Shown: positions 1-40,942 of the stretch, one piece after another | How positions within the stretch are numbered: position 1 is the first letter of the stretch | Layout of the letters: each line of letters opens with the position of its first letter | Source: a virus | Taxonomy: Duplodnaviria > Heunggongvirae > Uroviricota > Caudoviricetes | Reading direction: 5' to 3' (one strand) | Length of the DNA stretch: 40,942 nucleotides | IMG/VR virus record: IMGVR_UViG_2531839450_000010 | Coordinates: 1 to 40,942 of that record | Notes under the pieces: model-generated | What the model saw: the letters and a program-made list of their open reading frames with translations, nothing else | What the model was told of the DNA's origin: nothing | Databases searched by the model: none | Position numbers and translations under genes: made by a program

Positions 1-1343
<1,343 letters not shown>

Positions 1344-1444
1344 TGTTTTGAAAACGGTCACTGACCGCTTTTGTCTCTATAGCAATGCTCGAAAAGGTCG
1401 CCAGAACGGGCGACAGTATGTATTAAGCGCGGTAAAGACCATGC

Positions 1445-2356
1445 TTGGAAAGCAAGGAAACTCAGGAAGGTTTACGCCTTGGTGAGCTTTTCGGCTATTA
1501 CGGTCACGGTCGCCGACAGCTGACTGGCAAACTGGAAGTACCAGAAACCAGCGTGATCATGGTGGAAGGTCGCCCGGTCGTAATCGACAATGTTCCGGCG
1601 TGTCGCACAGTGGCTATATCTGTTGACGACAACGGCATCGTTACCCATACACAGGAAATTCTTAACACAGAGCCGGGTAAAATTGTCGCCGCGATGATCG
1701 AAAGCCGAGCTGGTGGCTGGAGCTGGGCCACTGGCGGGCGCGAGTCCGGGAAAATCGCTGTAACCACCAGCTTCCATGGTGTGGATTATGTGACAACGCC
1801 GAACTATATCAGTCTGGATCATCCTGCCAGCGCCGGAATGTTTGAAAGCGCGGATTCTAAATCTCTACTGGCAGAGTCCCTGGCGGCGCATGGGTACTCC
1901 GACGAGTCAGTGCAGGCAGTTATATCCCATTACGGCAAAATGGCTGAACTGGAAATGATGGTGGAGGCGACAGAGCGTACGGCAGAACTGGAAACCGCAC
2001 TACTCGAAAGCCAGGGCCGCCACCTCGAAGCAATGGCCAAGATCGCAGATGCTGAAGCGCGAATCGCTTTGCTGGAGGAAACAGCGGGTATCCGCGACGA
2101 TGTGCTGGCAGCAATGCAAGACGAACTGGATAACCTCCCGATCTTCGTCTCCGCCGCCCAAAAAGACGCATTCCGCCTCAAAGAACCTGGTGATGCAAAA
2201 ATCGTTGCCACACTTTTCGAATCTCTGATCAAAGTTGGCGCACGCAACTTGCCTGTCACCAGGAAAATTAAGGAGGTTCCGCAAGCGGCTAACGTCCAGG
2301 CACCGCGTGAGACAAGCATCATCACGTTTAATAATTCAATCAATCCGTTCAAATAA
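1445..2356 (+). CDS. Head maturation protein, protease/scaffold-like
   Basis: 303-aa ORF with a central coiled-coil-like Ala/Glu/Leu-rich stretch, directly after the portal-like gene. Track start is TTG, so the true start is uncertain. Confidence 0.4.
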   Translation: MESKETQEGLRLGELFGYYGHGRRQLTGKLEVPETSVIMVEGRPVVIDNVPACRTVAISVDDNGIVTHTQEILNTEPGKIVAAMIESRAGGWSWATGGRESGKIAVTTSFHGVDYVTTPNYISLDHPASAGMFESADSKSLLAESLAAHGYSDESVQAVISHYGKMAELEMMVEATERTAELETALLESQGRHLEAMAKIADAEARIALLEETAGIRDDVLAAMQDELDNLPIFVSAAQKDAFRLKEPGDAKIVATLFESLIKVGARNLPVTRKIKEVPQAANVQAPRETSIITFNNSINPFK

Positions 2357-2369
2357 CCACCAAAAATAA

Positions 2370-2395
2370 CCCCGGCAGCTGCCGGGGTTCTCGTT
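2370..2395 (+). terminator. Rho-independent terminator-like hairpin after the head-maturation gene
   Basis: CCCCGGC-AGCT-GCCGGGG stem-loop followed by TTCTCGTT; the opposite strand has TTATTTTT after the stem, so it may act in both directions. Confidence 0.5.
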
Positions 2396-2403
2396 AACTA
2401 TTA

Positions 2404-2655
2404 TCACCTTCGCCTGCGTGCCATATATTTGCGCACCGCGCGGCCTGGACAATCTGAAGCTGTTTCTTTCTGCTGCATCAATCTCGCAGCCATGCTCAAA
2501 AATGTCAGGCACAGCCGAAGCCCGGCATACAATAGCGGTTCCAGTGGCCACGTCTCATTGAGCACATATACCGCCATGAAAATCGAGTCAAAAACTATCG
2601 CCGCCAGCGATAACTTCATTGTCGAAAGTCGGCGGAGCTGCCGGAGTTTATTCAT
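2404..2655 (-). CDS. Small membrane protein translationally coupled to the endolysin (possible lysis accessory)
   Basis: ATG at 2655 lies 2 nt after the lyz stop. 83 aa with a hydrophobic segment (LSLAAIVFDSIFMAVYVL) and an Arg-rich C-terminus. Confidence 0.35.
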   Translation of the reverse strand: MNKLRQLRRLSTMKLSLAAIVFDSIFMAVYVLNETWPLEPLLYAGLRLCLTFLSMAARLMQQKETASDCPGRAVRKYMARRRR

Positions 2656-3205
2656 TGACAAGCCCCGTCAGGCAAAGCTGGCGTTCTTTTTCACGGCGAA
2701 TCTTTAAACCTCGCAGGGGCACGCCGTTACTGTTCACGAAATCAGGGAGATGGTTACACATATTCACCCATTCCCCTTTCTGCGCCCACTTGTGGATGGA
2801 CGTTTCTACTCGCATGCCTCGCGCTTTGCTGTAGTAGGTCCGTAAGCTATTGCATCCCATATTGAATGCCGCGCTTGTCATTGCACTGAAGGCATTATCG
2901 GGCATGTCTTTGCCCCGGAAGTGCTGATTAATACAGCGTTCAGCGATCAGGATATTCTTTTCCCAATCAGCGGCGATTTGCTGGTCGGTTTTTCGCACAC
3001 CCGGCGTTACCCCGTGTGTATTACCGATCCCGTCAGTCCATACCCCCGCCGGGCACATGTATGGATCACGTCGGCAACCTTCAGCGTTACCAATCAGCTC
3101 AAGCCCCGCCTGGTTGGTTCGCACATTGCCATTACCCATCACGATGGTAATCATCACCGCGATTGCGCAAATTGCACCGCCTCCTGCGGCTGTTTTTCCC
3201 TTCAT
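2648..3205 (-). CDS. lyz: SAR endolysin (P1 Lyz-type lysozyme)
   Basis: From the internal Met the protein begins MKGKTAAGGGAICAIAVMITIVMGNGNVRT, matching the P1 Lyz signal-arrest-release domain, followed by a lysozyme fold with the Cys residues of the disulfide switch. 185 aa. The track ORF (2648..3304) starts at an upstream alternative codon. Confidence 0.9.
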   Translation of the reverse strand: MKGKTAAGGGAICAIAVMITIVMGNGNVRTNQAGLELIGNAEGCRRDPYMCPAGVWTDGIGNTHGVTPGVRKTDQQIAADWEKNILIAERCINQHFRGKDMPDNAFSAMTSAAFNMGCNSLRTYYSKARGMRVETSIHKWAQKGEWVNMCNHLPDFVNSNGVPLRGLKIRREKERQLCLTGLVNE

Positions 3206-3338
3206 AAAGACCTCATAAGCGAATTTTTTACGCTCCAGGACAAACACCCATTCACAGCCAATACCGACTGACTCGATCCCTTTAGAAGGCACAGGATAAT
3301 GCAAATCACTTGTTAGCTACGTTTCAAAGATATACATT

Positions 3339-3355
3339 ATTGCTCTAATTAATTT
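3339..3355 (+). promoter_or_regulatory. C1 repressor operator-like 17-mer upstream of ssb
   Basis: ATTGCTCTAATTAATTT versus the P1 C1 operator consensus ATTGCTCTAATAAATTT (one mismatch), about 20 bp upstream of the ssb start. Confidence 0.6.
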
Positions 3356-3374
3356 ATTTTATTAGGTAAGATAA

Positions 3375-3863
3375 GTGGCACAACGCGGTGTAAACAAAGT
3401 CATCCTGATTGGTACCCTGGGGCAAGACCCGGAGATCAGGTATATACCAAATGGCGGAGCGGTCGGAAGACTCAGCATCGCAACGAATGAATCATGGCGC
3501 GACAAGCAAACGGGCCAACAGAAAGAGCAAACAGAATGGCATAAAGTCGTTTTGTTCGGAAAACTTGCTGAAATTGCGAGTGAGTATTTACGAAAAGGTT
3601 CTCAGGTCTACATCGAAGGGAAACTTAAAACCCGTAAGTGGACAGATGACGCCGGTGTAGAACGTTACACGACGGAAATTATCGTCAGCCAGGGCGGCAC
3701 CATGCAAATGATCGGCGCTCGCCGCGACGATTCACAATTCTCAAATGGCTGGGGGCAGTCAAACCAACCTCAAAACCACCAGCAATACAGCGGTGGCAGT
3801 AAACCTCAGAGCAACGCCAATAGCGAACCTCCAATGGACTTTGAAGACGATATTCCATTTTGA
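3375..3863 (+). CDS. ssb: Single-stranded DNA-binding protein
   Basis: 162 aa with clear similarity to E. coli SSB across the OB fold ([19 protein letters not shown]...[30 protein letters not shown]) and the acidic tail [14 protein letters not shown] start. Confidence 0.9.
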
Positions 3864-3922
3864 GAGGGCTGAAAGTTGCTCGATTACTTAAAAATAACTT
3901 TACCTAATTGGTGTAAAAAAAT

Positions 3923-3940
3923 GGGCGCAACAAAGCGCCC
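3923..3940 (-). terminator. Terminator-like hairpin downstream of the porin gene
   Basis: GGGCGC-AACAAA-GCGCCC stem-loop followed on the minus strand by a T-run. A second strong hairpin (GAAGAGGCAAT/ATTGCCTCTTC) lies at about 3996..4021. Confidence 0.4.
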
Positions 3941-4096
3941 CAACAATAGAGTTTCAAATTAATAAAAAGGTAATAAATAACATGAAGTTAAATTGAGAAG
4001 AGGCAATTTTATTGCCTCTTCAAAGGTGGCATGAGGGTGCCACCTATATGCGGGCAGTGACATCACTCCCTTCCCGCATATTCTTACCTACCAAAA

Positions 4097-5209
4097 TTAG
4101 AATTGGTAGGTCATACCAACAGCAACGATGTTGTCGGTTGCAACCTCAGATCTTTTGGTAAATTCACTTTCATCAATCAGGTTGATCTTGTAGTCAACGA
4201 AAGCGGACATATTTTTGTTGAAGTAATAAGTCGCACCCAAGTCGATGTATTCAACCAGATCCTGGCTGCCGAACGCACCAATATTTTCACCGCGAGAGTG
4301 CAGATAAGCGATGGACGGACGCAGGCCGAAATCAAACTGGTATTGAGCAACAGCTTCAAAGTTTTTCGCCTTGTTCGCGATAAAGTCATCACCGAAGACA
4401 GTCATATTCTGAGTTTCAGAATAAGTTGCAGCCAGGTAAATGTTATTTGCGTCATATTTCAGGCCAGTAGCCCATACTTCAGCAGTTTTACCAGAAGCAT
4501 TCAGAGGATCCTTTTTAGCATAGGATACCTGCCCATCAGTACGATCAGATTTTGCATAGGTTGCACCAACGCCAAATCCTTCATAATCGTAAGTAGCAGA
4601 CAGACCAAAGCCATCACCATTAGATTCAACTACGTCACGGCCTTTCCAGTTGTTCACTTTTGCAGCACTATCATTTTTACCTTGATACTGCAAAGCAAAG
4701 TTCAGACCATCAACCAGGCCGAAGAAATCATTGTTACGGTAGGTGGCTACGCCAGTAGCACGCTGGGTCATAAATACATCGGTCTGAGTCCAGGTATCTC
4801 CACCAAACTCAGGCAGCACGTCAGTCCAAGCGCCAATATCATAAGCTACACCATAGTTGCGACCATAGTCGATTGAACCATAATCAGCAAAACGGAGGCC
4901 AGCAAATGCAAGACGAGTTTTATCTTTATCAGAGCCCTCAGATTCAGTACGGTTACCTTTAAATTCGTACTCCCACTGACCAAAACCGGTTAACTGGTCA
5001 TTAATCTGAGTTTCACCTTTGAATCCCAGACGAGCATAAGTCTTATCTCCGTCATCACTAGCTGAAGAAGAGAAGTAATGTTCTGCGTTAACTTTGCCGT
5101 ACAGATCCAGTTTATTACCGTCTTTGTTGTAGATTTCAGCTGCTTGCGCAGACATTGCCATCAGGACAGATGCTGCAACCGCAGAGAGTGCCACTGTGTA
5201 TTTTTTCAT
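4097..5209 (-). CDS. Outer-membrane porin, OmpC/OmpF family, closest to phage Lc / NmpC type
   Basis: 370 aa with signal peptide [24 protein letters not shown]-terminal [16 protein letters not shown] and C-terminal aromatic motif ending ...GMTYQF, closely resembling the NmpC/Lc porin sequence as I recall it. Confidence 0.9.
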
Positions 5210-5948
5210 TTTTTTGCCCTTTAGATTGAACTTTTCAGTAGAAAAGAAGTCACTGCGGACAAATGTTTATCTTTTTTGGATTCGTGTTTCAAGTTTTGCA
5301 AATAAAAATCAAGGTATTTTTGTGATCAAAATCACAAATAATAGCCTTGAAAACCCAATGGACTATTAGAAAAAACTCAATTCACAGAATAAAAATTGAC
5401 AAAATAGATCAAAAAACAATCAAAAATAAGCACAAAAGACAAACAATTAAATTATCACAAAAATAATAACCGTCAAAAATAGATAGCCTGTTAATTAACA
5501 GGGCTTTAATGGATGTAGACTTGAAATCTACTTAAAAATTAGAATCAAATTAATTACTGCCGATTGGGTATTAAATTGAATCTATATTGTGAGAGTTAAA
5601 GACGATGTGTTTTAGTTATAAATGTTATTCCCTAAAATGGAGCGGTCTCATCGAATCCTGATTAATAACGAGCTAAGCTAATTCATTTTAGTATGTGTAT
5701 ATCTTTACCCTCTGAATATGCAATAAAGAAGAGATATTAAACAATATGTAGCTTCAGGATTGACTCTGGAAGAATTAAAAGATCGACTAAAGTGTTCAAT
5801 ATGTGGTGAGCGAAACGCAAAAATTAATTTTTTTGATCTAACATATTAGGTAACGGCTTGCTTCCATAACCTAAAGCAAGCCACTACGCGTTTACTTTAA
5901 GTACACAATTAACATATCAGAACAGATTATTTTTGCACAATCAGGGAG
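5210..5948. promoter_or_regulatory. Long AT-rich non-coding region upstream of the porin gene (probable promoter/regulatory region)
   Basis: About 740 bp with no ORF of 60 aa or more. Contains a perfect 16-bp palindrome CCTGTTAATTAACAGG (5487..5502) and a GTAGA/TCTAC inverted repeat (5515..5531). Confidence 0.5.
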
Positions 5949-6260
5949 TTAATATACGATCTGGTCTACATGATCACCAAAATCATCATCGTCGTCGTCA
6001 TCATCGCCACCATCTACTGCTGGCCAATCAACAAACCAGCCAGCGTAAAGATGCAGCGTTCGGAGAACATCACTTGCGGGAGCATCAAGGGTGTTAACGA
6101 ATCCCATATAGCTATTGGGATTTGCCCCAGCTATGGCTTCAGCGATCATGTCCTCGGTAATGTCACCGGAGATAATGCTTAAACGCCCGGAAACTTCTTC
6201 ATTATCATCAAATTCGATAATGGCATCTCCGCCTAATGGCGCTGCGATTTTAATCTGCAT
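5949..6260 (-). CDS. Small highly acidic protein with a poly-Asp tract, last gene of the dar-like operon
   Basis: 103 aa; ATG overlaps the end of the upstream 995-aa gene (translational coupling). Sequence ends ...VDGGDDDDDDDDFGDHVDQIVY. Confidence 0.6.
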   Translation of the reverse strand: MQIKIAAPLGGDAIIEFDDNEEVSGRLSIISGDITEDMIAEAIAGANPNSYMGFVNTLDAPASDVLRTLHLYAGWFVDWPAVDGGDDDDDDDDFGDHVDQIVY

Positions 6261-9237
6261 TATTTAGCTCCTTTGCCACACCTAATAACAGTTCCAGCAA
6301 TCCGTCACCATTCATCAGTGATGCGGCAGCGGCCTCTTTGTCATGATACAACTGAAGAGCCATAGAGAATACTTCCGTTGCTGACGTTTTGGAAATAGTC
6401 GGTGATTTCTGCCGAATTTTCCCGGTGTTACTTACTGAGGCTGGCGGGTATACCTTCGCCATATAAATATTACTCAATCGAGATCTGAAGCACCATTCAG
6501 GCTTGCCACGCCCACCGATATTAACGAAAGATGGCTTATCCCCTTCAACATTGGCCTTCAGGAATGACCGGGCTTTCTCTAACAAACCAGGGTTACTGTA
6601 CTCAAGATGATGACCCAGCTCGTGCCACAGTGCACTTGCATTTTCATCGTTCAAATTGACAGCAACAACACCATTAATATTTGCATATGCCCTTCCCTGG
6701 TGGTGAACCACCTTTGATAAGGTCGAAATTTTACCGCCGGTCAGGCGATAAATATCAGCAAGTTCCTTGCGCAGGTCTATCCCACCATTCTGTCCAGCGC
6801 GGGCTTCTTCCACTTCTTCCGTGATAAAAGAGTCGGCCCACTCAAGAGCTTTTTCTTCAGATACGGATGAGTTGGCGATCGCACTGTTCATGGCAGATAA
6901 CACTTTCTCGTGGACCGAACCCATACTTTGCTGATTCATTTGCCAGCGTGTCTGCGGGTTATATGAGAATCGCTTAAGTAGTTGGTCAAGATGCTCAAGT
7001 TCTTCTTCGCTGACATACTTTTTAGCCTCACCAATAATGCCGGGGAGAATATTGCCGTTAGGATTAAACGCTCGCGAAAGGAAGAGTTTCAGCGCCCCCA
7101 TGCCCTCCGATGCTTCAATATCACCAATAACACGGTTAACAATGGCCGCACTCTTCGGATTAGCATCCGCCAACGCTCTGGCTACGATTTGCAGGGACGA
7201 TACGACCTCACGCTGCATATCAGTCCTGATCTCATCAATAAACTCTGGCGTTATGCCGTGCTCTTTAAGGATATCCCTGCCTTCCGCCGTTACCCCATCG
7301 ATATCACCGACATGTTTATTAACCTGACTTTGCAATGCCTTAAATGCCCTCAGAATTCCACGGGCATCATCAGCTTTACTAACGGCCTTCCTGAATGCTG
7401 GCAAGAAGTCAGAGTTAACCTCATTTTGTTGATCGGCCCACTGAATGGAGGCTTCTTTCATCTCGTCCAGAGTCAAATCACCCAACGCGGTATGGTCTGT
7501 GAATATGAGCGACAACCTCTGAACCATTTCTGCCAATGGTGATGCCGAATGCGCCGCGCTAAGGAATGCTTTCACCCTGGTTGGGCGAATGGAAAACCAG
7601 TCAATAGCTGGTGGCATATCTCCGTTTTTTATCGCCTGCGCTATCTCGTCAAAGCCATCGCGCCCAAGGGAGGATGCGTGATTTAACAAGCCGCGAAGTA
7701 ACGAATTGCTGATACCGAATAATCGGCACCATTTTTTCACGTCGGCAACAGGCATTCGAACAAAATGCGCAAGCACTTGTACAAGCTGTTCATCCTGGGG
7801 ATCTGTGCGGGAAAGCAGCCTGATCAGATGAATAATGTCTTTGATGCCGGATGTCCGATGTAATAGCAAACTGGTATACGGAGCAACACCGTTGTAACTA
7901 CCGCCGGAAACGGACTCGAAAAGACCGCCGGATATCCCTTGCATGCCTTCGTTTTCCAGTTCCTGAGACACCTGGCGAAGGATATCCTGTAACGACACAT
8001 CGCCGCCGCCAAACATATCCCCCAGCGCCTGGCCCTGGTGCTGTAACTCATCATTGATACGTTGAGCCATCAACTTAAAGGCGGTGGCCATACGCTTCGC
8101 GCTACGGTTATTCGCGACGATGAACAACGCGAGTGCTTTCACTTCCGGGGCCATTTCGCTGAACATATCCCCCTGAGCAATAACATCGGTAATATGCTGG
8201 CCTGACTCCTTCGATTGCCTTACCAGGTCTACCGCATCTTTCAATGCCGCCAGCGCCTTTTTATCGAGGCTATCCGCTGTCTCAATGCCATCAACAATAG
8301 TTGTCACAGCCTGCTTGTGCGCTTCTCCTGATAAAGCCTGCATCTGGACAAAATCATTGGCTGCCGCATTAAGCGCCGTCAGAACATTACGCATATCCGG
8401 ATCAGGTTCTTCTGCAACCATCCTTACCAGGCGCGCATCCTTATATGCCTTGGCAAAGATCGCGTTTTGTATACGGTCAACAAGTTGCCGCGTTGGTCGC
8501 CCATCTTCCGTTACAAGGCCAGCCGCCTGTGTGGCACCAACTTGCGTCATAAATCCGCGAATAAACGCGTCATTACTGCGGCTAAGCAGATCTCCGCTTT
8601 CTGACGGGTTAAAAAGCGCCATCATCGCCGGTGTTATGCTGTCGGCATCAACAAAAGCCTTTTCACTGGCTGCCATTTCCTGAAGATCAGAAATATTTGA
8701 GTCCTTGGCAAACTGAACGCGGTCAACCTTGGTTAACCGGCGGCGCACCAGTACCGGAGCCGTCATTGATTCAACCTTTTCAGGTCGTATGCCGAATTCG
8801 GTCGCATGATCAATCAGGTACTCACGATACCGATCCGCATTGCCGTCCTGATAGGCTTTGATGATCCCCATGGTCCGTCCATTACCTGACTCAACGGCAT
8901 TGTCCTCACCAATTATCGGCGCACCATGGCTGGATAAACCGGAATCAGTAAGCTGAGCAGGCCGCAAATCTTTGGATATCTGGTTAACCTGAAGAAGGCT
9001 GGATGCGCGGGTCCGGTCGCGCGGCTGAAGTTCCTGGGGATAGTCAGGATTAATTTTCCCATCCAGAGTATTGGATACCAAAAGAGCTGAGGCATCGACG
9101 ATATCAAACGCTGTTTTTACCTCGTCTCCCTTCGCTGTCACCACATACGAAACCCGCCCATAATCGGGCAGGTTCTTTAGCAGCTCGATCAGCGTTTCTA
9201 TGCTGGTGGCCATTACCACCTGATCGCTTAAGCTCAT
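6250..9237 (-). CDS. ddrB: Large dar-operon protein (P1 DdrB-like)
   Basis: 995-aa ORF directly downstream of the DarA-like and DdrA-like genes in one operon. Name assigned from recalled P1 gene order; no motif verified. Confidence 0.45.
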   Translation of the reverse strand: MSLSDQVVMATSIETLIELLKNLPDYGRVSYVVTAKGDEVKTAFDIVDASALLVSNTLDGKINPDYPQELQPRDRTRASSLLQVNQISKDLRPAQLTDSGLSSHGAPIIGEDNAVESGNGRTMGIIKAYQDGNADRYREYLIDHATEFGIRPEKVESMTAPVLVRRRLTKVDRVQFAKDSNISDLQEMAASEKAFVDADSITPAMMALFNPSESGDLLSRSNDAFIRGFMTQVGATQAAGLVTEDGRPTRQLVDRIQNAIFAKAYKDARLVRMVAEEPDPDMRNVLTALNAAANDFVQMQALSGEAHKQAVTTIVDGIETADSLDKKALAALKDAVDLVRQSKESGQHITDVIAQGDMFSEMAPEVKALALFIVANNRSAKRMATAFKLMAQRINDELQHQGQALGDMFGGGDVSLQDILRQVSQELENEGMQGISGGLFESVSGGSYNGVAPYTSLLLHRTSGIKDIIHLIRLLSRTDPQDEQLVQVLAHFVRMPVADVKKWCRLFGISNSLLRGLLNHASSLGRDGFDEIAQAIKNGDMPPAIDWFSIRPTRVKAFLSAAHSASPLAEMVQRLSLIFTDHTALGDLTLDEMKEASIQWADQQNEVNSDFLPAFRKAVSKADDARGILRAFKALQSQVNKHVGDIDGVTAEGRDILKEHGITPEFIDEIRTDMQREVVSSLQIVARALADANPKSAAIVNRVIGDIEASEGMGALKLFLSRAFNPNGNILPGIIGEAKKYVSEEELEHLDQLLKRFSYNPQTRWQMNQQSMGSVHEKVLSAMNSAIANSSVSEEKALEWADSFITEEVEEARAGQNGGIDLRKELADIYRLTGGKISTLSKVVHHQGRAYANINGVVAVNLNDENASALWHELGHHLEYSNPGLLEKARSFLKANVEGDKPSFVNIGGRGKPEWCFRSRLSNIYMAKVYPPASVSNTGKIRQKSPTISKTSATEVFSMALQLYHDKEAAAASLMNGDGLLELLLGVAKELNNAD

Positions 9238-9249
9238 CCCTGTTACGCC

Positions 9250-9615
9250 TTATGCTGCCTCTTTAATGTTGGCGGCTATCCATGCCGCCGTGTGCTGTTT
9301 AACCTGGTCCAGGTCGATGTATGTGCCAACATATTGACTCAAATCCTGCAAGGTACCGATAAATGCATCGGTGCTCTGATCGACGAATTTATCAGCCAGG
9401 AAATCAGCAACCAGTTTTGGCACACCATCATGTACCGAAGGTTGTTTTTCCTCGCCACTACTGCCGCCGGACACACCGTACCCCATCTGTTGCATGATCT
9501 GGTCAATTTCATCGCTGATATCCAGCAACTCCATGCCACTCGCGGTAGCCGCTTTGGACATCAGAGCATCCAACTTATCGCTGAGATCCATTAACTCAAT
9601 AGCTGATAGTGTCAT
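9250..9615 (-). CDS. ddrA: Small dar-operon protein (P1 DdrA-like)
   Basis: 121 aa, overlaps the DarA-like stop by 4 nt. Assigned by position only. Confidence 0.4.
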   Translation of the reverse strand: MTLSAIELMDLSDKLDALMSKAATASGMELLDISDEIDQIMQQMGYGVSGGSSGEEKQPSVHDGVPKLVADFLADKFVDQSTDAFIGTLQDLSQYVGTYIDLDQVKQHTAAWIAANIKEAA

Positions 9616-11531
9616 GCCGCTACCCCCGCTTTCTGGATTGCTACCAGCAGATCAGCCAGGTGGCGAGCAGCGCCATTAACCAGCTCTTCGTTTTCCTCAA
9701 AACGCCCGGCAGCCTGAAGGGCTGCAATCGCTTCCCGGACATTACCCCGGGCGTTACGGATCTCCGCCATGTCAGTGCTTTGCATATCCATCACGTTATT
9801 GAGATATTCAATGGCTTTATTAGCCTCTGCATCTGCTTCGCTAACCGTTTCATCAGGCTGTGCCGGGGCAGGTTCTGGCTGAGTAATCTCACCGACTTCG
9901 GCCTGCAATGCATTGATCATGCTCTGCACCATTTTCTCGGTGCCAGCGCCCCCCGGATACGCAATATTGGGGAAAGTTTTTTGAAACTGAGTTTTCAGCA
10001 TTACGCGGAACTCGTCTGGTGAGCTGGTGGCCAGCTCCAGAGCTTTTTGTGCATATTTGCCAAACGGACCATTAGTAAGTGTCTTCGCCAAGAAGTCGAA
10101 AGAATCCTCGCGAGGCAATAACTTCAGGTCGTACTCACTCATTTGCTGATCAGAAAGCGGGGTATCGTAAGTAGCAATGCCGTAGCGTGCATATTCATAA
10201 TACGGGTCACCTTCATCAGGGCGCGGCAGAATTGCTTTGTTACCTTCAGGTATTGCGCCAGGGGCCGCCGGACGCATTTGCAGGGCATATCGATATGCAC
10301 CTACAGAGATTTCTGGTTCAGGCGAAGAGCTACCGGTATCCTCCGCTGGTTCAGGTTCGACGTTTTCCGGTTTATGTTCTTCTGGTTGGACCAGGTATTC
10401 CGATACATTACCCGCTTTATAGGCTTTAAACAGCTTGCCGATCGCATCTGCCATGTCCACACCCTGTATGGATTTAGCCTTGATCATGTACACGCTGCCA
10501 TCCGAATCGGTTAACTGGATATACCCTTCACCGTCCTCAATGAATTGCTTCATTGATGCACCATTACTGAGCGTCACTTCCCCGTTCATATGCATACGAT
10601 TTTTGATACTTGCAAGGCGATCCGTCATCGCGCGAGAGTGTCCACCAGTCATCCCCGCAGGAGCAATGGTTTCGCGCCCACCAGTTCGATTGAGCTGATC
10701 AATCTCCGTCTGCAAACGCTCATTCTCTTCATAAAGAGAATCCGCTTCCGATGCAACAGCGTTAATTTTCTGCTCCAGATCTACCTTCTGCCCTTCTACC
10801 GCTGCCACCTGATCCGCGAGGTCGCTCATGGCATCCTCTTTCTGGTCACTGTCAGCCTGTAGTTGGGTTATTTCATCAACCAGGGCTTTTTTCTTCTTCT
10901 GCGCACGCTGGAATTTTGCCGAGTTTTTCTCTGCAAGGTTGGCAAGTTTCATGGTGACCTGCGCCAGCGTCATATCACGTCCACTCATCGGAGCAACGGT
11001 ATGAGTAACGTCTTTTTTATTCAGTAAGAACTGGAAAGCAATCAGCGTATCGCTATTGGTGATCCGGTTTTCCGCTGTCGGGCTATGAAACAGAATGCTG
11101 ATAGTCTGACCATCACTGAGCGGAATAATGGCTGGCAGGACCGGCAGCCCGTTAACGTTACGTGCCCGGCCAATTTCAGCCCCGCCGATCGCGCGTGCAC
11201 CGTTCTGGGCCACATCCCCCGTTTTATCACTCCCCGCAGAGATTCCGGTACCATTCAGCTTCTGGTTCAATGCCCGGACAAATGCCTGCATGGTCCGGTG
11301 TAGCTGCAAACGAGTAGAACTAATCGCCTCCAGTAAATCCGTAGCACACCAGTGGATCGGCGTGTCATAGAAGAACGTAGCCTCGATTTCCTCCAGGGTG
11401 TTGGATTCCGTCATCAGATAGCGGTCCTCACCGGCCATTAATGCGCGATATTCATCATCAGTCACTGGCGGGGGAAGCACGTCAAGCCCAGGTTTGATCG
11501 TCACCCCTTTATTGATATTGAACTGTTCCAT
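9612..11531 (-). CDS. darA: Antirestriction virion protein (P1 DarA-like)
   Basis: 639 aa with a central coiled-coil region; shares a short motif (KNSAKFQ) with the preceding 203-aa protein, consistent with the P1 Hdf (homolog of DarA fragment) relationship. Confidence 0.55.
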   Translation of the reverse strand: MEQFNINKGVTIKPGLDVLPPPVTDDEYRALMAGEDRYLMTESNTLEEIEATFFYDTPIHWCATDLLEAISSTRLQLHRTMQAFVRALNQKLNGTGISAGSDKTGDVAQNGARAIGGAEIGRARNVNGLPVLPAIIPLSDGQTISILFHSPTAENRITNSDTLIAFQFLLNKKDVTHTVAPMSGRDMTLAQVTMKLANLAEKNSAKFQRAQKKKKALVDEITQLQADSDQKEDAMSDLADQVAAVEGQKVDLEQKINAVASEADSLYEENERLQTEIDQLNRTGGRETIAPAGMTGGHSRAMTDRLASIKNRMHMNGEVTLSNGASMKQFIEDGEGYIQLTDSDGSVYMIKAKSIQGVDMADAIGKLFKAYKAGNVSEYLVQPEEHKPENVEPEPAEDTGSSSPEPEISVGAYRYALQMRPAAPGAIPEGNKAILPRPDEGDPYYEYARYGIATYDTPLSDQQMSEYDLKLLPREDSFDFLAKTLTNGPFGKYAQKALELATSSPDEFRVMLKTQFQKTFPNIAYPGGAGTEKMVQSMINALQAEVGEITQPEPAPAQPDETVSEADAEANKAIEYLNNVMDMQSTDMAEIRNARGNVREAIAALQAAGRFEENEELVNGAARHLADLLVAIQKAGVAA

Positions 11532-11532
11532 G

Positions 11533-12144
11533 TTAATTTCCTGCTTTCAGTTGCTTAAGACGGCGTTTGAGTTCGCCATTTCGGGCCTTTTCGTTATTGA
11601 GTCGGCCTGTCTCCTTATCCAGCTTCGCCCGCAAATCAGTGATCTGCTGTTGATTGAAAGACACCGAGTTCTGCGCTGATTTATAAGCGGCAACCACCTG
11701 AGCATTCCGCTGTTTTGCCTCTTGCAGGCGCTGAAAGTTGGATTTTACTGCCGGTTTCTTGTCTACCGGATTGGCAACACGTTTCGCTTTGGCGATCAGT
11801 GATTTCTGGAATTTTGCGGAGTTTTTGCGGGCCGCTTGCCCCATGACGGTACCAAGCGTCTTGATATCCGGCGACTGAGCGTTAGGAATAGCTTTTCCAT
11901 TCAGCCTCACAGACGATATATCGCCAGTATCGTTTACCTGTATGGCAAGAATTTGTCCGTCGTTAAGAACCAGCTTTGCGGTTTTAACTTTAACGCCATC
12001 TTTCGTTGTTGCGCGGTTGCTGGAGTCAACCTCAATTACCGTAACACCGGTTTTATTGATCGCCGCGATAAGGGATTTCAGCCCCTTTTCATTAACCTGG
12101 TCAAAATCGACCGTTGCATACTTATTTTTCGTCATCTGACACAT
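11533..12144 (-). CDS. hdf: Hdf-like protein (homolog of DarA fragment)
   Basis: 203 aa immediately upstream of the DarA-like gene, sharing the KNSAKFQ motif and a basic coiled-coil C-terminus. Confidence 0.45.
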   Translation of the reverse strand: MCQMTKNKYATVDFDQVNEKGLKSLIAAINKTGVTVIEVDSSNRATTKDGVKVKTAKLVLNDGQILAIQVNDTGDISSVRLNGKAIPNAQSPDIKTLGTVMGQAARKNSAKFQKSLIAKAKRVANPVDKKPAVKSNFQRLQEAKQRNAQVVAAYKSAQNSVSFNQQQITDLRAKLDKETGRLNNEKARNGELKRRLKQLKAGN

Positions 12145-12565
12145 CCTGTGCGAGATTTATTACGTAACTTCTGCGGATTTGCTGAGTAACAGGGAAAATC
12201 CGATACAACGGGTTAATGAACGAGTCGCCATGCGTAACCATGACGTTGAAATGCCACAGTCGCTCTCCTTTACCCATATATTCAGTGGGTATGTACAACC
12301 ATTCACTGTTTTCGCCCTGTTCAGCCGACGTCAGACAACGTTGTTCGCCTTCAATCACTGTCGTTGGCTTCTGAACATCGCGGATCCAATATCTGACCGT
12401 TGCGCCGCGCAAAAACGGGAATTTAGACCGGTATTTGAACGGCACCCGGATGAAACCCGGTTTAATTTCCACATCACCAAGTTCTAAATGCGTGATGTCC
12501 TTGCGTTTTAGCAAATAGCGATCGGCTAAGGCTAACGCAAGAACGCATACACCCCAGCCAATCAT
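12122..12565 (-). CDS. lydB: Antiholin-like protein (P1 LydB-like)
   Basis: 147 aa, overlaps the holin gene end; position and size match the P1 lydA-lydB pair heading the dar operon, by recall. Confidence 0.45.
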   Translation of the reverse strand: MIGWGVCVLALALADRYLLKRKDITHLELGDVEIKPGFIRVPFKYRSKFPFLRGATVRYWIRDVQKPTTVIEGEQRCLTSAEQGENSEWLYIPTEYMGKGERLWHFNVMVTHGDSFINPLYRIFPVTQQIRRSYVINLAQDVSDDEK

Positions 12566-12891
12566 TTCCCGCCTCCCTTTTTCACCAAACTTGTAAGAAC
12601 ATTCAGAATGCTATCGATATTCACTCGTTTCATCCCTGAAATCACCTCATGACCGTTATTGCTGGCTATCGTTACCATTAAGTACGTAATTGATAACTCC
12701 CAGCCCTCGTGTTGCCCCAATAGGTACGCCACCGCGCCAGCTGTCACTGCAACAAAGATCTCCGTAACCAATCCCAACAAATTGCCAGACTGGCGACCGT
12801 CTCGGACATCCATCAGGAACGTGCCTATCCCACCAATTACTGAAAGCAGGAGCGCAATAGCAACTGGAGCTAATTCCTGTGTGTCAAGCAC
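12562..12891 (-). CDS. lydA: Holin (P1 LydA-like)
   Basis: 109 aa with hydrophobic transmembrane segments (APVAIALLLSVIGGIGTFLM; IFVAVTAGAVAYLLG) and a charged C-terminus. Confidence 0.6.
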   Translation of the reverse strand: MLDTQELAPVAIALLLSVIGGIGTFLMDVRDGRQSGNLLGLVTEIFVAVTAGAVAYLLGQHEGWELSITYLMVTIASNNGHEVISGMKRVNIDSILNVLTSLVKKGGGK

Positions 12892-12951
12892 AAGTTCCCT
12901 CCTACGTTGTCAGGAGGTAATGGTATGCAAAGTAACTTCTCATCTGGTTGT

Positions 12952-13236
12952 TCATAATTTGCCAATACATTCGTAAATCAAGTGAAAAACCCATATTTTG
13001 GTTATTCTTAATACAAAATGGCTATTCCAACTACATATCAAAAAAGCAACCACATCCAAAAATGAGTTTCCCCACTGAACTTCTGCAAGACAAAAACCAA
13101 CAAAACCACCTTTTATGGCAAGCAGCCATGCTTCAAGCCAATGTAAAAAACATGGCTTATAAGCTCCACGCCTAACTCCAGTAAGAAATAAATAGGTTCC
13201 ACTAATAATGGACATTAAAAAAATCAAAATCTGCAT
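12952..13236 (-). CDS. Hypothetical small hydrophobic protein (may be spurious in an AT-rich divergent promoter region)
   Basis: 94-aa ORF between lydA and cin; Trp/Cys/Phe-rich, no recognisable motif. Confidence 0.2.
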   Translation of the reverse strand: MQILIFLMSIISGTYLFLTGVRRGAYKPCFLHWLEAWLLAIKGGFVGFCLAEVQWGNSFLDVVAFLICSWNSHFVLRITKIWVFHLIYECIGKL

Positions 13237-13357
13237 AAGCTCCTCCCGGATCTAACAAAAATCAAGCAGGAACCTATTCAGATTGTTATTTCTGTGCATA
13301 ACGCTTTGTTCTTTAAAATTCGCAGACTCATAAGAACAACGCATTAGAGTAAAAATC

Positions 13358-13918
13358 ATGCTGATCGGCTATGTACGCGTATCAACAAATGAACAAAACA
13401 CTGCTTTGCAACGAAATGCCCTTGAAAGCGCAGGATGTGAGCTAATTTTTGAGGATAAGGCGAGCGGCAAACAGACTGAACGCCCTGGGCTAAAAAAGGT
13501 TTTGCGTATGCTTTCCAGAGGTGACACCCTGGTCGTATGGAAGTTAGATCGTCTTGGGCGCAGCATGCGTCACTTGGTTGTGCTGGTGGAAGAGCTGCGT
13601 GACAGAGGAATTAATTTCCGGAGTCTCGCTGACTCTATCGACACCAGTACACCAATGGGGCGCTTTTTCTTTCACGTAATGGGAGCGCTGGCAGAAATGG
13701 AACGTGAGCTTATCGTTGAACGTACACGCGCTGGACTTGATGCAGCTCGCGCAGAAGGTCGTATAGGTGGGCGTCGGCCTAAATACCAAGAAGAAACATG
13801 GCAGCAAATGCGGCGATTGCTGGAGAATGGCATCCCCCGTAAGCAGGTTGCAATCATCTATGATGTGGCTGTTTCCACGCTTTATAAGAAGTTTCCGGCG
13901 TCGTCATTTCAATCCTAA
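13358..13918 (+). CDS. cin: Serine DNA invertase, Hin/Gin/Cin/Pin family
   Basis: 186 aa; N-terminal MLIGYVRVSTNEQNT with the catalytic Ser, and conserved GDTLVVWKLDRLGRS and GRIGGRRPK blocks closely matching Gin. The stop codon lies inside the left crossover site. Confidence 0.92.
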   Translation: MLIGYVRVSTNEQNTALQRNALESAGCELIFEDKASGKQTERPGLKKVLRMLSRGDTLVVWKLDRLGRSMRHLVVLVEELRDRGINFRSLADSIDTSTPMGRFFFHVMGALAEMERELIVERTRAGLDAARAEGRIGGRRPKYQEETWQQMRRLLENGIPRKQVAIIYDVAVSTLYKKFPASSFQS

Positions 13919-13935
13919 ACCTTGGTTTAAGAGAA
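13910..13935. other. Invertase crossover site, left (cixL-like 26-bp site)
   Basis: CAATCCTAAACC-TT-GGTTTAAGAGAA: AAACC/GGTTT half-sites around a 2-bp core, directly abutting cin. Confidence 0.8.
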
Positions 13936-14065
13936 CTCGGTACCAGCGGTGAAAAGATCCCCCTGTTGAGCACGGCTAACACATGGAGTGCGCGCCAGAT
14001 TTTCAACGGAGGGATCACCGGGGCACTGACAGGGAACGCCGACACCGCGACGAAATTGAAAACAG
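13924..14065. repeat. Left inverted repeat of the invertible segment (~140 bp, ~95% identical to the inverse of 17645..17786)
   Basis: Direct comparison of this stretch with the reverse complement of the right-hand copy shows only a handful of mismatches before the sequences diverge. Confidence 0.8.
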
Positions 14066-15123
14066 CACGCACTATTGGCGGTGTGGCATTTGATGGTACT
14101 GCGAATATTAATTTACCTGGTGTTAACGTTGCGGGTAATCAGAATACATCCGGTAACGCGGCTACAGCGACCAAGTTGCAGACAGCATGTACTATCAACG
14201 GCGTCTCGTTTGATGGTTCTAAAAATATTGAGCTAACGGCGGAAGATTTAAATCTACAGGAATTTATTAATAAAGCAAATAATGCCGTTCAGCGTTCAGG
14301 CGATATCTTGTCCGGCGGACTTACTTTTGAAAACGACTCAATCCTTGCCTGGATTCGAAATACTGACTGGGCGAAGATTGGATTTAAAAATGATGCCGAT
14401 GGTGACACTGATTCATACATGTGGTTTGAAACAGGGGATAACGGCAATGAATATTTCAAATGGAGAAGCCGCCAGAGTACCACAACAAAAGACCTGATGA
14501 CGTTGAAATGGGATGCACTAAATATTCTTGTTAATGCCGTCATTAATGGCTGTTTTGGAGTTGGTACGACGAATGCACTAGGTGGTAGCTCTATTGTTCT
14601 TGGTGATAATGATACCGGATTTAAACAGAATGGAGACGGTATTCTTGATGTTTACGCTAATAGTCAGCGAGTATTCCGCTTTCAGAATGGAGTTGCTATT
14701 GCTTTTAAAAACATTCAGGCAGGTGATAGTAAAAAGTTCTCGCTATCCAGCTCCAACACCTCCACAAAGAATGCAACGTTTAATTTATGGGGTGCTTCCA
14801 CCCGTCCAGTGGTTGCAGAATTAGGCGATGAGGCCGGATGGCATTTCTATAGCCAGCGAAATACAGATAACTCGGTAATATTTGCTGTTAACGGTCAGAT
14901 GCAACCCAGCAACTGGGGAAATTTTGATTCCCGCTATGTGAAAGATGTTCGCCTGGGTACGCGAGTTGTTCAATTGATGGCGCGAGGTGGTCGTTATGAA
15001 AAAGCCGGACACACGATTACCGGATTAAGAATCATTGGTGAAGTAGATGGCGATGATGAAGCCATCTTCAGGCCGATACAAAAGTACATCAATGGCACAT
15101 GGTATAACGTTGCGCAGGTGTAA
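13966..15123 (+). CDS. Alternative tail-fibre variable C-terminal segment (Sv'), promoterless in this orientation
   Basis: Frame is open back to the crossover site (13924) and encodes GLRELGTSGEKIPLLSTANTWSARQ, identical to the junction in the expressed fibre gene. C-terminus ...INGTWYNVAQV parallels the other copy. Confidence 0.8.
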   Translation: MSTANTWSARQIFNGGITGALTGNADTATKLKTARTIGGVAFDGTANINLPGVNVAGNQNTSGNAATATKLQTACTINGVSFDGSKNIELTAEDLNLQEFINKANNAVQRSGDILSGGLTFENDSILAWIRNTDWAKIGFKNDADGDTDSYMWFETGDNGNEYFKWRSRQSTTTKDLMTLKWDALNILVNAVINGCFGVGTTNALGGSSIVLGDNDTGFKQNGDGILDVYANSQRVFRFQNGVAIAFKNIQAGDSKKFSLSSSNTSTKNATFNLWGASTRPVVAELGDEAGWHFYSQRNTDNSVIFAVNGQMQPSNWGNFDSRYVKDVRLGTRVVQLMARGGRYEKAGHTITGLRIIGEVDGDDEAIFRPIQKYINGTWYNVAQV

Positions 15124-15126
15124 GTT

Positions 15127-15654
15127 ATGCAGCATTTAAAGAACATTAAGTCAGGTAATCCAAAAACAAAAGAGCAATATCAGCTAACAAAGAATTTTGA
15201 TGTTATCTGGTTATGGTCCGAAGACGATAAAAACTGGTATGAGGAAGTGAAAAACTTTCAGCCAGACACAATAAAGATTGTTTACGATGCAAATAATATT
15301 ATTGTCGCCATCACTAAAGATGCCTCCACGCTTAACCCTGAAGGTTTTAGCGTCGTTGAGGTTCCTGATATTACAGCCAACCGCCGCGCTGATGATTCAG
15401 GAAAGTGGATGTTTAAGGATGGAGCTGTAGTTAAACGGATTTATACGGCAGACGAACAGCAACAACAGGCCGAATCACAAAAGGCCGCATTGCTTTCCGA
15501 AGCTGAATCAGTCATCCAGCCGCTGGAACGCGCTGTCAGGCTGAATATGGCAACAGACGAGGAACGCACACGACTGGAAGCATGGGAACGCTACAGTGTT
15601 CTGGTCAGCCGTGTGGATACGGCAAATCCTGAATGGCCACAAAAGCCTGAATAA
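15127..15654 (+). CDS. Tail fibre assembly protein (U'-type, alternative copy)
   Basis: 175 aa, N-terminus [22 protein letters not shown], paralogous to the 177-aa protein on the opposite strand; typical Tfa size and position. Confidence 0.85.
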
Positions 15655-15659
15655 AAATT

Positions 15660-15679
15660 AAGGCCCGCTATCGGGCCTT
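15660..15679. terminator. Bidirectional terminator-like hairpin between the convergent tail-fibre-assembly genes
   Basis: AAGGCCCG-CTAT-CGGGCCTT stem-loop in the 28-bp gap between the two stop codons. Confidence 0.6.
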
Positions 15680-15682
15680 GTC

Positions 15683-16216
15683 TCATTCAGGTTGTTCGGG
15701 AAATGTTACTGGCAGGCTGGAGGTGTCTGTAGATTCGACTTTCTGCGCATAGAGCATCCACTCAGTTAATTTTTGTTTATTCTCGTCGGAAATGATGCCC
15801 AGCCGTAGCTGTGAGTCCCATAGCTGGGTTTTATCCCTGACAAGTTGCAACAGGCTTTGTTTTTCATTCTCTGCCTGCTGCCTTTGTTCCTCCTCGGTAT
15901 AAGTTCGCTTTATCACTACGCCATCTTTGAACATCCATTTACCCGAAATATCAGCCCGGCGATTTGCTGTAATATCAGGAACCTCAACGACGCTTGCGCC
16001 TTCTGGATTAATTGCTGAAACATCCTTTTCAATACAAATAATAACGTCGTTGTGGTCATAGACCATTTTCAACGTATCAGGCTGAAAGTTCTTTTGTTCC
16101 TCATACCAGTTTTTCCCATCCTCTGTATAAAGCCATTTGATGTTAAATTGTTTCGTTAGCTGGTATTGCTCTTTTGTTTCAGGATTACCAGCAGAAATGT
16201 TTTTTAAGTGCATCAT
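15683..16216 (-). CDS. U: Tail fibre assembly protein (U-type, expressed orientation)
   Basis: 177 aa, [22 protein letters not shown]...; directly follows the tail-fibre gene. Confidence 0.85.
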   Translation of the reverse strand: MMHLKNISAGNPETKEQYQLTKQFNIKWLYTEDGKNWYEEQKNFQPDTLKMVYDHNDVIICIEKDVSAINPEGASVVEVPDITANRRADISGKWMFKDGVVIKRTYTEEEQRQQAENEKQSLLQLVRDKTQLWDSQLRLGIISDENKQKLTEWMLYAQKVESTDTSSLPVTFPEQPE

Positions 16217-16218
16217 CG

Positions 16219-16590
16219 TTAAATACTCCCCGCGTTATACCACGTCCCATTAATGCAATACTGAATTGGCCTTGCCTGAGTTGTATCAATTAATTCATCA
16301 CGGTTTCCGTTAACTGAACCTGTAACGACATAACCTGACCTGTCAGACCAGCCGGGACCATTCCATGTCTGAACAGATGACAGACCGCCCAGGCGAATAC
16401 CTGTAATAAACCTTGAGTTACATTCTGCCTGCGTATATGCACCAACATCCCCCGCAGAGGGTTTGCGGGTTGTGGTGTAAAACTCTGACCAGTTAGCTTC
16501 AAAGCCATAACCATCACGCGCTGAACGATAAAAGATACCGCCGTTCTTATAATTCACGCGGAACTGTACAGCAGGGCAACTCCCCCGCAT
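16219..16590 (-). CDS. Tail-fibre C-terminal fragment in a shifted frame (continuation of the fibre gene after a frameshift)
   Basis: C-terminus ...ARPIQYCINGTWYNAGSI parallels the alternative copy's ...FRPIQKYINGTWYNVAQV. Overlaps the end of the 16547..19147 frame at a C5/G5 run. Confidence 0.7.
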   Translation of the reverse strand: MRGSCPAVQFRVNYKNGGIFYRSARDGYGFEANWSEFYTTTRKPSAGDVGAYTQAECNSRFITGIRLGGLSSVQTWNGPGWSDRSGYVVTGSVNGNRDELIDTTQARPIQYCINGTWYNAGSI

Positions 16591-19147
16591 TCATATTGAA
16601 GTGGAGGATTAATGTCGATGCGCCACTGATATCTGCATCATAAACGCCGCTATTCCAGTTCCAGCCAACAGCTTTATCATTTGCAACCTTGCTTCCTGTT
16701 TGCCCTAAAGCAAATGCAGGCTGCTGGTTTTTCGTGTTGTAGTCTCTTCGCCAGCCAGGAGCATAAGCATCACCATGATTAATATAAGTGAATTGAGCGT
16801 TAGTAATTCCGCCACCGCTGGACGTGCTCGGCGTAGTAACGCGTATGGTCATTGCGCCGCGAGTGCCAATAACTTCCACCACAGCACCTGCAAGACAAAT
16901 ATTTCCGCAACCTGTATCTGTAATGACCTTATTATTTGCATAAGCCCATGAGCCTTTGCACATCCAGTAAGGATGGTTAAATGCTCCCTGACTCTCCAGC
17001 CACGAAATAAATTGCGCGGTTGTCCAGACCTGACTATCGCCACCAATATTCAGCCATGCGCTATATGCGCGGCAGGCACCAATATTTTTGGTGAAGGTAT
17101 CTTTTCCCGGAATATCTGCGCCGTTCTGGTTTTTCTGTAATGCTCCTGCGGCTAATTCTACAGTTTGCTCAAGATTTAAATCTGCCGCCGTTAGCTCAAT
17201 ATTTTTAGAACCGTCAAACGAGACACCGTTGATAGTACACGCCGTCTGCAATTTGGTCGCTGTAGCCGCATTACCAGAGGTGTCCTGATTCCCTTTGGTA
17301 TTAACGCCGGGAACGGAATCTTTTGACGTATAGATCTGTGCCCATTCGGACCATGCCGCAGCAGTGCTATCTCTTTTGGATCGAATGAAAGCTGGTGCAT
17401 GAGCGCCATTTGTGCCACTCCAGCCAATGAGCAACTCGCCTTCACCAGTGGATGCAGCTCCCTTCAGGTGAAGTACATTCCCGTAAGTCGTCGGATAACC
17501 ATTGTTGTATGCCTCATACATCTGCAATCCAGTAGCAGCACCTTGCGTTGTACCGGTAAGCGCAGTAACGCGTCCTCTAGACGTAATTGTTGGTATCGAA
17601 ATGTTCGTAGAACCATCGAATCTGACGCCATTAATGTTTATGGCTGTTTTTAATTTCGTCGCGGTGTCGGCGTTCCCTGTCAGCGCCCCGGTGATCCCGC
17701 CGTTAAAAGTCTGGCGTGCACTCCATGTGTTAGCCGTGCTCAACAGGGGGATCTTTTCACCACTGGTACCGAGTTCTCTTAAACCAAGGTATTGGATAAC
17801 AGCAAGAACGCTTGTTTTGGCCAGAATATCGCGACCGACTGACGTTAAGTCAGTCTGAGAAACAGTGTCTGTACCGGTAAAGTACGGCAATTTATTTGCG
17901 CCTGTCGCAAGACCAGCAAGCGCGGTTAAAGTTGCATCAAGTGGCTGTTTCCCTGCCAGCGCATTTGTCATTGTTGTCGCAAAGTTCGGGTCATTGCCCA
18001 GTGCTGCTGCAAGCTCATTCAGGGTATCAAGAGCTTCAGGTGATGAGCCGACCAATGCAGAGATAGCAGCCCGTACGTAAGCAGTCGTAGCGATCTGCGT
18101 ATTGTTTGTGCCCTGTGCAGCCGTAGGCGCAGTAGGGACACCCGTTAATGCAGGGCTTGCCAAAGGCGCTTTGAGAGCCAAGGCATTGTTGATAGTTGTG
18201 CTGTAATTCGGGTCGTTATTGATCGCAGCCGCTATTTCTTTCAGCGTATCCAGTGTGCCAGGCGCACCGTTGATAAGTGCAGTTATAGCTGCCTTAACAA
18301 AGGCTGTATTTGCGATCTGCGTGCTGTTTGTACCTTGCGCTGCCGTCGGCGCTGTTGGCGTTCCTGTCAGACTCGGGCTTTCTATTGGCGCTTTGGTATC
18401 AGCCAGATCTTTTATAGACTTAACAGCTTTAGGGGTAGCCGCCATTGTTTCGCTGTCGCTGTTAGTTGCGCTACTGAGCTGAACTAATCCCTTTTGCGTT
18501 GTGCTTGCATCCTGCGCCGTATACTTGCTTTTCGCCAGATCGTAGGCTTTTTTAACTGCCAGCGAACTTGCCGCAACATCACTTCTGGTACTGGTTACAG
18601 AGTCTGAAATATCAATGCCGATAGTGCGGTTGATACGCTCTGATGTATCAATCATCTCTTGGGTAATGGCAGATACACCAGCAGGAATATTCACCGTACA
18701 AACAAGCAGCTCTCCATCTCCTAACTGATATGAATCGGTATAGGTTCTGGCAATAAATTCAGCCGCATGAATATGTGACGCTGTATTAACCTGATAGGTA
18801 TCTTCTCCAAGGAGGTATCTTCCCTTCAGCACAATTGCATATTTCTTGCCTGCACTAAGTGCAAGAGAAATATCCTTACGGTGCTGAATAGTTACCTGGT
18901 AGAATTCACCAATATCCACCGACGCCGCGCCTGCGGTTTTATCACCATCCACTGAGGTGATTAACAGGTTCATCCCACCGCCAGGCTTAGGTAAGAAACC
19001 GGCATAAAATCCCGGGTCAACAATCCCCCTGAATTTTCGGTTTAGCGCGGCTGACAGATATGGTTCGTGGTATTGCACATCAGCCACCAGAGCCAACGAC
19101 TCGGGTGATGGGTAAGTAACTGATGTAACAACTGTAACGTCATTCAT
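16547..19147 (-). CDS. S: Tail fibre protein (S-type; constant N-terminal part plus variable part), interrupted near the C-terminus by a frameshift
   Basis: Contains tandem fibre repeats (APxxSPxLTGxPTAPTAAQGTN.TQIA.TA.V). Likely start is the ATG at 19147 with an AAGGA RBS; the track start at 19234 is upstream of it. The right crossover site lies inside the gene. Confidence 0.85.
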   Translation of the reverse strand: MNDVTVVTSVTYPSPESLALVADVQYHEPYLSAALNRKFRGIVDPGFYAGFLPKPGGGMNLLITSVDGDKTAGAASVDIGEFYQVTIQHRKDISLALSAGKKYAIVLKGRYLLGEDTYQVNTASHIHAAEFIARTYTDSYQLGDGELLVCTVNIPAGVSAITQEMIDTSERINRTIGIDISDSVTSTRSDVAASSLAVKKAYDLAKSKYTAQDASTTQKGLVQLSSATNSDSETMAATPKAVKSIKDLADTKAPIESPSLTGTPTAPTAAQGTNSTQIANTAFVKAAITALINGAPGTLDTLKEIAAAINNDPNYSTTINNALALKAPLASPALTGVPTAPTAAQGTNNTQIATTAYVRAAISALVGSSPEALDTLNELAAALGNDPNFATTMTNALAGKQPLDATLTALAGLATGANKLPYFTGTDTVSQTDLTSVGRDILAKTSVLAVIQYLGLRELGTSGEKIPLLSTANTWSARQTFNGGITGALTGNADTATKLKTAININGVRFDGSTNISIPTITSRGRVTALTGTTQGAATGLQMYEAYNNGYPTTYGNVLHLKGAASTGEGELLIGWSGTNGAHAPAFIRSKRDSTAAAWSEWAQIYTSKDSVPGVNTKGNQDTSGNAATATKLQTACTINGVSFDGSKNIELTAADLNLEQTVELAAGALQKNQNGADIPGKDTFTKNIGACRAYSAWLNIGGDSQVWTTAQFISWLESQGAFNHPYWMCKGSWAYANNKVITDTGCGNICLAGAVVEVIGTRGAMTIRVTTPSTSSGGGITNAQFTYINHGDAYAPGWRRDYNTKNQQPAFALGQTGSKVANDKAVGWNWNSGVYDADISGASTLILHFNMNAGELPCCTVPREL
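17645..17786. repeat. Right inverted repeat of the invertible segment
   Basis: Reverse complement matches 13924..14065 at about 95%. Confidence 0.8.
17774..17799. other. Invertase crossover site, right (cixR-like 26-bp site)
   Basis: TTCTCTTAAACC-AA-GGTATTGGATAA; the outer half-site reverse complement TTATCCAATACC resembles the classic hix/gix half-site. Confidence 0.8.
18040..18484 (-). repeat. Tandem direct repeat (2 x ~222 bp) inside the tail-fibre gene, encoding two 74-aa fibre repeats
   Basis: The string GCGATCTGCGT recurs at 18090 and 18312, with extended similarity between the two units. Confidence 0.7.
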
Positions 19148-19158
19148 CAAGCATATCC

Positions 19159-19593
19159 TTATGCTGTTGTCGTGTTTATGGCCATAACTGCGGTATATGT
19201 TTTGCCCACATACAGCGAGTCTTCCTGGACACAAATAATGGCGATTGGCTTGTTCTCGTTATCCAGAACAACCAGAGTGTTGAATGGGTAGTTTTTCCCT
19301 TCCTGCAACTGGCTTTGATCAAGGTCCATTCGGACAGTAATTATCCCGCCTGAGTAGGTTGGGACGAGGTTGATGGTGCAAAATTGACTGGTCAGTTCTG
19401 CCAGATCGAAAACCTTTGGCAGTTCTCCAATCTCATAAGTGCCATCTCCTTTCTTAGTAACCAGTGAACTGGTACCGAAAACGGCCTTGCTGATTAAAAA
19501 TCGAGAGCCTTTGTTAATGGACGATTCAGCGCGCCGCTGATAGTAATAGTCCAACAACTGACTCTTATAGAGGTTTGTTGAGACGTCAGACAT
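19159..19593 (-). CDS. Tail-fibre-associated structural protein (P1 R-like)
   Basis: 144 aa immediately upstream of the tail-fibre gene; assigned by position. Confidence 0.4.
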   Translation of the reverse strand: MSDVSTNLYKSQLLDYYYQRRAESSINKGSRFLISKAVFGTSSLVTKKGDGTYEIGELPKVFDLAELTSQFCTINLVPTYSGGIITVRMDLDQSQLQEGKNYPFNTLVVLDNENKPIAIICVQEDSLYVGKTYTAVMAINTTTA

Positions 19594-19644
19594 GATTTTC
19601 CCTAATCAATGTTGTGAAGCCTCATTGTAAGAGAAGTAACTTGT

Positions 19645-19667
19645 CACCCCGCCCTGCGGACGGGGTG
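19645..19667 (-). terminator. Hairpin between the baseplate genes and the tail-fibre operon (possible terminator/attenuator)
   Basis: CACCCCG-(9 nt)-CGGGGTG stem-loop directly after the upstream gene's stop codon. Confidence 0.35.
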
Positions 19668-19671
19668 ATTG

Positions 19672-20511
19672 TCAGGCGTCGCTATCCAGCAGCAAATCAT
19701 CTGCGCGGGTGCGATCAAACGTAGGCGTTGCTTTCACAATAGTGCCGCCCGGCGTTGCAGTGATCGGAGCGCTAATCGACGTAACTCCAGTAAGCGAAGT
19801 TGTATCCGAAGTTTCAAACCAGCAGTACGCTTTTTCGGTATCAGAAATCTCGTTCAAAGTGATCATGTCGGCGTGTTCATTTACAACAACCGACAAATAG
19901 AGCGTAAGCCCATCAAACACTATATGCAGTGGCAGTAGAGGCTTTACGAACTGATTAAACTTTCTGAGAATTTCTTCTGTAATTGCGGACTGATCTATCG
20001 TGCCAGTAATCCCCATTGTCCGGGCCAGGTCGTTTATGGGAATACTGATCATCCCTCTGGAAGTCAGAAACATCTCGCCGAATGTGCCGCCGGTAGTCTC
20101 CAGTGTGCTTTCAGGTATTAGAACCGTGCCATAGGGATGACGCTCAAGGTCCACCGGTGCATATATCGGATCCCATAAAACAGAAATACCGTTAAATTCG
20201 CGGTAAATTGTCTGGTTTATAGGGCGTTCAGTCCCCTTAAAGTGAATCTCATCAAGACGCTGTTGTAACAACATCGGAACGGAAGATGAGTTCGACGTTC
20301 TGATAGTAAAGAACTGGCCAAGTTCATTTGTCCTGGTCTCCAGATCCTCCTTGCTCATGGAAAAAATAGACTTCCGGTTGGTAATTCGCTCCAACCATGG
20401 GTCAACAAAGGTATCCATCATTGACTGAACCAAATCAGCCAATGATTTATAGAGCAATGACTTTTGCTTAGCTGATGTAAGCCGGTTATTAAACCAGGAA
20501 CGCTGCATCAC
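19672..20511 (-). CDS. Baseplate/tail structural protein
   Basis: 279 aa, overlaps the preceding baseplate gene; no motif verified. Confidence 0.4.
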   Translation of the reverse strand: MMQRSWFNNRLTSAKQKSLLYKSLADLVQSMMDTFVDPWLERITNRKSIFSMSKEDLETRTNELGQFFTIRTSNSSSVPMLLQQRLDEIHFKGTERPINQTIYREFNGISVLWDPIYAPVDLERHPYGTVLIPESTLETTGGTFGEMFLTSRGMISIPINDLARTMGITGTIDQSAITEEILRKFNQFVKPLLPLHIVFDGLTLYLSVVVNEHADMITLNEISDTEKAYCWFETSDTTSLTGVTSISAPITATPGGTIVKATPTFDRTRADDLLLDSDA

Positions 20512-21941
20512 TCCTCCTCATACGAAATATTAAAGGTGGAGTTTTCTGTATCCAGATAAACGAAATCGTAAAAGCCGTTGGACTCATTCCACTCGACAAA
20601 TTCCAGATAAAAGTCGCGGAAATAACCCAGCGTTTCGATAAATGCCCAAACGTCTTTTTTCTTGATTAGGATGTACTTGCCAACACGGTTCGGATCAAAG
20701 AAAGTTGAGTCACGCCCAAATTTTGTTTCCAGTGCCGACTTCAGCTCATCAGTCACGTTCTCAATGGTCAGGCTTGCCGATATCCGCCCGGTGATGGTGA
20801 TCTTAAAGGGTAGTTTTCTGACCTCTTTATACGAGAATTTCTTGTTCAACTCATTCGGCACCTTCTTAAAGGCAGCCAGGATCATTTCTTCAAGCTCTGA
20901 CTGGCTTTTGTTTGGATGCCATCCTGAAATAAATATCTTATTGATATTCCGAACATTATAAGCACCATCTAATTTCTCTTGCTGGCCTTCGCCCCATGCC
21001 TTTACCCAGGACAGTCCCGGGATGTTACGCACCAGAAAATACGTATAGTCCCCGCCCCATACGACCTGATCATCATAGGCAAGGTAATATTGTGCACGAT
21101 TACGTGTGATCTCCGTTGTTTCGGCATCGGTACCTGCGGTTATGGGTGTCGTTGTCTTAACTGAAATCAAATTAGCTAAATTAGCCGCAGAATCGACAGG
21201 CGTCAGATTTTGGCCAGCAACCAAGGTTATATCTCCGTTGGTGCACCATACCTTAAGTGTAATGGTCGAGCCTTCTGGCGGTATTTGCCCAATTAGCCCA
21301 TCACCGAATCGAACCCCCAACTGCTCGGATGGTTTATAAAACTCAACGTAGACCTGGCTTTTACTACCAGCTAACCGGAACATAGTGCTGGAAGACCACT
21401 GCGTGGTCTTACCATCGGTCGTCACGAATACTTCCAGCTTATAGCAGACAGCAGTGAGAGCCTTTGATAACACGACTTCCAGAAATTCTTTGGCTGCCGT
21501 AACGGTATATGTCACCTCCTGGATTTCCAACTGTGCCACTTCTACCGTACCGGTGCCGTCAACCAACCTGCATACATCCATAGTTATGTAAGGGTACTGG
21601 TCGTCAGATATTAAAGGCATGTTTTTGGGGATTACCGCTGGAGCATCTTCACTTGTGGCGGTGATCTCAATCATCCCCGATGACGGTGTTGGCTTGGTAC
21701 CAACGTAACTATTCGTTTCTGCCGCTGCCAGGATAGAGGAACGCCGCGTCGCGGTCGATATAAAGCCTTCAGCCAGCGCCGCATCGGCATACTGAAAGCA
21801 CCTGTAGACAATCTGGGTAATAAACAATGTCAGCATCGAGACAAATTGAGAGCCGACAAACTTCGACCAGAATGAATCTTTCTCGACAAGCTCTTCAAAC
21901 TCTGCACGAATACTGTCTTTAGTCGGTGTTGTTTTACTCAT
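20508..21941 (-). CDS. Baseplate protein, J-like (P1 BplA-like)
   Basis: 477 aa in the baseplate position between the small wedge-like protein and the fibre genes; size typical of baseplate J proteins. Confidence 0.45.
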   Translation of the reverse strand: MSKTTPTKDSIRAEFEELVEKDSFWSKFVGSQFVSMLTLFITQIVYRCFQYADAALAEGFISTATRRSSILAAAETNSYVGTKPTPSSGMIEITATSEDAPAVIPKNMPLISDDQYPYITMDVCRLVDGTGTVEVAQLEIQEVTYTVTAAKEFLEVVLSKALTAVCYKLEVFVTTDGKTTQWSSSTMFRLAGSKSQVYVEFYKPSEQLGVRFGDGLIGQIPPEGSTITLKVWCTNGDITLVAGQNLTPVDSAANLANLISVKTTTPITAGTDAETTEITRNRAQYYLAYDDQVVWGGDYTYFLVRNIPGLSWVKAWGEGQQEKLDGAYNVRNINKIFISGWHPNKSQSELEEMILAAFKKVPNELNKKFSYKEVRKLPFKITITGRISASLTIENVTDELKSALETKFGRDSTFFDPNRVGKYILIKKKDVWAFIETLGYFRDFYLEFVEWNESNGFYDFVYLDTENSTFNISYEEE

Positions 21942-22297
21942 AGCACCACGTCCTGTGTGATAGTTATATCCCTGATACGAATGGATATTTTCAACTTATC
22001 AAAAGCATCTCCCTCGGCTACTGACAAGCCAGAAATCGGTATGTCAGGTAAATCTACCGTCAGTTTTTGCAACAGCATTGCCTCAACCGCAATTTGAACA
22101 TGCGACAAGTTGGTCGGTTCGTGTTTAAACTGCGGTAAAACATTGCCCCATGACGGATCCCCGTATACCTCACCCTGATAAGTGTTTAGCCACTCATATA
22201 AACGAGCGCCCCAGGCCTCCTCCTGGGACTCATACGTTTTTACGCCGGATAACTCCAGCGTCAGCAAAGGATCAATTTCGTTATTGTTGGCCATCAA
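21938..22297 (-). CDS. Small baseplate wedge-like protein (gp25/W-like)
   Basis: 119 aa, overlaps the neighbouring genes by 4 nt on both sides; positional inference. Confidence 0.35.
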   Translation of the reverse strand: MMANNNEIDPLLTLELSGVKTYESQEEAWGARLYEWLNTYQGEVYGDPSWGNVLPQFKHEPTNLSHVQIAVEAMLLQKLTVDLPDIPISGLSVAEGDAFDKLKISIRIRDITITQDVVL

Positions 22298-25200
22298 TCA
22301 ACTCTCGCGTAGTCATTCATCAACGGATCATCAATTGACAGTGGTACCGTGCGCATAACGCCCGGCTGAGGCGTGCTGACCTTTACGACAGTTCCCTGGC
22401 CTTTCGCCGAGTCTTTGGTGTGCTCTTCAATCCTGGCAAGCAATGAGGTCATCTGCGCAAACAGCCGCTTCGTTTCACCATCAAGTGAAACGGTATTATC
22501 AGCCAACTGCATTGTCGGCTTGGCACCGGAGCCGCCAAGGTCACTAATAACCTGTCCGTCTATCTGCATACGACCGGTTGGTTGCTGCAAATCGTTGGCG
22601 GCAGTCGTCACCTTGGACGTGGAGGCTGGTTCAGGCGCATTATTTTTCCGCATCCCCGGCGAGTTGCGGAGTTTATCGAATAGTCCATCAATCTCCATTT
22701 GTGCGCCGAGTTGGTCAAAGTAACTTGAGTTGTTGGCCACCGGACGCGCCTCTTCAACTGGCATCGGAGTATCAACATACACATTGCCAGCTGCTGTTGC
22801 GGTCCCCTTCCCTCGTGCACGTTCTTCGAGCGTTCCCTGAACGACTTCCCGACGCATACCCCGGCCATTCATGAATTTGTTGACCAGATCGTTAACGCCA
22901 ACAGCATTGCCGATTTTGTCTACCAGACCGCCTTTCTCAAACGGGCTATCACCAGGGGTAAATGCCAGGCCAGTAGACTGATCGATAACAGCGTTATCAG
23001 GCAGTGGTCCCCTCACTCCATATTGCGCCCCACCCTGTGCTCCTGCTCCAGGTGTATAGATTTCACCACCTAAATAGCGAGCACGATGAGTATTGACCTT
23101 GATCGCGTACTCACGGTTTTCTTTGGATAAGTCACCTGTGCCTTTTTTCCACTTATTGATAGTGCCAAACCCAGCGTTATATGCAGTGATGGCCTCGTTT
23201 AAGTCTCCATTGGCTTGCTTCAGATACTTGCTCATGAGAAGAGCCGCAGCTTCTGCCGATTTCACAGGATCAAACGATTCACCTTCAGCTAAGCCAGTCT
23301 CTTCACGAGCAATCCCCGTGAACTGAAACATTCCCAGAGCACCGGTTTGGGATTTTGCATACGGATTACCACCAGATTCAGTTGCAGCAATCGCGTAAAG
23401 AGTGCCTTCTGGAAGACCGTATTTATTCTCTAGTTCGGCAAAATACGGAGCCAACTTATCGAGATTTGCCTTACCTTCAGCGCCAAGACTTCCGACTTTT
23501 ACATCTAAGTTGCCATTGTTGTAAGTATCCGCAGCTTTCTGAATGTCATTCCTGGTGCCAGTAGTATTAAGCGACGATGATGATGAGCTATTTTGACCAA
23601 TAGCATTATCAATTTTCTGCAACGCGCTATTGCCCGTTTCTACGGCATTTGCATTGATAATCTGATTGGCAGTTTCTTTAACTGTTTTATTGCTATCTTT
23701 CGCCGTATCTAGGGATGCATTTACAACACGAGTGACAATATTAGCCTTTTTAGGGGTATATTCAGTCTTAGGAGCATTGTCCTCCTGACTTTCTTTAGCT
23801 GGTGTTTTTAATTCAGGTGTAACCTCTTTCGCATCCGCTTTGTTGACTAGCTTTGATGCAACCCAGGCCACAGGGGTGCTCTGAACAGCGGCATCTGCAA
23901 CCTCACCTGAAAGCTCTTTTGCGGCACTCCATAGATTACTGCCAGCTTCTTTAATGTATTTCCCTGGGTTCTTAATGAAATCAATTGCACTATCAATTGC
24001 ATCACTGAAAACCTGTTTCAGGTTATCGACAGTAAAGAAGTTTTTGATGGCGTCTAATTTTTCGTTCAGGTTCTTTGTTGTGTCACTGAACCATGCTGAA
24101 ATAGCATCACCAATCTTTGCAGTATAATCACTAAATGTCGTGGATATAGTATCACCAAGGTTAGAAATATATGTTTCTAAATTGGTAATCCCACTATCAA
24201 TGGCCTGGGCAATACTTTCCGTCGAAAATGATTGCAACATATTGCCGATATCCTCAAATCCAAGTGATTTGAGAACGCCGCCAATGGCACTGCTAATACC
24301 AGATACCAGTCCTCCCATATCGAGAACGTTAGCCAGTGTATAAGCCGCTTTTTGCTGAAAAGATGGATCTTCCCCATCCTTAAGCCCAAAGGTCCGACGT
24401 TGTGCTTCTGTATCATTCCAACCGGTTACCGCATCATAGATACCTCCAGCCACCGTGCCGACTAGCGGAATTGCGCGTAAAGCCCCCTTTGCAAGAGCCT
24501 TAACACCTAGTTTCCCCAATCCCTTAGTTGCAAGTTTTCCGGCACCGCGAGTAGCCAATTCGCCAGCTTCTTTGGCAGCAGCTTTTTTCCCACCAAAGCC
24601 CAATAAGCTTGCAACTTTTTTTATACCTAAAGCGCCTAGTGCCATCGAGCCAACTTTCTTTAGTACCCCACGGCCAAAAATAAGGGAAGCAATACCACCG
24701 GCCCCCTTCCCTAACAGGCTAAATAGTTTGGACAGCAAGCCGCCCTTCTTTTTCCCGGTGTTTTTGGCTATCTGATCAAGGGCGCTGAGAATCTTGTCAT
24801 TGCCCTCTTTAATTTCGCTGGTCTGCTCCTGAAGTTCCTGAACCGTCCGTTTTTGGGTGTTAACCTGAACGACATCGGCACTATTTTGCGATTTACGCCT
24901 AAAAAAACCTTTTCTACGGCTGTTATCGTCATTGCCACGAATCACATCGGCAATAGACTTTCTGGCACCATTAAGCGATCCGCCAACTTCTTTTGATATC
25001 CCGCCAAGCTCCTTCCCTGCTGCCCACAATGGACCTGCAACGGCATAACCTAACGCATCGACAGCACGAGTCTCTGAAGGGTTACCTATGCCTTCAGCTA
25101 CTTTTGACAGTTTTTTTAATAAACCTGATTCAGCATTTAGACGCTCATCATCCTCTTTGCGCCTGGCCTTTTCAGCACGTTCAGCACGGGCATCTTCCGC

Positions 25201-25692
25201 TGCGGCCTTACTCCCTGACTTTCCAATAAAACGACCACGCGCATCGCGTTGGTTTTGGCTTTTTTGCGCACCGCCTTTTTGACCGAACATTTCGCGAGCG
25301 TGTTCGGCTGCTTCGGTCCGTTGCGCCTTTACATCTTCTGTTATAGCCTTCTTGCGTCGTTTTTTACCCTTTCGCGTAGTTGATTTGGCCTGCGGTTCCT
25401 GTAGAGCAACATCCTCCTGAACTACACGAGAAACGTCCCCTAAATTAAGCCGTTTCATTGCCTCAACAATAGGGTCCACTGATGGCGCATTGGCCACAAA
25501 GTCTGGCCGGGAATTTTCGATTGTGCGATTTAATGCCGACACACTGCGAGAGACAGGATCAACTGTAGCAACTCGCCCCCCTTTCAAATCTTCAACGGCT
25601 TCCCGAATACCTGCAAGCTCTTCCAGCTCTTTTGCGCTGGCGGTTTCAACCGTCCTTATCACATCGTCAATGTTGGCGTTTTTTCTTTCCAT
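22294..25692 (-). CDS. sit: Injection transglycosylase / tape-measure-like protein with a soluble lytic transglycosylase domain (P1 Sit-like)
   Basis: 1132 aa; SLT-type motifs visible (ATESGGNPYAKSQTGALGMFQF ... AYNAGFGT); long Gly/Ala/Lys-rich low-complexity regions. P1 Sit is about 1140 aa by recall. Confidence 0.75.
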   Translation of the reverse strand: MERKNANIDDVIRTVETASAKELEELAGIREAVEDLKGGRVATVDPVSRSVSALNRTIENSRPDFVANAPSVDPIVEAMKRLNLGDVSRVVQEDVALQEPQAKSTTRKGKKRRKKAITEDVKAQRTEAAEHAREMFGQKGGAQKSQNQRDARGRFIGKSGSKAAAEDARAERAEKARRKEDDERLNAESGLLKKLSKVAEGIGNPSETRAVDALGYAVAGPLWAAGKELGGISKEVGGSLNGARKSIADVIRGNDDNSRRKGFFRRKSQNSADVVQVNTQKRTVQELQEQTSEIKEGNDKILSALDQIAKNTGKKKGGLLSKLFSLLGKGAGGIASLIFGRGVLKKVGSMALGALGIKKVASLLGFGGKKAAAKEAGELATRGAGKLATKGLGKLGVKALAKGALRAIPLVGTVAGGIYDAVTGWNDTEAQRRTFGLKDGEDPSFQQKAAYTLANVLDMGGLVSGISSAIGGVLKSLGFEDIGNMLQSFSTESIAQAIDSGITNLETYISNLGDTISTTFSDYTAKIGDAISAWFSDTTKNLNEKLDAIKNFFTVDNLKQVFSDAIDSAIDFIKNPGKYIKEAGSNLWSAAKELSGEVADAAVQSTPVAWVASKLVNKADAKEVTPELKTPAKESQEDNAPKTEYTPKKANIVTRVVNASLDTAKDSNKTVKETANQIINANAVETGNSALQKIDNAIGQNSSSSSSLNTTGTRNDIQKAADTYNNGNLDVKVGSLGAEGKANLDKLAPYFAELENKYGLPEGTLYAIAATESGGNPYAKSQTGALGMFQFTGIAREETGLAEGESFDPVKSAEAAALLMSKYLKQANGDLNEAITAYNAGFGTINKWKKGTGDLSKENREYAIKVNTHRARYLGGEIYTPGAGAQGGAQYGVRGPLPDNAVIDQSTGLAFTPGDSPFEKGGLVDKIGNAVGVNDLVNKFMNGRGMRREVVQGTLEERARGKGTATAAGNVYVDTPMPVEEARPVANNSSYFDQLGAQMEIDGLFDKLRNSPGMRKNNAPEPASTSKVTTAANDLQQPTGRMQIDGQVISDLGGSGAKPTMQLADNTVSLDGETKRLFAQMTSLLARIEEHTKDSAKGQGTVVKVSTPQPGVMRTVPLSIDDPLMNDYARVD

Positions 25693-25773
25693 GATCTTAT
25701 CGCCTACCGCTTCGGTTTAAGTTTTTCTTCCAGTTTCTCCAACAGGAAAAACGCATAGGATTCAGTGAGCCTT

Positions 25774-26655
25774 TCAGCGTCCTGAATCGGTATACCCCCA
25801 TACAAAACCAGGTTGGACACTAAGGTCTGATAGCTTTTCAATCCCCACCTGTGGAATGAAGTCGGTAGCCCGAAAGGGCACCCACAGACGGGTATACGCA
25901 CCCTCTGTGGACTCCTTTGTATCCTGGTTTGGGCATTTGTGCGGCGGGAGACGAAGACGCATTTCGCCTTTATCGATGTAGCACGGTAAACCATGTTCGA
26001 GCTTTTCATGAGCCAGCCGGATGTGTGCCGCCAGCTTCATAAATTCAGTATCAATGGCCATCCGTTTGATCGTTTCATAACGACGCTCAGCCTGCTCTTC
26101 ACGAGTACCGCTAACATCGTTATAAAGTTCACACTGATAAGCGAATTCCCAAAAACGCAAATCAACGATCGCTTCTTTGAATTCCGCGTCGTCTTCAGGT
26201 GGCAATGCTGCACGGCGCATCTCCAGCATTTCCATTGCCCAACCATCAAGCGGCACGATACGCCATTGATAAGGTACTCCCTCTACAGACACCTCAATAT
26301 CGTCAATGAAAGGTTCCACTTCCAGGACCTGGATATCTTCAGCCAGAGCATTCATATCGCAATCGTAATAATGCTCTTTACCGCAATGTTTACAGGTGTA
26401 GGTGAATGTCTCGACCGGTGTTTCACGGGAGCCGGTAAATATCCACCATAACGCGGTAATCCGGTCCTGCGCCGTCCATGTCAGGGGATCATGTTTCGCG
26501 GGTTCAGCCAGCAAGGCTTTTAAATACGCCGTTGTCTGTTGTTCTTGTTCCTCCGGTGTTATCGAGTTGAAACGCATCGCATCAGCAATATTTGGCTGAC
26601 GGAACTGGATCAATTCAGTTGGCCGCGATGGTAGCGGGAAAAGAGGTAAAAGCAT
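25774..26655 (-). CDS. Hypothetical virion-associated protein with a Cys cluster
   Basis: 293 aa containing CKHCGKEHYYDCD; directly upstream of the Sit-like gene. Confidence 0.3.
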   Translation of the reverse strand: MLLPLFPLPSRPTELIQFRQPNIADAMRFNSITPEEQEQQTTAYLKALLAEPAKHDPLTWTAQDRITALWWIFTGSRETPVETFTYTCKHCGKEHYYDCDMNALAEDIQVLEVEPFIDDIEVSVEGVPYQWRIVPLDGWAMEMLEMRRAALPPEDDAEFKEAIVDLRFWEFAYQCELYNDVSGTREEQAERRYETIKRMAIDTEFMKLAAHIRLAHEKLEHGLPCYIDKGEMRLRLPPHKCPNQDTKESTEGAYTRLWVPFRATDFIPQVGIEKLSDLSVQPGFVWGYTDSGR

Positions 26656-26669
26656 CCTTGCTCCTTAAT

Positions 26670-27281
26670 TCAAAGAGAAAAACTAAAGCCCAGAAGGGAA
26701 GCTAAAGAACTTGAGGATTGGTTAAACGTGCTGTGCAATGCGAAGGTCATTGGGAATGACTTAAATTCCGTAACCTGATCTCGCGCATAGGTGACATCGC
26801 CGGTAGTGACCGGGAATACCGTCATCTCATTTTCCAGTTTGGTTAAGCCGGAAGACAGCAACCGATAAATACGCACATTGAGCAAATATTTAGACGGTAT
26901 ATTCCCGGTACCGTCTGGATTAATCACCCGACTTTTTGCCGTCTTAAACCAGTCCAAAACGAGGCCATCAACGGTATCCCTGACCATCATTGTTATCTGC
27001 CCTGGCGAACGCTCCGTTGGTTGAAGGATATTCCCTCCGCCGATTTTAATCGTTTCATATTCGATGCTGTAATCGTGGTAGGTAATGTCTTTAGCAAAGA
27101 AGTCTGCCCCCTCCAGACCATCAACTTCGACAGAGAACTGCCATCCTTGCGCGAACAGCATTTTGTTCATGATGATTGACGTCAGCTTACCAACTTCCCG
27201 CTCACCAACGCCGGAGCCAAATAATGTCGTCGTTAATGCCGAAGATACATAAGACTTTACTGAAGCAACATTAAGCCCCAT
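26670..27281 (-). CDS. Hypothetical structural protein
   Basis: 203-aa ORF in the same operon; no motif recognised. Confidence 0.3.
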   Translation of the reverse strand: MGLNVASVKSYVSSALTTTLFGSGVGEREVGKLTSIIMNKMLFAQGWQFSVEVDGLEGADFFAKDITYHDYSIEYETIKIGGGNILQPTERSPGQITMMVRDTVDGLVLDWFKTAKSRVINPDGTGNIPSKYLLNVRIYRLLSSGLTKLENEMTVFPVTTGDVTYARDQVTEFKSFPMTFALHSTFNQSSSSLASLLGFSFSL

Positions 27282-27291
27282 ATCAGCCCCC

Positions 27292-27882
<591 letters not shown>

Positions 27883-27916
27883 TTAACCGATTCTACGAGT
27901 AGTCATTTGTGACAGG

Positions 27917-28393
27917 TCATTTTGCGCGCTTCAGGCAGCCATCTTCAGGTGCCGCGTTGAAAAGCTCTGCGGCCTTACGTAGCGTAAATGTTGCGATTTT
28001 TTTTCCGTCTACGTATGCATCGAATGTTTTAACTTCCATATCAGGGGTATCTGACCAAAAACCATACCAGTAACTATCACCCACAGAGGAACCGATAGAA
28101 CTGATAGGATATTCATCATCACCAACTTTCAGCGTTATTTGTTCTTTTTTAGCATCAAATGACTCACCGCCAGGTTCTGTTTTCATGAGAGTGAGTAGTC
28201 GTGTTCCTACTTGATTGGGATCCGTATTATTAAATCCAACATCGCACTCAAATGTAAGCGTATAATTATCTTTGCTGGAAACAGCATAAGAACGAACACC
28301 ATGAGTCTCGCCGGTTGACCATTTGCTTACATTTGCCATTGATGAAAATGGAGTAAGCAAAGCAAGAATTAGAAAAAATCGTTTGATGCGCAT
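27917..28393 (-). CDS. Secreted/periplasmic protein
   Basis: 158 aa with N-terminal signal peptide MRIKRFFLILALLTPFSSMA. Confidence 0.5.
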   Translation of the reverse strand: MRIKRFFLILALLTPFSSMANVSKWSTGETHGVRSYAVSSKDNYTLTFECDVGFNNTDPNQVGTRLLTLMKTEPGGESFDAKKEQITLKVGDDEYPISSIGSSVGDSYWYGFWSDTPDMEVKTFDAYVDGKKIATFTLRKAAELFNAAPEDGCLKRAK

Positions 28394-28454
28394 TAATTTA
28401 TCTCCTTTGGATATTAACGATTATCAATATTTTAATTGGTTATCCATAATATAT

Positions 28455-29102
28455 TTACCATTCATAGGGTAAATTAAGCGCTTTTAAACCTTGCTGGAAG
28501 GTATTAAGTGAGCCGTTCTTTTGTTGTTCCATTTGTTCGCGTGCCGCTTTCTCATACTGCTCCATCCGTTGGTTATACTCTTGCAATTCCTCTGGTGAGA
28601 GGTTTCCCATTGGGGAGTTTGTACCCGGCCCCCTGGCCCGCTCTTCAAGCGTACCCTGCACGTTTTGATGGCGCATTCCCGGGGCGTTTCTGATTGAATC
28701 AATGCCATTTCTTCCAACGTCTTCTTTATTAACGGCATTGCTCGCCACCAGCACACCCCAGCTAGGGATAGCAAAATCAGGAGCGGTTTCGCATGCCTTT
28801 ACCATATAATCGAAAGAGCTTCGATTGATCTCGTTTGCGTCGGGATTTAACAGGCGAGAATATTGATATTTAGCATTTTCGTTGGTTGCGACTTTATACA
28901 GTTCTTGCTGCACCATCGCTTCAGAAAGTTTAAGGCGTTTCATATCTGACAGTAACTTCTTGCGCATGGATTCGTCTTGACTGACAGCAAAGCCGTAAAC
29001 GTGCCCAAGGTATTTCGTATAATCGGTACAAATCTCCTTTACGCTTGATGCTGCATTAACAGTCCCAGCCATAAATAATAACGGTAGTAATAGTTTTCTC
29101 AT
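28455..29102 (-). CDS. Secreted protein carrying a Sit-like motif; candidate superinfection-exclusion (Sim-like) protein
   Basis: Likely start is the ATG at 29102 (GGTGAGG RBS); signal peptide MRKLLLPLLFMAGTVNA. Contains APGMRHQNVQGTLEERARGPGT, which matches GRGMRREVVQGTLEERARGKGT in the Sit-like protein. Lies next to the immI module. Confidence 0.5.
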   Translation of the reverse strand: MRKLLLPLLFMAGTVNAASSVKEICTDYTKYLGHVYGFAVSQDESMRKKLLSDMKRLKLSEAMVQQELYKVATNENAKYQYSRLLNPDANEINRSSFDYMVKACETAPDFAIPSWGVLVASNAVNKEDVGRNGIDSIRNAPGMRHQNVQGTLEERARGPGTNSPMGNLSPEELQEYNQRMEQYEKAAREQMEQQKNGSLNTFQQGLKALNLPYEW

Positions 29103-29198
29103 TATAACCTCACCTGCCTTATAACTCATTTAGGGTACATATTTTCGCCTTTAAAAAAAAGAGGTTATTAGATCCATTTGTGTATTTATTAAACAAAC

Positions 29199-29215
29199 AA
29201 TGCTCTAATAAATTT
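29199..29215 (+). promoter_or_regulatory. C1 operator-like 17-mer (Op51-like) at the immI promoter
   Basis: AATGCTCTAATAAATTT, one mismatch to the consensus; a possible -35/-10 pair (TTGTAT-N17-TATCTT) overlaps it. Confidence 0.7.
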
Positions 29216-29528
29216 GTATTTTTAAGTCACGAATGCTATCTTTTCGCATCATATTGACCTTTTAATCGTTCAGGCTTATAGTTCCGCCGTCGCAGCAAAT
29301 TCTGCGACCAGGTTTGACAGCCTGAATACTTACGCGGACAACCGCACATTTCCGATATTGCGGTATTTTTGTGTCCGTAAAACCACGTTACGCCCGAATT
29401 ATGGTGGGGCGTGATGGGGAGGCTTCGGCCTGCTGGTTTCGTAAGTGCCAGTCTGTCAACCCTGTCACGTCCTGCCACCTGTTTGACAGCGGGTCGCAGG
29501 TTGTTTATCAACTTACGAGGCCGTAACT

Positions 29529-29750
29529 ATGGTTAATGCCAATCCTTGCGCACGCCAAGAATTCATCTGGCGTTTCTATTCCTGTAAAAAACACCACTAT
29601 CACTTCGTTATCGCAGCAACAGAAGACGAAGCACGCTCCCAATTGCCTGATGGCCCCTGCATTTTTACTGCCCGTTTTTCAACTAACTCGCGCAATTCAC
29701 TTAGTTACTGGAACCTCCCCTTCTCTGCCGACGTTCAGGGGGTTTTATGA
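29529..29750 (+). CDS. icd: Small immI-operon protein (P1 Icd-like)
   Basis: 73 aa; stop overlaps the ant start (ATGA). A TTGACA-N17-TATCAA promoter-like pair lies about 50 bp upstream. Confidence 0.6.
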   Translation: MVNANPCARQEFIWRFYSCKKHHYHFVIAATEDEARSQLPDGPCIFTARFSTNSRNSLSYWNLPFSADVQGVL

Positions 29751-30793
29751 AAAAACCTCTCGTCACCCGTAATGAAATAGCCGAAGCGATCGCTTTGCAT
29801 ACTGCCTGTATGCCGACACGGGAGATCCCCGGCGCAATTGCTAACTATTTCATGATAACCAGGCGTTTTTATACCCGAACAGATAAGGCTGTGATCAACA
29901 GGCTACTGATAGCCGAGATCAGGGATTATTTGATTGAACAAGGACGTCTACGTTACGCAACAGTGGCAGCAGAAATGAGAAAGGAGGCACATAGAATGAC
30001 CGGTAATAATTTGAATGTTGAAAAACCAGCACCTGTTACGTCAGCTACGCCAGCACCAGCCGTGAATATTATCCCCAACACCGGAGACACAATCGACAGC
30101 CTGACACTGTTAAAGATGGTCAATGAGGCACGGAAATTATGTAGCGAAAAACCAGTTCGCAACAATGATTTCATTGCCAGAGTTAAGGATGAGCTTGATG
30201 GGGAGGGTTACGAAATCTTCGTAACCCCTATGGATAAGAAAAAAGGTGGAGCGGATCAGGTAGTTATAGTAATGACATACAAACAAGCCCTGCGCGTTGC
30301 TGCTCGCGAATCGAAAGCGGTCCGCCGTTCGCTGATCGACAAACTGGAAGAATTGCAGCAGGCAAACTCCCCTACCCCATCGATCCCCCAAACATTACCA
30401 GAAGCCCTACGCCTGGCTGCCGAGTTGGCAGAACAGAAATTGCAGCTGGAACAACAGCTGGTGGCCGCAGCCCCTAAAGTCGATTTTGCCGACCGGGTAT
30501 CAGTGGCTAATGGAATCCTGATCGGGAACTTTGCAAAGGTCGTTGGACTTAAGCAAAACGCCCTTTTCTCATGGTTGCGCCAGAACGGCATTCTCATGGC
30601 TTTTGGTGCGCGCAAAAACGTACCGCGCCAGCAGTACATTAACGCCGGGTATTTCACGGTGAAAGAAGTGGTGCTGGATGATGAAAATGGCTACCAGATA
30701 CGGCTGACGCCCCAATTAACGGGTAAAGGCCAGCAGTGGTTAACTCGCAAGCTACTTGATGCTGGTTTGTTAAAACCAGTAGCAATAGGTTAA
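29747..30793 (+). CDS. ant: Antirepressor Ant1 with a KilAC/ANT C-terminal domain; an internal in-frame start at 29996 would give Ant2
   Basis: 348 aa. The C-terminal domain (PKVDFADRVSVANGILIGNFAKV...GKGQQWLTRKLLDAG) is paralogous to the KilA C-terminus. A strong AGGAGG SD sits 8 nt before the internal ATG at 29996. Confidence 0.7.
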   Translation: MKKPLVTRNEIAEAIALHTACMPTREIPGAIANYFMITRRFYTRTDKAVINRLLIAEIRDYLIEQGRLRYATVAAEMRKEAHRMTGNNLNVEKPAPVTSATPAPAVNIIPNTGDTIDSLTLLKMVNEARKLCSEKPVRNNDFIARVKDELDGEGYEIFVTPMDKKKGGADQVVIVMTYKQALRVAARESKAVRRSLIDKLEELQQANSPTPSIPQTLPEALRLAAELAEQKLQLEQQLVAAAPKVDFADRVSVANGILIGNFAKVVGLKQNALFSWLRQNGILMAFGARKNVPRQQYINAGYFTVKEVVLDDENGYQIRLTPQLTGKGQQWLTRKLLDAGLLKPVAIG

Positions 30794-30805
30794 CAAAAGA
30801 AAAAA

Positions 30806-30830
30806 CCTGCCAGCAAACTGGCAGGTTTCT
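30806..30830 (+). terminator. Terminator-like hairpin after ant
   Basis: CCTGCCAG-CAAA-CTGGCAGG followed by TTTCTG. Confidence 0.5.
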
Positions 30831-30870
30831 GAGCAGATCGACCAACCCGATCTGGATCGAGTCAGAAAAA

Positions 30871-30887
30871 TTTGCTCTAATAAATTT
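30871..30887 (+). promoter_or_regulatory. C1 operator-like 17-mer (Op53-like) upstream of kilA
   Basis: TTTGCTCTAATAAATTT, one mismatch to the consensus, about 70 bp upstream of the kilA start. Confidence 0.7.
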
Positions 30888-30956
30888 CGTTTTCTAAGTG
30901 CAAAGAATCACCATTTCGAGCTGGTGATTGAAGGTTGATGCAAATTTGGAGAAAAA

Positions 30957-31757
30957 ATGCAACAAACATTCAATGCGGATATGAATATATCAAACCTTCA
31001 TCAAAATGTCGATCCTTCAACCACTCTGCCTGTTATTTGTGGTGTTGAAATTACGACCGACCGCGCTGGCCGTTACAACCTTAATGCTCTACACAGAGCG
31101 AGCGGACTCGGTGCCCATAAAGCGCCAGCTCAATGGCTAAGAACGCTGTCAGCCAAACAGCTCATCGAAGAGCTTGAAAAAGAAACTATGCAGAATTGCA
31201 TAGTTTCGTTCGAAGGCCGTGGCGGCGGCACTTTTGCCCATGAATTGCTCGCAGTGGAGTACGCAGGTTGGATTTCTCCCGCGTTTCGGCTGAAGGTAAA
31301 CCAGACATTTATCGACTATCGAGCTGGAAGATTACAACCTGCTATTCCGCAGAGCCTCCCAGAAGCTCTCCGTTTGGCTGCTGACCTGGCAGAGCAAAAG
31401 CAACGGCTGGAGCAAAAAATGCTGATGGATGCACCTAAAGTCGAATTCGCCGAACGCGTTGCTACCGCCAGCGGGGTTCTAATCGGCAACTATGCCAAAG
31501 TGCTCGGCCTGGGCCAAAACTATCTCTTCACCTGGTTGCGTGATAACGGAATTCTGATCGCAACCGGTGAACGCAGGAACGTCCCCAAACAAGAATACAT
31601 ATCCCGTGGGTATTTCACCCTTAAAGAAACCGTGATCGATACAAGCAATGGAAGCAGGATTTCTTTCACGACTCGTATAACCGGCAAAGGTCAGCAGTGG
31701 CTGATGAAGCGATTGCTTGATGCTGGTGTGCTGGTACCTGTCGCGGCAACGCGCTAA
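30957..31757 (+). CDS. kilA: KilA-type protein (KilA-N plus KilAC domains)
   Basis: 266 aa; C-terminal domain paralogous to Ant; sits between ant and repL as in the P1 lytic replicon. Confidence 0.7.
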   Translation: MQQTFNADMNISNLHQNVDPSTTLPVICGVEITTDRAGRYNLNALHRASGLGAHKAPAQWLRTLSAKQLIEELEKETMQNCIVSFEGRGGGTFAHELLAVEYAGWISPAFRLKVNQTFIDYRAGRLQPAIPQSLPEALRLAADLAEQKQRLEQKMLMDAPKVEFAERVATASGVLIGNYAKVLGLGQNYLFTWLRDNGILIATGERRNVPKQEYISRGYFTLKETVIDTSNGSRISFTTRITGKGQQWLMKRLLDAGVLVPVAATR

Positions 31758-31822
31758 CAGACGTAGTAAGAACCACCAGCATTGTAATGCTGGCTAAAGT
31801 CACTTTCCTGAGCTGTATAACG

Positions 31823-32630
31823 ATGAGCGATTTTACTTTTTCTGGCTATGAATTGGCCTGCTTTGTAACACACTCCGGTCTATCCCGTAGCGCCGGGCAT
31901 ATCCTGTCGCAATGTGCAAATCTCGCGGCAACAACCAGTGAATACTTCATTCACAAGCCTCACCGCCTGATCGCGGCAGAAACTGGTTATAGCCAATCAA
32001 CCGTCGTTCGTGCATTCCGTGAAGCTGTAAACAAAGGAATTCTGTCTGTAGAGATTGTTATCGGCGATCACCGTGAACGTCGCGCTAACCTGTACCGGTT
32101 TACACCATCCTTTTTGGCCTTCGCACAACAAGCCAAAAATGCGCTGATTGAAAGCAAATTAAAGATCTCTTCAGCGGCAACCAAGGTTAAAGCTGTTCTC
32201 GCTAAGACATTGGCTTTATTTAATTTTTTATCCACACCCCCATGTCAAAATGATACCCCCTCCCCCTGTCAGGATGACGTGGCAATAAAGAATAAGAAGT
32301 CACAAGTTAAAAAACAAAAGATCAGTTTCCGGCGGTGCCGGAACGACCAGACTCAAAAAATTGACTTCATGGATCGCTGAGGCAAAAGCAAAGGCTGACA
32401 ATCTGCGGTTATCCAAAAAACGCGCTCAAAAACATGAGTTCAAGCAGAAAGTAGAGGCGGCAGCGCGGAAATATGCTTACCTGAAGAACAAGCGTTCTCC
32501 TGATATTTGCGGGATATCAAACTTCGATAATCTGCCGCATTGCATGACGGTAAACGAAGCTCTTAATGCGGTTTTCGCCAAAAATAAAGATAACGAAAAA
32601 TGGGGTATACCGGCAGGATTCAGAGGGTGA
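31823..32630 (+). pseudogene. repL: Lytic replicon initiator RepL, reading frame interrupted by a +1/-1 shift in an A-rich tract
   Basis: Frame A (from MSDFTFSGYELACF...) stops at 32380, while an overlapping frame open from about 32289 continues ...SVSGGAGTTRLKKLTSWIAEAK... to 32630; together about 280 aa. A6 and A4 runs at 32309..32319 and an A6 run at 32355..32360 are the candidate slip points. Confidence 0.6.
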
Positions 32631-32893
32631 TAGATTGCTCTAATCTGGAGTCACCTGGCATTTTCAGTTTGAGGTCGGAGATGCAATCTGATTTTTACAG
32701 TTAGCGATCACTTTTTGCAGGGCATCGTTGAGACATATCCATATATAAAAACCCAAAGCCAGATCAAAACTTGTACTGATAAAAACACAGCTAACCATCA
32801 CAACTTGTAACGTTTATAATGAGTAAAAGAGTGATACATTGCTACTTTTACATATTTTTTGACTTAATTCATGGATAGTAATGGAGATGCATA

Positions 32894-33949
32894 ATGACTT
32901 ATGCTGGCACACAAACAGCAGATAACGCCGGGGATACCATGAAATCGTATGCTATTTGGAATAATAAAGGTGGCGTAGGAAAGACCTACTTATCTTTCGC
33001 TATGGCCTGTGAATACGCAAGGCAAAATCCAGAAAAGCGTATTATTTTTGCAGATATGTGCCCGCAGGCTAACTTATCTGAAATATTGCTCGGCGGTAAC
33101 GGTACTGGTGCTGCTAACCTCGCGAGCTTAATTCAACAACGAAAAACTGTCGGTGGGTACTTTGACAGAAGAACTCGCAGCCCCCACATGCTTACCGGTT
33201 CAGAAACAAGTTTCTTAATTCATGTCTCTGAAATTAACGGACATGTCCCTGACAATGTATTTTTGATTGCAGGCGACCCAAGCCTGGAAGTTCAGGCGCA
33301 AGTAATCAATCAGTTAAGCAGCGTAAACTTACCAGTTGACTCATGGAAAAGCATCCACCTGTGGCTACGAGATTTGCTTGTTGCATGTGCACAACAACAA
33401 GGTATCGAAGAAACCATTTGCTTTATTGATTGCAACCCCAGTTTCTCTGCCTATACCGAACTATCACTGATAGCAGCAAATGCAATTATAATACCTTGCT
33501 CAAGTGATGGTTCTTCGGCTCGAGCAGTGGATAACCTAAGCCAGTTGGTTTATGGCGTTGGAGTACAAAACGATTATCGTTCTGTTAACTTTTACGATCG
33601 GTGTCAACAGTTTGGTCTAGCGGTTCCTGTCATTCATTCTCTAGTTTTTAATCGTTCGACAGAGTATGACAAACGAGCAAGTAAAGCGTTTTCGGCAATG
33701 TTCGACGAAATCAGGGATAGAGCTGAAAATCTGCGGACGAATAAACCAACAGCGTTCCAAGGCGGAAATTTAAAAACGTTTACTGTGCCAGATAACCATT
33801 CCGTAGCTATAGTATCTTCCCATCTAGGAAGACCTCTATTTGATATAAAACCAGGCAGATATCAGATCCATGATACTGAGCCACAAATCAATAATGAACC
33901 ATTAGAAAGATATGGTGCAGCAATCGAACGTCTTGTTCAGAGTTTATAG
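32894..33949 (+). CDS. ParA/MinD-family (deviant Walker A) ATPase with no adjacent ParB partner
   Basis: Deviant Walker A motif WNNKGGVGKTY near the N-terminus and a Walker B-like FIDCNP. An alternative start at 32939 (MKSYAIW...) is more typical for the family; the ATG at 32894 has a GGAG RBS. Confidence 0.75.
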   Translation: MTYAGTQTADNAGDTMKSYAIWNNKGGVGKTYLSFAMACEYARQNPEKRIIFADMCPQANLSEILLGGNGTGAANLASLIQQRKTVGGYFDRRTRSPHMLTGSETSFLIHVSEINGHVPDNVFLIAGDPSLEVQAQVINQLSSVNLPVDSWKSIHLWLRDLLVACAQQQGIEETICFIDCNPSFSAYTELSLIAANAIIIPCSSDGSSARAVDNLSQLVYGVGVQNDYRSVNFYDRCQQFGLAVPVIHSLVFNRSTEYDKRASKAFSAMFDEIRDRAENLRTNKPTAFQGGNLKTFTVPDNHSVAIVSSHLGRPLFDIKPGRYQIHDTEPQINNEPLERYGAAIERLVQSL

Positions 33950-33980
33950 TGGCTTATCTCACTCATAATGGCTAAAAAAA

Positions 33981-34010
33981 GGCTGCAACAGAGGTTGCAG
34001 CCTTTTTTAT
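33981..34010. terminator. Bidirectional rho-independent terminator
   Basis: A7 tract, GGCTGCAAC-AGAG-GTTGCAGCC stem-loop, then TTTTTTAT; sits between convergent genes. Confidence 0.75.
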
Positions 34011-34019
34011 AAAATTACA

Positions 34020-34307
34020 TTAACAGACTGGTAGCGATAGTAAATTATTATTCCATCGATTGTCTGCATACGTTCTAATAAACTGCCTTCCACCATTACC
34101 AGGATTAACAACCCCAACGTCTACACGATTACCTGCATTATCTGTTACATAGAATGTATGGAGATTATTATCAATAGCATTAATTACCTGCTCAACAGTC
34201 CATTTCCCATTGCTAGTATTAAATTGAGGACTTCCCACATGAGTAATATGCTCATGGATTGATTGCGAGCCGGAGAGGGTAATGCAAGTAATGCGTACAT
34301 CAGCCAT
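34020..34307 (-). CDS. Small conserved hypothetical protein (possibly DUF3892-type; family not verified)
   Basis: Likely start is the ATG at 34307 with an AGGAAG RBS 7 nt upstream, giving 95 aa: MADVRITCITLSGSQSIHEHITHVGS...NNNLLSLPVC. The track ORF starts further upstream. Confidence 0.5.
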   Translation of the reverse strand: MADVRITCITLSGSQSIHEHITHVGSPQFNTSNGKWTVEQVINAIDNNLHTFYVTDNAGNRVDVGVVNPGNGGRQFIRTYADNRWNNNLLSLPVC

Positions 34308-34595
34308 ATATACTTCCTTTATTCTATAGATTATAGGAATTGCGTTGTCCAAAAAACAAACAACACAATAACAATAAAGAAACATACACACAACAAAAAC
34401 TAACGCTATTTATTGATAGATTTGCCTGATGAATGCTAGCTCTCTTTGCTGCCTAGCACTCAAACAAATAACAGAAGAAAGCCCCAGATAACATTACGCG
34501 TCCTGCAAGACGCTTAACATTAATCTGAGGCCATATCCATGCTTAGCATATCTAGATTAACCCTCTCCCCTTTTAAGGAGCAAGGAATTTTACTG

Positions 34596-35192
34596 CTATG
34601 CCGCCTTTCCAGTTATGGATTCAGCGACAAGAACAACCCCATGCTTACTTCGATCTGGGTGTTCACTCCATATCTCAGATTCAGGAATACTTACCCCGTC
34701 ATAGCAAACACGTTCGCCGTCAAACGGGTAATACTGAGCGGCATCGGTGTCGAGGATAAACACTTTTAGCTCGGAAGAGCGACGGGCGATGTGTTGCCAA
34801 AGAGCTTTTCCACCTTCGTATTGCTCATTATCACTAAGCAAAACAACACCAGCTTTTGAGGCTACGGTTTCGTAAACAAAAGTAGCTAAACCGACATCAC
34901 GGACGGTTCCATCAACCACGATACCTTCAATCTGGGCAACATCGCTATCCTCCCAGAACTTCCTTACCAGTACGCCTTCAAGCTGCGGGCGACGTTGAAG
35001 TTCAAGAGTAGCGACAACCTTATGGCGCATATCACCATCGATAACAGAAGGCGCAGCCTCTATTACAGCTGCAAATGGGGTTTTGGAATCCCATATAACC
35101 TGGTAAAGCACACCCTGGATGGTAACTCCGTCCAGGATCGAAAATCGACGAGCGACAGTACCCGGGGAGTACGACATTGGAATCACAGCCAT
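34596..35192 (-). CDS. Hypothetical protein; weak GNAT-like signature
   Basis: Likely start is the ATG at 35192 (GGGGGA RBS), giving 198 aa. The stretch EQYEGGKALWQHIA loosely resembles an acetyl-CoA binding motif; not verified. Confidence 0.35.
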   Translation of the reverse strand: MAVIPMSYSPGTVARRFSILDGVTIQGVLYQVIWDSKTPFAAVIEAAPSVIDGDMRHKVVATLELQRRPQLEGVLVRKFWEDSDVAQIEGIVVDGTVRDVGLATFVYETVASKAGVVLLSDNEQYEGGKALWQHIARRSSELKVFILDTDAAQYYPFDGERVCYDGVSIPESEIWSEHPDRSKHGVVLVAESITGKAA

Positions 35193-35363
35193 TTTAGAGT
35201 CCCCCTTTAACAGTACAGGCACAAACATCTACCTCAATAATTGTAGTTTATTAGAACATTAATAATCTAACATAAAACTCCAGACAATGTTATCGATGCA
35301 TGTTTATATAAAATAGTTATAAAAAAAGCTCCCGCAGGAGCTTTAAAATACAAGGGATGACTC

Positions 35364-35873
35364 TTAATCCCACTCAATCCAGTTGTAAACGATACGAAGT
35401 GACGGACGCACAGCGGCAGTCACATCTTCGGTACTAAAGTCGATTGCATCACTGTAGATTTTGCAGTCCAACATTTCAATTGTTGTAGCAGCTTTTGTCA
35501 CAGCGTTAACCCCGGAAGATTTGGATTCAGGGGTAGCAGCCATCGTGATATCAACATAGTCCTTCGCCGCAATGCGATCTTTAATGAACTGAAGAATATC
35601 GCCTTCGATAGTCTCCACGCACTGGACCTGGATTTCCCCAGAGTTTCGAATTGGACCGTGCTGGTTGAACTTCACACCATTCGGACCATAGTCCTCCACA
35701 TCCTCGCGGGTCATTTCAGGAATTTGCGACGTGCGAACCAGTACGCTGATATCTTCATGGCCTGCAAAAGTGAGCTGGAATTCAGAAGATACCAGTCGTT
35801 CGCCTTTGGCCGCGTTGGCAGTATAGCGGCCCTTAATAAATTTACGGTTTCCCTTAGTGTTATTGTGCCCCAT
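35364..35873 (-). CDS. Tail structural protein (tail-tube-sized)
   Basis: 169 aa, last gene of the sheath-containing operon. Confidence 0.4.
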   Translation of the reverse strand: MGHNNTKGNRKFIKGRYTANAAKGERLVSSEFQLTFAGHEDISVLVRTSQIPEMTREDVEDYGPNGVKFNQHGPIRNSGEIQVQCVETIEGDILQFIKDRIAAKDYVDITMAATPESKSSGVNAVTKAATTIEMLDCKIYSDAIDFSTEDVTAAVRPSLRIVYNWIEWD

Positions 35874-35884
35874 ATAAAATCCTT

Positions 35885-36466
35885 TTACTGGAACGCCCGA
35901 ACAATATCGGAGCTGTTATATATCGAAGAACCGGTCAACTGGAGGTTGACGGTGTTTTTCAGGAAATGCCCATTGCTGTCCCTGGGTGCATCGAGATCGA
36001 AACTTATGTCCTGGATAGCGACATCAATGATGTTGATCCGGCGACCAATGTTTAGCGTCACACGCTCCGGGATTCGACCACCAATACTGGCATCTTTAAG
36101 TTCCGGGCTAATCATCGCTGACAATGCGGCGATAGCTCCTGAAACCTCCGTGAATGGGTCAAACAAAGCGATGAAAGTTACTGGCAGCGTGAAAGTCGGC
36201 GGTGTTCCCCCCTCCCAAACCATTAAGCTGTTCCAACGGGCCACCGACGTTGTTTCAGTACCAACCTGCGCAAAACCACTGAAAGCACCAGCAACAGACC
36301 CCATGGACATACCGGTAAACGGCGCTTCCCAATTCTGGGCCATGTTCATTGCTGCCCCCTGGCTGATATATCCGGTAACCTGGTACTGAGAGTTCGTTAA
36401 AGTAACTTTCAGAAATGGCGATACACCGTCAGCCTGGCTGTAAACCCCATAAGGTATAGGTGCCAT
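35885..36466 (-). CDS. Tail structural protein (tail-tube candidate)
   Basis: 193 aa, downstream of the sheath-like gene in the same operon. Confidence 0.4.
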   Translation of the reverse strand: MAPIPYGVYSQADGVSPFLKVTLTNSQYQVTGYISQGAAMNMAQNWEAPFTGMSMGSVAGAFSGFAQVGTETTSVARWNSLMVWEGGTPPTFTLPVTFIALFDPFTEVSGAIAALSAMISPELKDASIGGRIPERVTLNIGRRINIIDVAIQDISFDLDAPRDSNGHFLKNTVNLQLTGSSIYNSSDIVRAFQ

Positions 36467-36501
36467 TCAAGTTAAAGGCCGGAGTTCTCCGGCCTCCTCC
36501 T

Positions 36502-37317
36502 TTAGCCAAGGCGCTTACGGCGCAGTTTCATTGACTTTTTGCGGGCAAGTTTTGCCGCACCCGTCTGGGCTTTTCGACGCGCTTTTTTCAGCGCCGATTT
36601 TTGAGCCGCAGTCAGACGTTTTTTACGCAGGCGTTTACGGATGAGTTTGATCTCACCGTTACGAACAACCTTCTTAAATGCTTCAGTCAGCATTTCATCA
36701 GAAGTGCCAGCAACAACAAACGCCGCTTCCAGTTCGTCACGGTCGTCGCTATCTAAACCAGCGATAGAGGCACCAACATCAGCAGCTGCGTCGTCGTCTT
36801 CATCGTCAGCCAGTGCTTCGATCAGGTCATCATCTACACCGCATGCTGCGAGGAAGTCAGCAACATTTGCCCATGCTTCGTTATAGGCATCGTCCTGTTC
36901 TTCTGTAACTTCGGAGTCGTCGTCATCAGAGATACCAGCGATAGCCTGAACGAAACCATCAAGGGAGTCGAAAGTCAGATCACCGCTATCAGCCCAGGCG
37001 AAAACGGCGTCGGCCGCATCACTCAACGCATTCTGCATAGCACTTCGATTTGCAGCTTCCAGAATCATCTGGTGCGCCTGTTCGACGGTCCATTCTTTAC
37101 CGTCTTTCCCTTCCAGGATTTGCTCAGGAGCCGGGGCAGATGGAACGTTATCGTTAGTCTGTGCCGCCGGTTCCGGATTATTATTAATAACCGGATCTGT
37201 TGGCGGTTCGGCGCTTGCTCGGGCAGACTCCATCAGCTGCACAGGATCAGAGTTCAAAGCGAAACGAGACAGTCCATTCCCCAAAAATGCCCCGGATTGA
37301 AAAAAGTTTTTGCTCAT
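36502..37317 (-). CDS. Acidic protein with a strongly basic C-terminal tail (scaffold/internal virion protein candidate)
   Basis: 271 aa; Asp/Glu-rich middle (DDDDSEVTEEQDD, DDEDDD) and a Lys/Arg-rich C-terminus (KLIRKRLRKKRL...RRKRLG). Confidence 0.35.
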   Translation of the reverse strand: MSKNFFQSGAFLGNGLSRFALNSDPVQLMESARASAEPPTDPVINNNPEPAAQTNDNVPSAPAPEQILEGKDGKEWTVEQAHQMILEAANRSAMQNALSDAADAVFAWADSGDLTFDSLDGFVQAIAGISDDDDSEVTEEQDDAYNEAWANVADFLAACGVDDDLIEALADDEDDDAAADVGASIAGLDSDDRDELEAAFVVAGTSDEMLTEAFKKVVRNGEIKLIRKRLRKKRLTAAQKSALKKARRKAQTGAAKLARKKSMKLRRKRLG

Positions 37318-37326
37318 TGTATTCCC

Positions 37327-38916
37327 TTACTTAATAAGCAGCGGTACGCCCTGGATACGACGGGCTACGCCAGTCGGGCAGCAGGCCCAGACTACTTCCC
37401 ATTTATCGAATTCCGCCTGCGTAACTTTCAGCACATACGGTTCTGTACCGTCAGCATCAGGATCACGAGGAGCCACCAGAGCGCCGGAGGCGACAAAGCG
37501 ATCCAAAAGTTTGGTCATCCCTTTAGTCAGACCAGCGGCAGTAATACCGTCAGGGCTATGCTTCATCTGGCGGGCTAACTGGACAAAGAAACGGCTGATT
37601 GCATTCATCAGGGATGGGACGTGCTGGAAGTGCAGATAGTTATCCTGCGTGCAGCAAGTTAAAGCATCGTCGATGATCATCTGGCCAGAGGTGCCAACAG
37701 ATACTTTATTGAGGCGGCCCTTAACCATTGCTTCTTCGTCCGGGGTATCTTCCGGATACAGCGGTTGAATTGACGCACGAGCAATGACGGCACGTTCTTC
37801 ACCAGCCGGTGAGTAATGCCAACCGCCGACATCAGAGTTTTTCTTGACGCCACGAGCTTTCGCCGCATACGCCGCGCCAGACAGACCGAAGACCACACGG
37901 GATTGGGTCCATTTGTCTTTGCAGGAGAACGGGAAGTGATAGACAGCACAGCTTACATAATCGGTACCAAGTAAACCGGTATCTTCAACAGCAGAGAGCG
38001 CTTCCGTATACGTCAATGTCGGTTTGACATCAAAGAAGCCATCAATCAGGCGATCAGAACAAATATTACCTAACGCGGTGATCGCCGCATTGTCATAGCA
38101 ACCCAGGCCGAGAACAGCGGTGTACATGTACGGCGCATTGTTCAGCACTTTCACCGCACGCAGGTACGCAGCGGTTGAGATTTTCGACTGATCACCATTG
38201 GTACCACCAGTGAACGCCAACGATTTTTTGTTTGTTACTTTCGCTGTAGAAATCAGATCTTCATTAACAACCGCGCGCAGATATTTAGAACGGGCTTCCA
38301 GAGCCGTAGGCAGATAACACAAGCGGCCCATGTCATCTTTCGCTTCTTCCGCCAAAGACACAGTGTGTGTCTCCAGGGTCGTTACCACACCGAGCGAAGT
38401 CGTCTGGGTCAGTTTTAAGAGGAAGCGTTCATTACCCGCGCTGTCCGCTGTTGCCGTTTCGATGGTTAACTCACGGGTAGGTGAAATACACGGATCACCA
38501 TCATCAACGTAGATAGCAAAGGCTTCGCCGCTATCAAGTTCAATTTCAGAACCGTATGGCAACGCACTGTAAGCCGGTTCGCCTGATTCATCGAACATAA
38601 TAATCGGGAACTTCGCATCATCCGGAACAGCACGGACAACATAACCAGACGTTTGCTGAATAGCTTCGTACACATGGCGAATTGGTTCGAACTGTGAGCC
38701 GGAAGACGGCTTCAGCGGTTCGCCGAGAACATCTTCGTAATTGGACTCAGTAACCGCAAGAACAGTAAACGGCTTGCCACGCGCAAATACGCCAATACCA
38801 GCCCACAAGCTGCTATTTAATGCAACACCGGTAGATAACGTCGCATCGGCATTGATCGGGCTAACCGCGACGCCGGATGCATTACCTAATGACTGTTGAA
38901 TTGAATATTGAGACAT
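37327..38916 (-). CDS. Contractile tail sheath-like protein
   Basis: 529 aa, sheath-sized, sitting between the capsid-like gene and the tube-sized genes; no motif verified. Confidence 0.45.
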   Translation of the reverse strand: MSQYSIQQSLGNASGVAVSPINADATLSTGVALNSSLWAGIGVFARGKPFTVLAVTESNYEDVLGEPLKPSSGSQFEPIRHVYEAIQQTSGYVVRAVPDDAKFPIIMFDESGEPAYSALPYGSEIELDSGEAFAIYVDDGDPCISPTRELTIETATADSAGNERFLLKLTQTTSLGVVTTLETHTVSLAEEAKDDMGRLCYLPTALEARSKYLRAVVNEDLISTAKVTNKKSLAFTGGTNGDQSKISTAAYLRAVKVLNNAPYMYTAVLGLGCYDNAAITALGNICSDRLIDGFFDVKPTLTYTEALSAVEDTGLLGTDYVSCAVYHFPFSCKDKWTQSRVVFGLSGAAYAAKARGVKKNSDVGGWHYSPAGEERAVIARASIQPLYPEDTPDEEAMVKGRLNKVSVGTSGQMIIDDALTCCTQDNYLHFQHVPSLMNAISRFFVQLARQMKHSPDGITAAGLTKGMTKLLDRFVASGALVAPRDPDADGTEPYVLKVTQAEFDKWEVVWACCPTGVARRIQGVPLLIK

Positions 38917-38976
38917 AACTTTCCCTGTTATGCGCCCCGCACGGGGGCGCTATGTTAAACGGAGAACTTCCCCTGA

Positions 38977-40683
38977 TTACTCAGAGTCACCGGCATCAAT
39001 CGTGTCGCCGCTTATGAAGTTAAGCCCGCCTTTTTTGGCCATTGTCAGCGTTACACGAGTGAAGTAATCAGCGCCGTTGCGTGGGTGCATATCGTTGATA
39101 GCCGAACCCCACAGCGTGGTACGGTTGACCAGCGCCGGAGTGGTCGGATGCTGGAACGGGATGGCCGGGACAGCATCACCAGTCACGAAGCCTGCTTTAC
39201 CTGGATTTTCATCACGGACGTAGCACAGCACATCCATCGAGCTGAACTGAATGTTCTCTGTCGTTAAGTTCTTACAAATACCAGCAGGTACTTCGTACAC
39301 TTTCACGTTACCGAACAGGGTACCGATGTAGTGAACATACGGAGTCTGGATATAGTCTTCGGCTGGCTGGAAGAAATCCTTCGGCAACTGTTTGAAGAAA
39401 GATGCTGCATCAGCACCAGCAAACATCCCCATCGCACCAGAAGATTTAACGCGCTCAATAATGTCGCGATATACAGTCTGGAATTTGCCACGAATGATGG
39501 TTGCCCATACATCAAAGGACTGGTTAACCGGCAGAGCGATGTCAAAGGTGTCGGTCGCAAGAGTACGCCAGATCATGATGCGAAGACGCAGCATATCCTG
39601 TTCATGAGACAGGTATTCCTTCAGGGTGCGGAACTGTAGGGAACCCAGGTCCAGACCAAATTCACGCTGTGCTTCATACGCCGCCTGTACCGTGTGCTCA
39701 GCCGCGATAACGAACTGGCTTGGGAACAGGGTGTATTTCTTCATTTCGTGGTTGATCAGCGGGATCAGCTCAGGAGCGGCTTCAATATTGATTTCCGTCT
39801 CAATTGCGATCTCAGTGCCTTTATCCGGCGCTTTGGAGAACGACAGGGCAATCTGACCAATGTTGTAGTTCAGAGAGCAGGTAACAGTGATTTGCTCACC
39901 AGCAGCATTAGTAAACGAGTGAAGTAGGCTGCCGGAACCGTTATCAACAACAGACTTAATACGGTTAACGTAGATATTAGTGCGACCTTTTCGGATTGGT
40001 ACATTCTGGCCTTCGAAGTCTTCCATCTTGAAGGTTGCGGTTTTGCTGGTGCCATCGGAGCTTGCCACCAGCACATAGCGGCGGCGTAACTGGCTGTACA
40101 CACCGACGGATTGCATGTCCAGAACATCACCAGCAGCATAAGAACCAAAAGAGGAACCTGCCACGTTAAAGACTTCATAGATGTCGGACTGGTCACGCGT
40201 AACCGGAATGAAGGTACACGCATCAGCGGTAGCTGCCCCCAACTGAACAGGCAGGATCATCGCGAGGAATAAAGGCAGACGCATAACACCGTCAGAAACG
40301 CTCATCATCTCTGCTGCGACAGATTCCAGCATCGCTTTATTAGTGGCATCCATGCTGTTGCGGGTGGACTCAATCAGGCAGTTTTCCAGCGTCTGGTGGC
40401 AGGAGGCCAGAATTTCCGGACGCGGCATAGATTTATGTGCTGCGGCGTAGTCAGCCAGTGCACTTGCCCACGCTGTAGCGATTTGAGCGGTGGCATTATC
40501 AGAGATACCCGCAAAAACCGGGTCTTTACGTGCAGCTTCAAGGATAGATGCGGCACGCGCGGCATCATCTTTAATGAATTGGTTATCAGTACCGAACTGC
40601 GCAGTGCTTGCCCAGCCAAGCACAGCTTTAGAGCGTTTTGCGATATCTGCAATACGATTCTGGTATTCGCGTAAGTTACTCAA
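38977..40683 (-). CDS. Major head (capsid) protein precursor candidate
   Basis: Probable TTG start at 40683 with an AAGGAAG RBS 6 nt upstream (the track start at 40704 is upstream of the RBS). About 568 aa, consistent with a capsid precursor with an N-terminal propeptide of roughly 62 kDa. Confidence 0.45.
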   Translation of the reverse strand: MSNLREYQNRIADIAKRSKAVLGWASTAQFGTDNQFIKDDAARAASILEAARKDPVFAGISDNATAQIATAWASALADYAAAHKSMPRPEILASCHQTLENCLIESTRNSMDATNKAMLESVAAEMMSVSDGVMRLPLFLAMILPVQLGAATADACTFIPVTRDQSDIYEVFNVAGSSFGSYAAGDVLDMQSVGVYSQLRRRYVLVASSDGTSKTATFKMEDFEGQNVPIRKGRTNIYVNRIKSVVDNGSGSLLHSFTNAAGEQITVTCSLNYNIGQIALSFSKAPDKGTEIAIETEINIEAAPELIPLINHEMKKYTLFPSQFVIAAEHTVQAAYEAQREFGLDLGSLQFRTLKEYLSHEQDMLRLRIMIWRTLATDTFDIALPVNQSFDVWATIIRGKFQTVYRDIIERVKSSGAMGMFAGADAASFFKQLPKDFFQPAEDYIQTPYVHYIGTLFGNVKVYEVPAGICKNLTTENIQFSSMDVLCYVRDENPGKAGFVTGDAVPAIPFQHPTTPALVNRTTLWGSAINDMHPRNGADYFTRVTLTMAKKGGLNFISGDTIDAGDSE

Positions 40684-40698
40684 TTTACTCTTCCTTAA

Positions 40699-40842
40699 AC
40701 ACAAGGCACTTGTGTGAATCCCTTTTCGGAAGAGATTTTATTGAAAGTCACTTGTTGACTTTCTCGTGACAAGCAATTTTTTATTTTTTTCGGGAGTAGG
40801 GGAAGAAGGTAAAATCCAAGGTGAAATCGTGGCGATTTCACC
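40699..40842. promoter_or_regulatory. Upstream region of the capsid operon carrying three palindromes
   Basis: ACACAAG-GCA-CTTGTGT (40699..40715), GAAAGTCA-CTTGT-TGACTTTC (40743..40763) and GGTGAAATCG-TGG-CGATTTCACC (40820..40842). Confidence 0.4.
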
Positions 40843-40942
40843 TTGAAATTTTAGATGGATTTACTTTAAAAACAGCAGGTTAATAGTGAAATTTGAATGG
40901 CGAAAGTTTAAGGCTTCGGCTTTTTATCGAGGCTCTTTCTAA

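Follow-up and report, generated by a model that had tools for sequence, protein, structure and literature searches.

The window, the whole 40,942-nucleotide stretch of viral DNA (IMG/VR record IMGVR_UViG_2531839450_000010) that was analysed, raises the question of why a P1-type phage should carry a complete porin gene in its backbone, and of what that gene would do for a lysogen. The coding sequence occupies positions 4097-5209 on the minus strand, with an ATG start and a stop codon at 4097-4099, and encodes a general diffusion porin of the Lc/NmpC type with 370 amino acids. The Pfam profile PF00267 (Porin_1) matches residues 29-370 over its entire length (1-337 of 337; E 3.9e-148; 493.8 bits, cut-off 23.7). 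The protein also scores above the cut-off for the NCBIfam subfamily 'porin OmpC' (529 versus 484 bits). Solved porin structures, including those of PhoE and OmpF, are homologous to it end to end (E 1e-107 to 1e-136), and those of OmpC, Omp36 and OmpK36 align over its whole mature length (E 1e-133 to 1e-136). The predicted fold is a trimer of 16-stranded beta-barrels with a water-filled channel.

The first 23 codons (5141-5209, minus strand) encode a signal peptide with a cleavage site between AQA and AE. Its length equals that of the annotated sig_peptide of P7 nmpC and of PA-2 lc, and its sequence is nearly the same. A cleavable Sec signal peptide is followed here by the general-porin mature N-terminus AE(I/V)YNKDGNK, in the form found in OmpF and PhoE; the sole difference from OmpC (AEVYNKDGNK) is Ile/Val. 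The motif PEFGGD of the L3 constriction loop (as LPEFGGDTW) and a C-terminal MTYQF are found, and the residues that line the pore and form L3 are typical of an ordinary general porin. In the pG5 allele, the substitution Q149K falls at a position aligned with a Lys of PhoE. Given the profile, subfamily and structure matches, the signal peptide, the motifs and the flanking genes described below, the ORF cannot be a product of chance and is a real gene. An earlier note on this DNA had described a complete porin with a signal peptide, placed inside the phage backbone between ssb and the dar operon. That description holds: the ORF is exact, Porin_1 is matched from end to end, the signal peptide has 23 residues, and both ssb and hxr-ddrB-ddrA-darA are found at its flanks.

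Amino acid identity to the lambdoid porins (Lc, NmpC and 'OmpD') is about 79.8-84.4%, with 81.0% for PA-2 Lc and 82-84% for further lambdoid porins. Identity to OmpF, OmpC, OmpN and PhoE of K-12 is 59.9-65.2%. By these alignments, the porin is a member of the Lc/NmpC clade, as the earlier note had typed it. PA-2 Lc (J02580.1) and the NmpC of DLP12/qsr' (81-84% amino acid identity) share with it a near-identical signal peptide, a homologous leader, a CRP site equally far from the ATG and a structured 3' UTR that is homologous and ends in a terminator. The lambdoid copies have another genomic position: they are oriented the other way and are found between Q and the lysis genes S/R, whereas the window copy is flanked by ssb and hxr. 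It is the carrier that differs here, and the gene family is the same. They also differ in their loop-like regions, which are strongly divergent from those of the window porin.

The overall dN/dS of the porin is 0.10 (range 0.07-0.16), while dS reaches 1.5-1.9. A ratio near 0.1 at such dS argues that the porin protein is under long-term purifying selection. The barrel core has a dN/dS of 0.03-0.11, the loop-like variable regions one of 0.19-0.40. The latter are the most quickly evolving parts of the protein, as expected under phage or colicin pressure.

The ssb gene (3375-3863, plus strand) is convergent with the porin, and the C1 operator Op-ssb lies at 3339-3355. On the other side, hxr ('odaA' in P7; 5949-6260, minus strand) is the last gene of an hdf-darA-ddrA-ddrB-hxr string that is co-directional with the porin and upstream of it. 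In this string, ddrB occupies 6250-9237, ddrA 9250-9615 and darA 9612-11531, all on the minus strand. A hairpin lies at 5850-5887.

Within positions 2600-6599, blastn finds homology to reference P1 (NC_005856) only at 2600-3863 and 5729-6599. The match ends at the ssb stop codon (3863; 98.4% identity up to this point) and restarts at 5729, within the 3'-terminal part of isaB (95.6% identity onward). Position 5729 aligns to P1 locus position 4525, within isaB (4028-4633), and an isaB 3'-end remnant is left at 5729-5837 (plus strand). Comparison with the P1 annotation shows that 2484 bp of P1 (isaA, IS1 and 5' isaB; P1 21540-24023) are replaced in the window by 1865 bp (3864-5728), made up of the porin cassette and an AT-rich spacer. 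Reference P1 has no porin at this site, and its slot between ssb and hxr holds isaA-IS1-isaB. Among plasmids in PLSDB, 131 carry the porin module (99 of them over at least 80% of the module length) compared with 502 that have the P1-type lyz-ssb backbone, and only about 20-26% of the P1-type plasmids carry the module. The porin is accessory cargo, and its slot is a variable one in a plasmid prophage of the P1/P7 family. The earlier note had likewise taken it for cargo rather than P1 core.

The porin lies in a self-contained cassette (3873-5396, minus strand) that comprises terminator, UTR, coding sequence, promoter and CRP site, and that is also found in chromosomal islands. An IS-flanked island of E. 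coli AHM21C2872I matches it at 93.2% identity over 1524 bp, and an island in strain C51 at 79%. Homology with the chromosomal-island copies stops at the cassette ends, 3873 and 5396. The adjoining spacer (5397-5728), delimited by its composition of about 27-34% GC, is found only in the P7-type arrangement; it matches P7 at 93.7% identity, and the chromosomal cassette copies lack it. No convincing direct or inverted terminal repeats of a transposon-like kind are present at 3864/5728 or 3873/5396.

Phage P7 (AF503408.1) has an annotated nmpC (AAQ07495.1; 95.7% amino acid identity) in the same slot, between ssb and hxr-ddrB. JL22, phi456 and pMCR_SCKP83 (MF510496.1) also carry a porin in this slot, each with a protein 99.7% identical to that of the window, and the copy in pMCR_SCKP83 is entered as ompD (PMC5786510). 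The novelty implied by the earlier note therefore fails. The porin finding as stated is already known, and the P7 annotation is two decades old. Across the whole of 2600-6599, the window is 96.6% identical to P7 and 99.8% identical to JL22. P7 NmpC differs from the window porin by 16 substitutions or indels, about half of which are in loop-like variable regions. The common P7-like allele has Ile4 in the signal peptide, whereas the window has Tyr4, which is seen on this contig only. The exact porin protein is NCBI WP_000760982.1, in a cluster of 185 members. About 100 sequenced P1-like plasmids, including published mcr-1 carriers, have the porin at 95-100% identity. The large majority of copies are intact, and a few are interrupted by an IS (H80 and H83). 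A literature search found no paper on the function of any P1- or P7-borne porin copy. The 'OmpN' of Salmonella phage SPF_0923 was considered as a further phage porin cassette and rejected; its context is the chromosomal ydbK-ompN-uspF.

The 3' UTR of the porin gene (3915-4096, minus strand; 182 nt) is structured and homologous to the IpeX region. It consists of three hairpins, H1 (4046-4081), H2 (4025-4044) and H3 (3997-4021), an A/U-rich stretch that is unpaired in the centroid fold, and a Rho-independent terminator (3915-3940), all on the minus strand. The terminator has the form GGGCGC-UUUGUU-GCGCCC followed by U7, with the stem at 3940-3923 and then ATTTTTTT. The minimum free energy of the UTR is -67.5 kcal/mol (z -5.73 versus shuffles). 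Identity to the 3' UTR of PA-2 and DLP12 is 70% over 175 nt.

Folding recovers the same UTR architecture in 11 of 11 representatives of three lineages. The lower stem of H1 covaries, with C-G/G-C pairs in the P7 type and U-A/U-A in the lambdoid type. Five of the seven pairs of H2 are changed on both sides across lineages, the stem of H3 is retained in three different sequence forms, and the terminator is conserved with one covarying pair. Counting only helices in register, with H3 folded separately, 99.1% of cells are paired across lineages, compared with 28-57% in slid controls, and in 8 of the 21 pairs both partners differ. RNAalifold on the raw MAFFT alignment places the window stems one column out of register and reports many pairs as 'broken'.

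The UTR is identical among the window and its P7-like relatives (100% to P7), whereas the coding sequence is 93.8% identical to P7. This contrast is weakened as proof of constraint on the UTR, since the flanking backbone genes, too, have about 99% identity to P7, and dS of the porin coding sequence is 0.23. Recombinational allele swapping explains it equally well.

IpeX of DLP12 and PA-2 likewise spans the porin stop codon to the Rho-independent terminator and keeps the same layout (H1, H2, H3, unpaired stretch, terminator) through compensatory changes. It is 167 nt long, whereas the window UTR is longer, with an 18-nt insertion. IpeX is reported to be a product of the phage porin transcript and to repress OmpC and OmpF (PMC12197685, PMC5069750). 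Rfam holds no IpeX family, and the window UTR gives no MicF or MicC match there. A full-length match to GcvB (RF00022) at 3915-4101 (minus strand) scores 30.5 bits, below the gathering score of 42. The homologous UTRs of PA-2 and DLP12 give no such match, and it is taken as a chance or shape resemblance.

The unpaired stretch contains a candidate seed (3969-3986, minus strand) in which UUCAUGUUAUU overlaps UUAUUUAUUACC. The first element (3976-3986) is perfectly complementary over 11 nt to ompC from -6 to +5, across the start codon. The second (3969-3980) is complementary to ompF from -11 to +1 and is the same 12-mer as nt 17-28 of MicF, its anti-ompF core. Outside the seed, MicF and MicC have no homology to the UTR, and they are free-standing genes divergent from ompC or ompN rather than porin 3' UTRs. 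On the ompF Shine-Dalgarno/AUG region, the P7-type seed forms 12 Watson-Crick pairs, or 17 with G.U pairs. Complementarity was evaluated for the central unpaired stretch, as RNAduplex of the whole UTR against 160-nt leaders gave meaningless full-length duplexes. For this stretch, duplex z-scores are -4.0 (ompF) and -2.65 (ompC), and phoE, ompN, the lc leader and the leader of the cassette itself show no excess of complementarity. The longest Watson-Crick runs, 12 nt for ompF and 11 nt for ompC, are each equalled in 4 of 500 shuffles.

The seed of the lambdoid UTR differs in composition and in its best target. It matches the Shine-Dalgarno region of the ompC leader with 15+9 bp at -31 to -7 (z -5.0; 0 of 200 shuffles), overlapping the MicC site (-30 to -15), whereas the P7-type seed is best matched to the ompF Shine-Dalgarno/AUG region and the ompC AUG. 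In all 76 viral contigs, the seed motif lies 110-114 nt past a porin gene, a placement that no chance hit in an unrelated genome shares. The invariance of the motif sequence in this set follows from the search pattern itself. It is also carried by 10 of 10 loci found through porin homology instead of through the seed. In a pattern scan of genome contigs, the number of matches is about that expected by chance, and only the Escherichia matches are real.

These complementarities suggest direct silencing of the host porins by base pairing. The broader reading, that IpeX-type porin 3' UTRs act as direct antisense on host porin mRNAs in versions retargeted between lineages, with the cassette's own leader spared, is put forward tentatively and somewhat against the odds. 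Under retargeting, a third UTR type may combine the lambdoid-type and P7-type targeting. The chance falls only a little short of even that the ompF and ompC complementarity has no function, as a relic of shared ancestry (an AU-rich anti-leader motif of MicF, MicC and IpeX-like RNAs) or as an AU-rich coincidence. The UTRs would then act indirectly, or the P7 type not at all. IpeX has been stated to have no complementarity to ompC and to exert an indirect effect (PMC10690425, 2023). The shuffle count of 4 in 500, in an AU-rich sequence, is also not zero, the invariance among the viral contigs was built in by the search, and the seed is only moderately accessible (mean P(unpaired) 0.33-0.62), as it can be bound by the UTR's own 5' end. 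Against a coincidence or relic, there are two independent seeds, each placed exactly at the initiation region of a major host porin. The lambdoid match to the ompC leader is not equalled in shuffles and falls on the site used by MicC, and the motif recurs in every locus that was found by porin homology.

Upstream of the gene, a candidate CRP-binding site (5321-5336) matches the core TGTGA-N6-TCACA perfectly, and its centre is 119.5 nt upstream of the ATG. This core occurs once in the 40.9-kb window, where 0.04 occurrences are expected. It aligns with the annotated CRP site of PA-2 lc (J02580 1363-1383), 119 nt upstream of the lc ATG. A putative sigma-70 promoter (5264-5292, minus strand; -35 TTGAAA at 5287-5292, -10 TAAACA at 5264-5269) was read by eye from a block conserved with PA-2 lc, and a consensus promoter scan does not call it. 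Control of the porin by a C1 operator was considered and rejected; the nearest operator is Op-ssb, and there is none by the porin promoter.

The best overall explanation, to which we assign a probability of roughly 0.6, is that a P7-type mobile cassette replaces the host porins through its own porin and an IpeX-type RNA. Such a phage porin cassette would be mobile, with the window carrying its P7-type allele, and would form a complete expression unit. With a sigma-70 promoter, a cAMP-CRP site and no C1 operator, it could be active in a lysogen short of glucose. The porin would be exported and inserted in the outer membrane. Transcription would also yield an IpeX-type RNA, processed from the 3' UTR, that lowers host OmpF and OmpC synthesis, by homology with the lc-ipeX transcript of PA-2, so that the phage porin takes their place. 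The central stretch of the UTR would pair antisense with the Shine-Dalgarno/AUG region of ompF, through the 12-nt core of MicF, and with the start codon of ompC. The cassette's own leader, which does not contain these sites, would be spared. For the lysogen, the pay-off would be the loss of OmpC and OmpF as receptors for other phages and colicins, together with altered permeability. P1 and P7 adsorb to the LPS core. The cassette would not give immunity to P1 or P7 themselves, because they use LPS. A role of the porin in lysogenic conversion or phage protection, as the earlier note had suggested, is plausible by homology. Weighing against the overall explanation are the uncalled promoter, the AT-rich DNA upstream, the moderate accessibility of the seed, the published statement that IpeX lacks complementarity to ompC, and the distance of the UTR from the characterised IpeX (about 70% identity, with an 18-nt insertion).

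It is unlikely that the cassette is a quiescent passenger, intact and silenced by H-NS in normal hosts, that hitch-hikes in a recombination-tolerant slot and usually has no phenotype. AT-rich DNA like the 330-bp stretch upstream of the porin is of the type that H-NS silences, and the related porins nmpC (in K-12) and ompN are quiescent. A silent passenger would also fit the failure of the scan to call a strong consensus promoter, the three quarters of P1-like plasmids without the module, the IS-disrupted copies and the lack of functional reports in the literature search. The long-term purifying selection described above is against it. So is the fact that the CRP site, the leader and the 3' UTR are conserved whether the carrier is P1-type, lambdoid or chromosomal, and the great majority of copies are intact. 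Least likely of all is a cassette that serves metabolism or permeability, CRP-driven under carbon limitation for solute uptake or for bile or antibiotic permeability, with the UTR only a stabiliser and terminator and any phage or colicin protection incidental or absent: the CRP site, the ordinary pore-lining and L3 residues and Q149K of pG5, which hints at selection on channel properties, agree with it, but it leaves unexplained the perfect 11-12-nt complements of the ompC and ompF initiation regions (against none for phoE, ompN or the own leader) and the compensatory upkeep of one architecture in three UTR lineages, and the fastest evolution is in the loop-like regions, where phage or colicin pressure would place it.

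As a documented case, the porin locus shows that P1-family phage-plasmids have a variable slot for cargo. Its more interesting part is not the known porin gene; it is the 3' UTR, with its likeness to IpeX and its complementarity to ompF and ompC. If replacement of the host porins by the cassette is true, the cassette would be a compact device that, from one transcript, provides a new porin and uses its own 3' UTR to silence OmpF and OmpC. Base pairing would then provide a simple explanation for IpeX, which has so far been said to act indirectly or in an unclear way. The livestock and clinical E. coli that carry such plasmids would be changed in their drug permeability and in their susceptibility to phages and colicins.

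The 370-codon open reading frame at 4097-5209 on the minus strand, recovered exactly in the ORF listing of the window, encodes a complete porin. The protein matches the whole Pfam Porin_1 profile (E = 3.9e-148), scores above the NCBI 'porin OmpC' subfamily cut-off and aligns end to end with solved OmpC, Omp36, OmpK36, PhoE and OmpF chains. It has a 23-residue signal peptide ending in AQA, which is almost the same as that of Lc, and contains both the PEFGGD constriction-loop motif and a C-terminal YQF. Amino acid identity is 81.0% to Lc of PA-2 and 82-84% to other lambdoid 'NmpC/OmpD' porins, versus 65.2%, 64.4%, 63.1% and 59.9% to PhoE, OmpN, OmpC and OmpF of K-12, respectively. Given these identities and the signal peptide, the Lc/NmpC-type label in the earlier note is correct. 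Comparison with six relatives gives a dN/dS of 0.07-0.16. The barrel core lies at 0.03-0.11, and five loop-like regions rich in indels (residues about 176-200, 226-242, 270-280, 303-320 and 343-358) lie at 0.19-0.40, the pattern expected for a working porin with its surface under pressure. The exact protein is WP_000760982.1 ('porin OmpC'), a member of a 185-member 90% cluster. Codon 4 (5198-5200), within the signal peptide, is TAC (Tyr), an AT-to-TA dinucleotide difference from the ATC of P7; P7, JL22 and all other examined relatives have Ile or Leu. Records show the Tyr4 protein on one contig only, against 155 contigs for the Ile4 allele.

The neighbours are those described in the earlier note. 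On one side is ssb (3375-3863, plus strand) and on the other are hxr, ddrB, ddrA, darA and hdf. Since these five genes share the minus strand with the porin, it lies downstream of the dar genes in the same orientation and converges with ssb. The remainder of the window, as far as checked (12000-36900), is ordinary P1/P7 backbone. In P1 (NC_005856), the slot holds isaA, IS1 (insA/insB) and isaB, and the suspected absence of the porin from reference P1 is borne out. Homology to P1 ends exactly at the ssb stop codon (3863), the left junction of the replacement, and restarts at 5729 inside the 3' end of isaB; therefore, 1865 bp in the window stand for 2484 bp of P1. A 109-bp isaB remnant (5729-5837, plus strand), corresponding to roughly the final 36 codons of the P1 gene, marks the right-hand junction.

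In P7 (AF503408.1), exactly the same slot carries 'nmpC, NmpC precursor' with a sig_peptide feature, and the protein is 95.7% identical. JL22 and phi456 are 99.8% identical to the whole locus. The published mcr-1 plasmid pMCR_SCKP83 has the same 1113-bp gene, as 'ompD', between hxr and ssb (PMC5786510). The module is matched in 131 PLSDB plasmids (99 of them across 80% or more of its length), compared with 502 PLSDB plasmids with a P1-type lyz-ssb backbone, a share of about 20-26%. A further search finds matches in 182 of 5426 complete E. coli genomes, mostly on plasmids. Because it is absent from P1 and present in P7, JL22, phi456 and this fraction of P1-type plasmids, the porin is accessory cargo. 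The proposal of cargo stands in this respect but its novelty does not: the gene is a long-known, common allele of the ssb-hxr slot, already known as P7 nmpC. The observation itself is confirmed and its reading supported.

Several porin alleles and contexts differ from that of the window. Positions 3375-4096 (ssb and 3' UTR) and 5210-5340 (leader and promoter) are 99-100% identical to P7, and the coding sequence between them has a dS of 0.23 and 93.8% nucleotide identity. This suggests that porin alleles are exchanged by recombination through conserved flanks. The P1-like plasmid of E. coli G5 (NZ_CP060066.1; L011:4467-5564) carries a divergent allele (92.8% amino acid identity) that has lost 7 residues from a loop-like region and has Q149K, where the aligned residue of PhoE is Lys. 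In this plasmid, ssb contains a frameshift, and IS6, IS5 and IS3 elements adjoin the porin promoter. In other P1-like plasmids (H80, NZ_CP101271.1; H83, NZ_CP043218.1), the module is interrupted by ISVsa5 or an IS3-family element, comparable to the IS5 interruption of nmpC in K-12 DLP12 and phage 434B. The OmpN-like porin of Salmonella phage SPF_0923 (L009; ON032529.1 31855-34719) is in the chromosomal context ydbK-ompN-uspF, and this part of the record therefore looks like host DNA, not a phage porin cassette.

The porin 3' UTR (3915-4096, minus strand; 182 nt from stop codon to U-tract) is homologous to the region 3' of PA-2 lc and DLP12 nmpC, the source of the IpeX RNA. It folds into three hairpins (H1-H3), an A/U-rich stretch and a GC-rich terminator (MFE -67.5 kcal/mol, z = -5.7). 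The 38 distinct UTRs from loci with the seed motif form three lineages (lambdoid, P7-type and a third type), and 11 of 11 representatives fold into the same architecture. Covariation was counted only on helices kept in register by MAFFT (21 pairs). Pairing is present in 99.1% of cells, 8 of the 21 pairs have changes on both sides, and the covariation score is 0.331 versus 0.162 in shuffles (0/500). When the partner is slid by 1-3 columns, pairing falls to 28-57%. H3 is retained in three differing sequence forms. This comparative evidence marks the UTR as a conserved structured RNA. That the UTR is 100% identical to P7 next to a coding sequence with a dS of 0.23 may be due to exchange of alleles by recombination instead of constraint. 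A full-length Rfam match to GcvB (3915-4101, minus strand) reaches 30.5 bits, below the gathering score of 42, and was rejected; as the homologous lambdoid UTRs lack this match, it is probably a chance resemblance.

Between H3 and the terminator, the stretch that the centroid fold leaves unpaired contains 5'-...AACUUCAUGUUAUUUAUUACCUUUUU... Within it, UUAUUUAUUACC (3969-3980, minus strand) is the complement of ompF -11..+1, extending with G.U to 17 bp (-14..+3), and is exactly the 12-nt core (nt 17-28) used by MicF on ompF. The overlapping UUCAUGUUAUU (3976-3986, minus strand) is an 11-nt perfect complement of ompC -6..+5. The shuffle control is 4/500 for each, and the duplexes have z values of -4.0 (ompF) and -2.65 (ompC). 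No excess complementarity was found to phoE, ompN, the cassette's own leader or the lc leader. A 2006 study reportedly describes IpeX as lacking complementarity to ompC. The lambdoid IpeX sequences (L008:4498-4667, DLP12/434B; L004:2590-2760, PA-2) pair only weakly with ompF; with ompC they form 15 bp including one G.U (-21..-7) and a second block of 9 bp (-31..-23). This ompC site covers the Shine-Dalgarno sequence and overlaps the MicC site (z = -5.0; 0/200 shuffles), whereas IpeX has been stated to lack such complementarity (PMC10690425). In the third lineage (L102/L112; IMG/VR 643348551_000008 and 651053023_000011), the stems have other sequences but the same fold, and the seed AACCUUCUGUUAUUUAUUACCC combines both seeds, the anti-ompC part of the lambdoid type and the MicF-like core against ompF.

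In a motif scan, the seed motif follows a porin gene by 110-114 nt in all 76 viral contigs with sufficient sequence; unrelated bacterial genomes give about 45 matches, the chance number, without a porin. The motif is also present in all 10 loci found through porin homology instead of the seed pattern, while its invariance in the larger locus set is built in by the search pattern and has no evidence value. The seed is predicted to be moderately accessible (mean P(unpaired) 0.33-0.62), since the 5' end of the UTR can pair with it. In the MFE fold, GGUAGGUAAG (4080-4092, minus strand), just past the stop codon, pairs with 3969-3980; speculatively, this pairing may keep the seed hidden before processing of the UTR. 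That the complementarity to ompF and ompC is non-functional is a serious possibility, at somewhat under even odds. The IpeX-like UTR with its MicF-like and anti-ompC seeds is the sole element that might be worth experiment.

Two E. coli strains carry copies with 93% and 79% identity in chromosomal islands strewn with IS elements; homology extends over 3873-5396 and 3916-5395, respectively. The shared stretch covers the terminator, 3' UTR, coding sequence, leader, promoter and about 60 bp beyond. Judging from its extent, the unit here is a cassette, more than the gene alone. A search for terminal repeats at the cassette found none. The AT-rich spacer at 5397-5728 (27-34% GC) is confined to the P7-type arrangement, and the chromosomal copies lack it; no homologue or function was identified for it. 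A candidate CRP core, TGTGA-N6-TCACA (5321-5336), is the window's only perfect match (0.04 expected). It lies 119.5 nt before the porin ATG and aligns with the annotated CRP site of the PA-2 lc record, at the same distance. A conserved putative promoter, TTGAAA-17-TAAACA, was found by eye upstream of the porin; the promoter scan made no call. The sole nearby C1 operator is Op-ssb (3339-3355), so nothing points to prophage-repressor control of the porin. Given this and the CRP site, cAMP-CRP-controlled expression in the lysogen is plausible. Beside these signals and the low dN/dS, it is unlikely that the cassette is a silent passenger. A purely nutritional porin is less probable again.

The most likely mechanism, as read from sequence, is a CRP-induced phage porin whose UTR, acting as antisense RNA, would help it replace the host porins. 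In a lysogen growing without glucose, CRP would turn on the cassette and the Lc/NmpC-type porin would be produced. The 3' UTR of its mRNA, whole or processed, would cut OmpF and OmpC translation by antisense pairing that the cassette's own leader would escape, and the host porins would be replaced by the phage porin. P1 and P7 adsorb to the LPS core, and the swap would not exclude these phages themselves. The plausible benefit is the loss of OmpC and OmpF as receptors for other phages and colicins, together with altered permeability.

Follow-up and report, generated by a model that had tools for sequence, protein, structure and literature searches.

The 739-bp gap that separates a porin gene from hxr in this DNA is probably a composite and not one regulatory element, the outcome of genes having been acquired and lost in an interval of P1-like phage-plasmids that is known to vary (ssb-hxr), and its porin-proximal end is predicted to hold a cAMP-CRP-activated promoter of the host type; the two statements are held jointly and with good confidence. 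The window (the whole 40,942-nt stretch that was analysed) is, from its sequence matches, a P1/P7-like phage-plasmid. The unusual length of the gap would then be due to the deletion of isaB beside an imported porin gene that came with its own host-type promoter.

The gap (5210-5948) is the longest stretch of the window without an open reading frame of at least 60 aa, the next longest measuring 263 bp, and it is also the lowest-GC stretch of 739 bp, with 29-30% GC, where the window as a whole has 47% and the next lowest stretch 36.7%. An earlier note on this DNA had described an AT-rich, long gap without such reading frames, and these properties are borne out. It had also called the gap non-coding, which holds insofar as no open reading frame of at least 60 aa is present; however, positions 5730-5849 are the 3′ remnant of the isaB gene and not primary intergenic DNA. 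Phages JL22 and phi456 share 99.7% identity with the gap region and phage P7 shares 95.5%, and more than 100 P1-like plasmids also match it; the element is identified by these matches to P7, JL22, phi456 and the plasmids, which range from 95 to 99.7%.

In P7, the gene order at this locus is ssb, nmpC (the porin gene, minus strand), 739 bp, odaA (hxr in P1) and prt (ddrB in P1). A comparison of the P1, P7 and JL22 annotations places isaA, IS1 and isaB in the same interval of P1, and isaA-IS1-isaB is the variable region ‘RD-2’ of P1-like plasmids (PMC6906374). Both genes that flank the gap are transcribed leftwards. The gap was divided into five parts by alignments A1-A3 and an identity profile, and its anatomy, breakpoints, conservation pattern and motif positions are direct observations. 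The features of the locus are the following.

4097-5209, minus strand: porin gene of 370 aa (‘nmpC’ in P7, ‘ompD’ in JL22), from the open reading frame list and Pfam (PF00267, Porin_1, E 3.9e-148)
5210-5396, minus strand: porin upstream module, which moves together with the porin gene (alignment to chromosomal islands)
5210-5256, minus strand: predicted 47-nt 5′ UTR with the Shine-Dalgarno sequence AAGGG (about 5217-5221) and the predicted start at G 5256, placed by the ompD alignment
5264-5269, minus strand: -10-like TAAACA, 3 of 6 bases as in TATAAT (read from the sequence and aligned)
5287-5292, minus strand: -35-like TTGAAA, 5 of 6 bases as in TTGACA, with a 17-bp spacer to TAAACA (alignment)
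5321-5336, unstranded: putative CRP-type site TGTGATCAAAATCACA, a perfect TGTGA-N6-TCACA (motif search and alignment)
5391-5437, unstranded: five A-tracts with starts 10-12 bp apart (5391, 5401, 5411, 5422 and 5434), a possible intrinsic bend
5397-5728, unstranded: AT-rich spacer found in P1-like phage-plasmids only (sequence matches and identity profile)
5487-5502, unstranded: perfect 16-bp palindrome CCTGTTAATTAACAGG
5515-5531, unstranded: small hairpin GTAGA-N7-TCTAC (GTAGA at 5515-5519, TCTAC at 5527-5531)
5728/5729, unstranded: deletion junction (alignment A2)
5730-5849, plus strand: isaB 3′ remnant of 39 codons and a stop, with a 1-nt deletion near its end (alignment A2)
5850-5887, minus strand: strong hairpin with the core GGCTTGCTT-N10-AAGCAAGCC at 5854-5882 (inverted repeat, fold and P1 annotation)
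5949-6260, minus strand: hxr/odaA, encoding an acidic protein of 103 aa, the last gene of the darA-ddrA-ddrB-hxr operon (open reading frame list and P7, P1 and JL22 annotation)

The porin is annotated as NmpC precursor in P7 and as OmpD in JL22. The DNA directly upstream of its gene (5210-5396) has 79-83% identity to the DNA upstream of porin genes in three IS-flanked Escherichia coli chromosomal islands, whose contexts are mutually unrelated, and the similarity to these islands ends about 160-187 bp upstream of the porin ATG. The chromosomes concerned (Rb-50, MLI104K2 and CP131_Sichuan) carry close porin genes with the same promoter module of about 190 bp, in islands that are full of IS3, IS66, IS5 and IS21 fragments. 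Porin and promoter together seem to form an independent mobile cassette. For the lambdoid lc/nmpC/ompD genes, BLAST similarity reaches only to 63 bp upstream of the ATG, yet the motif positions are kept. The earlier suggestion of an imported regulatory region is therefore sound for the porin-proximal 190 bp or so, which accompany related porin genes in the IS-flanked islands, but it fails for the gap as a whole, about 30% of which (5729-5948) is a gene stump and the terminator of the darA operon, both overlooked at that time.

Within this module, the sequence TGTGA-N6-TCACA at 5321-5336 is the sole match in 41 kb, where 0.04 would be expected. The CRP-type half-sites are invariant in 22/22 P1-like sequences, one of which differs in the spacer, and the chromosomal islands also keep the half-sites with differing spacers. 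The box is centred at about -72.5 relative to the predicted start, and its centre precedes the ATG by 119.5 bp. The CRP misc_binding feature (1363-1383) annotated for the lc gene of phage PA-2 (GenBank J02580) occupies the same alignment columns, again 119.5 bp from the ATG. Furthermore, GA-N6-TCAC(A) and a -35-like TTGAA are conserved in the ompD orthologues of Salmonella, Citrobacter and Enterobacter, with the ompD box a net 9 bp further from the -35 element than here, approximately one helical turn (9 rather than 10-11 bp). The alignment with upstream DNA of nmpC/lc that had been proposed earlier thus matched both the CRP-type box and the -35 element in PA-2 lc and in ompD. In one chromosomal relative, Rb-50, the left half of the box is FNR-like (TTTGAT). 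Since sites for CRP and FNR resemble each other, some lineages could use a different regulator.

TTGAA is invariant in the upstream regions of the P1-like, chromosomal-island, PA-2 lc, E. albertii and ompD genes, and the aligned counterparts of TAAACA are TAAAAA in ompD and GATGAATA in PA-2 lc. A consensus promoter scan did not call the porin promoter, as TTGAAA and TAAACA together score 8/12, below its threshold; a weak -10 element is usual at activator-dependent promoters. The segment 5210-5300, which would comprise the promoter core and the UTR, is 98.9% identical in all P1-like variants, against 84-87% for the spacer. The leader of Salmonella ompD is reported to be 69 nt long (PMC3333887). 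In S. arizonae ompD, counting 69 nt back from the ATG leads to a G that follows TAAAAA by 7 nt and aligns with G 5256 of the window; this alignment predicts a 47-nt leader, a -10 element at 5264-5269, a -35 element at 5287-5292 and a CRP centre at -72.5. Class I CRP sites lie near -61.5, -72.5, -82.5 and -92.5, and the box at -72.5 would fit this series if the start is at 5256. Activation of ompD transcription by CRP is reported in PMC5137417, which cites Santiviago 2003. Porin transcription is thus probably driven by a class I, cAMP-CRP-activated sigma-70 promoter of the lc/nmpC/ompD type, in which CRP binding, the start site and catabolite control are predictions and the start is placed by the alignment to ompD. 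The earlier note had suggested a site for a dimeric regulator; the gap does contain a predicted one, but it is the CRP-type box, which had been missed, and not the 16-bp palindrome at 5487-5502.

Signals of the phage itself were looked for in the same DNA. A search for the P1 C1 operator found none in the gap and three good sites elsewhere in the window (3339, 29199 and 30871); these are one-mismatch matches at 3339-3355, 29199-29215 and 30871-30887, where 0.18 would be expected, and the site at 3339 is the annotated ssb operator. A P1 late-promoter pattern derived from LPlyz recovered LPlyz itself at 3293-3311 and nothing in the gap, and the IHF consensus had no match within the gap. As the gap holds neither a C1 operator nor a P1 late promoter, control is apparently exerted by host factors, as expected for a moron, and the porin gene appears to be a ‘moron’ under the control of host machinery. 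The gene is broken by an IS10-type element (ISVsa5) in p204A1 (p204A1-114K, 867-2075), and the porin gene of pSvP1 is interrupted by IS10 (PMC6906374). The porin appears to be dispensable and to have been inactivated repeatedly.

The hxr-proximal end of the gap has a different origin. Approximately 600 bp of pRHB31/p4D31, comprising the isaB promoter and about 160 codons, are missing in the window, P7, p204A1 and pTB31P2, and the deleted state at 5728|5729 is found in 19/22 sampled sequences. The P1 DNA on the right-hand side of IS1 starts at the position that corresponds to 5707. The stump at 5730-5849 is 88% identical to the 3′ end of P1 isaB and is without a start codon or promoter, and by this alignment it is an isaB pseudogene remnant. 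Pfam found no family in IsaB or in the stump. Intact isaB is annotated as a 606-bp CDS (201 aa) at 2946-3551 of the pRHB31-C17_2 and p4D31-1 loci, and these two plasmids have the porin gene and intact isaB together in divergent orientation. This looks like the arrangement from which both P7 and the window (isaB deleted) and P1 (IS1 and isaA in place of the porin gene) can be derived.

Beyond the stump, the hairpin at 5850-5887 folds on the minus strand with -19.9 kcal/mol (z -3.42), and the P1 record AJ000741 has a ‘terminator’ on the same strand at the equivalent of about 5846-5919. The minus-strand sequence after the stem is GTTACCTAATATG, which is not a U-run, and the scan that relies on T-runs made no call there. 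The hairpin serves as terminator for the darA-ddrA-ddrB-hxr operon; relatives use it for the convergent isaB as well. In pTB31P2, the homology breaks inside this hairpin into unrelated DNA. The same plasmid (about 2313-3400) is a mosaic, with the porin-proximal spacer like that of pRHB31 and the deletion junction and isaB stump like those of P7, a pattern that indicates recombination within the ssb-hxr interval.

Between the porin module and the deletion junction, the spacer at 5397-5728 matches only P1-like plasmids and phages, and where relatives have an intact isaB, it lies between the divergent porin and isaB genes. No other part of the locus evolves as fast: its 84-87% identity is to pRHB31/p4D31, while ssb, the porin gene and hxr stand at 97-99%. 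The palindrome CCTGTTAATTAACAGG lies in this spacer and does equal its own reverse complement, as had been reported. In 5000 dinucleotide-preserving shuffles of the gap, 3.9% contained a palindrome of at least 16 bp, and it is thus only mildly unusual. The GTAGA/TCTAC repeat that had been pointed out nearby is present but trivial, being one of 41 inverted-repeat pairs in the gap. A longer perfect palindrome, the GC-rich 22-bp AACCCCGGCAGCTGCCGGGGTT, is found in the window at 2368-2389. Its offset to the P7 annotation puts it between the convergent genes pro(B) and lydD, and it is probably a bidirectional terminator. Among 22 sequences, the 16-bp palindrome has five haplotypes, CCTGTTAATTAACAGG (8), CCTGTTAATTAATAGG (7), TCTGTTAATTAATAGG (4), CATGTTAATTAACAAG (2) and CATGTTAATTAATAAG (1). 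Only the first is perfect, and the other 14 sequences carry one or two changes that break the dyad. Pair counts on both strands gave no compensatory changes in the palindrome or hairpin, no pair having changed on both sides, and in relatives the GTAGA/TCTAC hairpin has changed on one side only. In these counts, 95% of cells are paired on the plus strand (via G-U wobble) and 86.7% on the minus strand, and neither value differs from controls. Thus, the palindrome is not a conserved feature: it is not kept in relatives, is perfect in one of five haplotypes and occupies the least conserved segment. Most likely it is a chance product of drift in AT-rich DNA, specific to its lineage.

Other roles for the palindrome have to be weighed against this view. 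If it were the operator through which a dimeric regulator, from phage or host, acts on the porin gene or on a neighbour, its perfect dyad symmetry (with so few shuffles producing one as long) and its position, upstream of the predicted porin start by about 230 bp, would make sense. However, the dyad is broken without compensation in most sequences, the site sits in the fastest-evolving segment, the porin module lacks it in every context other than P1, and no second copy occurs in the 41-kb window even with up to three mismatches allowed. The adjoining gene offers no partner either, as Pfam found no family, and hence no recognisable DNA-binding domain, in Hxr/OdaA, and so gives no link between Hxr and the palindrome. 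Hxr is annotated in P1 as ‘possible repressor, homolog of Xre’; the protein is strongly acidic, with a run of eight aspartates, and its repressor label looks doubtful. LexA was also considered and rejected, since CTGT-N6-ACAG has the wrong spacing and no LexA-type CTGT-N8-ACAG occurs anywhere in the window. An operator is for these reasons highly improbable. Slightly better placed, and still quite improbable, is a minus-strand intrinsic terminator or insulator, made of the palindrome and the GTAGA hairpin, that would protect the porin promoter from read-through from the hxr side. On the minus strand, a permissive consensus scan picks up the palindrome, followed by CTATCTATTT, as a hairpin that weakly resembles a terminator, and the palindrome and GTAGA hairpin together fold on that strand with -13.1 kcal/mol (z -3.69, 0/200 shuffles as good), a z-score that is inflated because the segment was picked after the palindrome had been seen. 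As a terminator, the stem is only 6 bp long with 3 GC pairs and its T5 run starts 8 nt after the stem, the P7-type haplotypes gain A-C mismatches in the minus-strand stems, which leaves that strand less well paired than the plus strand, and a far stronger annotated terminator is already present upstream at 5850-5887. A small residual chance is left for a minor structural role of the double hairpin. There is likewise a slim chance that the palindrome and hairpin have been recruited as a working element in the sub-lineage with the perfect palindrome (about 60 known plasmids). The phage-plasmid moron would then have gained a regulatory site in recent evolution, which could be a binding site for a dimeric protein or else a hairpin, of RNA or DNA, with an insulating or tuning effect on the porin promoter.

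Two further readings concern the gap rather than the palindrome. The earlier note had raised a hidden small RNA, to which a small protein gene may be added, and the long non-coding stretch, its stable local hairpins and a 39-aa TTG-start hypothetical ORF of JL22 (gp17, at the equivalent of 5347-5466, plus strand) speak for this. The promoter and small RNA prediction that it proposed returned little: Rfam at permissive E-values found no family in the gap (the best E was above 1, with chance hits to eukaryotic snoRNA and miRNA families), and the consensus scan gave one promoter-like site, on the plus strand, against a shuffle mean of 4.0, with no plus-strand terminator and hence no promoter and terminator pair in the gap. 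Covariation is absent, and the spacer is the least conserved segment. No conserved small ORF was found in the spacer 5397-5728; that of JL22, like other ORFs there, is lost in pRHB31, p4D31 and pTB31P2, and gp17 is probably an annotation artefact. A small RNA or small protein gene is therefore extremely improbable. In contrast, a tentative place can be given to the proposal that the gap is chiefly a target of H-NS (or OmpR) that silences or osmoregulates the imported porin gene, although as the principal explanation this is unlikely. H-NS coats AT-rich horizontally acquired DNA, and its binding to this gap, which is 70% AT and the lowest in GC in the window, is plausible on such general grounds; the five A-tracts would also suit it. 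A curvature check had been proposed earlier, and the 10-12 bp spacing of the tracts is real, but their phasing is marginal (Fourier power at 10-11 bp was matched by 89/2000 shuffles, p about 0.045) and is not conserved, being at most partly kept in pRHB31-type variants. For OmpR, no tandem array of 10-bp half-sites was recognised by eye in comparison with ompC/ompF sites, and TGAAAC, considered as an OmpR element, is the conserved -35-like hexamer itself. Silencing by H-NS could also be superimposed on CRP control instead of replacing it.

In the preferred reading, a composite gap with a CRP-activated porin promoter, cAMP-CRP would bind the box at 5321-5336 and recruit RNA polymerase from about -72.5, a class I position. 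The weak sigma-70 promoter (TTGAAA at 5287-5292 and TAAACA at 5264-5269) would then give a transcript from near 5256 with a 47-nt leader, and the porin would be made in lysogens at low glucose, like its relatives Lc and OmpD. Upstream of it, some 330 bp of drifting AT-rich spacer would merely happen to contain the palindrome, the deletion of about 600 bp at 5728|5729 would have left the dead isaB 3′ stump, and the late darA-ddrA-ddrB-hxr operon, read leftwards, would end at the 5850-5887 hairpin. This would explain the conspicuous long AT-rich gap of P7-type phage-plasmids as a moron promoter combined with the deletion of a gene in an interval known to vary. A further prediction is that host catabolite (cAMP-CRP) control extends to the phage-plasmid porin, as it does to Lc and OmpD. 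Resistance genes are common on such plasmids, and a porin encoded by a plasmid can alter outer-membrane permeability and phage receptors, and the timing of porin expression is thus of some practical value. The significance is otherwise little beyond annotation, and no new biology is opened.

The gap is ordinary and explained, and the closest known systems are the identical interval of P7, the PA-2 lc promoter and the Salmonella ompD promoter. The P7 nmpC-odaA interval (AF503408, 26647-27385) shares the locus, gene order, 739-bp length, isaB junction and CRP box. However, P7 has TCTGTTAATTAATAGG where the window has the perfect palindrome and GTGGA where the window has GTAGA, and its record has no annotated feature inside the interval. 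The P1 isaA-IS1-isaB locus has in common with the window the ssb-hxr interval, the isaB 3′ end, the darA-operon terminator and 22 bp to the left of the deletion junction, but isaA and IS1 replace the porin gene and promoter, and isaB is intact. The lc gene of the lambdoid phage PA-2 (J02580) is likewise a phage-borne porin gene of the same family, with the -35 element TTGAAA, the start region CGCAGTGAC and a CRP-type site equally distant from the ATG. It differs in that BLAST-level similarity stops about 63 bp upstream of the ATG, its left half-site is degenerate (AGAGA) whereas that of the window is a perfect consensus core, and it sits in a lambdoid late region whereas the porin gene of the window lies in the P1 ssb-hxr interval. 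Salmonella ompD belongs to the orthologous porin family and conserves the GA-N6-TCACA box, the -35 TTGAA and an A-rich -10 element. However, its box lies at about -81.5 instead of -72.5, its leader is 69 nt long compared with the 47 nt predicted here, and ompD is a chromosomal core gene whereas the porin gene of the window belongs to a mobile element.

Follow-up and report, generated by a model that had tools for sequence, protein, structure and literature searches.

The 103-codon open reading frame at positions 5949..6260 (minus strand) of the window, by which we mean the whole 40,942-nucleotide stretch of viral DNA analysed here, encodes a small acidic protein whose gene is strictly paired with the zincin-like metallopeptidase half of DdrB. 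As judged by sequence identity, the window is a P1-like phage and the open reading frame is the hxr gene of P1. The gene itself has long been known. The present analysis adds that its annotation is to be rejected, that the gene is deeply and strictly paired with the peptidase domain, and that the family of Hxr proteins is wider.

The hxr gene and its acidic product

The window shares 99.8% identity with the P1-like phages JL22 and phi456, and 96% with P1 and P7. Its Hxr is 97-98% identical to that of P1 and matches the family profile phrog_2292 over its full length (residues 1-103, E 3.9e-60). The gene starts with ATG and its 103 codons give a protein beginning MQIKIAAPLGG...GGDDDDDDDDFGDHVDQIVY. 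The gene and the parts of its product are as follows.

5949..6260, minus strand: hxr coding sequence (103 aa plus stop), the same gene as P1 hxr, P7 odaA and ORFVIII of the original darA-operon record, where a terminator is annotated after it; PHROG 2292
6012..6260, minus strand: predicted folded core of Hxr, residues 1-83, from AlphaFold2 pLDDT and the family alignment
5952..6011, minus strand: predicted disordered acidic tail, residues 84-103, with pLDDT below 50, ten Asp/Glu, no Lys/Arg and the hydrophobic C-terminus IVY
5982..6005, minus strand: Asp8 homopolymer, residues 86-93, written in GAT and GAC codons and length-polymorphic between phages

With 19 Asp and 5 Glu (24 acidic residues) against 1 Lys and 2 Arg (3 basic), a pI of 4.05 and a mass of 11.1 kDa, Hxr is indeed the strongly acidic protein that a sequence-only reading of this DNA had described. 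The same reading had the protein end in a run of eight aspartates. The run is present, but the protein is not literally poly-Asp-terminated, because the ten residues FGDHVDQIVY follow it to the C-terminus. The only tryptic sites are K4, R26 and R67, which yield peptides of 4, 22, 41 and 36 residues.

An AlphaFold2 model built on a 22-sequence alignment (mean pLDDT 76) predicts a beta-beta-beta-alpha-alpha-beta core of four strands and two helices over about residues 1-82, with pLDDT values of 82-90 in the core block, except for 68 at residues 21-30, and a disordered tail. On this model, Hxr consists of an alpha/beta core of ~82 aa and a disordered, purely acidic tail of ~20 residues with a conserved hydrophobic C-terminus. 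The core carries 14 acidic and 3 basic residues, and S50, G53, V65-L66-R67, W75 and W79-P80 are invariant in the family alignment, across which the acidic tail with its [IV]-[NYF] end is also kept.

The core is without detectable relatives outside its own family. Foldseek searches of PDB and BFVD with the Hxr model returned nothing at E<=0.001, and sequence searches of PDB, with a single sequence and with a profile, found no relative, the best match being RapA at a chance-level E of 0.74. None of the 22 members matched a Pfam family, helix-turn-helix families included, even at E<=10, and Hxr matched nothing in NCBIfam. A comparison with a bona fide HTH_3/MqsA protein in hhalign gave a probability of 0.15%. 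The ArdA domain of Pfam was absent from Hxr, no structural match to the three-domain fold of ArdA was seen, and neither sequence nor fold similarity to Ocr was found. As matches in Pfam, NCBIfam, hhalign, PDB and Foldseek are absent, the Xre label carried by this gene and membership in the Ocr or ArdA families are both unsupported. The earlier suggestion of an Ocr- or ArdA-type DNA mimic does not stand as a statement of family membership. In the structure prediction, 10 of the 24 acidic residues fall in a disordered tail of variable length and not on a rigid surface.

Variation at the locus was examined among close and more diverged relatives. The first 84 codons of 82 near-identical loci hold 14 synonymous and 6 non-synonymous variant codons (ratio ~0.12), and moderately diverged pairs give dN/dS values of 0.07-0.24 (Nei-Gojobori). 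Among 83 loci the acidic run varies from 6 to 10 Asp/Glu with 0 frameshifts, and the C-terminal ...IVY is kept. hxr is a real gene under purifying selection, and the open reading frame is more than a product of chance, because the family is conserved, dN/dS is low and the acidic run is never frameshifted.

Position at the end of the darA operon

The genes upstream of hxr on the same strand are lydA-lydB-hdf-darA-ddrA-ddrB, and the DarA of the window matches Pfam DarA_N and DarA_C. The features that bear on the expression of hxr are listed below.

6250..9237, minus strand: ddrB (995 aa), with an N-terminal ddrB-ParB domain (Pfam PF18763) and a C-terminal zincin-like metallopeptidase domain (PMC5512222)
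6610..6624, minus strand: HELGH zinc-binding motif, DdrB residues 872-876, 124 residues before the DdrB C-terminus
6250..6260, minus strand: 11-nt overlap of the hxr start and the ddrB stop (ATGCAGATTAA), with the hxr ATG at 6258-6260 and the ddrB stop at 6250-6252
6268..6273, minus strand: hxr Shine-Dalgarno sequence AAGGAG, 7 nt before the ATG, formed by conserved DdrB Lys-Glu codons
12900..12938, minus strand: late promoter LPdar, upstream of lydA, identical in sequence to that of P1 and presumed to be the sole hxr promoter
5850..5887, minus strand: 15-bp stem-loop after hxr (z = -5.1), inside the P1-annotated darA-operon terminator (window ~5845..5919)

The overlap, the AAGGAG site and the run of genes from lydA to ddrB upstream bear out what had been noticed from the letters alone, namely that hxr stands in translational coupling at the end of a dar-like operon. 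An overlap of 11, 14 or 17 nt is present in all P1-like loci, and in 13 loci, with Hxr identities as low as ~30%, it persists together with the AAGGAG site. Since AAGGAG is encoded by the Lys-Glu pair of DdrB, this DNA is doubly constrained, as part of the DdrB C-terminal helix and as the ribosome-binding site of hxr. The pair is kept in nearly all DdrB homologues; L007, a metagenomic P1-like contig, and L182 have Gln-Glu, with CAGGAG at the DNA level.

The stem-loop after hxr and the darA-operon terminator are conserved with P1, and a consensus scan of the minus strand from 5200 to 9700 found no sigma-70-like or internal promoter-like site. Because LPdar and the stem-loop are conserved and no internal promoter-like site was seen, homology and consensus scans indicate that hxr is the last cistron of the late darA-operon transcript.

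Several further observations concern the surroundings of the operon. A porin gene (4097..5209, minus strand, 370 aa; Pfam Porin_1, E 4e-148) lies between ssb and hxr. The same porin is ompD or nmpC in JL22 and P7, and P1 has an IS1 with isaA and isaB at that site; in this P1-like lineage the porin gene is cargo, or a moron. The match to P1 picks up again at 5729, within the 3' end of P1 isaB, so that the window (~5729..5848) seems to retain only a remnant of isaB beside the darA-operon terminator. Antisense to ddrB, at 8285..8683 (plus strand), a putative 132-aa open reading frame has the length of P1 iddB and the corresponding position inside ddrB. In other P1-like elements, a gene for a HicB-like antitoxin is inserted on the opposite strand between ddrA and ddrB (L005, 3985..4425), and a RelE/MqsA pair stands just after hxr (L097). 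Toxin-antitoxin genes appear to insert preferentially at the borders of the dar operon.

Pairing of hxr with the peptidase half of DdrB

An exhaustive phmmer and profile search for the Hxr family returned only proteins of ~96-105 aa from P1-like elements of Enterobacterales, at 30-47% identity, together with one tandem duplicate. The acidic tail contains 0 basic residues in all of these relatives and ends nearly always in [IV]-[VI]-N or -Y. The FG-GAP repeat proteins P0020 and P0025 were set aside as spurious matches to 'SGDITEDMIAEAIAGANP'. In 7/7 diverged loci with flanks, hxr closes the lydB-hdf-darA-ddrA-ddrB block (with lydA as well where the flank reaches), and the genes beyond hxr vary among these loci (porin, ssb, CHAP, Arc-like, RelE/MqsA).

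The pairing was also seen from the side of DdrB. Loci were fetched with the DdrB C-terminus alone, independently of hxr, and all 96 of these ddrB loci, 80/80 close ones and 16/16 diverged ones, carry an intact hxr whose start overlaps ddrB. The P1-like phage D6 (L260, NC_050154) supplies the reverse case. Its operon keeps lydA-lydB-hdf-darA-ddrA, and its DdrB (3492..4856) consists of the N-terminal 454 aa only, which retain the ParB-like half and lack the peptidase half. No hxr was found in D6 by tblastn with Hxr at E<=10. This joint loss of the peptidase half and of hxr ties Hxr to the C-terminal half of DdrB and not to its ParB-like N-terminus. Neither orf23 nor orf24, which come downstream in D6, qualifies as an Hxr substitute: the two are a DUF4145 protein and a protein with a signal peptide.

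The tandem duplicate is found in the metagenomic contig L007 (8001..8555), where two hxr copies are fused in a 184-aa open reading frame, the first with a short acidic tail and the second with a full one. The DdrB of this contig is at least 98% identical to that of the window up to residue ~850, and 56% identical at residues 901-950.

The pairing extends to remote lineages. The DdrB-type peptidase domain was aligned from several lineages, with LWHExGH..E and TE..SM.L as its invariant features, and the alignment was then used to fetch 33 loci. An open reading frame of at least 76 aa starts between 38 nt inside and 2 nt past the stop of the peptidase gene in 31 of them. The 19 distinct remote open reading frames, counted with the P1-like and VAP7 loci left out, all have a pI of 4.1-5.3. 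In the first round, the Hxr profile scored L277 at 30-32 bits and L273 at ~20 bits; six further distinct remote open reading frames reached E<=1e-3 in the 24-sequence set, and L272 stood at 3-4e-3. Profile iteration brought L285 and L291 into the Hxr family, with L300 marginal, and 11/19 were significant Hxr homologs after iteration. A tblastn cross-check linked L277 to the Hxr of a Leclercia P1-like plasmid, and an open reading frame of the L287 type ends a complete dar-like operon on an 84-kb Serratia plasmid. These remote members, ~20-25% identical to Hxr and at the same position in distant P1-like plasmids, retain the ...LL.TLE..G..V.WPE motif, the acidic tail and the hydrophobic-[NYF] end. 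By these alignments, the pair of DdrB-type peptidase and Hxr is much older than the P1 group.

Positional analogues occur still further away. In the Vibrio phages VAP7/VP-1, Bakedbeans and K476/D533/1.255.O, the same peptidase clade sits at the C-terminus of a large protein, and an open reading frame of 87-90 aa follows directly, with a 2-nt gap, an 11-nt overlap (Bakedbeans) or a 4-nt overlap. These small proteins are homologous to one another (hhalign 88%, E 3e-6). Their similarity to Hxr is not significant (hhalign probabilities of 1-3%), and they are not acidic. Locus searches with single Vibrio peptidase domains returned their own contig only, or nothing. One of the small proteins, gp181 of VAP7 (L261, 3349..3621; 90 aa), which adjoins the DdrB-type peptidase gene, is one of a family of ~88-aa proteins in Vibrio phages whose members always come after this peptidase domain; its 'tetraspanin-15' label is almost certainly an annotation artefact. 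gp181 stands at rank 38 among the best 50 BFVD Foldseek matches of the Hxr model, with TM scores of 0.36/0.40 that are below significance; its appearance there, by a route independent of DdrB, is suggestive at the level of predicted structure.

In Xanthomonas phage Rb1 (L263, 1643..3556), the DdrB-type peptidase domain is internal, with ~150 more residues behind it in the same protein; a giant SNF2-like polyvalent protein comes next. These additional C-terminal residues (…TVPVGESEIARIFLWCWRQHGIEPNY…) might correspond to the small partner proteins in fused form; the HMM score was not significant.

Possible roles of Hxr and comparison with known systems

We tentatively favour a reading in which Hxr is a dedicated chaperone or regulator (latency factor) of the C-terminal zincin domain of DdrB and stays in the cell. 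Translation of hxr would presumably be coupled to ribosomes that are just finishing the peptidase domain, and Hxr would be the partner, co-translated in stoichiometric amounts, that masks or inactivates this end of DdrB in the producing cell. The masked state would last until DdrB enters the procapsid and is cut to its 76-kDa packaged form, and Hxr would be left behind in the cytoplasm after DdrB loading. The acidic tail could act as a pseudo-substrate or as an 'aspartate-switch'-like ligand of the zinc site, or else as an electrostatic shield. Processing of DdrB to ~76 kDa has been reported, and self-processing through its C-terminal metallopeptidase has been predicted (PMC5512222). The contact between Hxr and DdrB, the regulatory or chaperone role and the target of the tail are what we infer.

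As expected for a gene of the chaperone class, hxr is adjacent to and co-inherited with its proposed client (96/96 loci, co-loss in D6, deep pairing). Against this reading, gene linkage alone could be behind much of the synteny of hxr and ddrB, and CRISPRi knock-down of hxr gave no plating phenotype in a non-restricting K-12 host (PMC10695390). The sequence-only reading had offered, as its alternative to DNA mimicry, a chaperone for the packaged Dar proteins. The context, namely the coupling to DdrB, the co-loss in D6 and the apparent absence of Hxr from virions, fits that alternative much better than a DNA mimic, although as an interpretation of context.

Several observations bear on a putative physical interface. 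An AlphaFold prediction of the C-terminal 295 aa of DdrB reached a pLDDT of 42 and was unusable. Hxr identity tracks the middle and the C-terminus of DdrB better than its N-terminus, and the middle about as well as the C-terminus, a pattern that linkage explains. The correlations do not tell specific co-evolution of Hxr with the DdrB C-terminus apart from linkage, and L096 and L191 show free recombination at the junction. In these two Klebsiella/Enterobacter-type elements the DdrB C-termini are 97% identical, whereas the Hxr proteins are only 69% identical; dS is 1.1-1.4 in hxr against 0.25 in the 3' end of ddrB, and the jump falls exactly at the junction. The sequences thus place a recombination breakpoint at the hxr/ddrB overlap. 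A 75-residue segment after HExxH is basic in 21 P1-like loci (net charge +5 to +11), and tail and segment charge correlate overall (rho -0.56), which reflects clade structure. The same segment is neutral in remote members though their partner proteins are still acidic, so the docking of the acidic tail on this segment was dropped as a general rule.

A broader version of this reading, which we regard as doubtful, would make Hxr-type proteins the obligate small subunit of a two-gene module formed by a DdrB-type zincin domain and a coupled partner of ~90-100 aa. Such a module would control the self-processing and delivery of packaged polyvalent anti-defence proteins. Its conservation would reach from P1-like plasmid-prophages to Vibrio Ackermannviridae, the partners having diverged too far to be recognised by sequence; in P1 and its relatives the tail would serve as an 'aspartate switch' acting in trans on the zinc site. 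If so, Hxr would be a seventh, overlooked component of the Dar system.

It is unlikely, in our estimate, that Hxr is instead a DNA-mimic anti-restriction or anti-defence protein in the style of Ocr, ArdA or Arn, one that occupies the DNA-binding site of a host nuclease and is either packaged and injected or active late against late-acting defences. Its pI of 4.05, its 24 acidic against 3 basic residues and the acidic tail found throughout the family would suit such a role, as would its location in the only operon of P1 dedicated to anti-restriction. However, Hxr is related neither in sequence nor in fold to Ocr, ArdA or any PDB or BFVD entry, and the tail that holds 10 of its 24 acidic residues is disordered and variable in length, not a rigid B-DNA-like array. 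Annotation and consensus scans point to expression from the late operon only, with no internal promoter-like site. The virion proteome table of P1 lists Ulx, DarB, DdrB, DdrA, DarA and Hdf, and Hxr is not in the list (PMC9024508). Expressed late and missing from this list, Hxr would miss the time at which incoming DNA needs protection, unless it is packaged. By our own reasoning the missing entry is weak evidence, because the protein offers three tryptic sites only, and the DNA-mimic reading gains some room from this. The Dar system is given as six proteins, and Hxr is not among them (PMC12810830; PMC9024508). There is also no sign of diversifying selection (dN/dS <= 0.24), and DNA mimicry leaves the strict pairing with the DdrB peptidase half and the co-loss in D6 unexplained. 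We found no functional statement on hxr, restriction assays included, in the searchable literature.

Rather improbable is a third reading, in which Hxr is itself a packaged internal head protein, serving either as minor Dar cargo or as an acidic filler or adaptor between DdrB and the DarA/Hdf layer, and was missed by trypsin proteomics. Hdf, DarA, DdrA and DdrB, all products of this operon, are head-internal (PMC9024508), and Hxr is poorly detectable with trypsin. In addition, its strand-2 motif I-I-E/[IV]-V-E resembles the (L/I)-x-E sites of T4-type prohead proteases, a resemblance that is suggestive at best, and Pro, the T4 gp21-like protease of P1, cleaves the major capsid protein after E120. 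However, DdrA and Ulx, which are similarly small, were found in P1 virions by LC-MS/MS (PMC9024508) whereas Hxr went undetected, the IxE motif lies within a predicted beta-strand of the folded core, and Hxr is without a known capsid-targeting signal.

The current database annotation as an Xre-like transcriptional repressor goes back to a single P1 GenBank note, which reads "possible repressor; homolog of Xre", cites 28% identity over ~58 residues and was propagated to other records, and it is effectively refuted: no HTH_3 or other profile matches, the predicted fold is beta-rich with two helices, the pI is near 4 with three Lys/Arg, and hxr closes a late structural operon.

The Dar system of P1 is the textbook example of a phage that packages anti-restriction proteins in its head. 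In the Dar literature examined, hxr is ignored or labelled a "putative repressor"; it is unmentioned in the paper on polyvalent proteins (PMC5512222) and in that on the DarA/Hdf structure (PMC12810830). The strict pairing of hxr with the DdrB peptidase leads to a concrete hypothesis for the control of DdrB processing and loading, and it points to a recurrent arrangement of a peptidase domain plus a small coupled open reading frame in polyvalent phage proteins. Should the DNA-mimic reading prove true, Hxr would represent a new fold among DNA-mimic anti-defence proteins.

Among known systems, Xre/HTH_3 repressors share only their size with Hxr, which is acidic and beta-rich and has no helix-turn-helix. 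Ocr (T7 gp0.3) and ArdA come closer, being small, with a pI of ~4, encoded by mobile elements and found in an anti-restriction setting, and electrostatic DNA mimicry of their kind is conceivable for the Hxr tail. However, they are rigid dimers that are made first on entry, whereas Hxr has a disordered, variable tail and a late-operon position. In its style, the tail of P1-clade Hxr proteins (DDDDDDDDF...IVY) is the same as those of SSB, T7 gp2.5 and T4 gp32, in which a disordered Asp/Glu run with a hydrophobic or aromatic end docks on partners or on the protein's own DNA-binding cleft. The Hxr core, however, is not an OB fold, carries no ssDNA-binding signature and showed no similarity to these proteins in any search.

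Within P1, Ulx, presumably encoded next to darB, is small like Hxr and may be to DarB what Hxr is to DdrB. Ulx is reported to aid the localisation or incorporation of DarB (PMC9024508). Unlike Hxr, it was detected in virions, and the two proteins showed no sequence relation in any search. Zincin pro-peptides and inhibitors, such as the 'aspartate switch' of astacin or AprI/Inh of the serralysins, keep a peptidase latent by placing an acidic residue or a chain terminus in the zinc site. The acidic tail of Hxr, with its conserved C-terminus encoded beside an HExxH domain, recalls this arrangement, a purely inferential parallel that involves no homology. Finally, class I chaperones of type III secretion systems (SycE, CesT, SicP) are acidic alpha/beta proteins of ~100-130 aa whose genes lie beside those of their cognate effectors, and they are needed for effector delivery yet remain in the producing cell. 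In these features, they parallel the relationship that we propose between Hxr and DdrB.

Follow-up and report, generated by a model that had tools for sequence, protein, structure and literature searches.

The window, by which we mean the whole 40,942-nt stretch of DNA analyzed here, contains the serine DNA invertase gene cin next to a segment that holds two tail-fibre cassettes, each of which is followed by its own Caudo_TAP chaperone gene (Table 1). The segment is bounded by two inverted sites with a 2-bp core. The surrounding genes, darA-lydB-lydA-lydC on one side and R-16-bplA on the other, form a context of the P1 family. We obtained the coordinates of the late promoter LPs by mapping the P7 annotation through the offset between the window and P7; its -22 box and -10 TACAAT are intact, and there is one substitution in the spacer. 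The hairpin between the converging chaperone genes had a folding energy of -25.7 kcal/mol (z-score -4.8), and a terminator scan placed its T-run on the minus strand.

Table 1. Features of the invertible segment and its surroundings (positions in the window).
Feature	Position	Strand	Description
Op(lydC)	13337-13353	-	C1 repressor operator by the P7 annotation; separates lydC from cin; the P7-annotated 17-mer matches exactly at 13337
cin	13358-13918	+	Serine DNA invertase, 186 aa
Recombinational enhancer	13376-13443	+	Lies in the 5' portion of cin; all 68 nt of the P7-annotated enhancer matched exactly
cixL	13910-13935	+	26 bp, CAATCCTAAACC-TT-GGTTTAAGAGAA; central TT at 13922-13923; overlaps the cin stop; same as annotated cixL of P1 and P7
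Sv'	13924-15123	+	Silent alternative C-terminal fibre cassette; P2 gpH-type tip
U'	15127-15654	+	Tail-fibre assembly chaperone paired with Sv'; Pfam Caudo_TAP 8.2e-38
Hairpin	15660-15679	-	Between the converging chaperone genes; terminator-like, for the operon currently expressed
U	15683-16216	-	Tail-fibre assembly chaperone of the expressed cassette; Pfam Caudo_TAP 2e-36; 94% identical to P1 U'
Sv	16219-17785	-	Variable cassette currently joined to Sc; +1 frameshift in the C-run 16582-16586
cixR	17774-17799	+	26 bp, TTCTCTTAAACC-AA-GGTATTGGATAA; central AA at 17786-17787; lies within the fibre gene; same as annotated cixR of P1 and P7
Sc	17788-19147	-	Constant N-terminal part of the tail-fibre gene S; collinear with P7 Sc; Pfam Phage_fiber_2 repeats 5e-30
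R	19159-19593	-	First gene of the R-S-U tail-fibre operon; length and position as in P7 and P1 R
LPs	19623-19642	-	Late promoter, drives R-S-U; aligned with annotated LPs of P7 and P1

An earlier note on this DNA had described a Cin-type invertase beside an invertible 3.86-kb tail-fibre segment, and both descriptions were borne out. Cin was identical to P7 Cin at 185 of 186 residues and to P1 Cin at 182 of 186, as befits an ortholog in the Cin/cix system. Pfam matches to Resolvase (2.9e-50) and HTH_7 (1.7e-18) gave it the N-terminal catalytic domain and C-terminal helix-turn-helix of the resolvase/invertase family, and it matched the solved Gin structure 3UJ3 (1.5e-88). The catalytic serine is retained in an RVST motif and aligns with S9 of Gin (3UJ3 is the S9A form). 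One substitution, T91A, is private to this copy, all eight comparators having T; since Gin has T there and gamma-delta resolvase has D, the position is not invariant across the family. The enhancer, located in the 5' part of cin, is predicted to be Fis-dependent from its identity to the P7 annotation, matches the P1-annotated enhancer at 69 of 72 positions, and would be expected to function as it does in P1. A consensus scan found no sigma-70 promoter upstream of cin, whereas weak predicted promoters are annotated there in the P1 record.

The stop codon of cin (TAA, 13916-13918) falls inside the left half of the first 26-bp site, as the earlier note had seen, and the inverted partner that it had placed in the fibre gene is cixR. 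Both sites are base-for-base the same as those annotated in P1 and P7, and their crossover dinucleotides are 3,864 nt apart. The 17-mer common to them, TTCTCTTAAACCAAGGT, occurred exactly twice in the 40.9-kb window with up to three mismatches allowed, in inverted orientation, so that at this threshold no further or quasi cix sites were found in the window. The two matches stand above background, as shuffled sequences averaged 0.07 matches and two were never reached in 100 shuffles. A looser core pattern gave six matches against a shuffle mean of 2.7, which corresponds to background-level extras. The Min system of p15B, in which a serine invertase on a P1-related backbone shuffles tail-fibre C-termini (PMC5786510), has multiple crossover sites and several cassettes; a multiple-inversion shufflon of this type was rejected, because the window holds exactly two cix-type sites, at up to three mismatches, and two cassettes.

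Counted inward from the crossover, the first 50 nt of the two arms match at 98%, the first 140 nt at 95% and the first 200 nt at 84%, in agreement with the ~140-bp inverted repeats at ~95% identity reported before, and deeper than the repeats the identity drops to background. A second, deeper block (14134-14262 against 17165-17293) is 88% identical, and it is offset because the expressed cassette has ~282 extra nt. The repeats had also been called shorter than the ~0.6 kb of P1, which is correct: those of P1 are 100% identical over ~550 nt to ~0.6 kb. P7 has the same short and imperfect profile as the window, and short repeats are thus a P7 trait that does not set this element apart.

The silent fibre frame had been said to be open up to the crossover. 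It is open through it, the nearest upstream stop ending at 13887, and the peptide that it encodes, ...LGLRELGTSGEKIPLLS, also stands in the expressed fibre. Inversion of the segment in silico gave an open fibre of 853 aa, the last 293 aa of which are 96.6% identical to P2 gpH, and U' shares 98.3% of its residues with P1 U and 93.7% with P2 gpG. Within Sv', a 370-nt block (14539-14908) could not be aligned to P7 and is ~97% identical to P2 H. We rejected the idea that this P2-like block is unique to the window, as the plasmid pMB5646_3 (NZ_CP103660) has the same architecture with 95.2% identity over the full 1.3 kb. The fibre ORF in the sequenced orientation stops after 866 aa; with one C removed from the C-run, which is C5 in the window and C4 in every relative checked, it extends to 975 aa and is 99.1% identical to P7 gpS. 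Sc is accordingly open across the crossover both ways, giving 975 aa (repaired) or 853 aa. The frameshift in the expressed fibre was absent from the earlier account.

After repair of the frameshift, the expressed cassette is 99% identical at the protein level to P7 Sv and 92% to P1 Sv'; it belongs to the P7 Sv type and corresponds to P1 Sv', which by the P1 nomenclature puts the window in the C(-) state. The suggestion of a different host-range cassette was therefore only partly apt, since both cassettes are of known types. When they were aligned to P1, Mu and P7, as had been proposed, and to P2, the expressed one proved to be P7 Sv (P1 Sv' type) and the silent one to carry the P2 gpH-type tip, and the segment interior was 92-93% identical to the G-segment of Mu and D108 over about half its length.

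We then compared the locus with known systems. Over positions 13300-17850, identity to cin and the C-segment of P7 (AF503408) is 98.7%, and collinearity with P7, at ~98%, extends over all 41 kb of the window, from proA through parS. P7 (features annotated at 34789-39361) shares the gene order lydC-cin-cixL-Sv'-U'-U-Sv-cixR-Sc-R, has cix sites and an enhancer identical to those of the window, and is deposited with its segment in the same orientation. The two differ in that the P7 segment measures 4,005 nt between crossover cores and that of the window is ~144 nt shorter (3,862 nt), that P7 Sv' has a 514-nt block in place of the P2 gpH-like one, and that P7 U has a W94 stop whereas U of the window is intact; the +1 frameshift in Sv and Cin T91A belong to the window. 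P1 (AF234172) agrees with the window in the sequence of both cix sites, in its Sc/Sv/U architecture and in the neighbouring genes, but its segment is 4,256 nt long with perfect inverted repeats, and the cassettes of the window are 88-89% identical to those of P1 at the DNA level. P2, which supplies the match to the silent fibre C-terminus and U', has a fixed fibre, H followed by G, without a recombinase or an alternative cassette. The gin/G-segment of Mu (S/S', U/U') shares the mechanism and cassette logic, although the phage backbone differs and Mu has its invertase gene at the opposite end of the segment.

Overall, we consider with a probability of about 0.97 that this locus represents the Cin/cix C-segment switch for host range, carried by a P7-like phage-plasmid of the P1 family. 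The switch is an ordinary one, already known and annotated in P7, and both the Cin/cix switch of P1 and the 4-kb invertible C-segment of P7 are in the literature (PMC6906374, PMC5786510, bioRxiv 10.1101/2022.07.24.501295). This confirms the window as P7-like phage-plasmid DNA with a complete host-range switch; otherwise the result is mainly of annotation value.

Although the window is one assembled sequence in which a single orientation is visible, both orientations occur among its relatives. The plasmid NZ_CP182338, a 98-99% relative, carries the segment flipped: the window inverted in silico aligns to it unbroken through cixL (99.3% over 4.8 kb), whereas in its native orientation the alignment breaks at the repeats. 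Furthermore, the sister plasmids pRHB41-C20_3 and pRHB41-C15_3 (98,816 bp each, from one farm sample) show no differences in 11,260 nt after in-silico inversion of 3,856 bp at the identical cix sites.

By analogy with P1, the serine recombinase Cin would bind the two inverted 26-bp cix sites, as established for that phage, and, once host Fis occupies the enhancer within cin, would assemble an invertasome. Cleavage by Cin at the 2-bp core in the middle of each site, followed by rejoining after a 180-degree subunit rotation, would leave the 3.86-kb segment inverted. Because cixR lies inside the tail-fibre gene S, Sc, which is transcribed from LPs, is fused to one of the two C-terminal cassettes, with the respective assembly chaperone behind: in the sequenced orientation to the P7 Sv cassette (P1 Sv' type) and U, whereas after inversion it would be joined to the cassette with the P2 gpH-type tip and U', giving the 853-aa fibre. 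The receptor specificity of the latter fibre is presumably different: it is predicted to act like that of P2 and to depend on the LPS core, and the Sv fibre like P1(S'), which is reported to depend on O-antigen (bioRxiv 10.1101/2022.07.24.501295). That this copy is active, that it depends on Fis and which receptors the fibres recognize are inferences, whereas the sequence parts, their match to the P1 and P7 annotation, the fusion frames and the inversion in close relatives are direct observations.

The copy might instead be a relic in a decaying plasmid-prophage that yields no infective particles, so that the switch would be without phenotypic consequence. Such decay is suggested by three frameshifting indels in conserved genes, at 1447 (proB), 16582 (S) and ~32315 (repL), none of which is shared by any of the 350 to 518 matching E. 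coli records, by the private T91A in Cin, and by the description of P1-like plasmids with degraded cin or C-segments (PMC6906374). However, the indels in S and repL sit in homopolymer runs, a typical signature of sequencing or assembly errors, all other genes compared are intact and ~98% identical to P7, and no damage is seen in the cix sites, the enhancer or the silent cassette. We regard a relic as unlikely. The frameshift in S was rejected as a lineage trait, since none of 350 records has it, and the same applies to proB and repL. Because two further private frameshifts lie elsewhere in the window, the one in S probably reflects a sequencing error; should the sequence be correct, the fibre in the present orientation would lack its last 109 residues. 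The private frameshifts are a warning of poor sequence quality in the assembly, or else of decay of the element.

It is very improbable that the C-run frameshift is real and acts as a second switch, by replication slippage, layered on Cin inversion; infectivity via the expressed cassette would then need slippage, or else inversion to the P2 gpH-type cassette. We give equally little credence to inversion through RecA-dependent homologous recombination between the inverted repeats, without Cin acting at cix: the repeats (~150 to 190 nt) are long enough as RecA substrates, and the breakpoints in the sister plasmids can be narrowed no further than the initial ~70 nt of identical repeat on either side, but a dedicated, conserved invertase adjoins the segment, with sites identical to the cix sites defined by experiment in P1 and the enhancer in place, the imperfect repeats (95%) disfavour RecA exchange, and in P1, according to papers that cite the original work, inversion maps to the cix crossover sites and needs cin (Iida et al., 1982, as cited in PMC6906374 and bioRxiv 10.1101/2022.07.24.501295).

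No evidence contradicts the identification as Cin/cix, and the three caveats, namely the single visible orientation, the private T91A in Cin and the frameshift in the expressed fibre cassette, touch only the activity of this copy. In this switch, the P2 gpH-type tip on a P7 backbone may confer a host range undescribed for transducing phages of the P1 family, and the silent cassette could become relevant were the element used or tracked as such a phage. The replacement of P7 Sv' sequence by this tip exemplifies how P1, P2 and Mu, as is known, exchange tail-fibre modules.

The region proved to be the P7-type Cin/C-segment switch, a system already known and already annotated. It was 98.7% identical to phage P7 (AF503408), and the match spanned exactly the annotated cin, enhancer, cixL, Sv', U', U, Sv, cixR, and Sc, where Sc is the constant part of fibre gene S, Sv and Sv' are the expressed and silent C-terminal cassettes, and U and U' are their chaperones. 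Collinearity with P7 extended over the entire window, proA through parS, at ~98% identity, except for a few replaced blocks. The earlier note's observation of an invertase beside an invertible tail-fibre segment was confirmed, and its interpretation is supported.

Features of the switch and of other genes in the window
Feature	Position	Strand	Description
cin	13358-13918	+	186-aa ORF; Resolvase and HTH_7 domains
Enhancer	13376-13443		68 nt, unchanged from P7-annotated enhancer; 69/72 identical to P1 enhancer
First site (cixL)	13910-13935		CAATCCTAAACC-TT-GGTTTAAGAGAA; assigned by sequence identity to annotated cixL
Inverted partner site (cixR)	17774-17799		TTCTCTTAAACC-AA-GGTATTGGATAA
Sc, constant part of S	19147 down to 17788	-	Joined at cixR to facing cassette
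Porin gene, complete	4097-5209	-	Gram-negative porin; Porin_1, 3.9e-148; position of P7 nmpC
ParA-like ATPase	32894-33949		AAA_31; within block 32645-35321
DUF3892 protein	34020-34391		Within block 32645-35321

The window Cin was identical to P7 Cin at 185 of 186 residues and to that of phage P1 (AF234172) at 182 of 186, matched the solved Gin structure (1.5e-88), and kept the catalytic serine. It carries a private T91A substitution (codon 13628-13630) at a position where Thr is found in the Cin of P1, of P7, and of six plasmids; at the equivalent residue, Gin has T and gamma-delta resolvase has D. Going by the established biology of Cin, Gin, and Hin, this serine recombinase would act with a Fis-bound enhancer, cutting with a 2-bp stagger and rejoining after its subunits rotate. 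As the earlier note had described, the stop codon of cin lies inside the first crossover site and the inverted partner falls within a long minus-strand tail-fibre ORF; the two 26-bp sites showed no differences from the cixL and cixR annotated in P1 and in P7. The 17-mer common to both sites had exactly two matches in the window with up to three mismatches allowed, against a mean of 0.07 in shuffled sequences. Inward from the central dinucleotides, the arms were indeed 95% identical over 140 nt, and identity was down to background by ~200 nt. A deeper second repeat block (14134-14262 vs 17165-17293, 88% identical) is offset because the expressed cassette contains ~282 additional nucleotides. 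The repeats had also been described as shorter than those of P1, which is correct (the P1 repeat is perfect over ~550 nt) but is no novelty, since P7 shows the same short imperfect profile.

At cixR, Sc is joined to the cassette that the segment's orientation brings next to it. As sequenced, this cassette is of the P7-Sv type; with its frameshift repaired, the expressed fibre has 975 aa and shares 99.1% identity with P7 gpS and 91.9% with P1 S', and chaperone U (15683-16216), 3' of the expressed cassette, is 94% identical to P1 U'. This U is intact, whereas that of the P7 reference is split into Ua and Ub by an in-frame stop (W94, TGG to TAG; U gene at 5528-6061 of the P7 sequence compared). 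In silico inversion of the window at the TT/AA cores gave an open 853-aa fibre that matches the P2 gpH C-terminus at 96.6% identity over its final 293 residues; downstream of it lies U', with 98% identity to P1 U and 94% to P2 gpG. A strong, terminator-like hairpin separates the two converging chaperone genes, and both boxes are retained in LPs, the late promoter that precedes R. What does set the window apart from P7 is a silent-cassette block (14539-14908; 370 nt vs 514 nt in P7) that is ~97% identical to P2 H and relatives. The P1-like plasmid pMB5646_3 has the same architecture adjoining its recombinase (95.2% identity), and therefore the combination of a P7-type switch with a P2-like block is not unique. 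That P1, P2, and Mu trade fibre modules has long been known.

Both orientations were found among relatives. The in silico inverted window aligned unbroken through cixL with plasmid NZ_CP182338 (99.3% over 4.8 kb), and the alignment of the native orientation broke at the repeats. Two sister IncY plasmids of Escherichia fergusonii from one farm sample, pRHB41-C20_3 and pRHB41-C15_3 (NZ_CP056963.1 and NZ_CP056970.1; each 98,816 bp), have identical cix sites, and over the 11,260 nt compared their sole difference was a 3,856-bp inversion (record 24714-28569); after in silico inversion at the cix cores, no differences remained. Together, the pair captures the two states of the switch as they occur in nature. 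Because the pRHB41 Cin differs from the window Cin at six positions, this inversion is evidence for the system and not for the window's copy.

That copy carries private frameshifts, which suggest either assembly errors or a decaying prophage. In the expressed cassette of S (19147..16219, minus strand), an additional C in the run at 16582-16586 (C5 vs C4 in P7) shortens the ORF from 975 to 866 aa, and none of the 350 matching E. coli records carries the same change. The head-processing gene proB has an additional G at 1447 and repL lacks 2 nt of an A-run (32315-32316), leaving a 197-aa ORF against the 281-aa P7 RepL; both changes are private, being absent from P7 and from about 500 E. coli records. 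Since the S and repL indels lie in homopolymer runs, sequencing error is the likelier cause, and real decay of this copy, with which all three frameshifts would also agree, is the less probable one.

Among the replaced blocks, 32645-35321 has no P7 alignment and stands in place of rapA, rapB, and upf52.1; besides its two tabulated genes, it contains an ORF (34596-35228) with no Pfam match. Blocks 27916-29200 and 23754-24694 either lacked a P7 alignment or aligned at only 87%. The former has two ORFs in place of upf50.0 and upf50.5, one with a weak, below-cut-off PTPlike_phytase match, and the latter lies within the sit transglycosylase gene. The porin gene is phage-carried cargo.

Follow-up and report, generated by a model that had tools for sequence, protein, structure and literature searches.

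The interruption of the tail-fibre gene S in the phage-plasmid contig analysed here is most probably a homopolymer-length error in the deposited draft sequence and not a feature of the phage. The contig (hereafter “the window”, 40,942 nucleotides, IMG/VR record IMGVR_UViG_2531839450_000010) carries five consecutive G residues in S on the minus strand (C5 on the plus strand, 16582..16586), and the reading frame shifts at this run, within the codons GCG GGG GAG, where good-quality homologues have four. The extra base is private to this record, it is accompanied by other private indels, and the ratio of indels to substitutions in the window is abnormal; taken together, these observations favour a sequencing error. 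Its cause would be the sequencing chemistry (probably 454 pyrosequencing) or the consensus calling, and the true run is most likely G4, which would give an ordinary, intact 975-aa S protein of the P7 type. With the Cin-invertible C segment oriented as assembled, the variable end Sv of such a protein, a tip of the Mu S' type, would continue from the constant part. A first-pass annotation of the same DNA had left three readings side by side, namely a sequencing error, a real inactivating mutation and a slippage-prone site; the first is favoured by our analysis, slippage found neither comparative nor structural support, and a real mutation remains the main rival.

The invertible tail-fibre locus and its split S frame

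The window represents a P1/P7-like phage-plasmid that is ~98% identical to phage P7 over the window’s first half, and the order of the genes around S is the same as in P7 (lydC, lydA, lydB, cin, Sv', U', U, S, R). The cin gene (13358..13918, plus strand) encodes a serine DNA invertase of 186 aa with Pfam Resolvase (E 2.9e-50) and HTH_7 domains and 99.5% identity to P7 Cin; a putative recombinational enhancer is annotated inside cin in the P7 record. It adjoins the invertible C segment, which, according to the P7 annotation and exact matches to the P7 cix sequences, extends between the cix crossovers (13923..17786) and measures 3,864 bp, compared with 3,998 bp annotated in P7. Two inverted cix sites bound the segment, the cixL 20-mer at 13913-13932 and the cixR context at 17777-17796 (both exact P7 matches), and an inverted repeat flanks it (13912-14109 and 17600-17797). 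Between these sites Sv and U on the minus strand are opposed to Sv' and U' on the plus strand, and the constant part of S, Sc (17787-19147, minus strand), lies outside the segment and is common to both arrangements. Downstream of Sv, the gene U (15683..16216, minus strand) encodes the tail-fibre assembly chaperone for the assembled orientation (Pfam Caudo_TAP, E 2e-36), which is intact in the window at 177 aa, whereas in the P7 record it is split into Ua and Ub (AF503408, 37258-37791); the P7 reference record may itself contain a frameshift or an error in U. The gene R (19159..19593, minus strand; PF26881), upstream of S in the same late operon, has a role in tail-fibre structure or assembly. 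Biologically, the locus is the textbook Cin-invertible tail-fibre switch of P1, P7 and Mu, and the architecture is without novelty: the invertase, the inverted cix sites and the two opposed Sv/U cassettes with one constant part are all shared with the P1 C segment and the Mu G segment.

The first-pass annotation had suggested that the alternative orientation may be functional, and the sequence bears this out as far as the open frames are concerned. The alternative variable fibre end Sv' (13923..15123, plus strand) is open from the cixL crossover to its stop as an uninterrupted 385-aa ORF, and it aligns without gaps to a relative (L024) at 99.75% identity, while its identity to P7 Sv' is ~66%. 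Its partner U' (15127..15654, plus strand; Pfam Caudo_TAP), the chaperone of the alternative orientation, is likewise intact at 175 aa and 99.4% identical to P7 U'. As a side observation, the C segment holds a second inverted repeat (14134-14262 and 17165-17293; 129 nt, 88% complementary), which codes for a ...GNQ(N/D)TSGNAATATKLQTACTINGVSFDGSKNIELTA... stretch common to Sv' and Sv and might allow the two fibre ends to exchange sequence by homologous recombination.

The S gene starts at the ATG at 19147 (MNDVTVVTSV..., as in P7 gpS); the mechanically called ORF begins at an upstream TTG. As deposited, the 5' piece (16547..19147, minus strand; Pfam Phage_fiber_2) comprises Sc and most of Sv. 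Across the shift the minus strand reads CAC TTC AAT ATG AAT GCG GGG GAG TTG CCC TGC TGT ACA GTT CCG CGT GAA TTA TAA, so that the frame terminates in ...NMNAGELPCCTVPREL* with its stop codon at 16549-16547. The resulting product has 866 aa, of which 855 are native and 11 are out of frame (ELPCCTVPREL), and the final 120 residues are missing. These are found in the 3' piece (16219..16581, minus strand), where the last 120 codons (SCPAVQFRVNYKNGG...GTWYNAGSI) and a stop lie in the next frame and form the distal portion of a receptor-binding tip of the Mu S' type; the corresponding ORF, which carries the fibre C-terminus, runs from 16590 to 16219 (123 aa). The earlier description of a fibre frame that stops at 16547 and a C-terminal frame that opens at 16590 was therefore confirmed by both the sequence and the ORFs, and so was the proposal that removal of one G fuses the two pieces, since deleting one G in silico gave a single stop-free ORF of 2,928 nt. 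The fused fibre is, however, 975 aa long and not about 990 aa as had been estimated, the real start being the ATG at 19147. The length of the run alone is not unusual, as the window contains 34 runs of G or C of at least five bases.

P7 gpS (AAQ07589, AF503408) aligns with the window in two consecutive frames, residues 1-858 in one (98.7% identity) and residues 855-975 in the next (100%), and homology indicates that S is demonstrably split, not that two frames adjoin by chance. After removal of one G, the window shares with P7 gpS its length of 975 aa, just as it shares the gene order R, S, U, U', Sv', cin, and in comparison with P7 gpS and relatives of equal length (RCS47 gpS and P0003) the extra G is the sole structural difference of S. 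Residues 174-488 of the phage Mu S' fibre (PDB 8ju3) are matched over their whole length by the C-terminal 315 aa of repaired S (E 2.7e-211), and this alignment is unbroken over the shift point (NMN(A/T)GSCPAVQFRV), which places the shift inside the folded receptor-binding tip, ~120 residues before its end. The DNA of Mu S', which belongs to the G(-) orientation, is 94.8% identical to the window over 782 nt, although in Mu the tip is borne on a much shorter constant part than in the window. Measured against Mu S', the tip of the deposited S is cut after the equivalent of residue ~368 of the 8ju3 chain.

Length of the G run among relatives

Homologues were retrieved from phage, plasmid and complete-genome collections, and every match was one base shorter than the window at the run. 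In the alignment P7, RCS47 and Mu S' have G4 and the Sv' of P1 reads GGGT; D108, D6 and the top-ranked plasmid and complete-genome matches have G4 too, and in all of these the frame continues uninterrupted. The exact 39-mer with G4 occurs in 37 IMG/VR contigs, compared with no IMG/VR match for the 40-mer with G5, and exact and degenerate G5 patterns returned zero matches in the GTDB representative genomes and zero in the JGI metagenome contigs. A 45-nt probe centred on G5, for which megablast can seed only where the subject also has G5, matched nothing in PLSDB or in the 5,426 complete E. coli genomes searched. The repaired S is 100% identical to the 975-aa protein P0003, encoded without interruption by 10 contigs of other NCBI assemblies. 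The G5 variant is hence private to one record and absent from near-identical sequences, as is expected of an artefact. The first-pass annotation had named homologues with a four-residue run and an uninterrupted frame as the observation that would speak for an assembly error, and G4 in an intact 975-aa gene is what the homologues have; its heading, which presented the truncation as a biological fact, is unsupported in the light of the good-quality relatives examined, all of which combine G4 with an intact gene.

Among the sequences examined, the only other changes in the length of the run are two records with G3, both from assemblies full of one-base indels in which S is broken as well. In UGCY01000002.1, 16 one-base indels are found in the surrounding 2.6 kb, and in pCFSAN004178P_01 (NZ_CP012497.1, record position ~12981) S has further one-base deletions and no listed CDS. 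Because so many other one-base indels accompany the G3 run in both records, we regard it as an error and not an allele, and the G run of S is thus a recurrent miscall site. Exact-protein look-ups of the truncated S, U, Sv' and the truncated Pro returned the window’s own contig only. The ORF from the ATG at 16590 has no exact protein on record, and a 112-aa fragment called from the 3' piece of S is also on record from UGCY01000002.1; both G3 assemblies carry it as an annotation.

Private indels, error profile and source record

A census of left-normalised indels across ~150 related loci showed that the extra base in S is one of several that are private to the window. The insertion in S (+C on the plus strand at 16582) is absent from all 37 aligned relatives, and a +G at 1447 in the head-processing gene pro/proB is absent from all 48. 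Two deletions in repL, a lytic replication gene, reduce A7 to A6 (-A at 32309) and A5 to A4 (-A at 32316), and neither is present in any of 65 aligned relatives; a third (-T at 32692), in an intergenic T run, is absent from 41 of 41. The insertion in pro changes CTTGAAAG to CTTGGAAAG at 1447-1448 and breaks the gene, which lacks the extra G in P1 and P7; the ORF restarts at 1445..2356 and covers 303 aa versus 339. The deletions at 32309-32321 split repL into 31787..32380 and 32361..32630, a frame break that is likewise seen in comparison with both P1 and P7. In IMG/VR, the pro and repL sites in the form seen in the window returned no matches, whereas the normal forms returned 46 and 63, respectively. 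Further intergenic homopolymer differences from close relatives were seen at 5209 (T8 to T7), 5835 (T9 to T8), 30800 (A7 to A6) and 32712 (a T run), and the private indels cluster, with four of them within ~400 bp (32309-32712).

The nearest relative, AAZTOK010000023.1 (GCA_017751965.1), is 99.97% identical to the window over positions 1-29147, with 8 mismatches and 4 one-base indels (+G at 1447, -T at 5209, -T at 5835 and +C at 16582). Of the 8 mismatches, four lie together as a patch within the 5' end of U, two fall in a T-run alignment and two in Sv'. Relatives compared among themselves show 52 gap openings per 4031 mismatches, against which the indels of the window are in clear excess (Fisher p = 1.4e-5 against the near-isogenic relative, or 5.5e-6 when the right-hand part is included). 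Both the additional private indels and the excess of indels over substitutions are what an artefact would leave behind. The private substitutions of the window are predominantly silent (15 synonymous, 9 non-synonymous and 2 intergenic) and the 120 codons 3' of the shift are 100% identical to P7, which implies purifying selection and no decay; on these two observations, long-term pseudogene decay was rejected.

This profile resembles that of pyrosequencing and early long-read data, whose homopolymer errors are likewise private one-base indels, mostly in runs of 4-9 bases, and the window, like other error-prone assemblies, has several indels per 41 kb that break otherwise perfectly conserved genes. 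The +G at 1447 (G to GG) is a counterpoint to an artefact, as it sits outside any long homopolymer and in this respect is unlike homopolymer errors.

Sequencing with 454 technology is notorious for homopolymer-length errors. An exact-protein look-up identified the window as the complete contig ADUR01000016.1 of the draft assembly GCA_000188855.2, and a literature search for a source paper on ADUR or GCA_000188855 that would name the platform found none. ADUS, the adjacent WGS accession, comes from the same centre and was assembled with Celera from 454 Titanium reads (PMC3715677), and ADUR would appear to belong to the same sequencing batch. A Logan re-assembly of SRR040454, which is possibly another strain, agrees with the window at every base of 5267-13217 apart from the T run at 5835, where its contig has the length seen in the relatives; no contig with an intact S gene was found in the same Logan assembly.

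The probable error also has practical consequences, because an 866-aa “tail fiber protein” (WP_248698207.1) and the 112-aa fragment have already entered the databases from the window’s contig through annotation pipelines. As a matter of quality control, the contig should not be taken to show that the tail fibre is truncated or recoded, or that pro and repL are defective.

Real mutation, chimerism and slippage as alternatives

The main alternative, which we consider unlikely, is that the phage-plasmid did acquire the extra G, very recently, as a genuine +1 frameshift mutation. The fibre of the C(+) orientation would then lose the last 120 residues of its tip and be non-functional, so that Sc-Sv' with U' alone would work, and together with the frameshifts in pro and repL the element would be a freshly defective plasmid prophage. 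The deposited sequence does read G5, and the intact Sv', U' and cin mean that the inverted orientation could still function. Homopolymers are preferred sites of spontaneous indels, and the lytic genes of a plasmid prophage are unselected during lysogeny; weak selection on such genes combined with homopolymer-prone mutation means that a recently defective prophage could look similar to an error-laden contig. The P7 reference, itself deposited with U split into Ua and Ub, can be read in the same direction. Against this, G5 is unique across all collections searched, and a real origin needs at least three independent gene-killing indels plus several intergenic ones at a distance of only 8 mismatches from an intact relative, giving an indel-to-mismatch ratio far from that among the relatives. 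The lack of decay past the shift and the purifying selection on the private substitutions fit poorly with three independent knock-outs of essential genes, and the cluster of four indels at 32309-32712 resembles a locally poor consensus more than independent events.

If G5 were real, it would be a minor natural case in which one arm of an invertible host-range switch is knocked out, which would affect the predicted host range of the phage-plasmid and would involve no new mechanism. It is doubtful that such an orientation-specific null is what the window records; inversion by Cin would then alternate a functional Sc-Sv' fibre with a dead one, and a host-range switch would in effect become an on/off switch of infectivity, perhaps an incomplete one if +1 slippage on G GGG G occasionally took place.

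A homopolymer-length error accounts for the data better than a second type of artefact, assembly chimerism, in which the plasmid consensus would have taken in reads belonging to a chromosomal prophage of the same genome with a near-identical S/U module, and which we regard as very improbable. It draws on four private substitutions that form a patch at 16180-16195 in the 5' end of U, 390 nt from the run, where the first codons of U read MMHLKNISAGNPETK in place of ...ITAGNPKTK. The near-isogenic plasmids lack this patch, but prophages on the chromosomes of two complete E. coli genomes have the identical allele, and S/U modules of this kind occur in 825 of the 5,426 complete E. coli genomes, mostly on the chromosome. 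The patch is, however, equally explicable as a genuine recombination tract, and no chromosomal copy that was searched has G5.

The least credible reading, to which we give next to no weight, is that the run is a functional slippage site at which +1 ribosomal frameshifting on G GGG G, slippage during transcription or phase variation by slipped-strand mispairing would supply the full-length fibre at a low level or switchably. A P-site Gly-tRNA could indeed re-pair perfectly after a +1 shift on GGG-G and restore the native ...A G S C P..., and three records do differ in run length (G5 in the window, G3 in UGCY01000002.1 and pCFSAN004178P_01), but the two G3 records are so full of one-base indels that they represent errors rather than alleles, and the two-frame layout is kept by no homologue, the good-quality ones examined all having G4 and a single frame. 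Stimulatory elements are likewise lacking: an upstream Shine-Dalgarno-like stimulator is not visible in the sequence, the A-site codon GAG is common and not slow, and the RNA fold of 16470-16610 is no stronger than that of shuffled sequences (z = -0.14). Recoding at G5, having neither conservation nor RNA structure, was rejected. The tracts of contingency loci and of transcriptional slippage typically reach ~7-8 bases or more, and the five G of the window are well below this length and correspond to an invariant G4 in good-quality relatives.

Outside the tail-fibre locus, the window carries an nmpC/ompC-like porin gene at 4100-5209, as does P7, and the T-run discrepancy at 5209 lies right at its start. 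Variable cargo unlike that of P7 is found at 27917-29129 and 32894-35228, where the ORFs include two secreted or lipoprotein-like proteins (158 and 224 aa), a ParA-like ATPase (351 aa, AAA_31/CbiA), a DUF3892-like protein and a 210-aa ORF, all of which are widespread in other P1-like plasmids.

Follow-up and report, generated by a model that had tools for sequence, protein, structure and literature searches.

A conserved peptide motif of 25-45 residues is common to the tail tape-measure protein and to a predicted secreted protein encoded in a 40,942-nucleotide stretch of virus DNA (IMGVR_UViG_2531839450_000010, referred to as the window). The resemblance, pointed out in an initial annotation of the window, is real and specific, and the motif appears to be under selection in both proteins. 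Its bearers are Sit, the tape-measure protein of P1-like phages, and a protein that is, judging by homology, the full-length form of a gene surviving in P1 as the simA stub. The sharing of the motif fits, without proving, mimicry as a bar to DNA injection by related phages. The features concerned, all on the minus strand, are:

22294..25692, minus strand: ORF of 1132 aa, Sit-like tail tape-measure protein with a lytic transglycosylase domain.
23116..23445, minus strand: SLT (lytic transglycosylase) domain of Sit, aa 750-859 (Pfam PF01464, E = 8.9e-27).
22780..22908, minus strand: Sit motif copy 1 with its flanks, aa 929-971, the BLASTP match to the secreted protein.
22639..22680, minus strand: Sit motif copy 2, core only, FDKLRNSPGMRKNN, aa 1005-1018 (BLASTP E = 0.011, and regex scans).
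28455..29102, minus strand: ORF of 215 aa from the ATG at 29102, the secreted 'full-length SimA-like' protein.
29052..29102, minus strand: predicted Sec signal peptide MRKLLLPLLFMAGTVNA, cleavage after VNA, read from the sequence.
28599..28739, minus strand: motif region of the secreted protein, aa 131-177 (224-aa numbering), with core and extension APGMRHQNVQGTLEERARGPGT at 28620-28685.

The two peptides are present as originally quoted, GRGMRREVVQGTLEERARGKGT in Sit (aa 943-964, DNA 22801-22866, minus strand) and APGMRHQNVQGTLEERARGPGT in the secreted protein (aa 149-170 in the 224-aa numbering, DNA 28620-28685, minus strand), and are identical at 16 of 22 residues; both genes lie on the minus strand, and a plus-strand reading of the coordinates first given for them translates to nonsense. 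DNA identity between the two copies, put earlier at about 70%, is 45/66 nt (68%), and its distribution over the codon positions (18/17/10 of 22) implies that third positions are largely randomised. The pairwise protein alignment that had been proposed as a check yields a BLASTP match of 47 columns with 23 identities (E = 5e-9) and a Smith-Waterman score of 101, against 40.1 +/- 5.6 for shuffled sequences (n=1000; the maximum is 76 and 0 reach 101; Gumbel p about 5e-7). On these sequence statistics, chance similarity of the pair is excluded. The second, weaker BLASTP match (E = 0.011) aligns IDSIRNAPGMRHQN, which falls in the same part of the secreted protein as the stronger match, with the second Sit core, FDKLRNSPGMRKNN. 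The motif takes the form helix-N-x-x-G-M-R-(H/R)-(Q/E)-x-x-x-G-T-L-x-E-R-A-x-G or, more fully, an amphipathic helix and N-x-x-G-M-R-(H/R)-(Q/E), to which many copies add x-x-x-G-(T/S)-(L/M)-x-(E/D)-R-A-x-G-x-G-T.

The objection that such a motif might be of low complexity, or widespread in unrelated proteins, is not borne out; it is neither. In six-frame translation of the window it is confined to the Sit-like and secreted proteins, and pattern scans of IMG/VR for N-A-x-G-M-R-H-Q find just these two families (34/34 loci). An exhaustive HMMER search with the C-terminal 239 aa of Sit gives 17 matches, all of them Sit family members or fragments, with no unrelated carrier of the motif; a profile search (an alignment of 22 motif instances against an index of 5.8 billion proteins, whose word index passed just 27 candidates) returns one fragment and carries no weight here. 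In two independent pairs of Sit and SimA-like genes, identical residues are specified by identical codons in only 5/19 and 6/17 cases. Synonymous sites are thus saturated, which rules out recent gene conversion as the source of the similarity and points to selection acting on the motif peptide in both proteins. Strong co-evolution of cognate Sit and SimA-like partners is unsupported: the identity matrix is ambiguous and co-variation weak, the secreted protein of the window matching a D6-type Sit at 21/29 positions and its own Sit at 19/29. Scans of genome and metagenome contigs for distant SimA-like genes find close relatives only, and therefore provide no new pairs for the co-variation test; a degenerate N-domain pattern run against IMG/VR likewise finds close relatives and no distant SimA-like gene.

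The Sit-like protein is an ordinary member of its family (the tape-measure role of Sit is described in PMC9024508), which we define as long, mostly helical proteins encoded between pmgA and pmgB, with the SLT domain near residue 750-900. Length, SLT domain and synteny (pmgA-sit-pmgB-tub-pmgC, as in P1-like phages) all conform, and the gene is 95-98% identical in DNA to sit of P1-like phages; the PDB relatives of its SLT domain are MltC-type transglycosylases. Among about 60 collected P1-type Sit copies, variation in motif copy 1 is limited to the residue after ERARG (K/R/N) and to that G (E at two loci). The motif is kept in Sit-family relatives down to about 30% identity, in one or two copies (three in one protein), and across all Sit clades the C-terminal ~400 aa have few near-invariant columns, two of which are the G and R of GMR. 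Distant relatives also have two copies, about 76-82 aa apart, and three relatives without an SLT match (P0033, P0034, P0036) still carry the motif. When Sit aa 740-1132 are modelled with AF2, the SLT domain alone is confident (pLDDT about 85-94); the motif region is unstructured (pLDDT < 50) with short flanking helices, and shows no docking on the folded SLT domain. On the strength of this model the Sit motif is predicted to be a short linear one, placed in the disordered linker that joins the SLT domain to the C-terminal domain. The conserved, repeated G-(M/L)-R-H-Q linker motif is mentioned in neither PMC9024508 nor PMC12810830, the latter a cryo-EM study of P1 in which Sit is not resolved.

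The ORF of the secreted protein is open to 29129, giving 224 aa, and a Shine-Dalgarno-like GGTGAGG lies upstream of the ATG at 29102. The signal peptide noted at the outset is recognised in the sequence: the N-terminus (MRKLLLPLLFMAGTVNA/ASS) has a positive n-region, a hydrophobic core and an A-x-A-type site, lacks a lipobox, and is conserved in all homologues. The signal peptide is followed, in order, by a conserved N-domain that includes two invariant cysteines, by the motif and by a helical tail. The typical Sec signal peptide with its V-N-A site and the two invariant cysteines, which are probably disulfide-bonded, lead to the prediction that the protein resides in the cell envelope. It belongs to the SimA-like family (defined by whole-length homology, the signal peptide, two conserved cysteines and N-x-x-G-M-R-x-Q after the N-domain), matching phrog_3933 at E = 6e-137 over 213/213 positions. 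Searches by sequence find no Pfam family above threshold, no NCBIfam match and no PDB relative, and the PADLOC defence models match neither this protein nor its 158-aa neighbour nor P1 SimC. Identification as a PTP-like phytase (PF14566) is rejected: scores of 26.5-26.7 bits fall below the cut-off of 27, the match takes in only positions 46-132 of the 158 in the profile, just 3/8 family members give a match, and the C-x5-R signature is absent after either conserved cysteine. An AF2 model built on a 12-sequence alignment is unusable (pLDDT 43.6).

The genomic setting of the SimA-like gene is that of immI, as the initial annotation had it: a C1 operator, the C4 RNA, and then icd and ant adjoin.

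29199..29215, plus strand: C1 repressor operator (Oc4/Op51 equivalent), one mismatch to ATTGCTCTAATAAATTT.
29276..29482, plus strand: immI context, with the a1b1 target at 29276-29328 and the C4 antisense RNA at 29397-29482.
27917..28393, minus strand: ORF of the 158-aa neighbour with a signal peptide (phrog_3429), co-carried with the SimA-like gene.

Both immI RNAs score above the Rfam gathering threshold (RF03163, 61.2 bits; RF01695, 69.6 bits). The operator, one of three sites of its type in the window (0.01 expected), separates the SimA-like gene, whose start is about 85 nt downstream of it, from the divergent c4-icd-ant operon; its position is matched in the annotated P1 and P7 records. 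The P1 record places a predicted sigma-70 promoter, PsimA, at the equivalent of the SimA-like upstream region. A promoter consensus scan finds one weak match on the SimA-like strand (9/12, at 29102-29075, on the start codon) and none between operator and start codon, and its total of sites is no more than in shuffled sequence. The gene occupies the slot that simABC fill in P1. This part of P1-like phage-plasmids is known to be hypervariable (PMC9603915), and its sim genes are dispensable for lytic growth (PMC10695390). The SimA-like gene lies outside the late operon; in the P1 and P7 records LPsit is placed downstream of the slot. In other P1-like elements a 28%-identical homologue of the 158-aa neighbour (E = 4e-27) follows a 172-aa variant of the SimA-like gene.

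P1 simA, annotated as a 'putative superimmunity accessory function', specifies 52 aa. Over its first ~45 residues the product is the same protein as that of the window (by tblastn, 48 aa align at 85% identity); the two share their signal peptide, both genes are situated next to Oc4, and several homologues are named 'simA domain protein' by NCBI. However, the P1 product is a stub that stops short of a complete N-domain and lacks the motif, whereas the window gene is intact. Since neither P1 nor P7 has an intact copy, nothing can be borrowed from the classical literature. Sim itself is described in the P1 literature from before 2000 as an exported protein that undergoes processing and acts against infection at a step later than adsorption. 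The suggestion that the window protein is Sim-like holds for its secretion signal and its place in the sim (superimmunity) slot, but not for its descent: SimC ('superimmunity' in the P1 record) shares the slot and an N-terminal signal peptide, yet the best BLASTP match to it has E = 28 and it lacks the G-M-R motif. The window, unlike P1, is without simB and simC, and the SimA-like protein, being unrelated to SimC, is uninformative on its mechanism.

The SimA-like family is found only in P1-like elements, and their Sit, where readable, carries the motif. No variation is seen at the N, G, M, R or Q of N-x-x-G-M-R-x-Q in the family alignment, which spans P1/D6-like elements of E. coli, Salmonella and Klebsiella and a 36%-identical member located elsewhere in the genome of a distant P1-like phage. 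That phage (IMGVR_UViG_2871745582) has its motif-bearing SimA-like gene between a PAAR gene and rdgC/dmt, with GSMA in both the SimA-like protein and its own Sit, as opposed to GTLE in the window pair. A shared motif of about 20 residues, as originally described, is present in the window pair, but only its core is found throughout the secreted family. The QGTLEERARG extension is limited to certain members; class II members (D6-like and Klebsiella-like) have the 8-residue core, with a Cys-containing module in place of the extension, so the family does not require the full 20-residue copy. The 172-aa natural variant ends 3 residues past the motif, implying that the tail is dispensable and that the motif is what is retained. 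In PLSDB the full-length form (>=80%, that is at least 80%, of the query covered) is present in 84/267 matching plasmids, and many others have the stub only.

The original proposal, that the secreted protein copies a segment of the injection machinery, stands in so far as the motif is shared with the tape measure; what is shared is, however, a linear motif in a predicted disordered linker and not a folded piece. That a periplasmic SimA-like protein mimics the tape-measure motif and interferes with DNA entry of P1-like phages is a tentative model, to which we give somewhat less than an even chance. In Sit the motif would lie between the muralytic domain and a conserved C-terminal domain whose end is expected to be first out of the tail and into the periplasm; the gene beside the immI C1 operator would yield a Sec-exported soluble protein showing the same motif downstream of its N-domain. 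In a phage-carrying cell this periplasmic protein would compete with the incoming P1-like tape measure for the motif's partner (conceivably a factor of the host envelope or a further component of the ejected Sit/tail-tip assembly), and DNA entry would be blocked after adsorption. We infer the function and the binding partner from sequence, and with them the periplasmic location, expression in the lysogen, the competition and the exclusion phenotype. A version in which the exported soluble display of a docking motif either out-competes incoming tape measures for an envelope partner or poisons self-assembly of a trans-periplasmic conduit is possible but doubtful.

The motif might instead be recognised or processed by a periplasmic host factor (protease, chaperone or envelope anchor) that Sit and the secreted protein use for unrelated functions, with no interference in injection. 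As docking and cleavage sites often are, it is short, lies in disordered sequence and is repeated in tape measures; the universality of no more than its core in the secreted family agrees with such handling, and no exclusion phenotype of a SimA-like protein is on record. Restriction of the motif to two families, in the IMG/VR scans and the exhaustive Sit C-terminal search, would nevertheless be odd for a general host signal, and the secreted family keeps company only with motif-bearing Sit, where readable, even when it sits at another locus; we consider this explanation unlikely. Far less probable, and already disfavoured, is a relic (a sit fragment captured by illegitimate recombination and functionless) or an accidental resemblance. 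The slot is a recombination hot spot (PMC9603915), no more than 45 codons of the gene remain in P1, and a junction immediately follows the motif in the 172-aa variant; but a relic should decay, and the core is invariant down to 36% identity with synonymous sites saturated, while accident is excluded by the BLASTP and shuffle statistics.

Two further explanations assign the motif a partner within the phage proteins themselves. The N-domain could be a receptor with a tethered pseudo-ligand, binding its own motif until that is displaced by the motif of an incoming Sit, and so capturing the tape measure directly. In every case the motif comes after the conserved N-domain, at a spacing that is short and roughly constant, and direct binding to tape measures is known for exclusion proteins (bioRxiv 10.64898/2026.03.06.709160). 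The AF2 model is nonetheless too poor to show docking, and the N-domain has no PDB relative and only a sub-threshold Pfam match; we rate the arrangement rather improbable. It would make the protein an Imm/Ltp-like binder rather than a decoy. Less probable again is an inhibitor of the Spackle type, the motif binding and auto-inhibiting the SLT domain in Sit and the secreted copy inhibiting the transglycosylase of the incoming phage. The motif is about 85 residues downstream of the SLT domain, and a small PHROG transglycosylase family aligns across the motif region; against this, P0033, P0034 and P0036 are without a Pfam SLT domain and divergent there, yet have 1-2 G-L-R-H-Q motifs. Since AF2 packs no motif onto the confidently folded SLT domain, nothing in the model supports autoinhibition.

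Returning to mimicry of the tape measure, its nearest parallels are other exclusion systems. The tape measure protein (TMP) is the target of the Ltp family. Tape measures figure as targets of exclusion or defence for T4 Imm (bioRxiv 10.64898/2026.03.06.709160), for the streptococcal Ltp family of exclusion lipoproteins (PMC3952083) and for SNIPE (PMC13190303), and passages in PMC11364771 and PMC13190303 connect exclusion by HK97 gp15 with tape-measure-mediated DNA entry. Imm, Ltp and gp15 are phage-encoded envelope proteins with the tape measure as target or determinant, but they are membrane proteins or lipoproteins that bind it, whereas the SimA-like protein is predicted to be soluble and bears a copy of a tape-measure motif. 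We know of no report of motif sharing with the tape measure for any of the three, and Pfam, NCBIfam and PADLOC searches detect no homology of the SimA-like protein to them. T4 Sp (spackle) is a small Sec-exported periplasmic inhibitor of the tail lysozyme gp5. The likeness here is of a small Sec-exported periplasmic myophage protein set against a tail-borne muralytic protein of a superinfecting phage; the two differ in that the SimA-like motif is independent of the SLT domain, and their sequences are unrelated.

How the DNA of P1-type contractile-tailed phages passes through the periplasm and inner membrane is poorly known, as is the way in which prophages block their relatives, and to our knowledge no host factor for P1 DNA entry has been established. 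A selected motif common to a tape measure and an exported prophage protein offers a mutable handle on both DNA entry and exclusion: either protein can be altered at just the three residues G-M-R, and the peptide can serve as bait for the partner. If the mimicry model is true, myophage tape measures would gain their first defined functional linear motif, and the motif would be a direct bait for the periplasmic/inner-membrane step of P1 DNA entry. A classical locus is also re-read, P1 simA as a remnant of a gene that about a third of matching P1-like plasmids carry intact. Enterobacteriaceae commonly harbour P1-like phage-plasmids, on which resistance genes are frequent, and mutual exclusion therefore affects the spread of these elements.

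The tape-measure protein Sit and the secreted, SimA-like protein encoded next to immI have a short peptide in common (core N-x-x-G-M-R-x-Q), and both of the copies reported in the initial annotation exist, on the minus strand:

22801-22866, minus strand: motif in Sit, residues 943-964
28620-28685, minus strand: motif in the secreted protein, residues 149-170 (224-residue numbering of the open reading frame)

The two peptides are identical at 16 of 22 residues and 45 of 66 bases (18, 17 and 10 of 22 at successive codon positions). The pairwise alignment that had been proposed as a check widens the match to 47 columns (BLASTP, E = 5e-9), with a local score of 101 against a best of 76 in 1000 shuffles (Gumbel p ~5e-7). 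A second, weaker match (BLASTP, E = 0.011) aligns the same stretch of the secreted protein with a second core copy in Sit, FDKLRNSPGMRKNN, at residues 1005-1018; the motif is absent from every other ORF of the window. The condition set for refutation, a widespread or low-complexity element, does not apply: the peptide has a complexity of 3.0-3.4 bits per residue, which is not low, and the 34 loci in IMG/VR that match N-A-x-G-M-R-H-Q all belong to the SimA-like family or to Sit. A-E-G-M-R-H-Q finds Sit-type tape measures; the remaining matches, in short stray-frame ORFs and in two longer ORFs lacking a Sit-type motif context there, we take to be chance hits.

The window derives from a phage or phage-plasmid of the P1-like (Punavirus) type. 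Identity over bases 22000-30000 is 95-98% with P1, P7, SJ46, RCS47 and others; phage vB_EcoM-Ro157c2YLVW has 96% identity across 97% of these bases. The minus-strand order is bplA, pmgA, sit (22294-25692), pmgB, tub, pmgC and two small genes, with a C1 operator and immI beyond them:

27917-28393, minus strand: small gene after pmgC, encoding a 158-residue protein
28455-29102, minus strand: small gene after pmgC, encoding the secreted protein
29199-29215: C1 operator, beyond the SimA-like gene
29276-29482, plus strand: immI (c4 target and C4 RNA), then icd and ant

Elsewhere this sim slot holds simC, simB and simA (in P1) or upf50.0 and upf50.5 (in P7). The window has three C1-operator-like sites (3339-3355, 29199-29215 and 30871-30887), each with one mismatch to ATTGCTCTAATAAATTT, where 0.01 are expected by chance. 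The last lies upstream of a 266-residue ORF (30957-31757); the C-terminal halves of its product and of Ant1 are similar (common ...PQ(T/S)LPEALRLAA(E/D)LAEQK...).

The label "Sim-like" is wrong: the secreted protein has no similarity to P1 SimC. Over the first 48 residues it has 85% identity to the P1 simA region (tblastn), and P1 SimA reads MSYKAGEVIMRKLLLPLLFMAGTVNAASSVKEICTDYTKYLGHVY before it diverges and stops. (Window 28968-29102, minus strand, and P1 AF234172 7719-7877 have the same reading as far as ...YLGHVY, where P1 diverges and stops.) Thus the 52-residue P1 simA is, on sequence comparison, the 5' remnant of a 215-residue gene whose intact form (phrog_3933) is in the window, and most of the ancestral gene must have given way to the simBC cassette in P1. 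The likely start codon is ATG 29102, preceded by GGTGAGG. The claim of a signal peptide is borne out by prediction: the 215-residue precursor reads MRKLLLPLLFMAGTVNA/ASS, a classical signal peptide, and a lipobox is absent. All family members share two invariant cysteines. The N-domain (residues 24-109 in 215-residue numbering; 28776-29033, minus strand) scores 26.5-26.7 bits with the Pfam PTP-like phytase profile (cut-off 27), the match covering only positions 46-132 of 158, and no C-x5-R signature follows either conserved cysteine; this is probably remote helical similarity or noise.

In all SimA-like homologues the N-domain is conserved and N-(A/S)-(P/R)-G-M-R-x-Q comes after it. Class I members continue with a tape-measure-like extension (the window protein has NVQGTLEERARGPGT, a Salmonella member KVEGTLESRARGNG and another member QNTQGALERRALG); class II members, from D6-like Salmonella and Klebsiella-like elements, have PSxxxxxFKxC...C in its place. 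In PLSDB 267 plasmids match the secreted protein, nearly all non-mobilizable and from Escherichia, Salmonella or Klebsiella. The gene is full-length (at least 80% of the query covered) in 84 of these; others carry a 172-residue form and many only the 48-residue stub. P1-like phage-plasmids are known to be hypervariable at simABC (PMC9603915), and lytic growth does not require the sim genes (PMC10695390). As far as the motif, the natural 172-residue variant has 97-99% identity; it ends three residues beyond the motif (...ERARGPGVAP), so that the helical tail is dispensable and the motif retained. Compared with window 28455-28620, this variant (IMGVR_UViG_2529293172_000010, 9974-12258) is unrelated directly past the motif (...ERARGPG/VAP, stop), which places a recombination junction at the motif's 3' edge; its downstream cassette differs from the window's and includes a 394-residue ORF.

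A signal peptide is present in the 158-residue neighbour (27917-28393, minus strand) as well. Pfam, NCBIfam and PADLOC give no match for this neighbour, which matches only the function-unknown phrog_3429 and could be part of the same system as the SimA-like protein. The 172-residue variant is followed by a 28%-identical homologue of the neighbour (IMGVR_UViG_2529293172_000010, 10581-11087); the SimA-like gene and this partner thus travel together, the partner being far more diverged.

Searched exhaustively with HMMER for the last 239 residues of Sit, a set of 1.84 billion representatives yields only 17 proteins, every one a Sit-family tape measure or fragment. The distant relatives (~30-40% identity) come from P1-like gene clusters, and each carries one or two motif copies (three in one case) of the form hydrophobic-x-x-hydrophobic-G-x-(D/E)-x-hydrophobic-(R)-x-A-x-G-(M/L)-R-H-Q, as in LGGDKLRDAEGMRHQV, VLNAEGLRHQV and ARNAPGMRHQVATGSMADRAYGMGT; paired copies are spaced by 76-82 residues (152 in one protein). 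In the all-clade alignment very few columns of the C-terminal ~400 residues are near-invariant, and those of the G and R of G-M-R are two of them. The first copy in ~60 P1-type loci reads MNGRGMRREVVQGTLEERARG-x-GT, with x = K, R or N; E replaces the G before that x in two. Three relatives (P0033, P0034 and P0036) have no Pfam SLT match, differ from the other Sits over that stretch and keep the motif, so it does not come as an appendage to the transglycosylase. Their stretch aligned to SLT (NIGGSNA..R.FRNNNFGNL.Y.GQ.GARLENANA.GERRFAR.DTPEEG) matches no Pfam family; a muralytic or other domain not yet described may have taken the SLT position here.

Structure prediction had been suggested for both proteins. 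For Sit, the AF2 model of residues 740-1132 is confident for the SLT domain (pLDDT ~85-94) and leaves everything downstream, the motif included, unstructured (<50), with short helices flanking G-M-R on both sides. Taken at the level of a model, these features mark a short linear motif that lies within a flexible linker. Such motifs usually dock onto a folded partner. Sit is not resolved by P1 cryo-EM (PMC12810830). Two other segments of Sit are of note. Residues ~320-420 (~24430-24730, minus strand) form a long hydrophobic segment rich in Gly, Ala, Leu and Lys (GGLLSKLFSLLGKGAGGIASLIFGRGVLKKVGSMALGALGIKK...ALRAIPLVGTVAGGIYDAV), which distant relatives conserve; analogy to the T4 tape measure makes it a candidate for membrane insertion or pore formation. 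The last ~90 residues (22297-22500, minus strand; AKPTMQLADNTVSLD...STPQPGV..TVPLSIDDPLMN.YARVD), the best-conserved part outside SLT in all clades, are probably a hub-proximal domain, distinct from the motif.

Sit and the secreted protein use the same codon at only 5 of their 19 identical residues, and a second, independent Sit/SimA-like pair at 6 of 17, which argues against recent gene conversion and for selection at the peptide level. The second pair is from a 94-kb P1-like contig, IMGVR_UViG_2871745582. Its Sit matches that of P0026, a relative 39% identical to the window's Sit over the C-terminal region; its SimA-like member (176 residues, 36% identical to the window protein) is placed elsewhere, between a PAAR spike-tip gene and rdgC/dmt. 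This member carries ENAPGMRHQAVKGSMAERARGDGT and the Sit of the same phage NAPGMRHQVATGSMADRAYGMGT, both with GSMA where the window pair has GTLE. It is identical at 17 of 29 positions to its own Sit and at 13-16 of 29 to other extension-carrying Sit clades; the window's secreted protein is slightly nearer to the D6-type Sit than to its own. Cognate preference is thus weak, and the sequences are no more than suggestive of Sit/SimA-like co-evolution. The SimA-like family is found only in P1-like elements, and the motif is present in the Sit of the same element wherever that gene was readable. (On IMGVR_UViG_2871745582_000001, 2963-4414, the SimA-like gene is followed by genes for a 123-residue signal-peptide protein and a 161-residue multi-pass membrane protein, all three between the PAAR-like gene and rdgC/dmt; they make up a further cassette of small envelope proteins, at a locus other than the window's.)

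The C-terminal end of a tape measure lies at the baseplate and is the first to exit the tail. In T4 the genome is translocated through a channel that the tape measure forms, and the exclusion protein Imm binds this tape measure (bioRxiv 10.64898/2026.03.06.709160); those of lambda and HK97 cooperate with inner-membrane and periplasmic host proteins (PMC13190303, citing Cumby et al.). For a protein predicted to be soluble and periplasmic and displaying the tape measure's own docking motif, the best explanation is a role as competitor: it would take up the motif's partner, or co-assemble with ejected Sit, and DNA entry of P1-like phages would be blocked. We hold this tentatively, at somewhat less than even chances. 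The peptide could instead be a shared handling or processing signal involving no interplay between the two proteins, which is distinctly less likely, or the N-domain could capture Sit as a receptor bearing a tethered pseudo-ligand, which is less likely again.

Inhibition of the SLT domain in the manner of spackle is improbable: the motif persists in Sit relatives that have no Pfam SLT match, and in the AF2 model it falls in the low-confidence stretch outside that domain. That the likeness is a relic or due to chance is the least credible explanation, given the differing synonymous codons in both pairs, the retention of the motif in an alignment that reaches a 36%-identical member, and shuffled scores that never reach the observed one. 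The shared motif itself is confirmed, and the interpretation first put on it has partial support; mimicry is a reasonable candidate reading of the sequences.

The window protein, a member of the SimA-like family (phrog_3933), fills the same sim slot as P1 SimC but is not SimC. Like Imm, Ltp and gp15 it would have tape-measure-mediated entry as its presumed target; unlike them it is predicted to be soluble, and in place of a binder it carries the target's motif in copy. The literature searched, which did not extend to the P1 genome paper, makes no mention of the motif or of the full-length gene. What is proposed is an exclusion directed against the tape measure, here by way of motif mimicry, and the shared motif offers, at the level of sequence, a solid, specific and testable lead on exclusion.

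What the first reader, a model, noticed from the sequence alone, without database searches (positions are those of the whole stretch)
27917..29102. Two adjacent signal-peptide proteins transcribed divergently from immI
Both the 158-aa and the ~215-aa proteins carry classic Sec signal peptides and sit between the virion genes and the immunity region. Exported phage proteins at an immunity locus are typical of superinfection-exclusion or lysogenic-conversion functions.
Basis: inference. Interest (0 to 1): 0.45.

Follow-up and report, generated by a model that had tools for sequence, protein, structure and literature searches.

The report
Secreted protein pair in P1 sim slot
A P1-like phage carries, where phage P1 keeps its superinfection-exclusion (sim) genes, two exported proteins of untested function: the full-length form of P1's stub gene simA, which copies a short motif of the phage's own injected tail protein Sit, and a YfjT-family protein.

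Summary
There are two minus-strand genes, orf158 (27917-28393) and orf215 (28455-29102). Both have rule-based Sec signal peptides and conserved cysteine pairs. They lie between the late operon pmgC-tub-pmgB-sit and immI (c4 RNA, icd, ant).

The window is a P1-like phage-plasmid, and this slot is the known variable simABC region. P1 holds simC-simB-simA there, P7 holds DUF5384 plus a lipoprotein, and at least two further alleles exist.

orf215 is the intact orthologue of SimA. P1's 52-aa simA is its 5' remnant, and one relative carries intact SimA-SimB-SimC. orf215 has a confident helical domain with no fold match. This is followed by a disordered linker carrying a 37-aa copy of a conserved motif that lies just after the transglycosylase domain of Sit, the tape-measure/injection protein.

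orf158 belongs to the uncharacterised YfjT family (PF27224). YfjT-type genes recur in other alleles at only 28-37% identity.

Neither protein is homologous to SimB or SimC, and SimC is the only proven exclusion protein.

An envelope-level exclusion role is plausible from position, export, allele turnover and the Sit motif, but it is untested.

The parts
27917..28393 (-). orf158: exported YfjT-family (PF27224) protein, 158 aa
28334..28393 (-). orf158 signal peptide (aa 1-20, predicted cleavage SMA|NVSK)
   Evidence: Rule-based n/h/c analysis. A20 and V22 invariant and N21 nearly invariant in the family alignment.
28455..29102 (-). orf215: full-length SimA-family exported protein, 215 aa
   Evidence: ORF. 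99% identical to gp35 of phage Ro157c2YLVW. Family restricted to ~90-kb P1/D6-like elements. phrog_3933.
29052..29102 (-). orf215 signal peptide (aa 1-17, predicted cleavage VNA|ASS)
   Evidence: N16, A17 and S19 invariant.
28728..29051 (-). orf215 N-terminal all-helical domain (aa 18-125) with invariant Cys25/Cys104
28590..28700 (-). Sit-like linear motif in the disordered linker of orf215 (aa 135-171: DSIRNAPGMRHQNVQGTLEERARGPGTNSPMGNLSPE)
   Evidence: BLASTP against the window's Sit, E 4e-9. Smith-Waterman score 101 against shuffles of 37 +/- 5. An HMM built from five Sit proteins only hits this ORF at 52.8 bits, E 1e-15, and nothing else in the six-frame window apart from Sit. pLDDT below 50 over aa 143-168. 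Translation checked.
28479..28595 (-). orf215 C-terminal helical (coiled-coil-like) tail, aa 170-208; it varies or is absent in family members
   Evidence: AF2 helices 170-196 and 199-208. Alternative C-termini appear in alignment A1. 163- and 179-aa variants end just after the motif.
28963..29129 (-). Stretch shared with P1 simA (P1 homology resumes here)
   Evidence: blastn breakpoint. SimA aa 10-50 aligns to orf215 aa 1-41 at 93% identity. Alignment A5.
29167..29193 (-). Equivalent of P1's predicted sigma-70 promoter PsimA (weak: TTTAAT, 15-nt spacer, TCTAAT)
   Evidence: Mapped from the P1 annotation through the alignment. It did not pass the consensus scan, so it is unproven.
29199..29215 (+). 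C1 operator Oc4 (AATGCTCTAATAAATTT); the right-hand cassette breakpoint against P7 lies at its edge (29201)
27890..27908 (-). Late promoter LPsit (-10 TAGAAT, -22 box); the left-hand cassette breakpoint (27910-27915) lies just upstream, 8 nt from the orf158 stop codon
   Evidence: P1 and P7 annotation mapped by blastn.
22771..22926 (-). The original motif in Sit (aa 923-974), directly after the SLT domain (aa 750-859) of the tape-measure/injection transglycosylase
   Evidence: Pfam SLT. Motif conserved in seven Sit proteins (the window's and six from relatives). Translation checked. Sit is the P1 tape measure (PMC9024508).

Best explanation
SHOWN. The window is a P1-like phage-plasmid. The stretch from about 27916 to 29200, between the late promoter LPsit and the C1 operator Oc4, is one allele of the known hypervariable sim slot.

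Its first gene, orf215, is the intact orthologue of SimA. It has a cleavable signal peptide, a conserved disulfide-capable helical domain of no known fold, a disordered linker carrying a copy of the conserved post-SLT motif of the tape-measure/injection transglycosylase Sit, and a dispensable helical tail.

Its second gene, orf158, is an exported YfjT-family protein with a mostly-beta predicted fold. Both genes are under purifying selection. Each can occur without the other in related elements.

INFERRED. Both proteins act in the periplasm as accessory functions that are not needed for lytic growth. P1 and P7 lack them, and knockdown of P1 simABC has no effect. The most likely role is envelope-level interference with genome entry of incoming P1-like phages (superinfection exclusion), the role shown for the allelic SimC.

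For orf215 the proposed mechanism is molecular mimicry. Its exposed Sit motif either occupies the partner (host or phage) that the C-terminal part of the incoming Sit must engage after tail contraction, or it docks onto Sit itself. Either would block murein passage or DNA translocation.

orf158 would be a second, independently swappable exclusion or envelope module.
For: - Slot identity and allelism: P1, P7 and Ro157c2YLVW comparison. Counts in PLSDB are this cassette 81 records, sim 138 and P7 type 167, against 505 records that carry pmgC. Further alleles were found. simABC is listed as variable region 4 of P1-like phage-plasmids (PMC9603915).
- SimA orthology. An intact SimA-SimB-SimC operon is present in L015.
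- Export.
- Nearly every gene in every allele encodes an envelope-targeted product: SimB and SimC, DUF5384 and the P7 lipoprotein (signal peptides annotated), a 3-TM protein, and the YfjT-like proteins.
- YfjT-like alleles are only 28-37% identical to each other although the pmgC flank is 97% or more identical. Such turnover is typical of arms-race genes.
- The cassette has low GC (35-43% against about 47%).
- The Sit motif is statistically robust and unique in the window. It is conserved in seven Sit proteins and identical in the Sit of P1, P7 and this window. At DNA level the two copies are only 65% identical, so this is not a recent gene conversion. The motif lies in a disordered linker. 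It is retained in natural truncated variants that end right after it.
- Precedents for tape-measure-directed exclusion: HK97 gp15 and TP-J34 Ltp (PMC10883804), and T4 Imm binding the T4 tape measure (bioRxiv 10.64898/2026.03.06.709160).
- simABC are non-essential for P1 plaque formation (PMC10695390).
Against: - There is no experimental datum for either protein.
- Neither is homologous to SimC or SimB, and neither matches a PADLOC model.
- P1's SimA is a 52-aa stub, so SimA is evidently not needed for SimC-mediated exclusion.
- 9 of 16 SimA-family representatives keep only the first ~12 residues of the motif.
- There is no covariation between the motif of the SimA-family protein and that of the cognate Sit in five elements.
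- The promoter is weak or unproven.
- Relatives have C1-operator cores directly upstream. The genes may therefore be repressed in lysogens, which would shift the role to early-lytic exclusion or to something else.
- The orf158 model is of only moderate quality (pLDDT 72), and its best fold match (IalB) has no known mechanism.
Confidence: 0.42

Rival explanations
1. Lysogenic-conversion or host-fitness factors. The exported proteins change envelope properties of the carrier cell (stress tolerance, serum or colicin resistance, adhesion) without acting on phages.
For: The cassette is widespread in clinical and animal E. coli and Salmonella plasmids. YfjT relatives sit in the cryptic prophages/islands of E. 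coli K-12 next to a lipoprotein and a small membrane protein. The closest fold to orf158 is IalB, an invasion-associated envelope protein. The lipoprotein of the P7 allele has a weak TraT-like hit.
Against: Nothing explains why orf215 should carry a copy of a motif otherwise found in the phage collection only in the Sit of P1-like phages and orf215-type genes. In every fetched relative the genes stay linked to the tail/injection operon (in one even without an adjacent immI), on P1/D6-like plasmid-sized contigs where contig length allows. C1 operators upstream in relatives argue against constitutive expression in lysogens.
Confidence: 0.2
2. Helpers of the phage's own cycle. These would be early, C1-controlled periplasmic proteins. 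They could temper Sit transglycosylase damage (protection from lysis-from-without or from self-inflicted murein damage at high multiplicity), or condition the envelope for release.
For: The genes have the same orientation as pmgC-tub-pmgB-sit and lie immediately upstream of it, with no terminator detected between. In L010 the pair stays linked to that operon without an adjacent immI. C1-operator cores lie just upstream in relatives. The shared motif sits next to the SLT domain of Sit.
Against: P1 and P7 lack both genes and grow normally. P1 simABC knockdown has no plaque phenotype. Frequent allele replacement is unusual for a core life-cycle function. This rival overlaps mechanistically with exclusion, since inhibiting an incoming Sit would be exclusion.
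Confidence: 0.2
3. orf215 is a degenerate PTP-like phytase/phosphatase, as suggested by the only Pfam signal.
For: PF14566 hit at 26.5 bits over aa 34-118, and the same family is precomputed for close homologues.
Against: The score is below the gathering cut-off of 27. Only part of the profile is matched (positions 47-132 of 158). The invariant Cys104 is followed by ETAPDF, with no Arg at +6, so there is no CX5R P-loop. The region is predicted with high confidence to be all-helical, which does not fit the alpha/beta PTP fold. More distant family members lack the hit.
Confidence: 0.02
4. Decaying, functionless leftovers of recombination at a hotspot.
For: P1's simA is such a leftover. Frameshifted or truncated orf215 variants are common in the databases (P0002-P0008, P0016, P0017).
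Against: Both ORFs are intact here and in 81 plasmids. They are conserved at 36-86% identity with saturated dS or dN/dS 0.14-0.23. Signal-peptide cleavage sites and Cys pairs are invariant. The apparent 92-aa YfjT 'truncations' are start-codon miscalls.
Confidence: 0.03

Closest known systems
Phage P1 sim (superimmunity/superinfection exclusion) locus: simA-simB-simC
   Same: The chromosomal slot is identical (between LPsit/pmgC and Oc4/c4). The orientation is the same and the upstream region is shared. All products carry signal peptides. orf215 is the orthologue of SimA (aa 1-41 align at 93% identity), and a relative (L015) has intact SimA + SimB + SimC in one operon.
   Different: SimC, the protein shown to exclude, and SimB are absent and have no detectable homologue here. 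P1's SimA is only a 52-aa stub lacking the helical domain and the Sit motif. orf158 has no counterpart in P1.
E. coli K-12 YfjT/YkfB family (Pfam PF27224; cryptic prophages CP4-57 / CP4-6)
   Same: orf158 is a sequence homologue (E 4e-11; profile E 8e-14). It has a similar length, a signal peptide and the conserved Cys pair. Both sit on mobile elements next to other envelope proteins.
   Different: Identity is only 24%. The neighbours differ (YpjK and the YfjS lipoprotein against the SimA-family protein; no homology). The family has no known function, so membership explains nothing mechanistically.
Tape-measure-directed exclusion proteins: T4 Imm, HK97 gp15, TP-J34 Ltp
   Same: These are phage-encoded envelope proteins that block genome entry after adsorption by acting on the tape measure protein (PMC10883804; bioRxiv 10.64898/2026.03.06.709160). 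orf215 has a sequence link to P1's tape measure Sit.
   Different: There is no sequence or fold similarity. Those proteins are membrane proteins or lipoproteins that bind the tape measure, whereas orf215 is predicted to be soluble and periplasmic and shares a motif with the tape measure (mimicry rather than a demonstrated binder). No phenotype is known.
P7 upf50.0 (DUF5384) / upf50.5 (glycine-zipper lipoprotein) cassette
   Same: It is allelic: the breakpoints are the same (27915 and 29201) and both products are exported.
   Different: The sequences are unrelated and the function is likewise unknown.
Bartonella IalB (PDB 3dtd) fold
   Different: Identity is 10%, there is no Pfam IalB hit, and the model is of moderate confidence. 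The IalB mechanism is itself unknown.

Membership tests
P1 SimC (Sim exclusion protein) | Sequence homology to SimC | tested here: not met
   BLASTP E of 7.9 or worse. hhalign of both family profiles against SimC gives probability below 1%, aligning signal peptides only.
P1 SimC (Sim exclusion protein) | Location in the pmgC-c4 slot, divergent from c4, with an exported product | tested here: met
P1 SimC (Sim exclusion protein) | Blocks P1 infection after adsorption when expressed | not testable with these tools
   Needs phage challenge of an expressing strain.
P1 SimB | Sequence homology to SimB | tested here: not met
   BLASTP E 0.2, in the signal peptide only. hhalign probability 0.2%.
SimA family ('simA domain protein') | Homology to P1 SimA, with the same position and the same upstream region | tested here: met
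   93% identity over SimA aa 10-50. DNA homology with P1 resumes at 28963. Database homologues are named 'simA domain protein'.
YfjT family (Pfam PF27224) | Match to the family, and homology to E. coli K-12 YfjT over the full length with the conserved Cys pair | tested here: met
   PF27224 is precomputed on all 16 listed homologues and named YfjT. BLASTP against K-12 YfjT gives E 3.7e-11, and the family profile gives E 8e-14. Alignment. The local Pfam copy lacks this model.
Sec (SPase I) secretory proteins | Positive n-region, hydrophobic h-region of about 10-12 residues, small residues at -3/-1, no lipobox | tested here: met
   Rule-based only. The features are conserved across the families. 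No SignalP run and no experimental processing data.
Bacterial lipoproteins | Lipobox L-x-x-C at the end of the signal peptide | tested here: not met
   There is no Cys within the first 24 residues (orf215) or 49 residues (orf158).
PTP-like phytase (PF14566) | Score above the gathering threshold, a CX5R catalytic loop and an alpha/beta PTP fold | tested here: not met
   26.5 bits against a cut-off of 27. No CX5R loop. The region is predicted to be all-helical.
Known anti-phage defence systems (PADLOC-DB) | Match to any model | tested here: not met
   No hits at E up to 1.
IalB (invasion-associated locus B) family | Sequence family match, or strong fold match | tested here: inconclusive

The most novel reading that the evidence does not exclude
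The SimA family is a previously unrecognised class of periplasmic superinfection-exclusion proteins of P1-like phages that works by mimicry. It displays, on a disordered linker, the conserved post-SLT motif (N-x-x-G-M-R-x-x-x-V-Q-G-T-L-x-E-R-A-x-G) of the injected tape-measure/transglycosylase Sit. This would compete with incoming Sit for its host or phage partner, or poison Sit directly. The motif would then mark a so far unknown, essential interaction step in P1 genome entry. P1's own simA would be a dead remnant of this system, and the hypervariable YfjT-like neighbour would be a second exclusion module.
Probability: 0.22. Interest if true: 0.72.

Novelty: new variant of a known kind. Interest (0 to 1): 0.48.

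Why it matters
P1 is a workhorse transducing phage, and P1-like phage-plasmids are common carriers of resistance genes in Enterobacteriaceae. What decides which of them can enter a cell that already holds one is poorly understood.

This analysis gives three things. It re-reads a textbook locus: P1 simA is a truncated gene. It shows that the slot is a multi-allele hotspot made almost entirely of exported proteins. And it gives a concrete, cheap experiment: express orf215 with and without its 37-aa motif, challenge with P1vir or P7, and map escape mutations in sit.

If the mimicry idea holds, it would point to the step and the partner through which the P1 tape measure/transglycosylase opens the envelope. 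That part of Sit is unresolved in current P1 cryo-EM work. If the idea fails, the locus remains an ordinary pair of accessory genes of unknown function.

Tried and rejected
- Family searches. Pfam, NCBIfam and PADLOC scans of both proteins gave nothing usable. The only Pfam signal was a sub-threshold PTP-like phytase hit, rejected on motif and fold. PHROGs gave only families of unknown function.
- Structure by sequence. Searches of PDB sequences with both family profiles found nothing.
- Sim and YfjS homology. Profile comparisons with SimC, SimB and the K-12 lipoprotein YfjS were negative.
- Recent gene conversion between sit and orf215. Rejected: the motif DNA is only 65% identical and there is no blastn hit.
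- Covariation. Element-specific covariation between the SimA-family motif and the cognate Sit motif was not seen in five elements.
- Obligate pairing of the two proteins. Rejected: L013 has the YfjT-like gene without SimA, and L015 has SimA without the YfjT-like gene.
- Truncated YfjT-like genes. The apparent 92-aa forms in NCBI contigs are start-codon miscalls.
- Promoters and terminators. The consensus scan gave no convincing promoter for orf215 and no terminator before pmgC.
- SimC homologue search. It returned only four near-identical clusters, so no SimC profile could be built.
- Literature. The P1 genome paper (PMC523184) is not held. Statements about the Sim phenotype therefore rest on the GenBank annotation and on my own knowledge of Kliem & Dreiseikelmann 1989 and Maillou & Dreiseikelmann 1990.
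Full report
**1. What is there**

The window is a P1-like phage-plasmid (Punavirus). Region 27300-29800 is 96.8% identical over its full length to phage vB_EcoM-Ro157c2YLVW. It matches P1 and P7 only in its flanks.

Two minus-strand ORFs occupy the finding's coordinates: orf158 (27917-28393) and orf215 (28455-29102). An in-frame upstream ATG at 29129 would extend orf215 to 224 aa, but the strong GGTGAGG Shine-Dalgarno sequence precedes the ATG at 29102.

To the left lie pmgC, tub, pmgB and sit, with the late promoter LPsit at 27890-27908. To the right lie the C1 operator Oc4 (29199-29215), the C4 antisense RNA (Rfam RF01695, 29397-29482) with its a1/b1 targets (RF03163, 29276-29328), icd, ant1 and kilA on the + strand.

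**2. Are they real, exported proteins?**

Both N-termini have a positive n-region, an 11-residue hydrophobic core and small residues at -3/-1 (SMA|N and VNA|A). Neither has a lipobox, and neither has any later hydrophobic segment. This is a rule-based judgement, because no signal-peptide predictor was available.

In family alignments the cleavage-site residues and one Cys pair per protein are invariant (C50/C153 in orf158; C25/C104 in orf215). That fits oxidised periplasmic proteins.

Homologues at 36-86% aa identity have saturated synonymous sites, or dN/dS of 0.14-0.23 where it could be computed. Both genes are therefore under purifying selection.

**3. The slot**

blastn against P1 and P7 places the breakpoints precisely:
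- Homology with both phages ends at 27910-27915, which is 8 nt after the orf158 stop codon and just upstream of the LPsit -22 box.
- Homology with P7 resumes at 29201, the edge of Oc4.
- Homology with P1 resumes already at 28963, inside orf215.

In the same slot P1 carries simC-simB-simA. P7 carries upf50.0 (DUF5384) and upf50.5 (a glycine-zipper lipoprotein).

In PLSDB, counting records that hold at least 80% of the query:

| Query | Records |
|---|---|
| This cassette | 81 |
| P1 sim cassette | 138 |
| P7 cassette | 167 |
| pmgC (any P1-like plasmid) | 505 |

So further alleles must exist, and I retrieved two:
- An E. fergusonii plasmid with SH3_3 protein + YfjT-like protein + a 163-aa SimA-family protein (L012).
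- An E. coli plasmid with DUF4760 + YfjT-like protein + a 3-TM protein (L013; proteins).

The simABC region has already been listed as one of eight highly variable, low-GC regions of P1-like phage-plasmids (PMC9603915). The cassette here is also GC-poor, at 35-43% against about 47%.

**4. orf215 is full-length SimA**

P1 SimA (52 aa, annotated as a 'putative superimmunity accessory function') aligns with the N-terminus of orf215 at 93% identity over aa 10-50 of SimA. It then diverges for a few codons into a stop codon, exactly at the DNA breakpoint. P1 simA is thus the 5' remnant of an orf215-type gene.

The family (28 clusters, several named 'simA domain protein') is confined to ~90-kb P1/D6-like contigs of Escherichia, Salmonella, Klebsiella and Cronobacter.

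In six relatives the order is SimA-family gene, then YfjT-like gene (with one extra 117-aa gene between them in L011), then pmgC-tub-pmgB-sit. In L010 this order holds even without an adjacent immI.

In L015 an intact 179-aa SimA-family gene is followed by homologues of SimB (59% identity) and SimC (44%). So the SimA-family gene is the usual first gene of the operon, and what follows it is exchangeable.

**5. Architecture of orf215 and the Sit motif**

AlphaFold2 with a 16-sequence alignment gives three parts:
- a confident all-helical domain (aa 21-120, pLDDT 90-95);
- a disordered linker (aa 143-168, pLDDT below 50);
- two C-terminal helices.

A PHROG hit of aa 138-180 to positions 929-972 of a 1130-residue family led to the window's own Sit. 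This is the 1132-aa tape measure and injection transglycosylase (PMC9024508), with its SLT domain at aa 750-859.

Evidence that the shared motif is real:
- BLASTP aligns orf215 aa 122-168 with Sit aa 929-971 (49% identity, E 4e-9).
- The Smith-Waterman score is 101, against 37 +/- 5 for 500 shuffles.
- An HMM built only from five Sit proteins finds, in the six-frame translation of the whole window, only Sit and orf215 (52.8 bits, E 1e-15).
- The motif ((N/S)xxGMRxxxVQGTLxERAxGxGT...GN) is highly conserved in seven Sit proteins (the window's and six relatives'). In L011 this holds even though the SLT region differs more.
- It is identical in the Sit of P1, P7 and this window. In the phage collection, the Sit-segment query found it only in the Sit genes of P1-like phages.

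Further properties of the motif:
- The two copies in the window are only 65% identical at DNA level, with many synonymous differences. Selection, not recent conversion, therefore keeps them alike.
- 7 of 16 SimA-family representatives carry the full motif. The rest keep only NAPGMRxQ, followed by a Cys-containing tail.
- Natural 163- and 179-aa variants end right after the motif. The helical domain plus the motif thus looks like the functional core.
- I found no covariation between the motif of a SimA-family protein and that of its cognate Sit.

**6. orf158**

All 16 listed database homologues carry the precomputed Pfam family PF27224, named YfjT. My Pfam copy lacks this model.

Direct comparison with E. 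coli K-12 YfjT (cryptic prophage CP4-57, uncharacterised) gives 24% identity, E 4e-11, with a profile E of 8e-14. The alignment covers the full length and both cysteines.

An exhaustive profile search found only 29 cluster representatives, mostly ~150-aa proteins. One is from a jumbo Klebsiella phage.

YfjT-like genes occur in at least three alleles of the slot. They are only 28-37% identical to each other while the adjoining pmgC is at least 97% identical. The short 92-aa 'YfjT' entries in NCBI contigs are start-codon miscalls.

**7. Relation to Sim**

Neither protein is related to SimC or SimB by BLAST or by profile comparison. Neither matches a PADLOC model.

The only link to the proven exclusion protein is therefore positional, plus shared operon membership through SimA. 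simA, simB and simC are dispensable for P1 plaque formation (PMC10695390). P1 and P7 naturally lack intact copies of both genes studied here, so these genes are accessory.

**8. Regulation**

The region upstream of orf215 is shared with P1, including the predicted but weak PsimA promoter (29167-29193). It did not pass a consensus promoter scan, and no terminator separates orf158 from LPsit/pmgC.

The window has only Oc4 nearby. Relatives carry one or two extra C1-operator cores at 56-146 nt upstream of the SimA-family gene, including L010, which has no adjacent immI. Expression may therefore be C1-controlled (early after infection or induction) in relatives. In this window it remains open.

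**9. Most likely function**

Shown:
- allelism with sim;
- export signals;
- purifying selection;
- rapid allele turnover;
- a slot filled almost exclusively with envelope-targeted products;
- a statistically solid copy of a Sit motif on a disordered linker of a periplasmic protein.

Inferred: the proteins act in the periplasm against genome entry of incoming P1-like phages. orf215 would act as a decoy or poison for the step that involves the C-terminal, post-SLT part of Sit.

Tape-measure-directed exclusion has precedents. These are HK97 gp15 and TP-J34 Ltp (PMC10883804) and T4 Imm, which binds the T4 tape measure (bioRxiv 10.64898/2026.03.06.709160). A decoy precedent, from my own knowledge, is periplasmic g3p of Ff phages occupying TolA.

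I put about 0.4 on exclusion overall and about 0.2 on the mimicry mechanism specifically. The rivals are lysogenic conversion unrelated to phage, and a self-serving early function such as tempering Sit's muralytic damage. A phosphatase role and plain gene decay are effectively excluded.

**10. Verdict**

The locus is common: about 80 sequenced plasmids carry it, and it is 100% identical in NZ_CP103469.1 and CP099080.1. It is annotated only as hypothetical, and the slot's variability is already published.

I found no record in the papers I searched of the following:
- the reading of P1 simA as a truncated gene;
- the Sit-motif copy;
- the recurrence of hypervariable YfjT-like genes in the slot.

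Interest is moderate, and the hypothesis is cheap to test.

Noticed in passing
window 29276-29530 (c4 a1/b1 targets, C4 RNA, a2/b2 targets): At the three short 'b' specificity sites of the C4 antisense system the window differs from both P1 and P7 in a compensatory way. The window has ACTTAC / GTAAGT / ACTTAC, P1 has GTTAGT / ACTAAC / GTTAGT, and P7 has GATTGT / ACAATC / GATTGT. The 'a' sites match P1. This looks like a third immI (C4) specificity, possibly heteroimmune to both P1 and P7.
   Followed up: partly
L015 480-2214 (Logan ERR4338330 contig): A divergent P1/D6-like element carries an intact 179-aa SimA-family gene followed by SimB (59% identity) and SimC (44%) homologues and then pmgC. 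This is a 'complete' simABC operon, which shows that P1's 52-aa simA is the truncated state.
   Followed up: yes
L006/L009/L014 7855-7923 (L006: 3855-3923), L015 336-404, L010 7935-7945: One or two C1-operator cores (ATTGCTCTAAT) lie 56-146 nt upstream of the SimA-family gene in relatives, including L010, which has no adjacent immI. The window and P1 have only Oc4. This suggests C1-controlled (early or lytic) expression of the operon in relatives.
   Followed up: partly
window 22550-22770 (Sit aa ~975-1048): Relative to four divergent Sit proteins, the window's Sit has a 43-aa insertion right after the motif. It contains a second, partial copy of the motif (DKLRNSPGMRKNN).
   Followed up: no
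L012 2834-4980 and L013 5798-7592: These are further alleles of the slot. L012 has an SH3_3-domain protein + YfjT-like protein + a SimA-family protein truncated right after the Sit motif. L013 has a DUF4760 membrane protein + YfjT-like protein + a 116-aa 3-TM protein. A similar 117-aa 3-TM protein lies between the two genes in L011.
   Followed up: partly
L003 3683-4204 (P7 upf50.5) as named in NC_050152.1 / NC_031129.1 / NC_042128.1: RefSeq names this 173-aa glycine-zipper lipoprotein (weak TraT-like Pfam hit) a 'DNA methyltransferase'. This is almost certainly an annotation error.
   Followed up: no
L008 8710-9192, L009 8759-9232: YfjT-like genes are annotated as 92-aa proteins in several NCBI assemblies, but the full ~157-aa ORFs with signal peptides are intact. 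The start codons were miscalled.
   Followed up: yes
NZ_CP071390.1 81617-85415 (hit H93): In one Salmonella P1-like plasmid the sim-type slot additionally contains a TnpB-family RNA-guided endonuclease gene. The slot therefore also receives IS200/IS605-type insertions.
   Followed up: no

What the first reader, a model, noticed from the sequence alone, without database searches (positions are those of the whole stretch)
32289..32380. repL reading frame is broken in an A-rich tract
The frame starting MSDFTFSGYELACF... terminates at 32380, but an overlapping frame continues with ...SVSGGAGTTRLKKLTSWIAEAK... to 32630, giving about 280 aa in total if joined. The overlap contains A6, A4 and A6 runs. 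Either this is a homopolymer sequencing error, or the lytic replicon initiator is inactivated, which would affect lytic replication and suggest a decaying or defective element.
Basis: seen in the sequence. Interest (0 to 1): 0.55.

Follow-up and report, generated by a model that had tools for sequence, protein, structure and literature searches.

The report
repL frameshift is a sequencing artefact
The break in the phage P1-type replication gene repL is really in this deposited sequence, but it is almost certainly a base-counting error in two neighbouring runs of A, so the finding is ordinary and says little about the biology of the plasmid.

Summary
The window is the whole contig ADUR01000016.1 of the E. 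coli OK1357 draft, a P1-like phage-plasmid. Its repL gene is split into 31787-32380 and 32289-32630. The cause is two separate one-base contractions in adjacent runs: A7-C-A5 in relatives is A6-C-A4 here (32309-32319), a net loss of 2 bases.

None of 458 complete-genome E. coli copies, 77 IMG/VR copies or 10 contigs with identical KilA shares this state. The same contig has other one-base run-length oddities seen in no or almost no relative. They break pro (+G at 1447) and tail-fibre gene S (C4 to C5 at 16582), and two lie between genes. Substitutions private to this contig are mostly synonymous (56:20, no nonsense), so there is no sign of gene decay.

The identical double contraction recurs in two unrelated read-set assemblies. 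In one, 99.4% identical to P1, all 7 gaps are homopolymer contractions.

Best explanation: a platform-specific homopolymer miscall (about 0.85). A real inactivating mutation remains possible (about 0.12). The tract coincides with the published AT2 / 13-mer-like element of the candidate lytic origin oriL, so a real change would affect both the protein and the origin. Interest is low.

The parts
30871..30887 (+). C1-controlled operator OrepL (Op53), overlapping the P53/PkilA promoter that drives kilA-repL; intact
   Evidence: Aligned with P1 NC_005856 49810-49826. Three differences in 168 columns (one A-run length gap, two substitutions), none inside the operator; the three Dam GATC sites are conserved.
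30957..31757 (+). kilA, intact 266-codon ORF, first gene of the lytic replicon operon
   Evidence: ORF list. This exact protein is very common in public assemblies (listed in 22,421 blocks of the index). In 10 of 10 contigs read, it is followed by a 280-281 aa RepL.
31787..32380 (+). repL 5' frame as deposited: 197 codons from ATG 31787 (185 from ATG 31823). RepL residues 1-176 are followed by a 21-residue out-of-frame tail (QKISFRRCRNDQTQKIDFMDR) and TGA.
   Evidence: Annotated as EFZ71893.1 'replication protein repL [E. coli OK1357]'. Weak, sub-threshold MarR_2 (winged helix-turn-helix) match at residues 62-96.
32228..32236 (+). DnaA-box consensus TTATCCACA inside repL, upstream of the A/T-rich tract
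   Evidence: Pattern match. Two DnaA sites adjacent to the A/T-rich regions of repL are described in PMC9948254. Equating this match with one of them is inference.
32283..32323 (+). Equivalent of the published AT2 A/T-rich region of repL, the candidate DNA-unwinding element of oriL; 41 bp here and 43 bp in P1
   Evidence: PMC9948254: a 43-bp, ~80% A/T region ending in the 13-mer-like motif GATCTTTTTGTTT is required in cis for RepL-driven replication. That motif is the reverse complement of P1 AAACAAAAAGATC. The window stretch is 76% A/T. The 5' boundary is my inference, because the figure is not held.
32309..32314 (+). A6 run; A7 in relatives (first one-base contraction)
   Evidence: Alignments A1, A2 and A6. 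All 5 references covering the site have one more A. 72 of 77 IMG/VR copies keep a 13-nt tract.
32316..32319 (+). A4 run; A5 in relatives (second one-base contraction), directly followed by Dam site GATC 32320-32323
32311..32323 (-). 13-mer-like motif, GATCTTTTGTTTT here and GATCTTTTTGTTT in P1. It still fits the oriC 13-mer consensus GATCTnTTnnTTT.
   Evidence: for the sequence; for the motif and consensus as quoted in PMC9948254. The fit to the consensus was checked by eye.
32289..32630 (+). repL 3' frame, open from 32289. From 32322 it encodes RepL residues 179-281. It is annotated as a separate 89-aa protein from TTG 32361.
   Evidence: EFZ71894.1 'replication protein repL domain protein [E. 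coli OK1357]'.
32355..32360 (+).
   Evidence: A6 in 83 of 83 related sequences.
1447..1448 (+). GG where relatives have G. This +1 frameshift in head-processing gene pro (start 1336) gives a stop after 49 codons.
   Evidence: Alignment A3, translation. 0 of 486 E. coli complete-genome records share it.
16582..16586 (-). C5 (G5 on the coding strand) where relatives have a run of 4. This +1 frameshift in tail-fibre gene S splits it into 16547..19234 and 16219..16590.
   Evidence: Alignment A4. 0 of 334 E. coli records share it.
32692..32696 (+). Intergenic T5 run; T6 in 67 of 68 related sequences
40777..40782 (+). Intergenic T6 run; T7 (13) or T8 (1) in related sequences, never T6

Best explanation
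The frame break is a sequencing miscall of homopolymer length, not a property of the plasmid. The window is a contig of the E. coli OK1357 draft genome and carries a P1-like phage-plasmid. In the real molecule repL is most likely the normal 281-codon gene with the tract GTT-A7-C-A5-GATC. The sequencing chemistry under-counted both adjacent A runs by one base, giving A6-C-A4 and a net -2 shift. It also mis-counted at least four other runs in this 41-kb contig. The underlying biology is then the standard P1 lytic replicon. kilA and repL are transcribed from the C1-repressed P53 promoter. RepL acts on an origin inside its own coding sequence, for which the A/T-rich AT2 region, the stretch containing this tract, is the required cis element. 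Shown here: the two contractions, their absence from relatives, the other private run-length changes, and recurrence of the identical state in error-laden assemblies. Inferred: that the reads are wrong, and which platform was used. My recollection is that this 2010-11 project used 454 pyrosequencing. That is not verified here.
For: (1) Two independent one-base contractions 7 nt apart cannot arise from one contiguous deletion. Adjacent same-direction miscalls are expected from context-dependent homopolymer error. Two independent mutations would rarely fall so close together. (2) The state is unique among relatives: 0 of 458 RefSeq complete E. coli records, 0 of 77 IMG/VR copies, 0 of 10 contigs with identical KilA, and no exact match in genome contigs or viral contigs. 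(3) The same contig has further one-base run-length changes found in no or almost no relative: +G at 1447 breaking pro, C4 to C5 at 16582 breaking S, T6 to T5 at 32692 and T7 to T6 at 40777 in intergenic DNA. There are no nonsense mutations, IS insertions or larger deletions in about 36 other genes. (4) Substitutions private to this contig are 56 synonymous to 20 non-synonymous with no nonsense, the signature of continuing purifying selection. (5) The exact 185-aa truncated product is found in only three read-set (Logan) assemblies. SRR040454_430 is 100% identical to the window, so it is taken to be this strain's own reads. SRR124119_888 is a different background with kilA also broken by other indels. 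ERR14686364_9 is 99.39% identical to P1 itself; all 7 of its gaps are one-base contractions of runs of 5 or more, including this same A7 to A6 plus A5 to A4 pair, and several other genes come out short. The tract therefore demonstrably produces this exact double miscall. (6) The single A7 to A6 contraction is far more frequent in IMG/VR, where all five cases come from isolate-genome records within one narrow range of IMG identifiers (5 of 77, on different backgrounds). In RefSeq complete genomes it is 2 of 458 (Fisher p = 0.0009). The RefSeq cases are flagged 'frameshifted', one of them next to two other frameshifted genes.
Against: An independent assembly of what appears to be the strain's own reads (SRR040454) reproduces A6-C-A4. 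The reads therefore mostly agree with the deposited sequence. For an artefact, this requires a systematic rather than random per-read error. Ten runs of 7 and two of 8 elsewhere in the contig were not flagged as miscounted, so the error is not a blanket under-call. The sequencing platform could not be established: literature searches for the accessions and the strain gave nothing useful. Homopolymer slippage is also the commonest real frameshift mechanism. At least one other frameshifted repL allele (C5 to C4, 154 aa) is on 28 contigs from several sources and may be real.
Confidence: 0.85

Rival explanations
1. The frameshift is real. Two replication-slippage events in the A7 and A5 runs truncated RepL after residue 176, removing the C-terminal 105 residues, and shortened the AT2 element of oriL by 2 bp. 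The plasmid could still be maintained through its separate plasmid replicon but could not start lytic replication. With pro and S also broken, it would be a recently crippled prophage-plasmid, perhaps from a mismatch-repair-deficient lineage.
For: The contracted lengths are reproduced by an independent assembly of the strain's reads. Slippage in runs is the usual natural frameshift route. Other truncated repL alleles exist in public data, including a 154-aa C5 to C4 allele on 28 contigs. Three genes needed only for lytic growth are hit, while the genes in the window that serve plasmid life are intact.
Against: It needs four independent frameshifting indels in coding DNA, two of them 7 nt apart, with no accompanying nonsense or excess non-synonymous change (56:20). 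It also needs the identical double event to have arisen or been transferred onto two other backgrounds, and both of those come from visibly error-laden assemblies. It is absent from all 458 + 77 + 10 better-characterised relatives. Similar private run-length changes also occur in intergenic DNA.
Confidence: 0.12
2. The break is bypassed by programmed recoding, either a +1/-2 ribosomal frameshift or transcriptional slippage on the A runs. Full-length RepL would then be made at a low, regulated level from the deposited sequence.
For: The overlap 32289-32380 leaves room for a shift. A-rich runs can be slippery, and A AAA AAC resembles a -1 heptamer (my own knowledge of frameshift sites).
Against: Recoding sites are conserved, yet every relative has a single uninterrupted frame at this position. 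The shift needed is +1 or -2, not the -1 that the heptamer would favour (frames computed). Runs of 6 and 4 A are shorter than the runs known to give efficient transcriptional slippage (my own knowledge, not tested).
Confidence: 0.01

Closest known systems
Bacteriophage P1 lytic replicon: kilA-repL operon with oriL inside repL (NC_005856 repL 50726-51571; AT2 region of Huan et al. 2023, PMC9948254)
   Same: 98.2% DNA identity to P1 over repL. Same gene order: ant, Op53/P53, kilA, repL. Same operator and Dam sites, same DnaA-box consensus, and the same A/T-rich tract ending in GATC. The repaired protein differs from P1 RepL at 6 of 281 residues.
   Different: As deposited, the ORF is split and the AT2-equivalent is 41 rather than 43 bp. 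Downstream, P1's rlfA/rlfB are replaced by a ParA-family ATPase gene and a DUF3892 gene, as in many P1-like plasmids.
Homopolymer-length miscalls of flow-based (454, Ion Torrent) and nanopore sequencing, which create false frameshifts in draft assemblies
   Same: All the private indels are single bases. Five of six change a run of 4 or more. They are scattered over coding and non-coding DNA. The same tract shows the same miscall in other assemblies that carry many such errors.
   Different: One change is G to GG, not a long run. The platform of the OK1357 reads was not established here, and most long runs in the contig agree with relatives.
Simple-sequence contingency loci (phase variation by slippage in a coding homopolymer)
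   Same: A coding mononucleotide tract shows length variants in public sequences (A6 in 5 of 77 and 2 of 458 copies). Each variant switches the gene off.
   Different: The run is only 7 nt. Variants are rare, and in IMG/VR all come from records within one narrow range of IMG identifiers. No strain is known with both states, and the variant assemblies carry other indels too.

Membership tests
P1 RepL / lytic replicon | Sequence homology to P1 repL and RepL | tested here: met
   98.2% nt identity to NC_005856 and 99% to P1-like plasmids. PF26868 Phage_P1_RepL is on both halves. The repaired protein has 6 differences from P1 RepL in 281 residues.
P1 RepL / lytic replicon | Position downstream of kilA under the C1-repressed P53 promoter and Op53 operator | tested here: met
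   Operator at 30871-30887 and kilA at 30957-31757 are intact and collinear with P1.
P1 RepL / lytic replicon | One uninterrupted ORF of about 281 codons | tested here: not met
   As deposited, the ORF is split at 32309-32319 by a net -2. Restoring A7 and A5 restores 281 codons. Judged to be a sequencing artefact, not a property of the element.
P1 RepL / lytic replicon | Internal cis element (AT2 with 13-mer-like motif) needed for RepL-driven replication | tested here: inconclusive
   The element is present at 32283-32323 but is 2 bp shorter. The 13-mer still fits GATCTnTTnnTTT. The effect of the length change was not tested in PMC9948254, which used substitutions only.
P1 RepL / lytic replicon | Initiates replication when derepressed | not testable with these tools
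   Needs an induction or plasmid-amplification assay.
Homopolymer sequencing artefact | Indel absent from all close relatives | tested here: met
   0 of 458, 0 of 77 and 0 of 10 share it. The exact truncated protein occurs only on this contig and three read-set assemblies.
Homopolymer sequencing artefact | Other single-base run-length errors in the same assembly, in coding and non-coding DNA | tested here: met
   Positions 1447, 16582, 32692 and 40777.
Homopolymer sequencing artefact | The same miscall recurs at the same tract in unrelated, error-laden assemblies | tested here: met
   ERR14686364_9: 7 of 7 gaps against P1 are run contractions. SRR124119_888 carries other indels as well.
Homopolymer sequencing artefact | Reads from an unbiased platform show the longer run | not testable with these tools
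   No read-level access. The platform of SRR040454 is unknown here. An assembly of that run reproduces the short runs.
Programmed ribosomal frameshift or transcriptional slippage site | The two-frame arrangement is conserved among homologues | tested here: not met
   All relatives have a single frame.
Phase-variable contingency locus | Frequent tract-length polymorphism within lineages, with both ON and OFF states | tested here: inconclusive
   A6 variants occur in 5 of 77 and 2 of 458 copies on different backgrounds. They are accompanied by other indels, and in IMG/VR all come from a narrow range of IMG identifiers. Within-strain switching is not testable.

The most novel reading that the evidence does not exclude
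The A7-C-A5-GATC tract, which is also the 13-mer-like end of the AT2 unwinding element of the P1 lytic origin, could be a true slippage hot spot. Natural P1-like plasmids, including that of OK1357, would then recurrently lose one or two A's there. That would switch off the RepL protein and alter the origin in one step, locking the element in the plasmid state.
Probability: 0.05. Interest if true: 0.4.

Novelty: not a real feature. Interest (0 to 1): 0.07.

Why it matters
The finding matters mainly as a caution. The frame break should not be read as evidence that this P1-like element is defective. The same tract produces false 'truncated RepL' proteins in public databases: EFZ71893.1, EFZ71894.1, and probably WP_248698208.1, which has the identical 185-aa sequence. 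If the change were real it would be more interesting. It would hit both the initiator protein and the A/T-rich AT2 element that a 2023 study found necessary in cis for RepL-driven replication. That would be a natural length mutant of a still poorly defined origin.

Tried and rejected
- My first script for private indels missed the pro and S insertions because gap placement differed between references. Direct alignments and a left-normalised version fixed this.
- The same all-references criterion failed again for the Logan contigs, because one reference has A7-T-A5. Pairwise comparison was used instead.
- Exact-pattern scans for the window allele in genome contigs and viral contigs found nothing.
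I replaced them with a gapped pattern built from window sequence.
- Literature searches for ADUR00000000, ADUR01, the assembly accession, the run accessions and strain OK1357 gave no information on the sequencing platform.
- The local Pfam and NCBIfam copies gave no RepL family hit for the repaired protein, only a sub-threshold MarR_2 match for the fragment. PF26868 comes from precomputed hits.
- The repaired 281-aa and 269-aa proteins are not in the 15-billion-protein collection. No independently sequenced intact copy of this exact allele was found.
- A single 2-nt deletion was rejected: no contiguous deletion converts A7-C-A5 to A6-C-A4.
- Programmed frameshifting was rejected for lack of conservation.
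- Relaxed selection downstream of the break was considered. Only one private substitution (G242C at 32508) lies there, about the number expected from the contig-wide rate.

Full report
**What is there**

The window is the complete 40,942-bp contig ADUR01000016.1 of assembly GCA_000188855.2, Escherichia coli OK1357. It is a stretch of a P1-like phage-plasmid, collinear with P1 from the portal gene to the major capsid gene. It is 97-99% identical to hundreds of P1-like plasmids.

The flagged region is the lytic-replicon gene repL. Upstream lie the C1 operator Op53 with the P53 promoter (30871-30887) and an intact kilA (30957-31757).

- The frame from ATG 31787 (P1-style start) or ATG 31823 (MSDFTF...) stops at TGA 32378-32380.
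- A second frame is open from 32289 to 32630 and encodes the rest of RepL.
- The submitters annotated the two pieces as separate proteins, EFZ71893.1 and EFZ71894.1.

**Cause of the break**

Alignment with P1, P7-type and plasmid copies shows the cause. Relatives read GTT-A7-C-A5-GATC. The window reads GTT-A6-C-A4-GATC at 32306-32323.

These are two separate one-base contractions of adjacent runs. No single contiguous deletion produces this change. Restoring one A in each run restores an 846-nt ORF whose product differs from P1 RepL at 6 of 281 residues.

**Is it in any relative?**

No.
- None of 458 matching records in 5,426 complete E. coli genomes has the window's 71-nt stretch. Two have A7 to A6 only, and both are flagged 'frameshifted' by the annotation pipeline. 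In one of them the genes on both sides are also frameshifted.
- A gapped-pattern scan of IMG/VR returned 77 copies. 72 have a 13-nt tract, 5 have A6-C-A5 and none has A6-C-A4.
- Ten contigs encoding an identical KilA all carry a 280-281 aa RepL. The 9 whose tract was found by the pattern all have 7-N-5 spacing.

**What else is odd in the contig**

A left-normalised comparison with eight references, plus direct alignments, shows that every small indel private to the window in conserved DNA is a single base.
- +G at 1447 (G to GG) truncates the head-processing gene pro after 49 codons.
- C4 to C5 at 16582-16586 splits tail-fibre gene S.
- The third and fourth are the two A losses in repL.
- The pro and S changes are absent from 486 and 334 E. 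coli records respectively.
- Two intergenic runs are also shorter than in nearly all relatives: T5 at 32692 against T6 in 67 of 68, and T6 at 40777 against T7 or T8 in 14 of 14.

There are no nonsense codons, insertion sequences or larger deletions in the other roughly 36 genes. Substitutions private to the window are 56 synonymous to 20 non-synonymous outside the hypervariable tail-fibre segment. That pattern indicates a genome under continuing purifying selection, not a decaying one.

**The most telling result**

The exact 185-aa truncated product (MSDF...FMDR) occurs on three contigs assembled independently from public read sets.
- One, from run SRR040454, is 100% identical to the window over 3,783 nt. 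It is therefore taken to be this strain's own data. The short runs are thus in the reads, not an artefact of the submitter's assembler.
- The other two are different plasmids.
- The contig from ERR14686364 is 99.39% identical to P1 itself over 8.3 kb. All seven of its gaps against P1 are one-base contractions of runs of five or more. They include exactly A7 to A6 plus A5 to A4 in repL, and several other genes on that contig come out short.
- The contig from SRR124119 has the same double contraction together with other indels that split kilA.

This tract therefore demonstrably yields this precise double miscall on homopolymer-sensitive data. Three independent real double mutations are much less plausible, given that they are found only in error-laden assemblies and never among more than 500 better assemblies.

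The single A7 to A6 variant is also enriched in IMG/VR, where all five cases come from isolate-genome records within one narrow range of IMG identifiers: 5 of 77 against 2 of 458 in RefSeq complete genomes (Fisher p = 0.0009). It sits on backgrounds that differ by 2-11 substitutions.

**Weighing the explanations**

I put the artefact explanation at about 0.85. Four points count against it.
- The assembly of the strain's own reads reproduces the short runs, so the error would have to be systematic in the reads.
- Most long runs in the contig agree with relatives.
- I could not establish the platform. My recollection that this 2010-11 project used 454 pyrosequencing is unverified, and literature searches were empty.
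- Real frameshifted repL alleles probably exist: a 154-aa C5 to C4 allele is on 28 contigs from several sources.

A real double slippage mutation is therefore kept at about 0.12. Programmed recoding is effectively excluded by the lack of conservation.

**How the locus works if the sequence is corrected**

It is the standard P1 lytic replicon. When C1 repression is lifted, P53 transcribes kilA and repL. RepL then drives replication from an origin inside its own gene.

Huan et al. 2023 (PMC9948254) showed the following.
- A fragment containing AT2 alone suffices as a target in trans.
- AT2 ends in a 13-mer-like motif, GATCTTTTTGTTT.

That motif is the reverse complement of AAACAAAAAGATC, which is exactly the tract discussed here. 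The A-rich tract is therefore part of the candidate unwinding element of oriL as well as coding sequence.

If the change were real, the truncated protein would keep the N-terminal region with a weak winged-helix signal and lose 105 C-terminal residues. The cis element would be 2 bp shorter, although it would still fit the 13-mer consensus. Whether that matters is untested, because the paper used substitutions only.

**Comparison with what is known, and novelty**

By homology and context the locus is a member of the P1 RepL family. The one defining feature it fails, a single ORF, fails for what is most likely a technical reason. Nothing here is new biology, so I rate it 'not a real feature' with low interest.

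The residual novel reading is that this origin tract is a real slippage hot spot that recurrently disables lytic replication in natural P1-like plasmids. I put that at about 5%.

Noticed in passing
window 1336-2356 (indel at 1447-1448): Head-processing gene pro is frameshifted by an extra G (G to GG) and stops after 49 codons. The change is absent from 486 E. coli records. It is probably the same class of sequencing error as the repL break.
   Followed up: yes
window 16219-19234, minus strand (indel at 16582-16586): Tail-fibre gene S, in its variable C-terminal part within the Cin-invertible segment, is split by a run of 5 where relatives have 4. The change is absent from 334 E. coli records.
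   Followed up: yes
window 32692-32696, 40777-40782; also 30800, 34588, 38943, 3224: Intergenic homopolymer lengths differ from relatives. The first two are nearly unique to this contig. The other four are polymorphic among relatives and may be natural.
   Followed up: partly
window 32508: This is the only substitution in repL private to this contig (GGC to TGC, Gly242Cys in the repaired protein). It lies downstream of the break. One such change is about the number expected by chance.
   Followed up: partly
window 4097-5209, minus strand: An intact 370-aa OmpC-like porin gene sits where P1 has isaA, IS1 and isaB. Some other P1-like plasmids, such as CP057446 and CP032067, share it.
   Followed up: no
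window 32894-34391: Downstream of repL, P1's rlfA/rlfB are replaced by a 351-aa ParA-family ATPase gene and a DUF3892 gene, as in several P1-like plasmids. A C1-operator-like half site, ATTGCTCTAAT, remains at 32634-32644.
   Followed up: no
related sequences: P0018/P0019/P0021 (154 aa); one IMG/VR copy: A different truncated repL allele ends ...NDTPSPVRMTWQ. From its protein sequence it looks like a C5 to C4 contraction in the run at window 32266-32270 (inference). It is on 28 contigs from NCBI and Logan, including complete genomes, so it may be a real circulating pseudogene allele.
   Followed up: partly
L029, L032, L054, L086, L098 (IMG/VR); CP016549 second copy; CP090325: A single A7 to A6 contraction of the same tract recurs on different backgrounds, often with other homopolymer indels nearby. 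A T5 to T4 change about 405 nt downstream accompanies it in four of the five IMG/VR contigs.
   Followed up: partly
L018, L033, L072, L080, L083, L095 and L036, L039, L040, L064, L091: Natural substitution variants of the tract keep its length: A7-T-A5 and A7-C-A-G-A3. This suggests that the 13-nt spacing is conserved.
   Followed up: no
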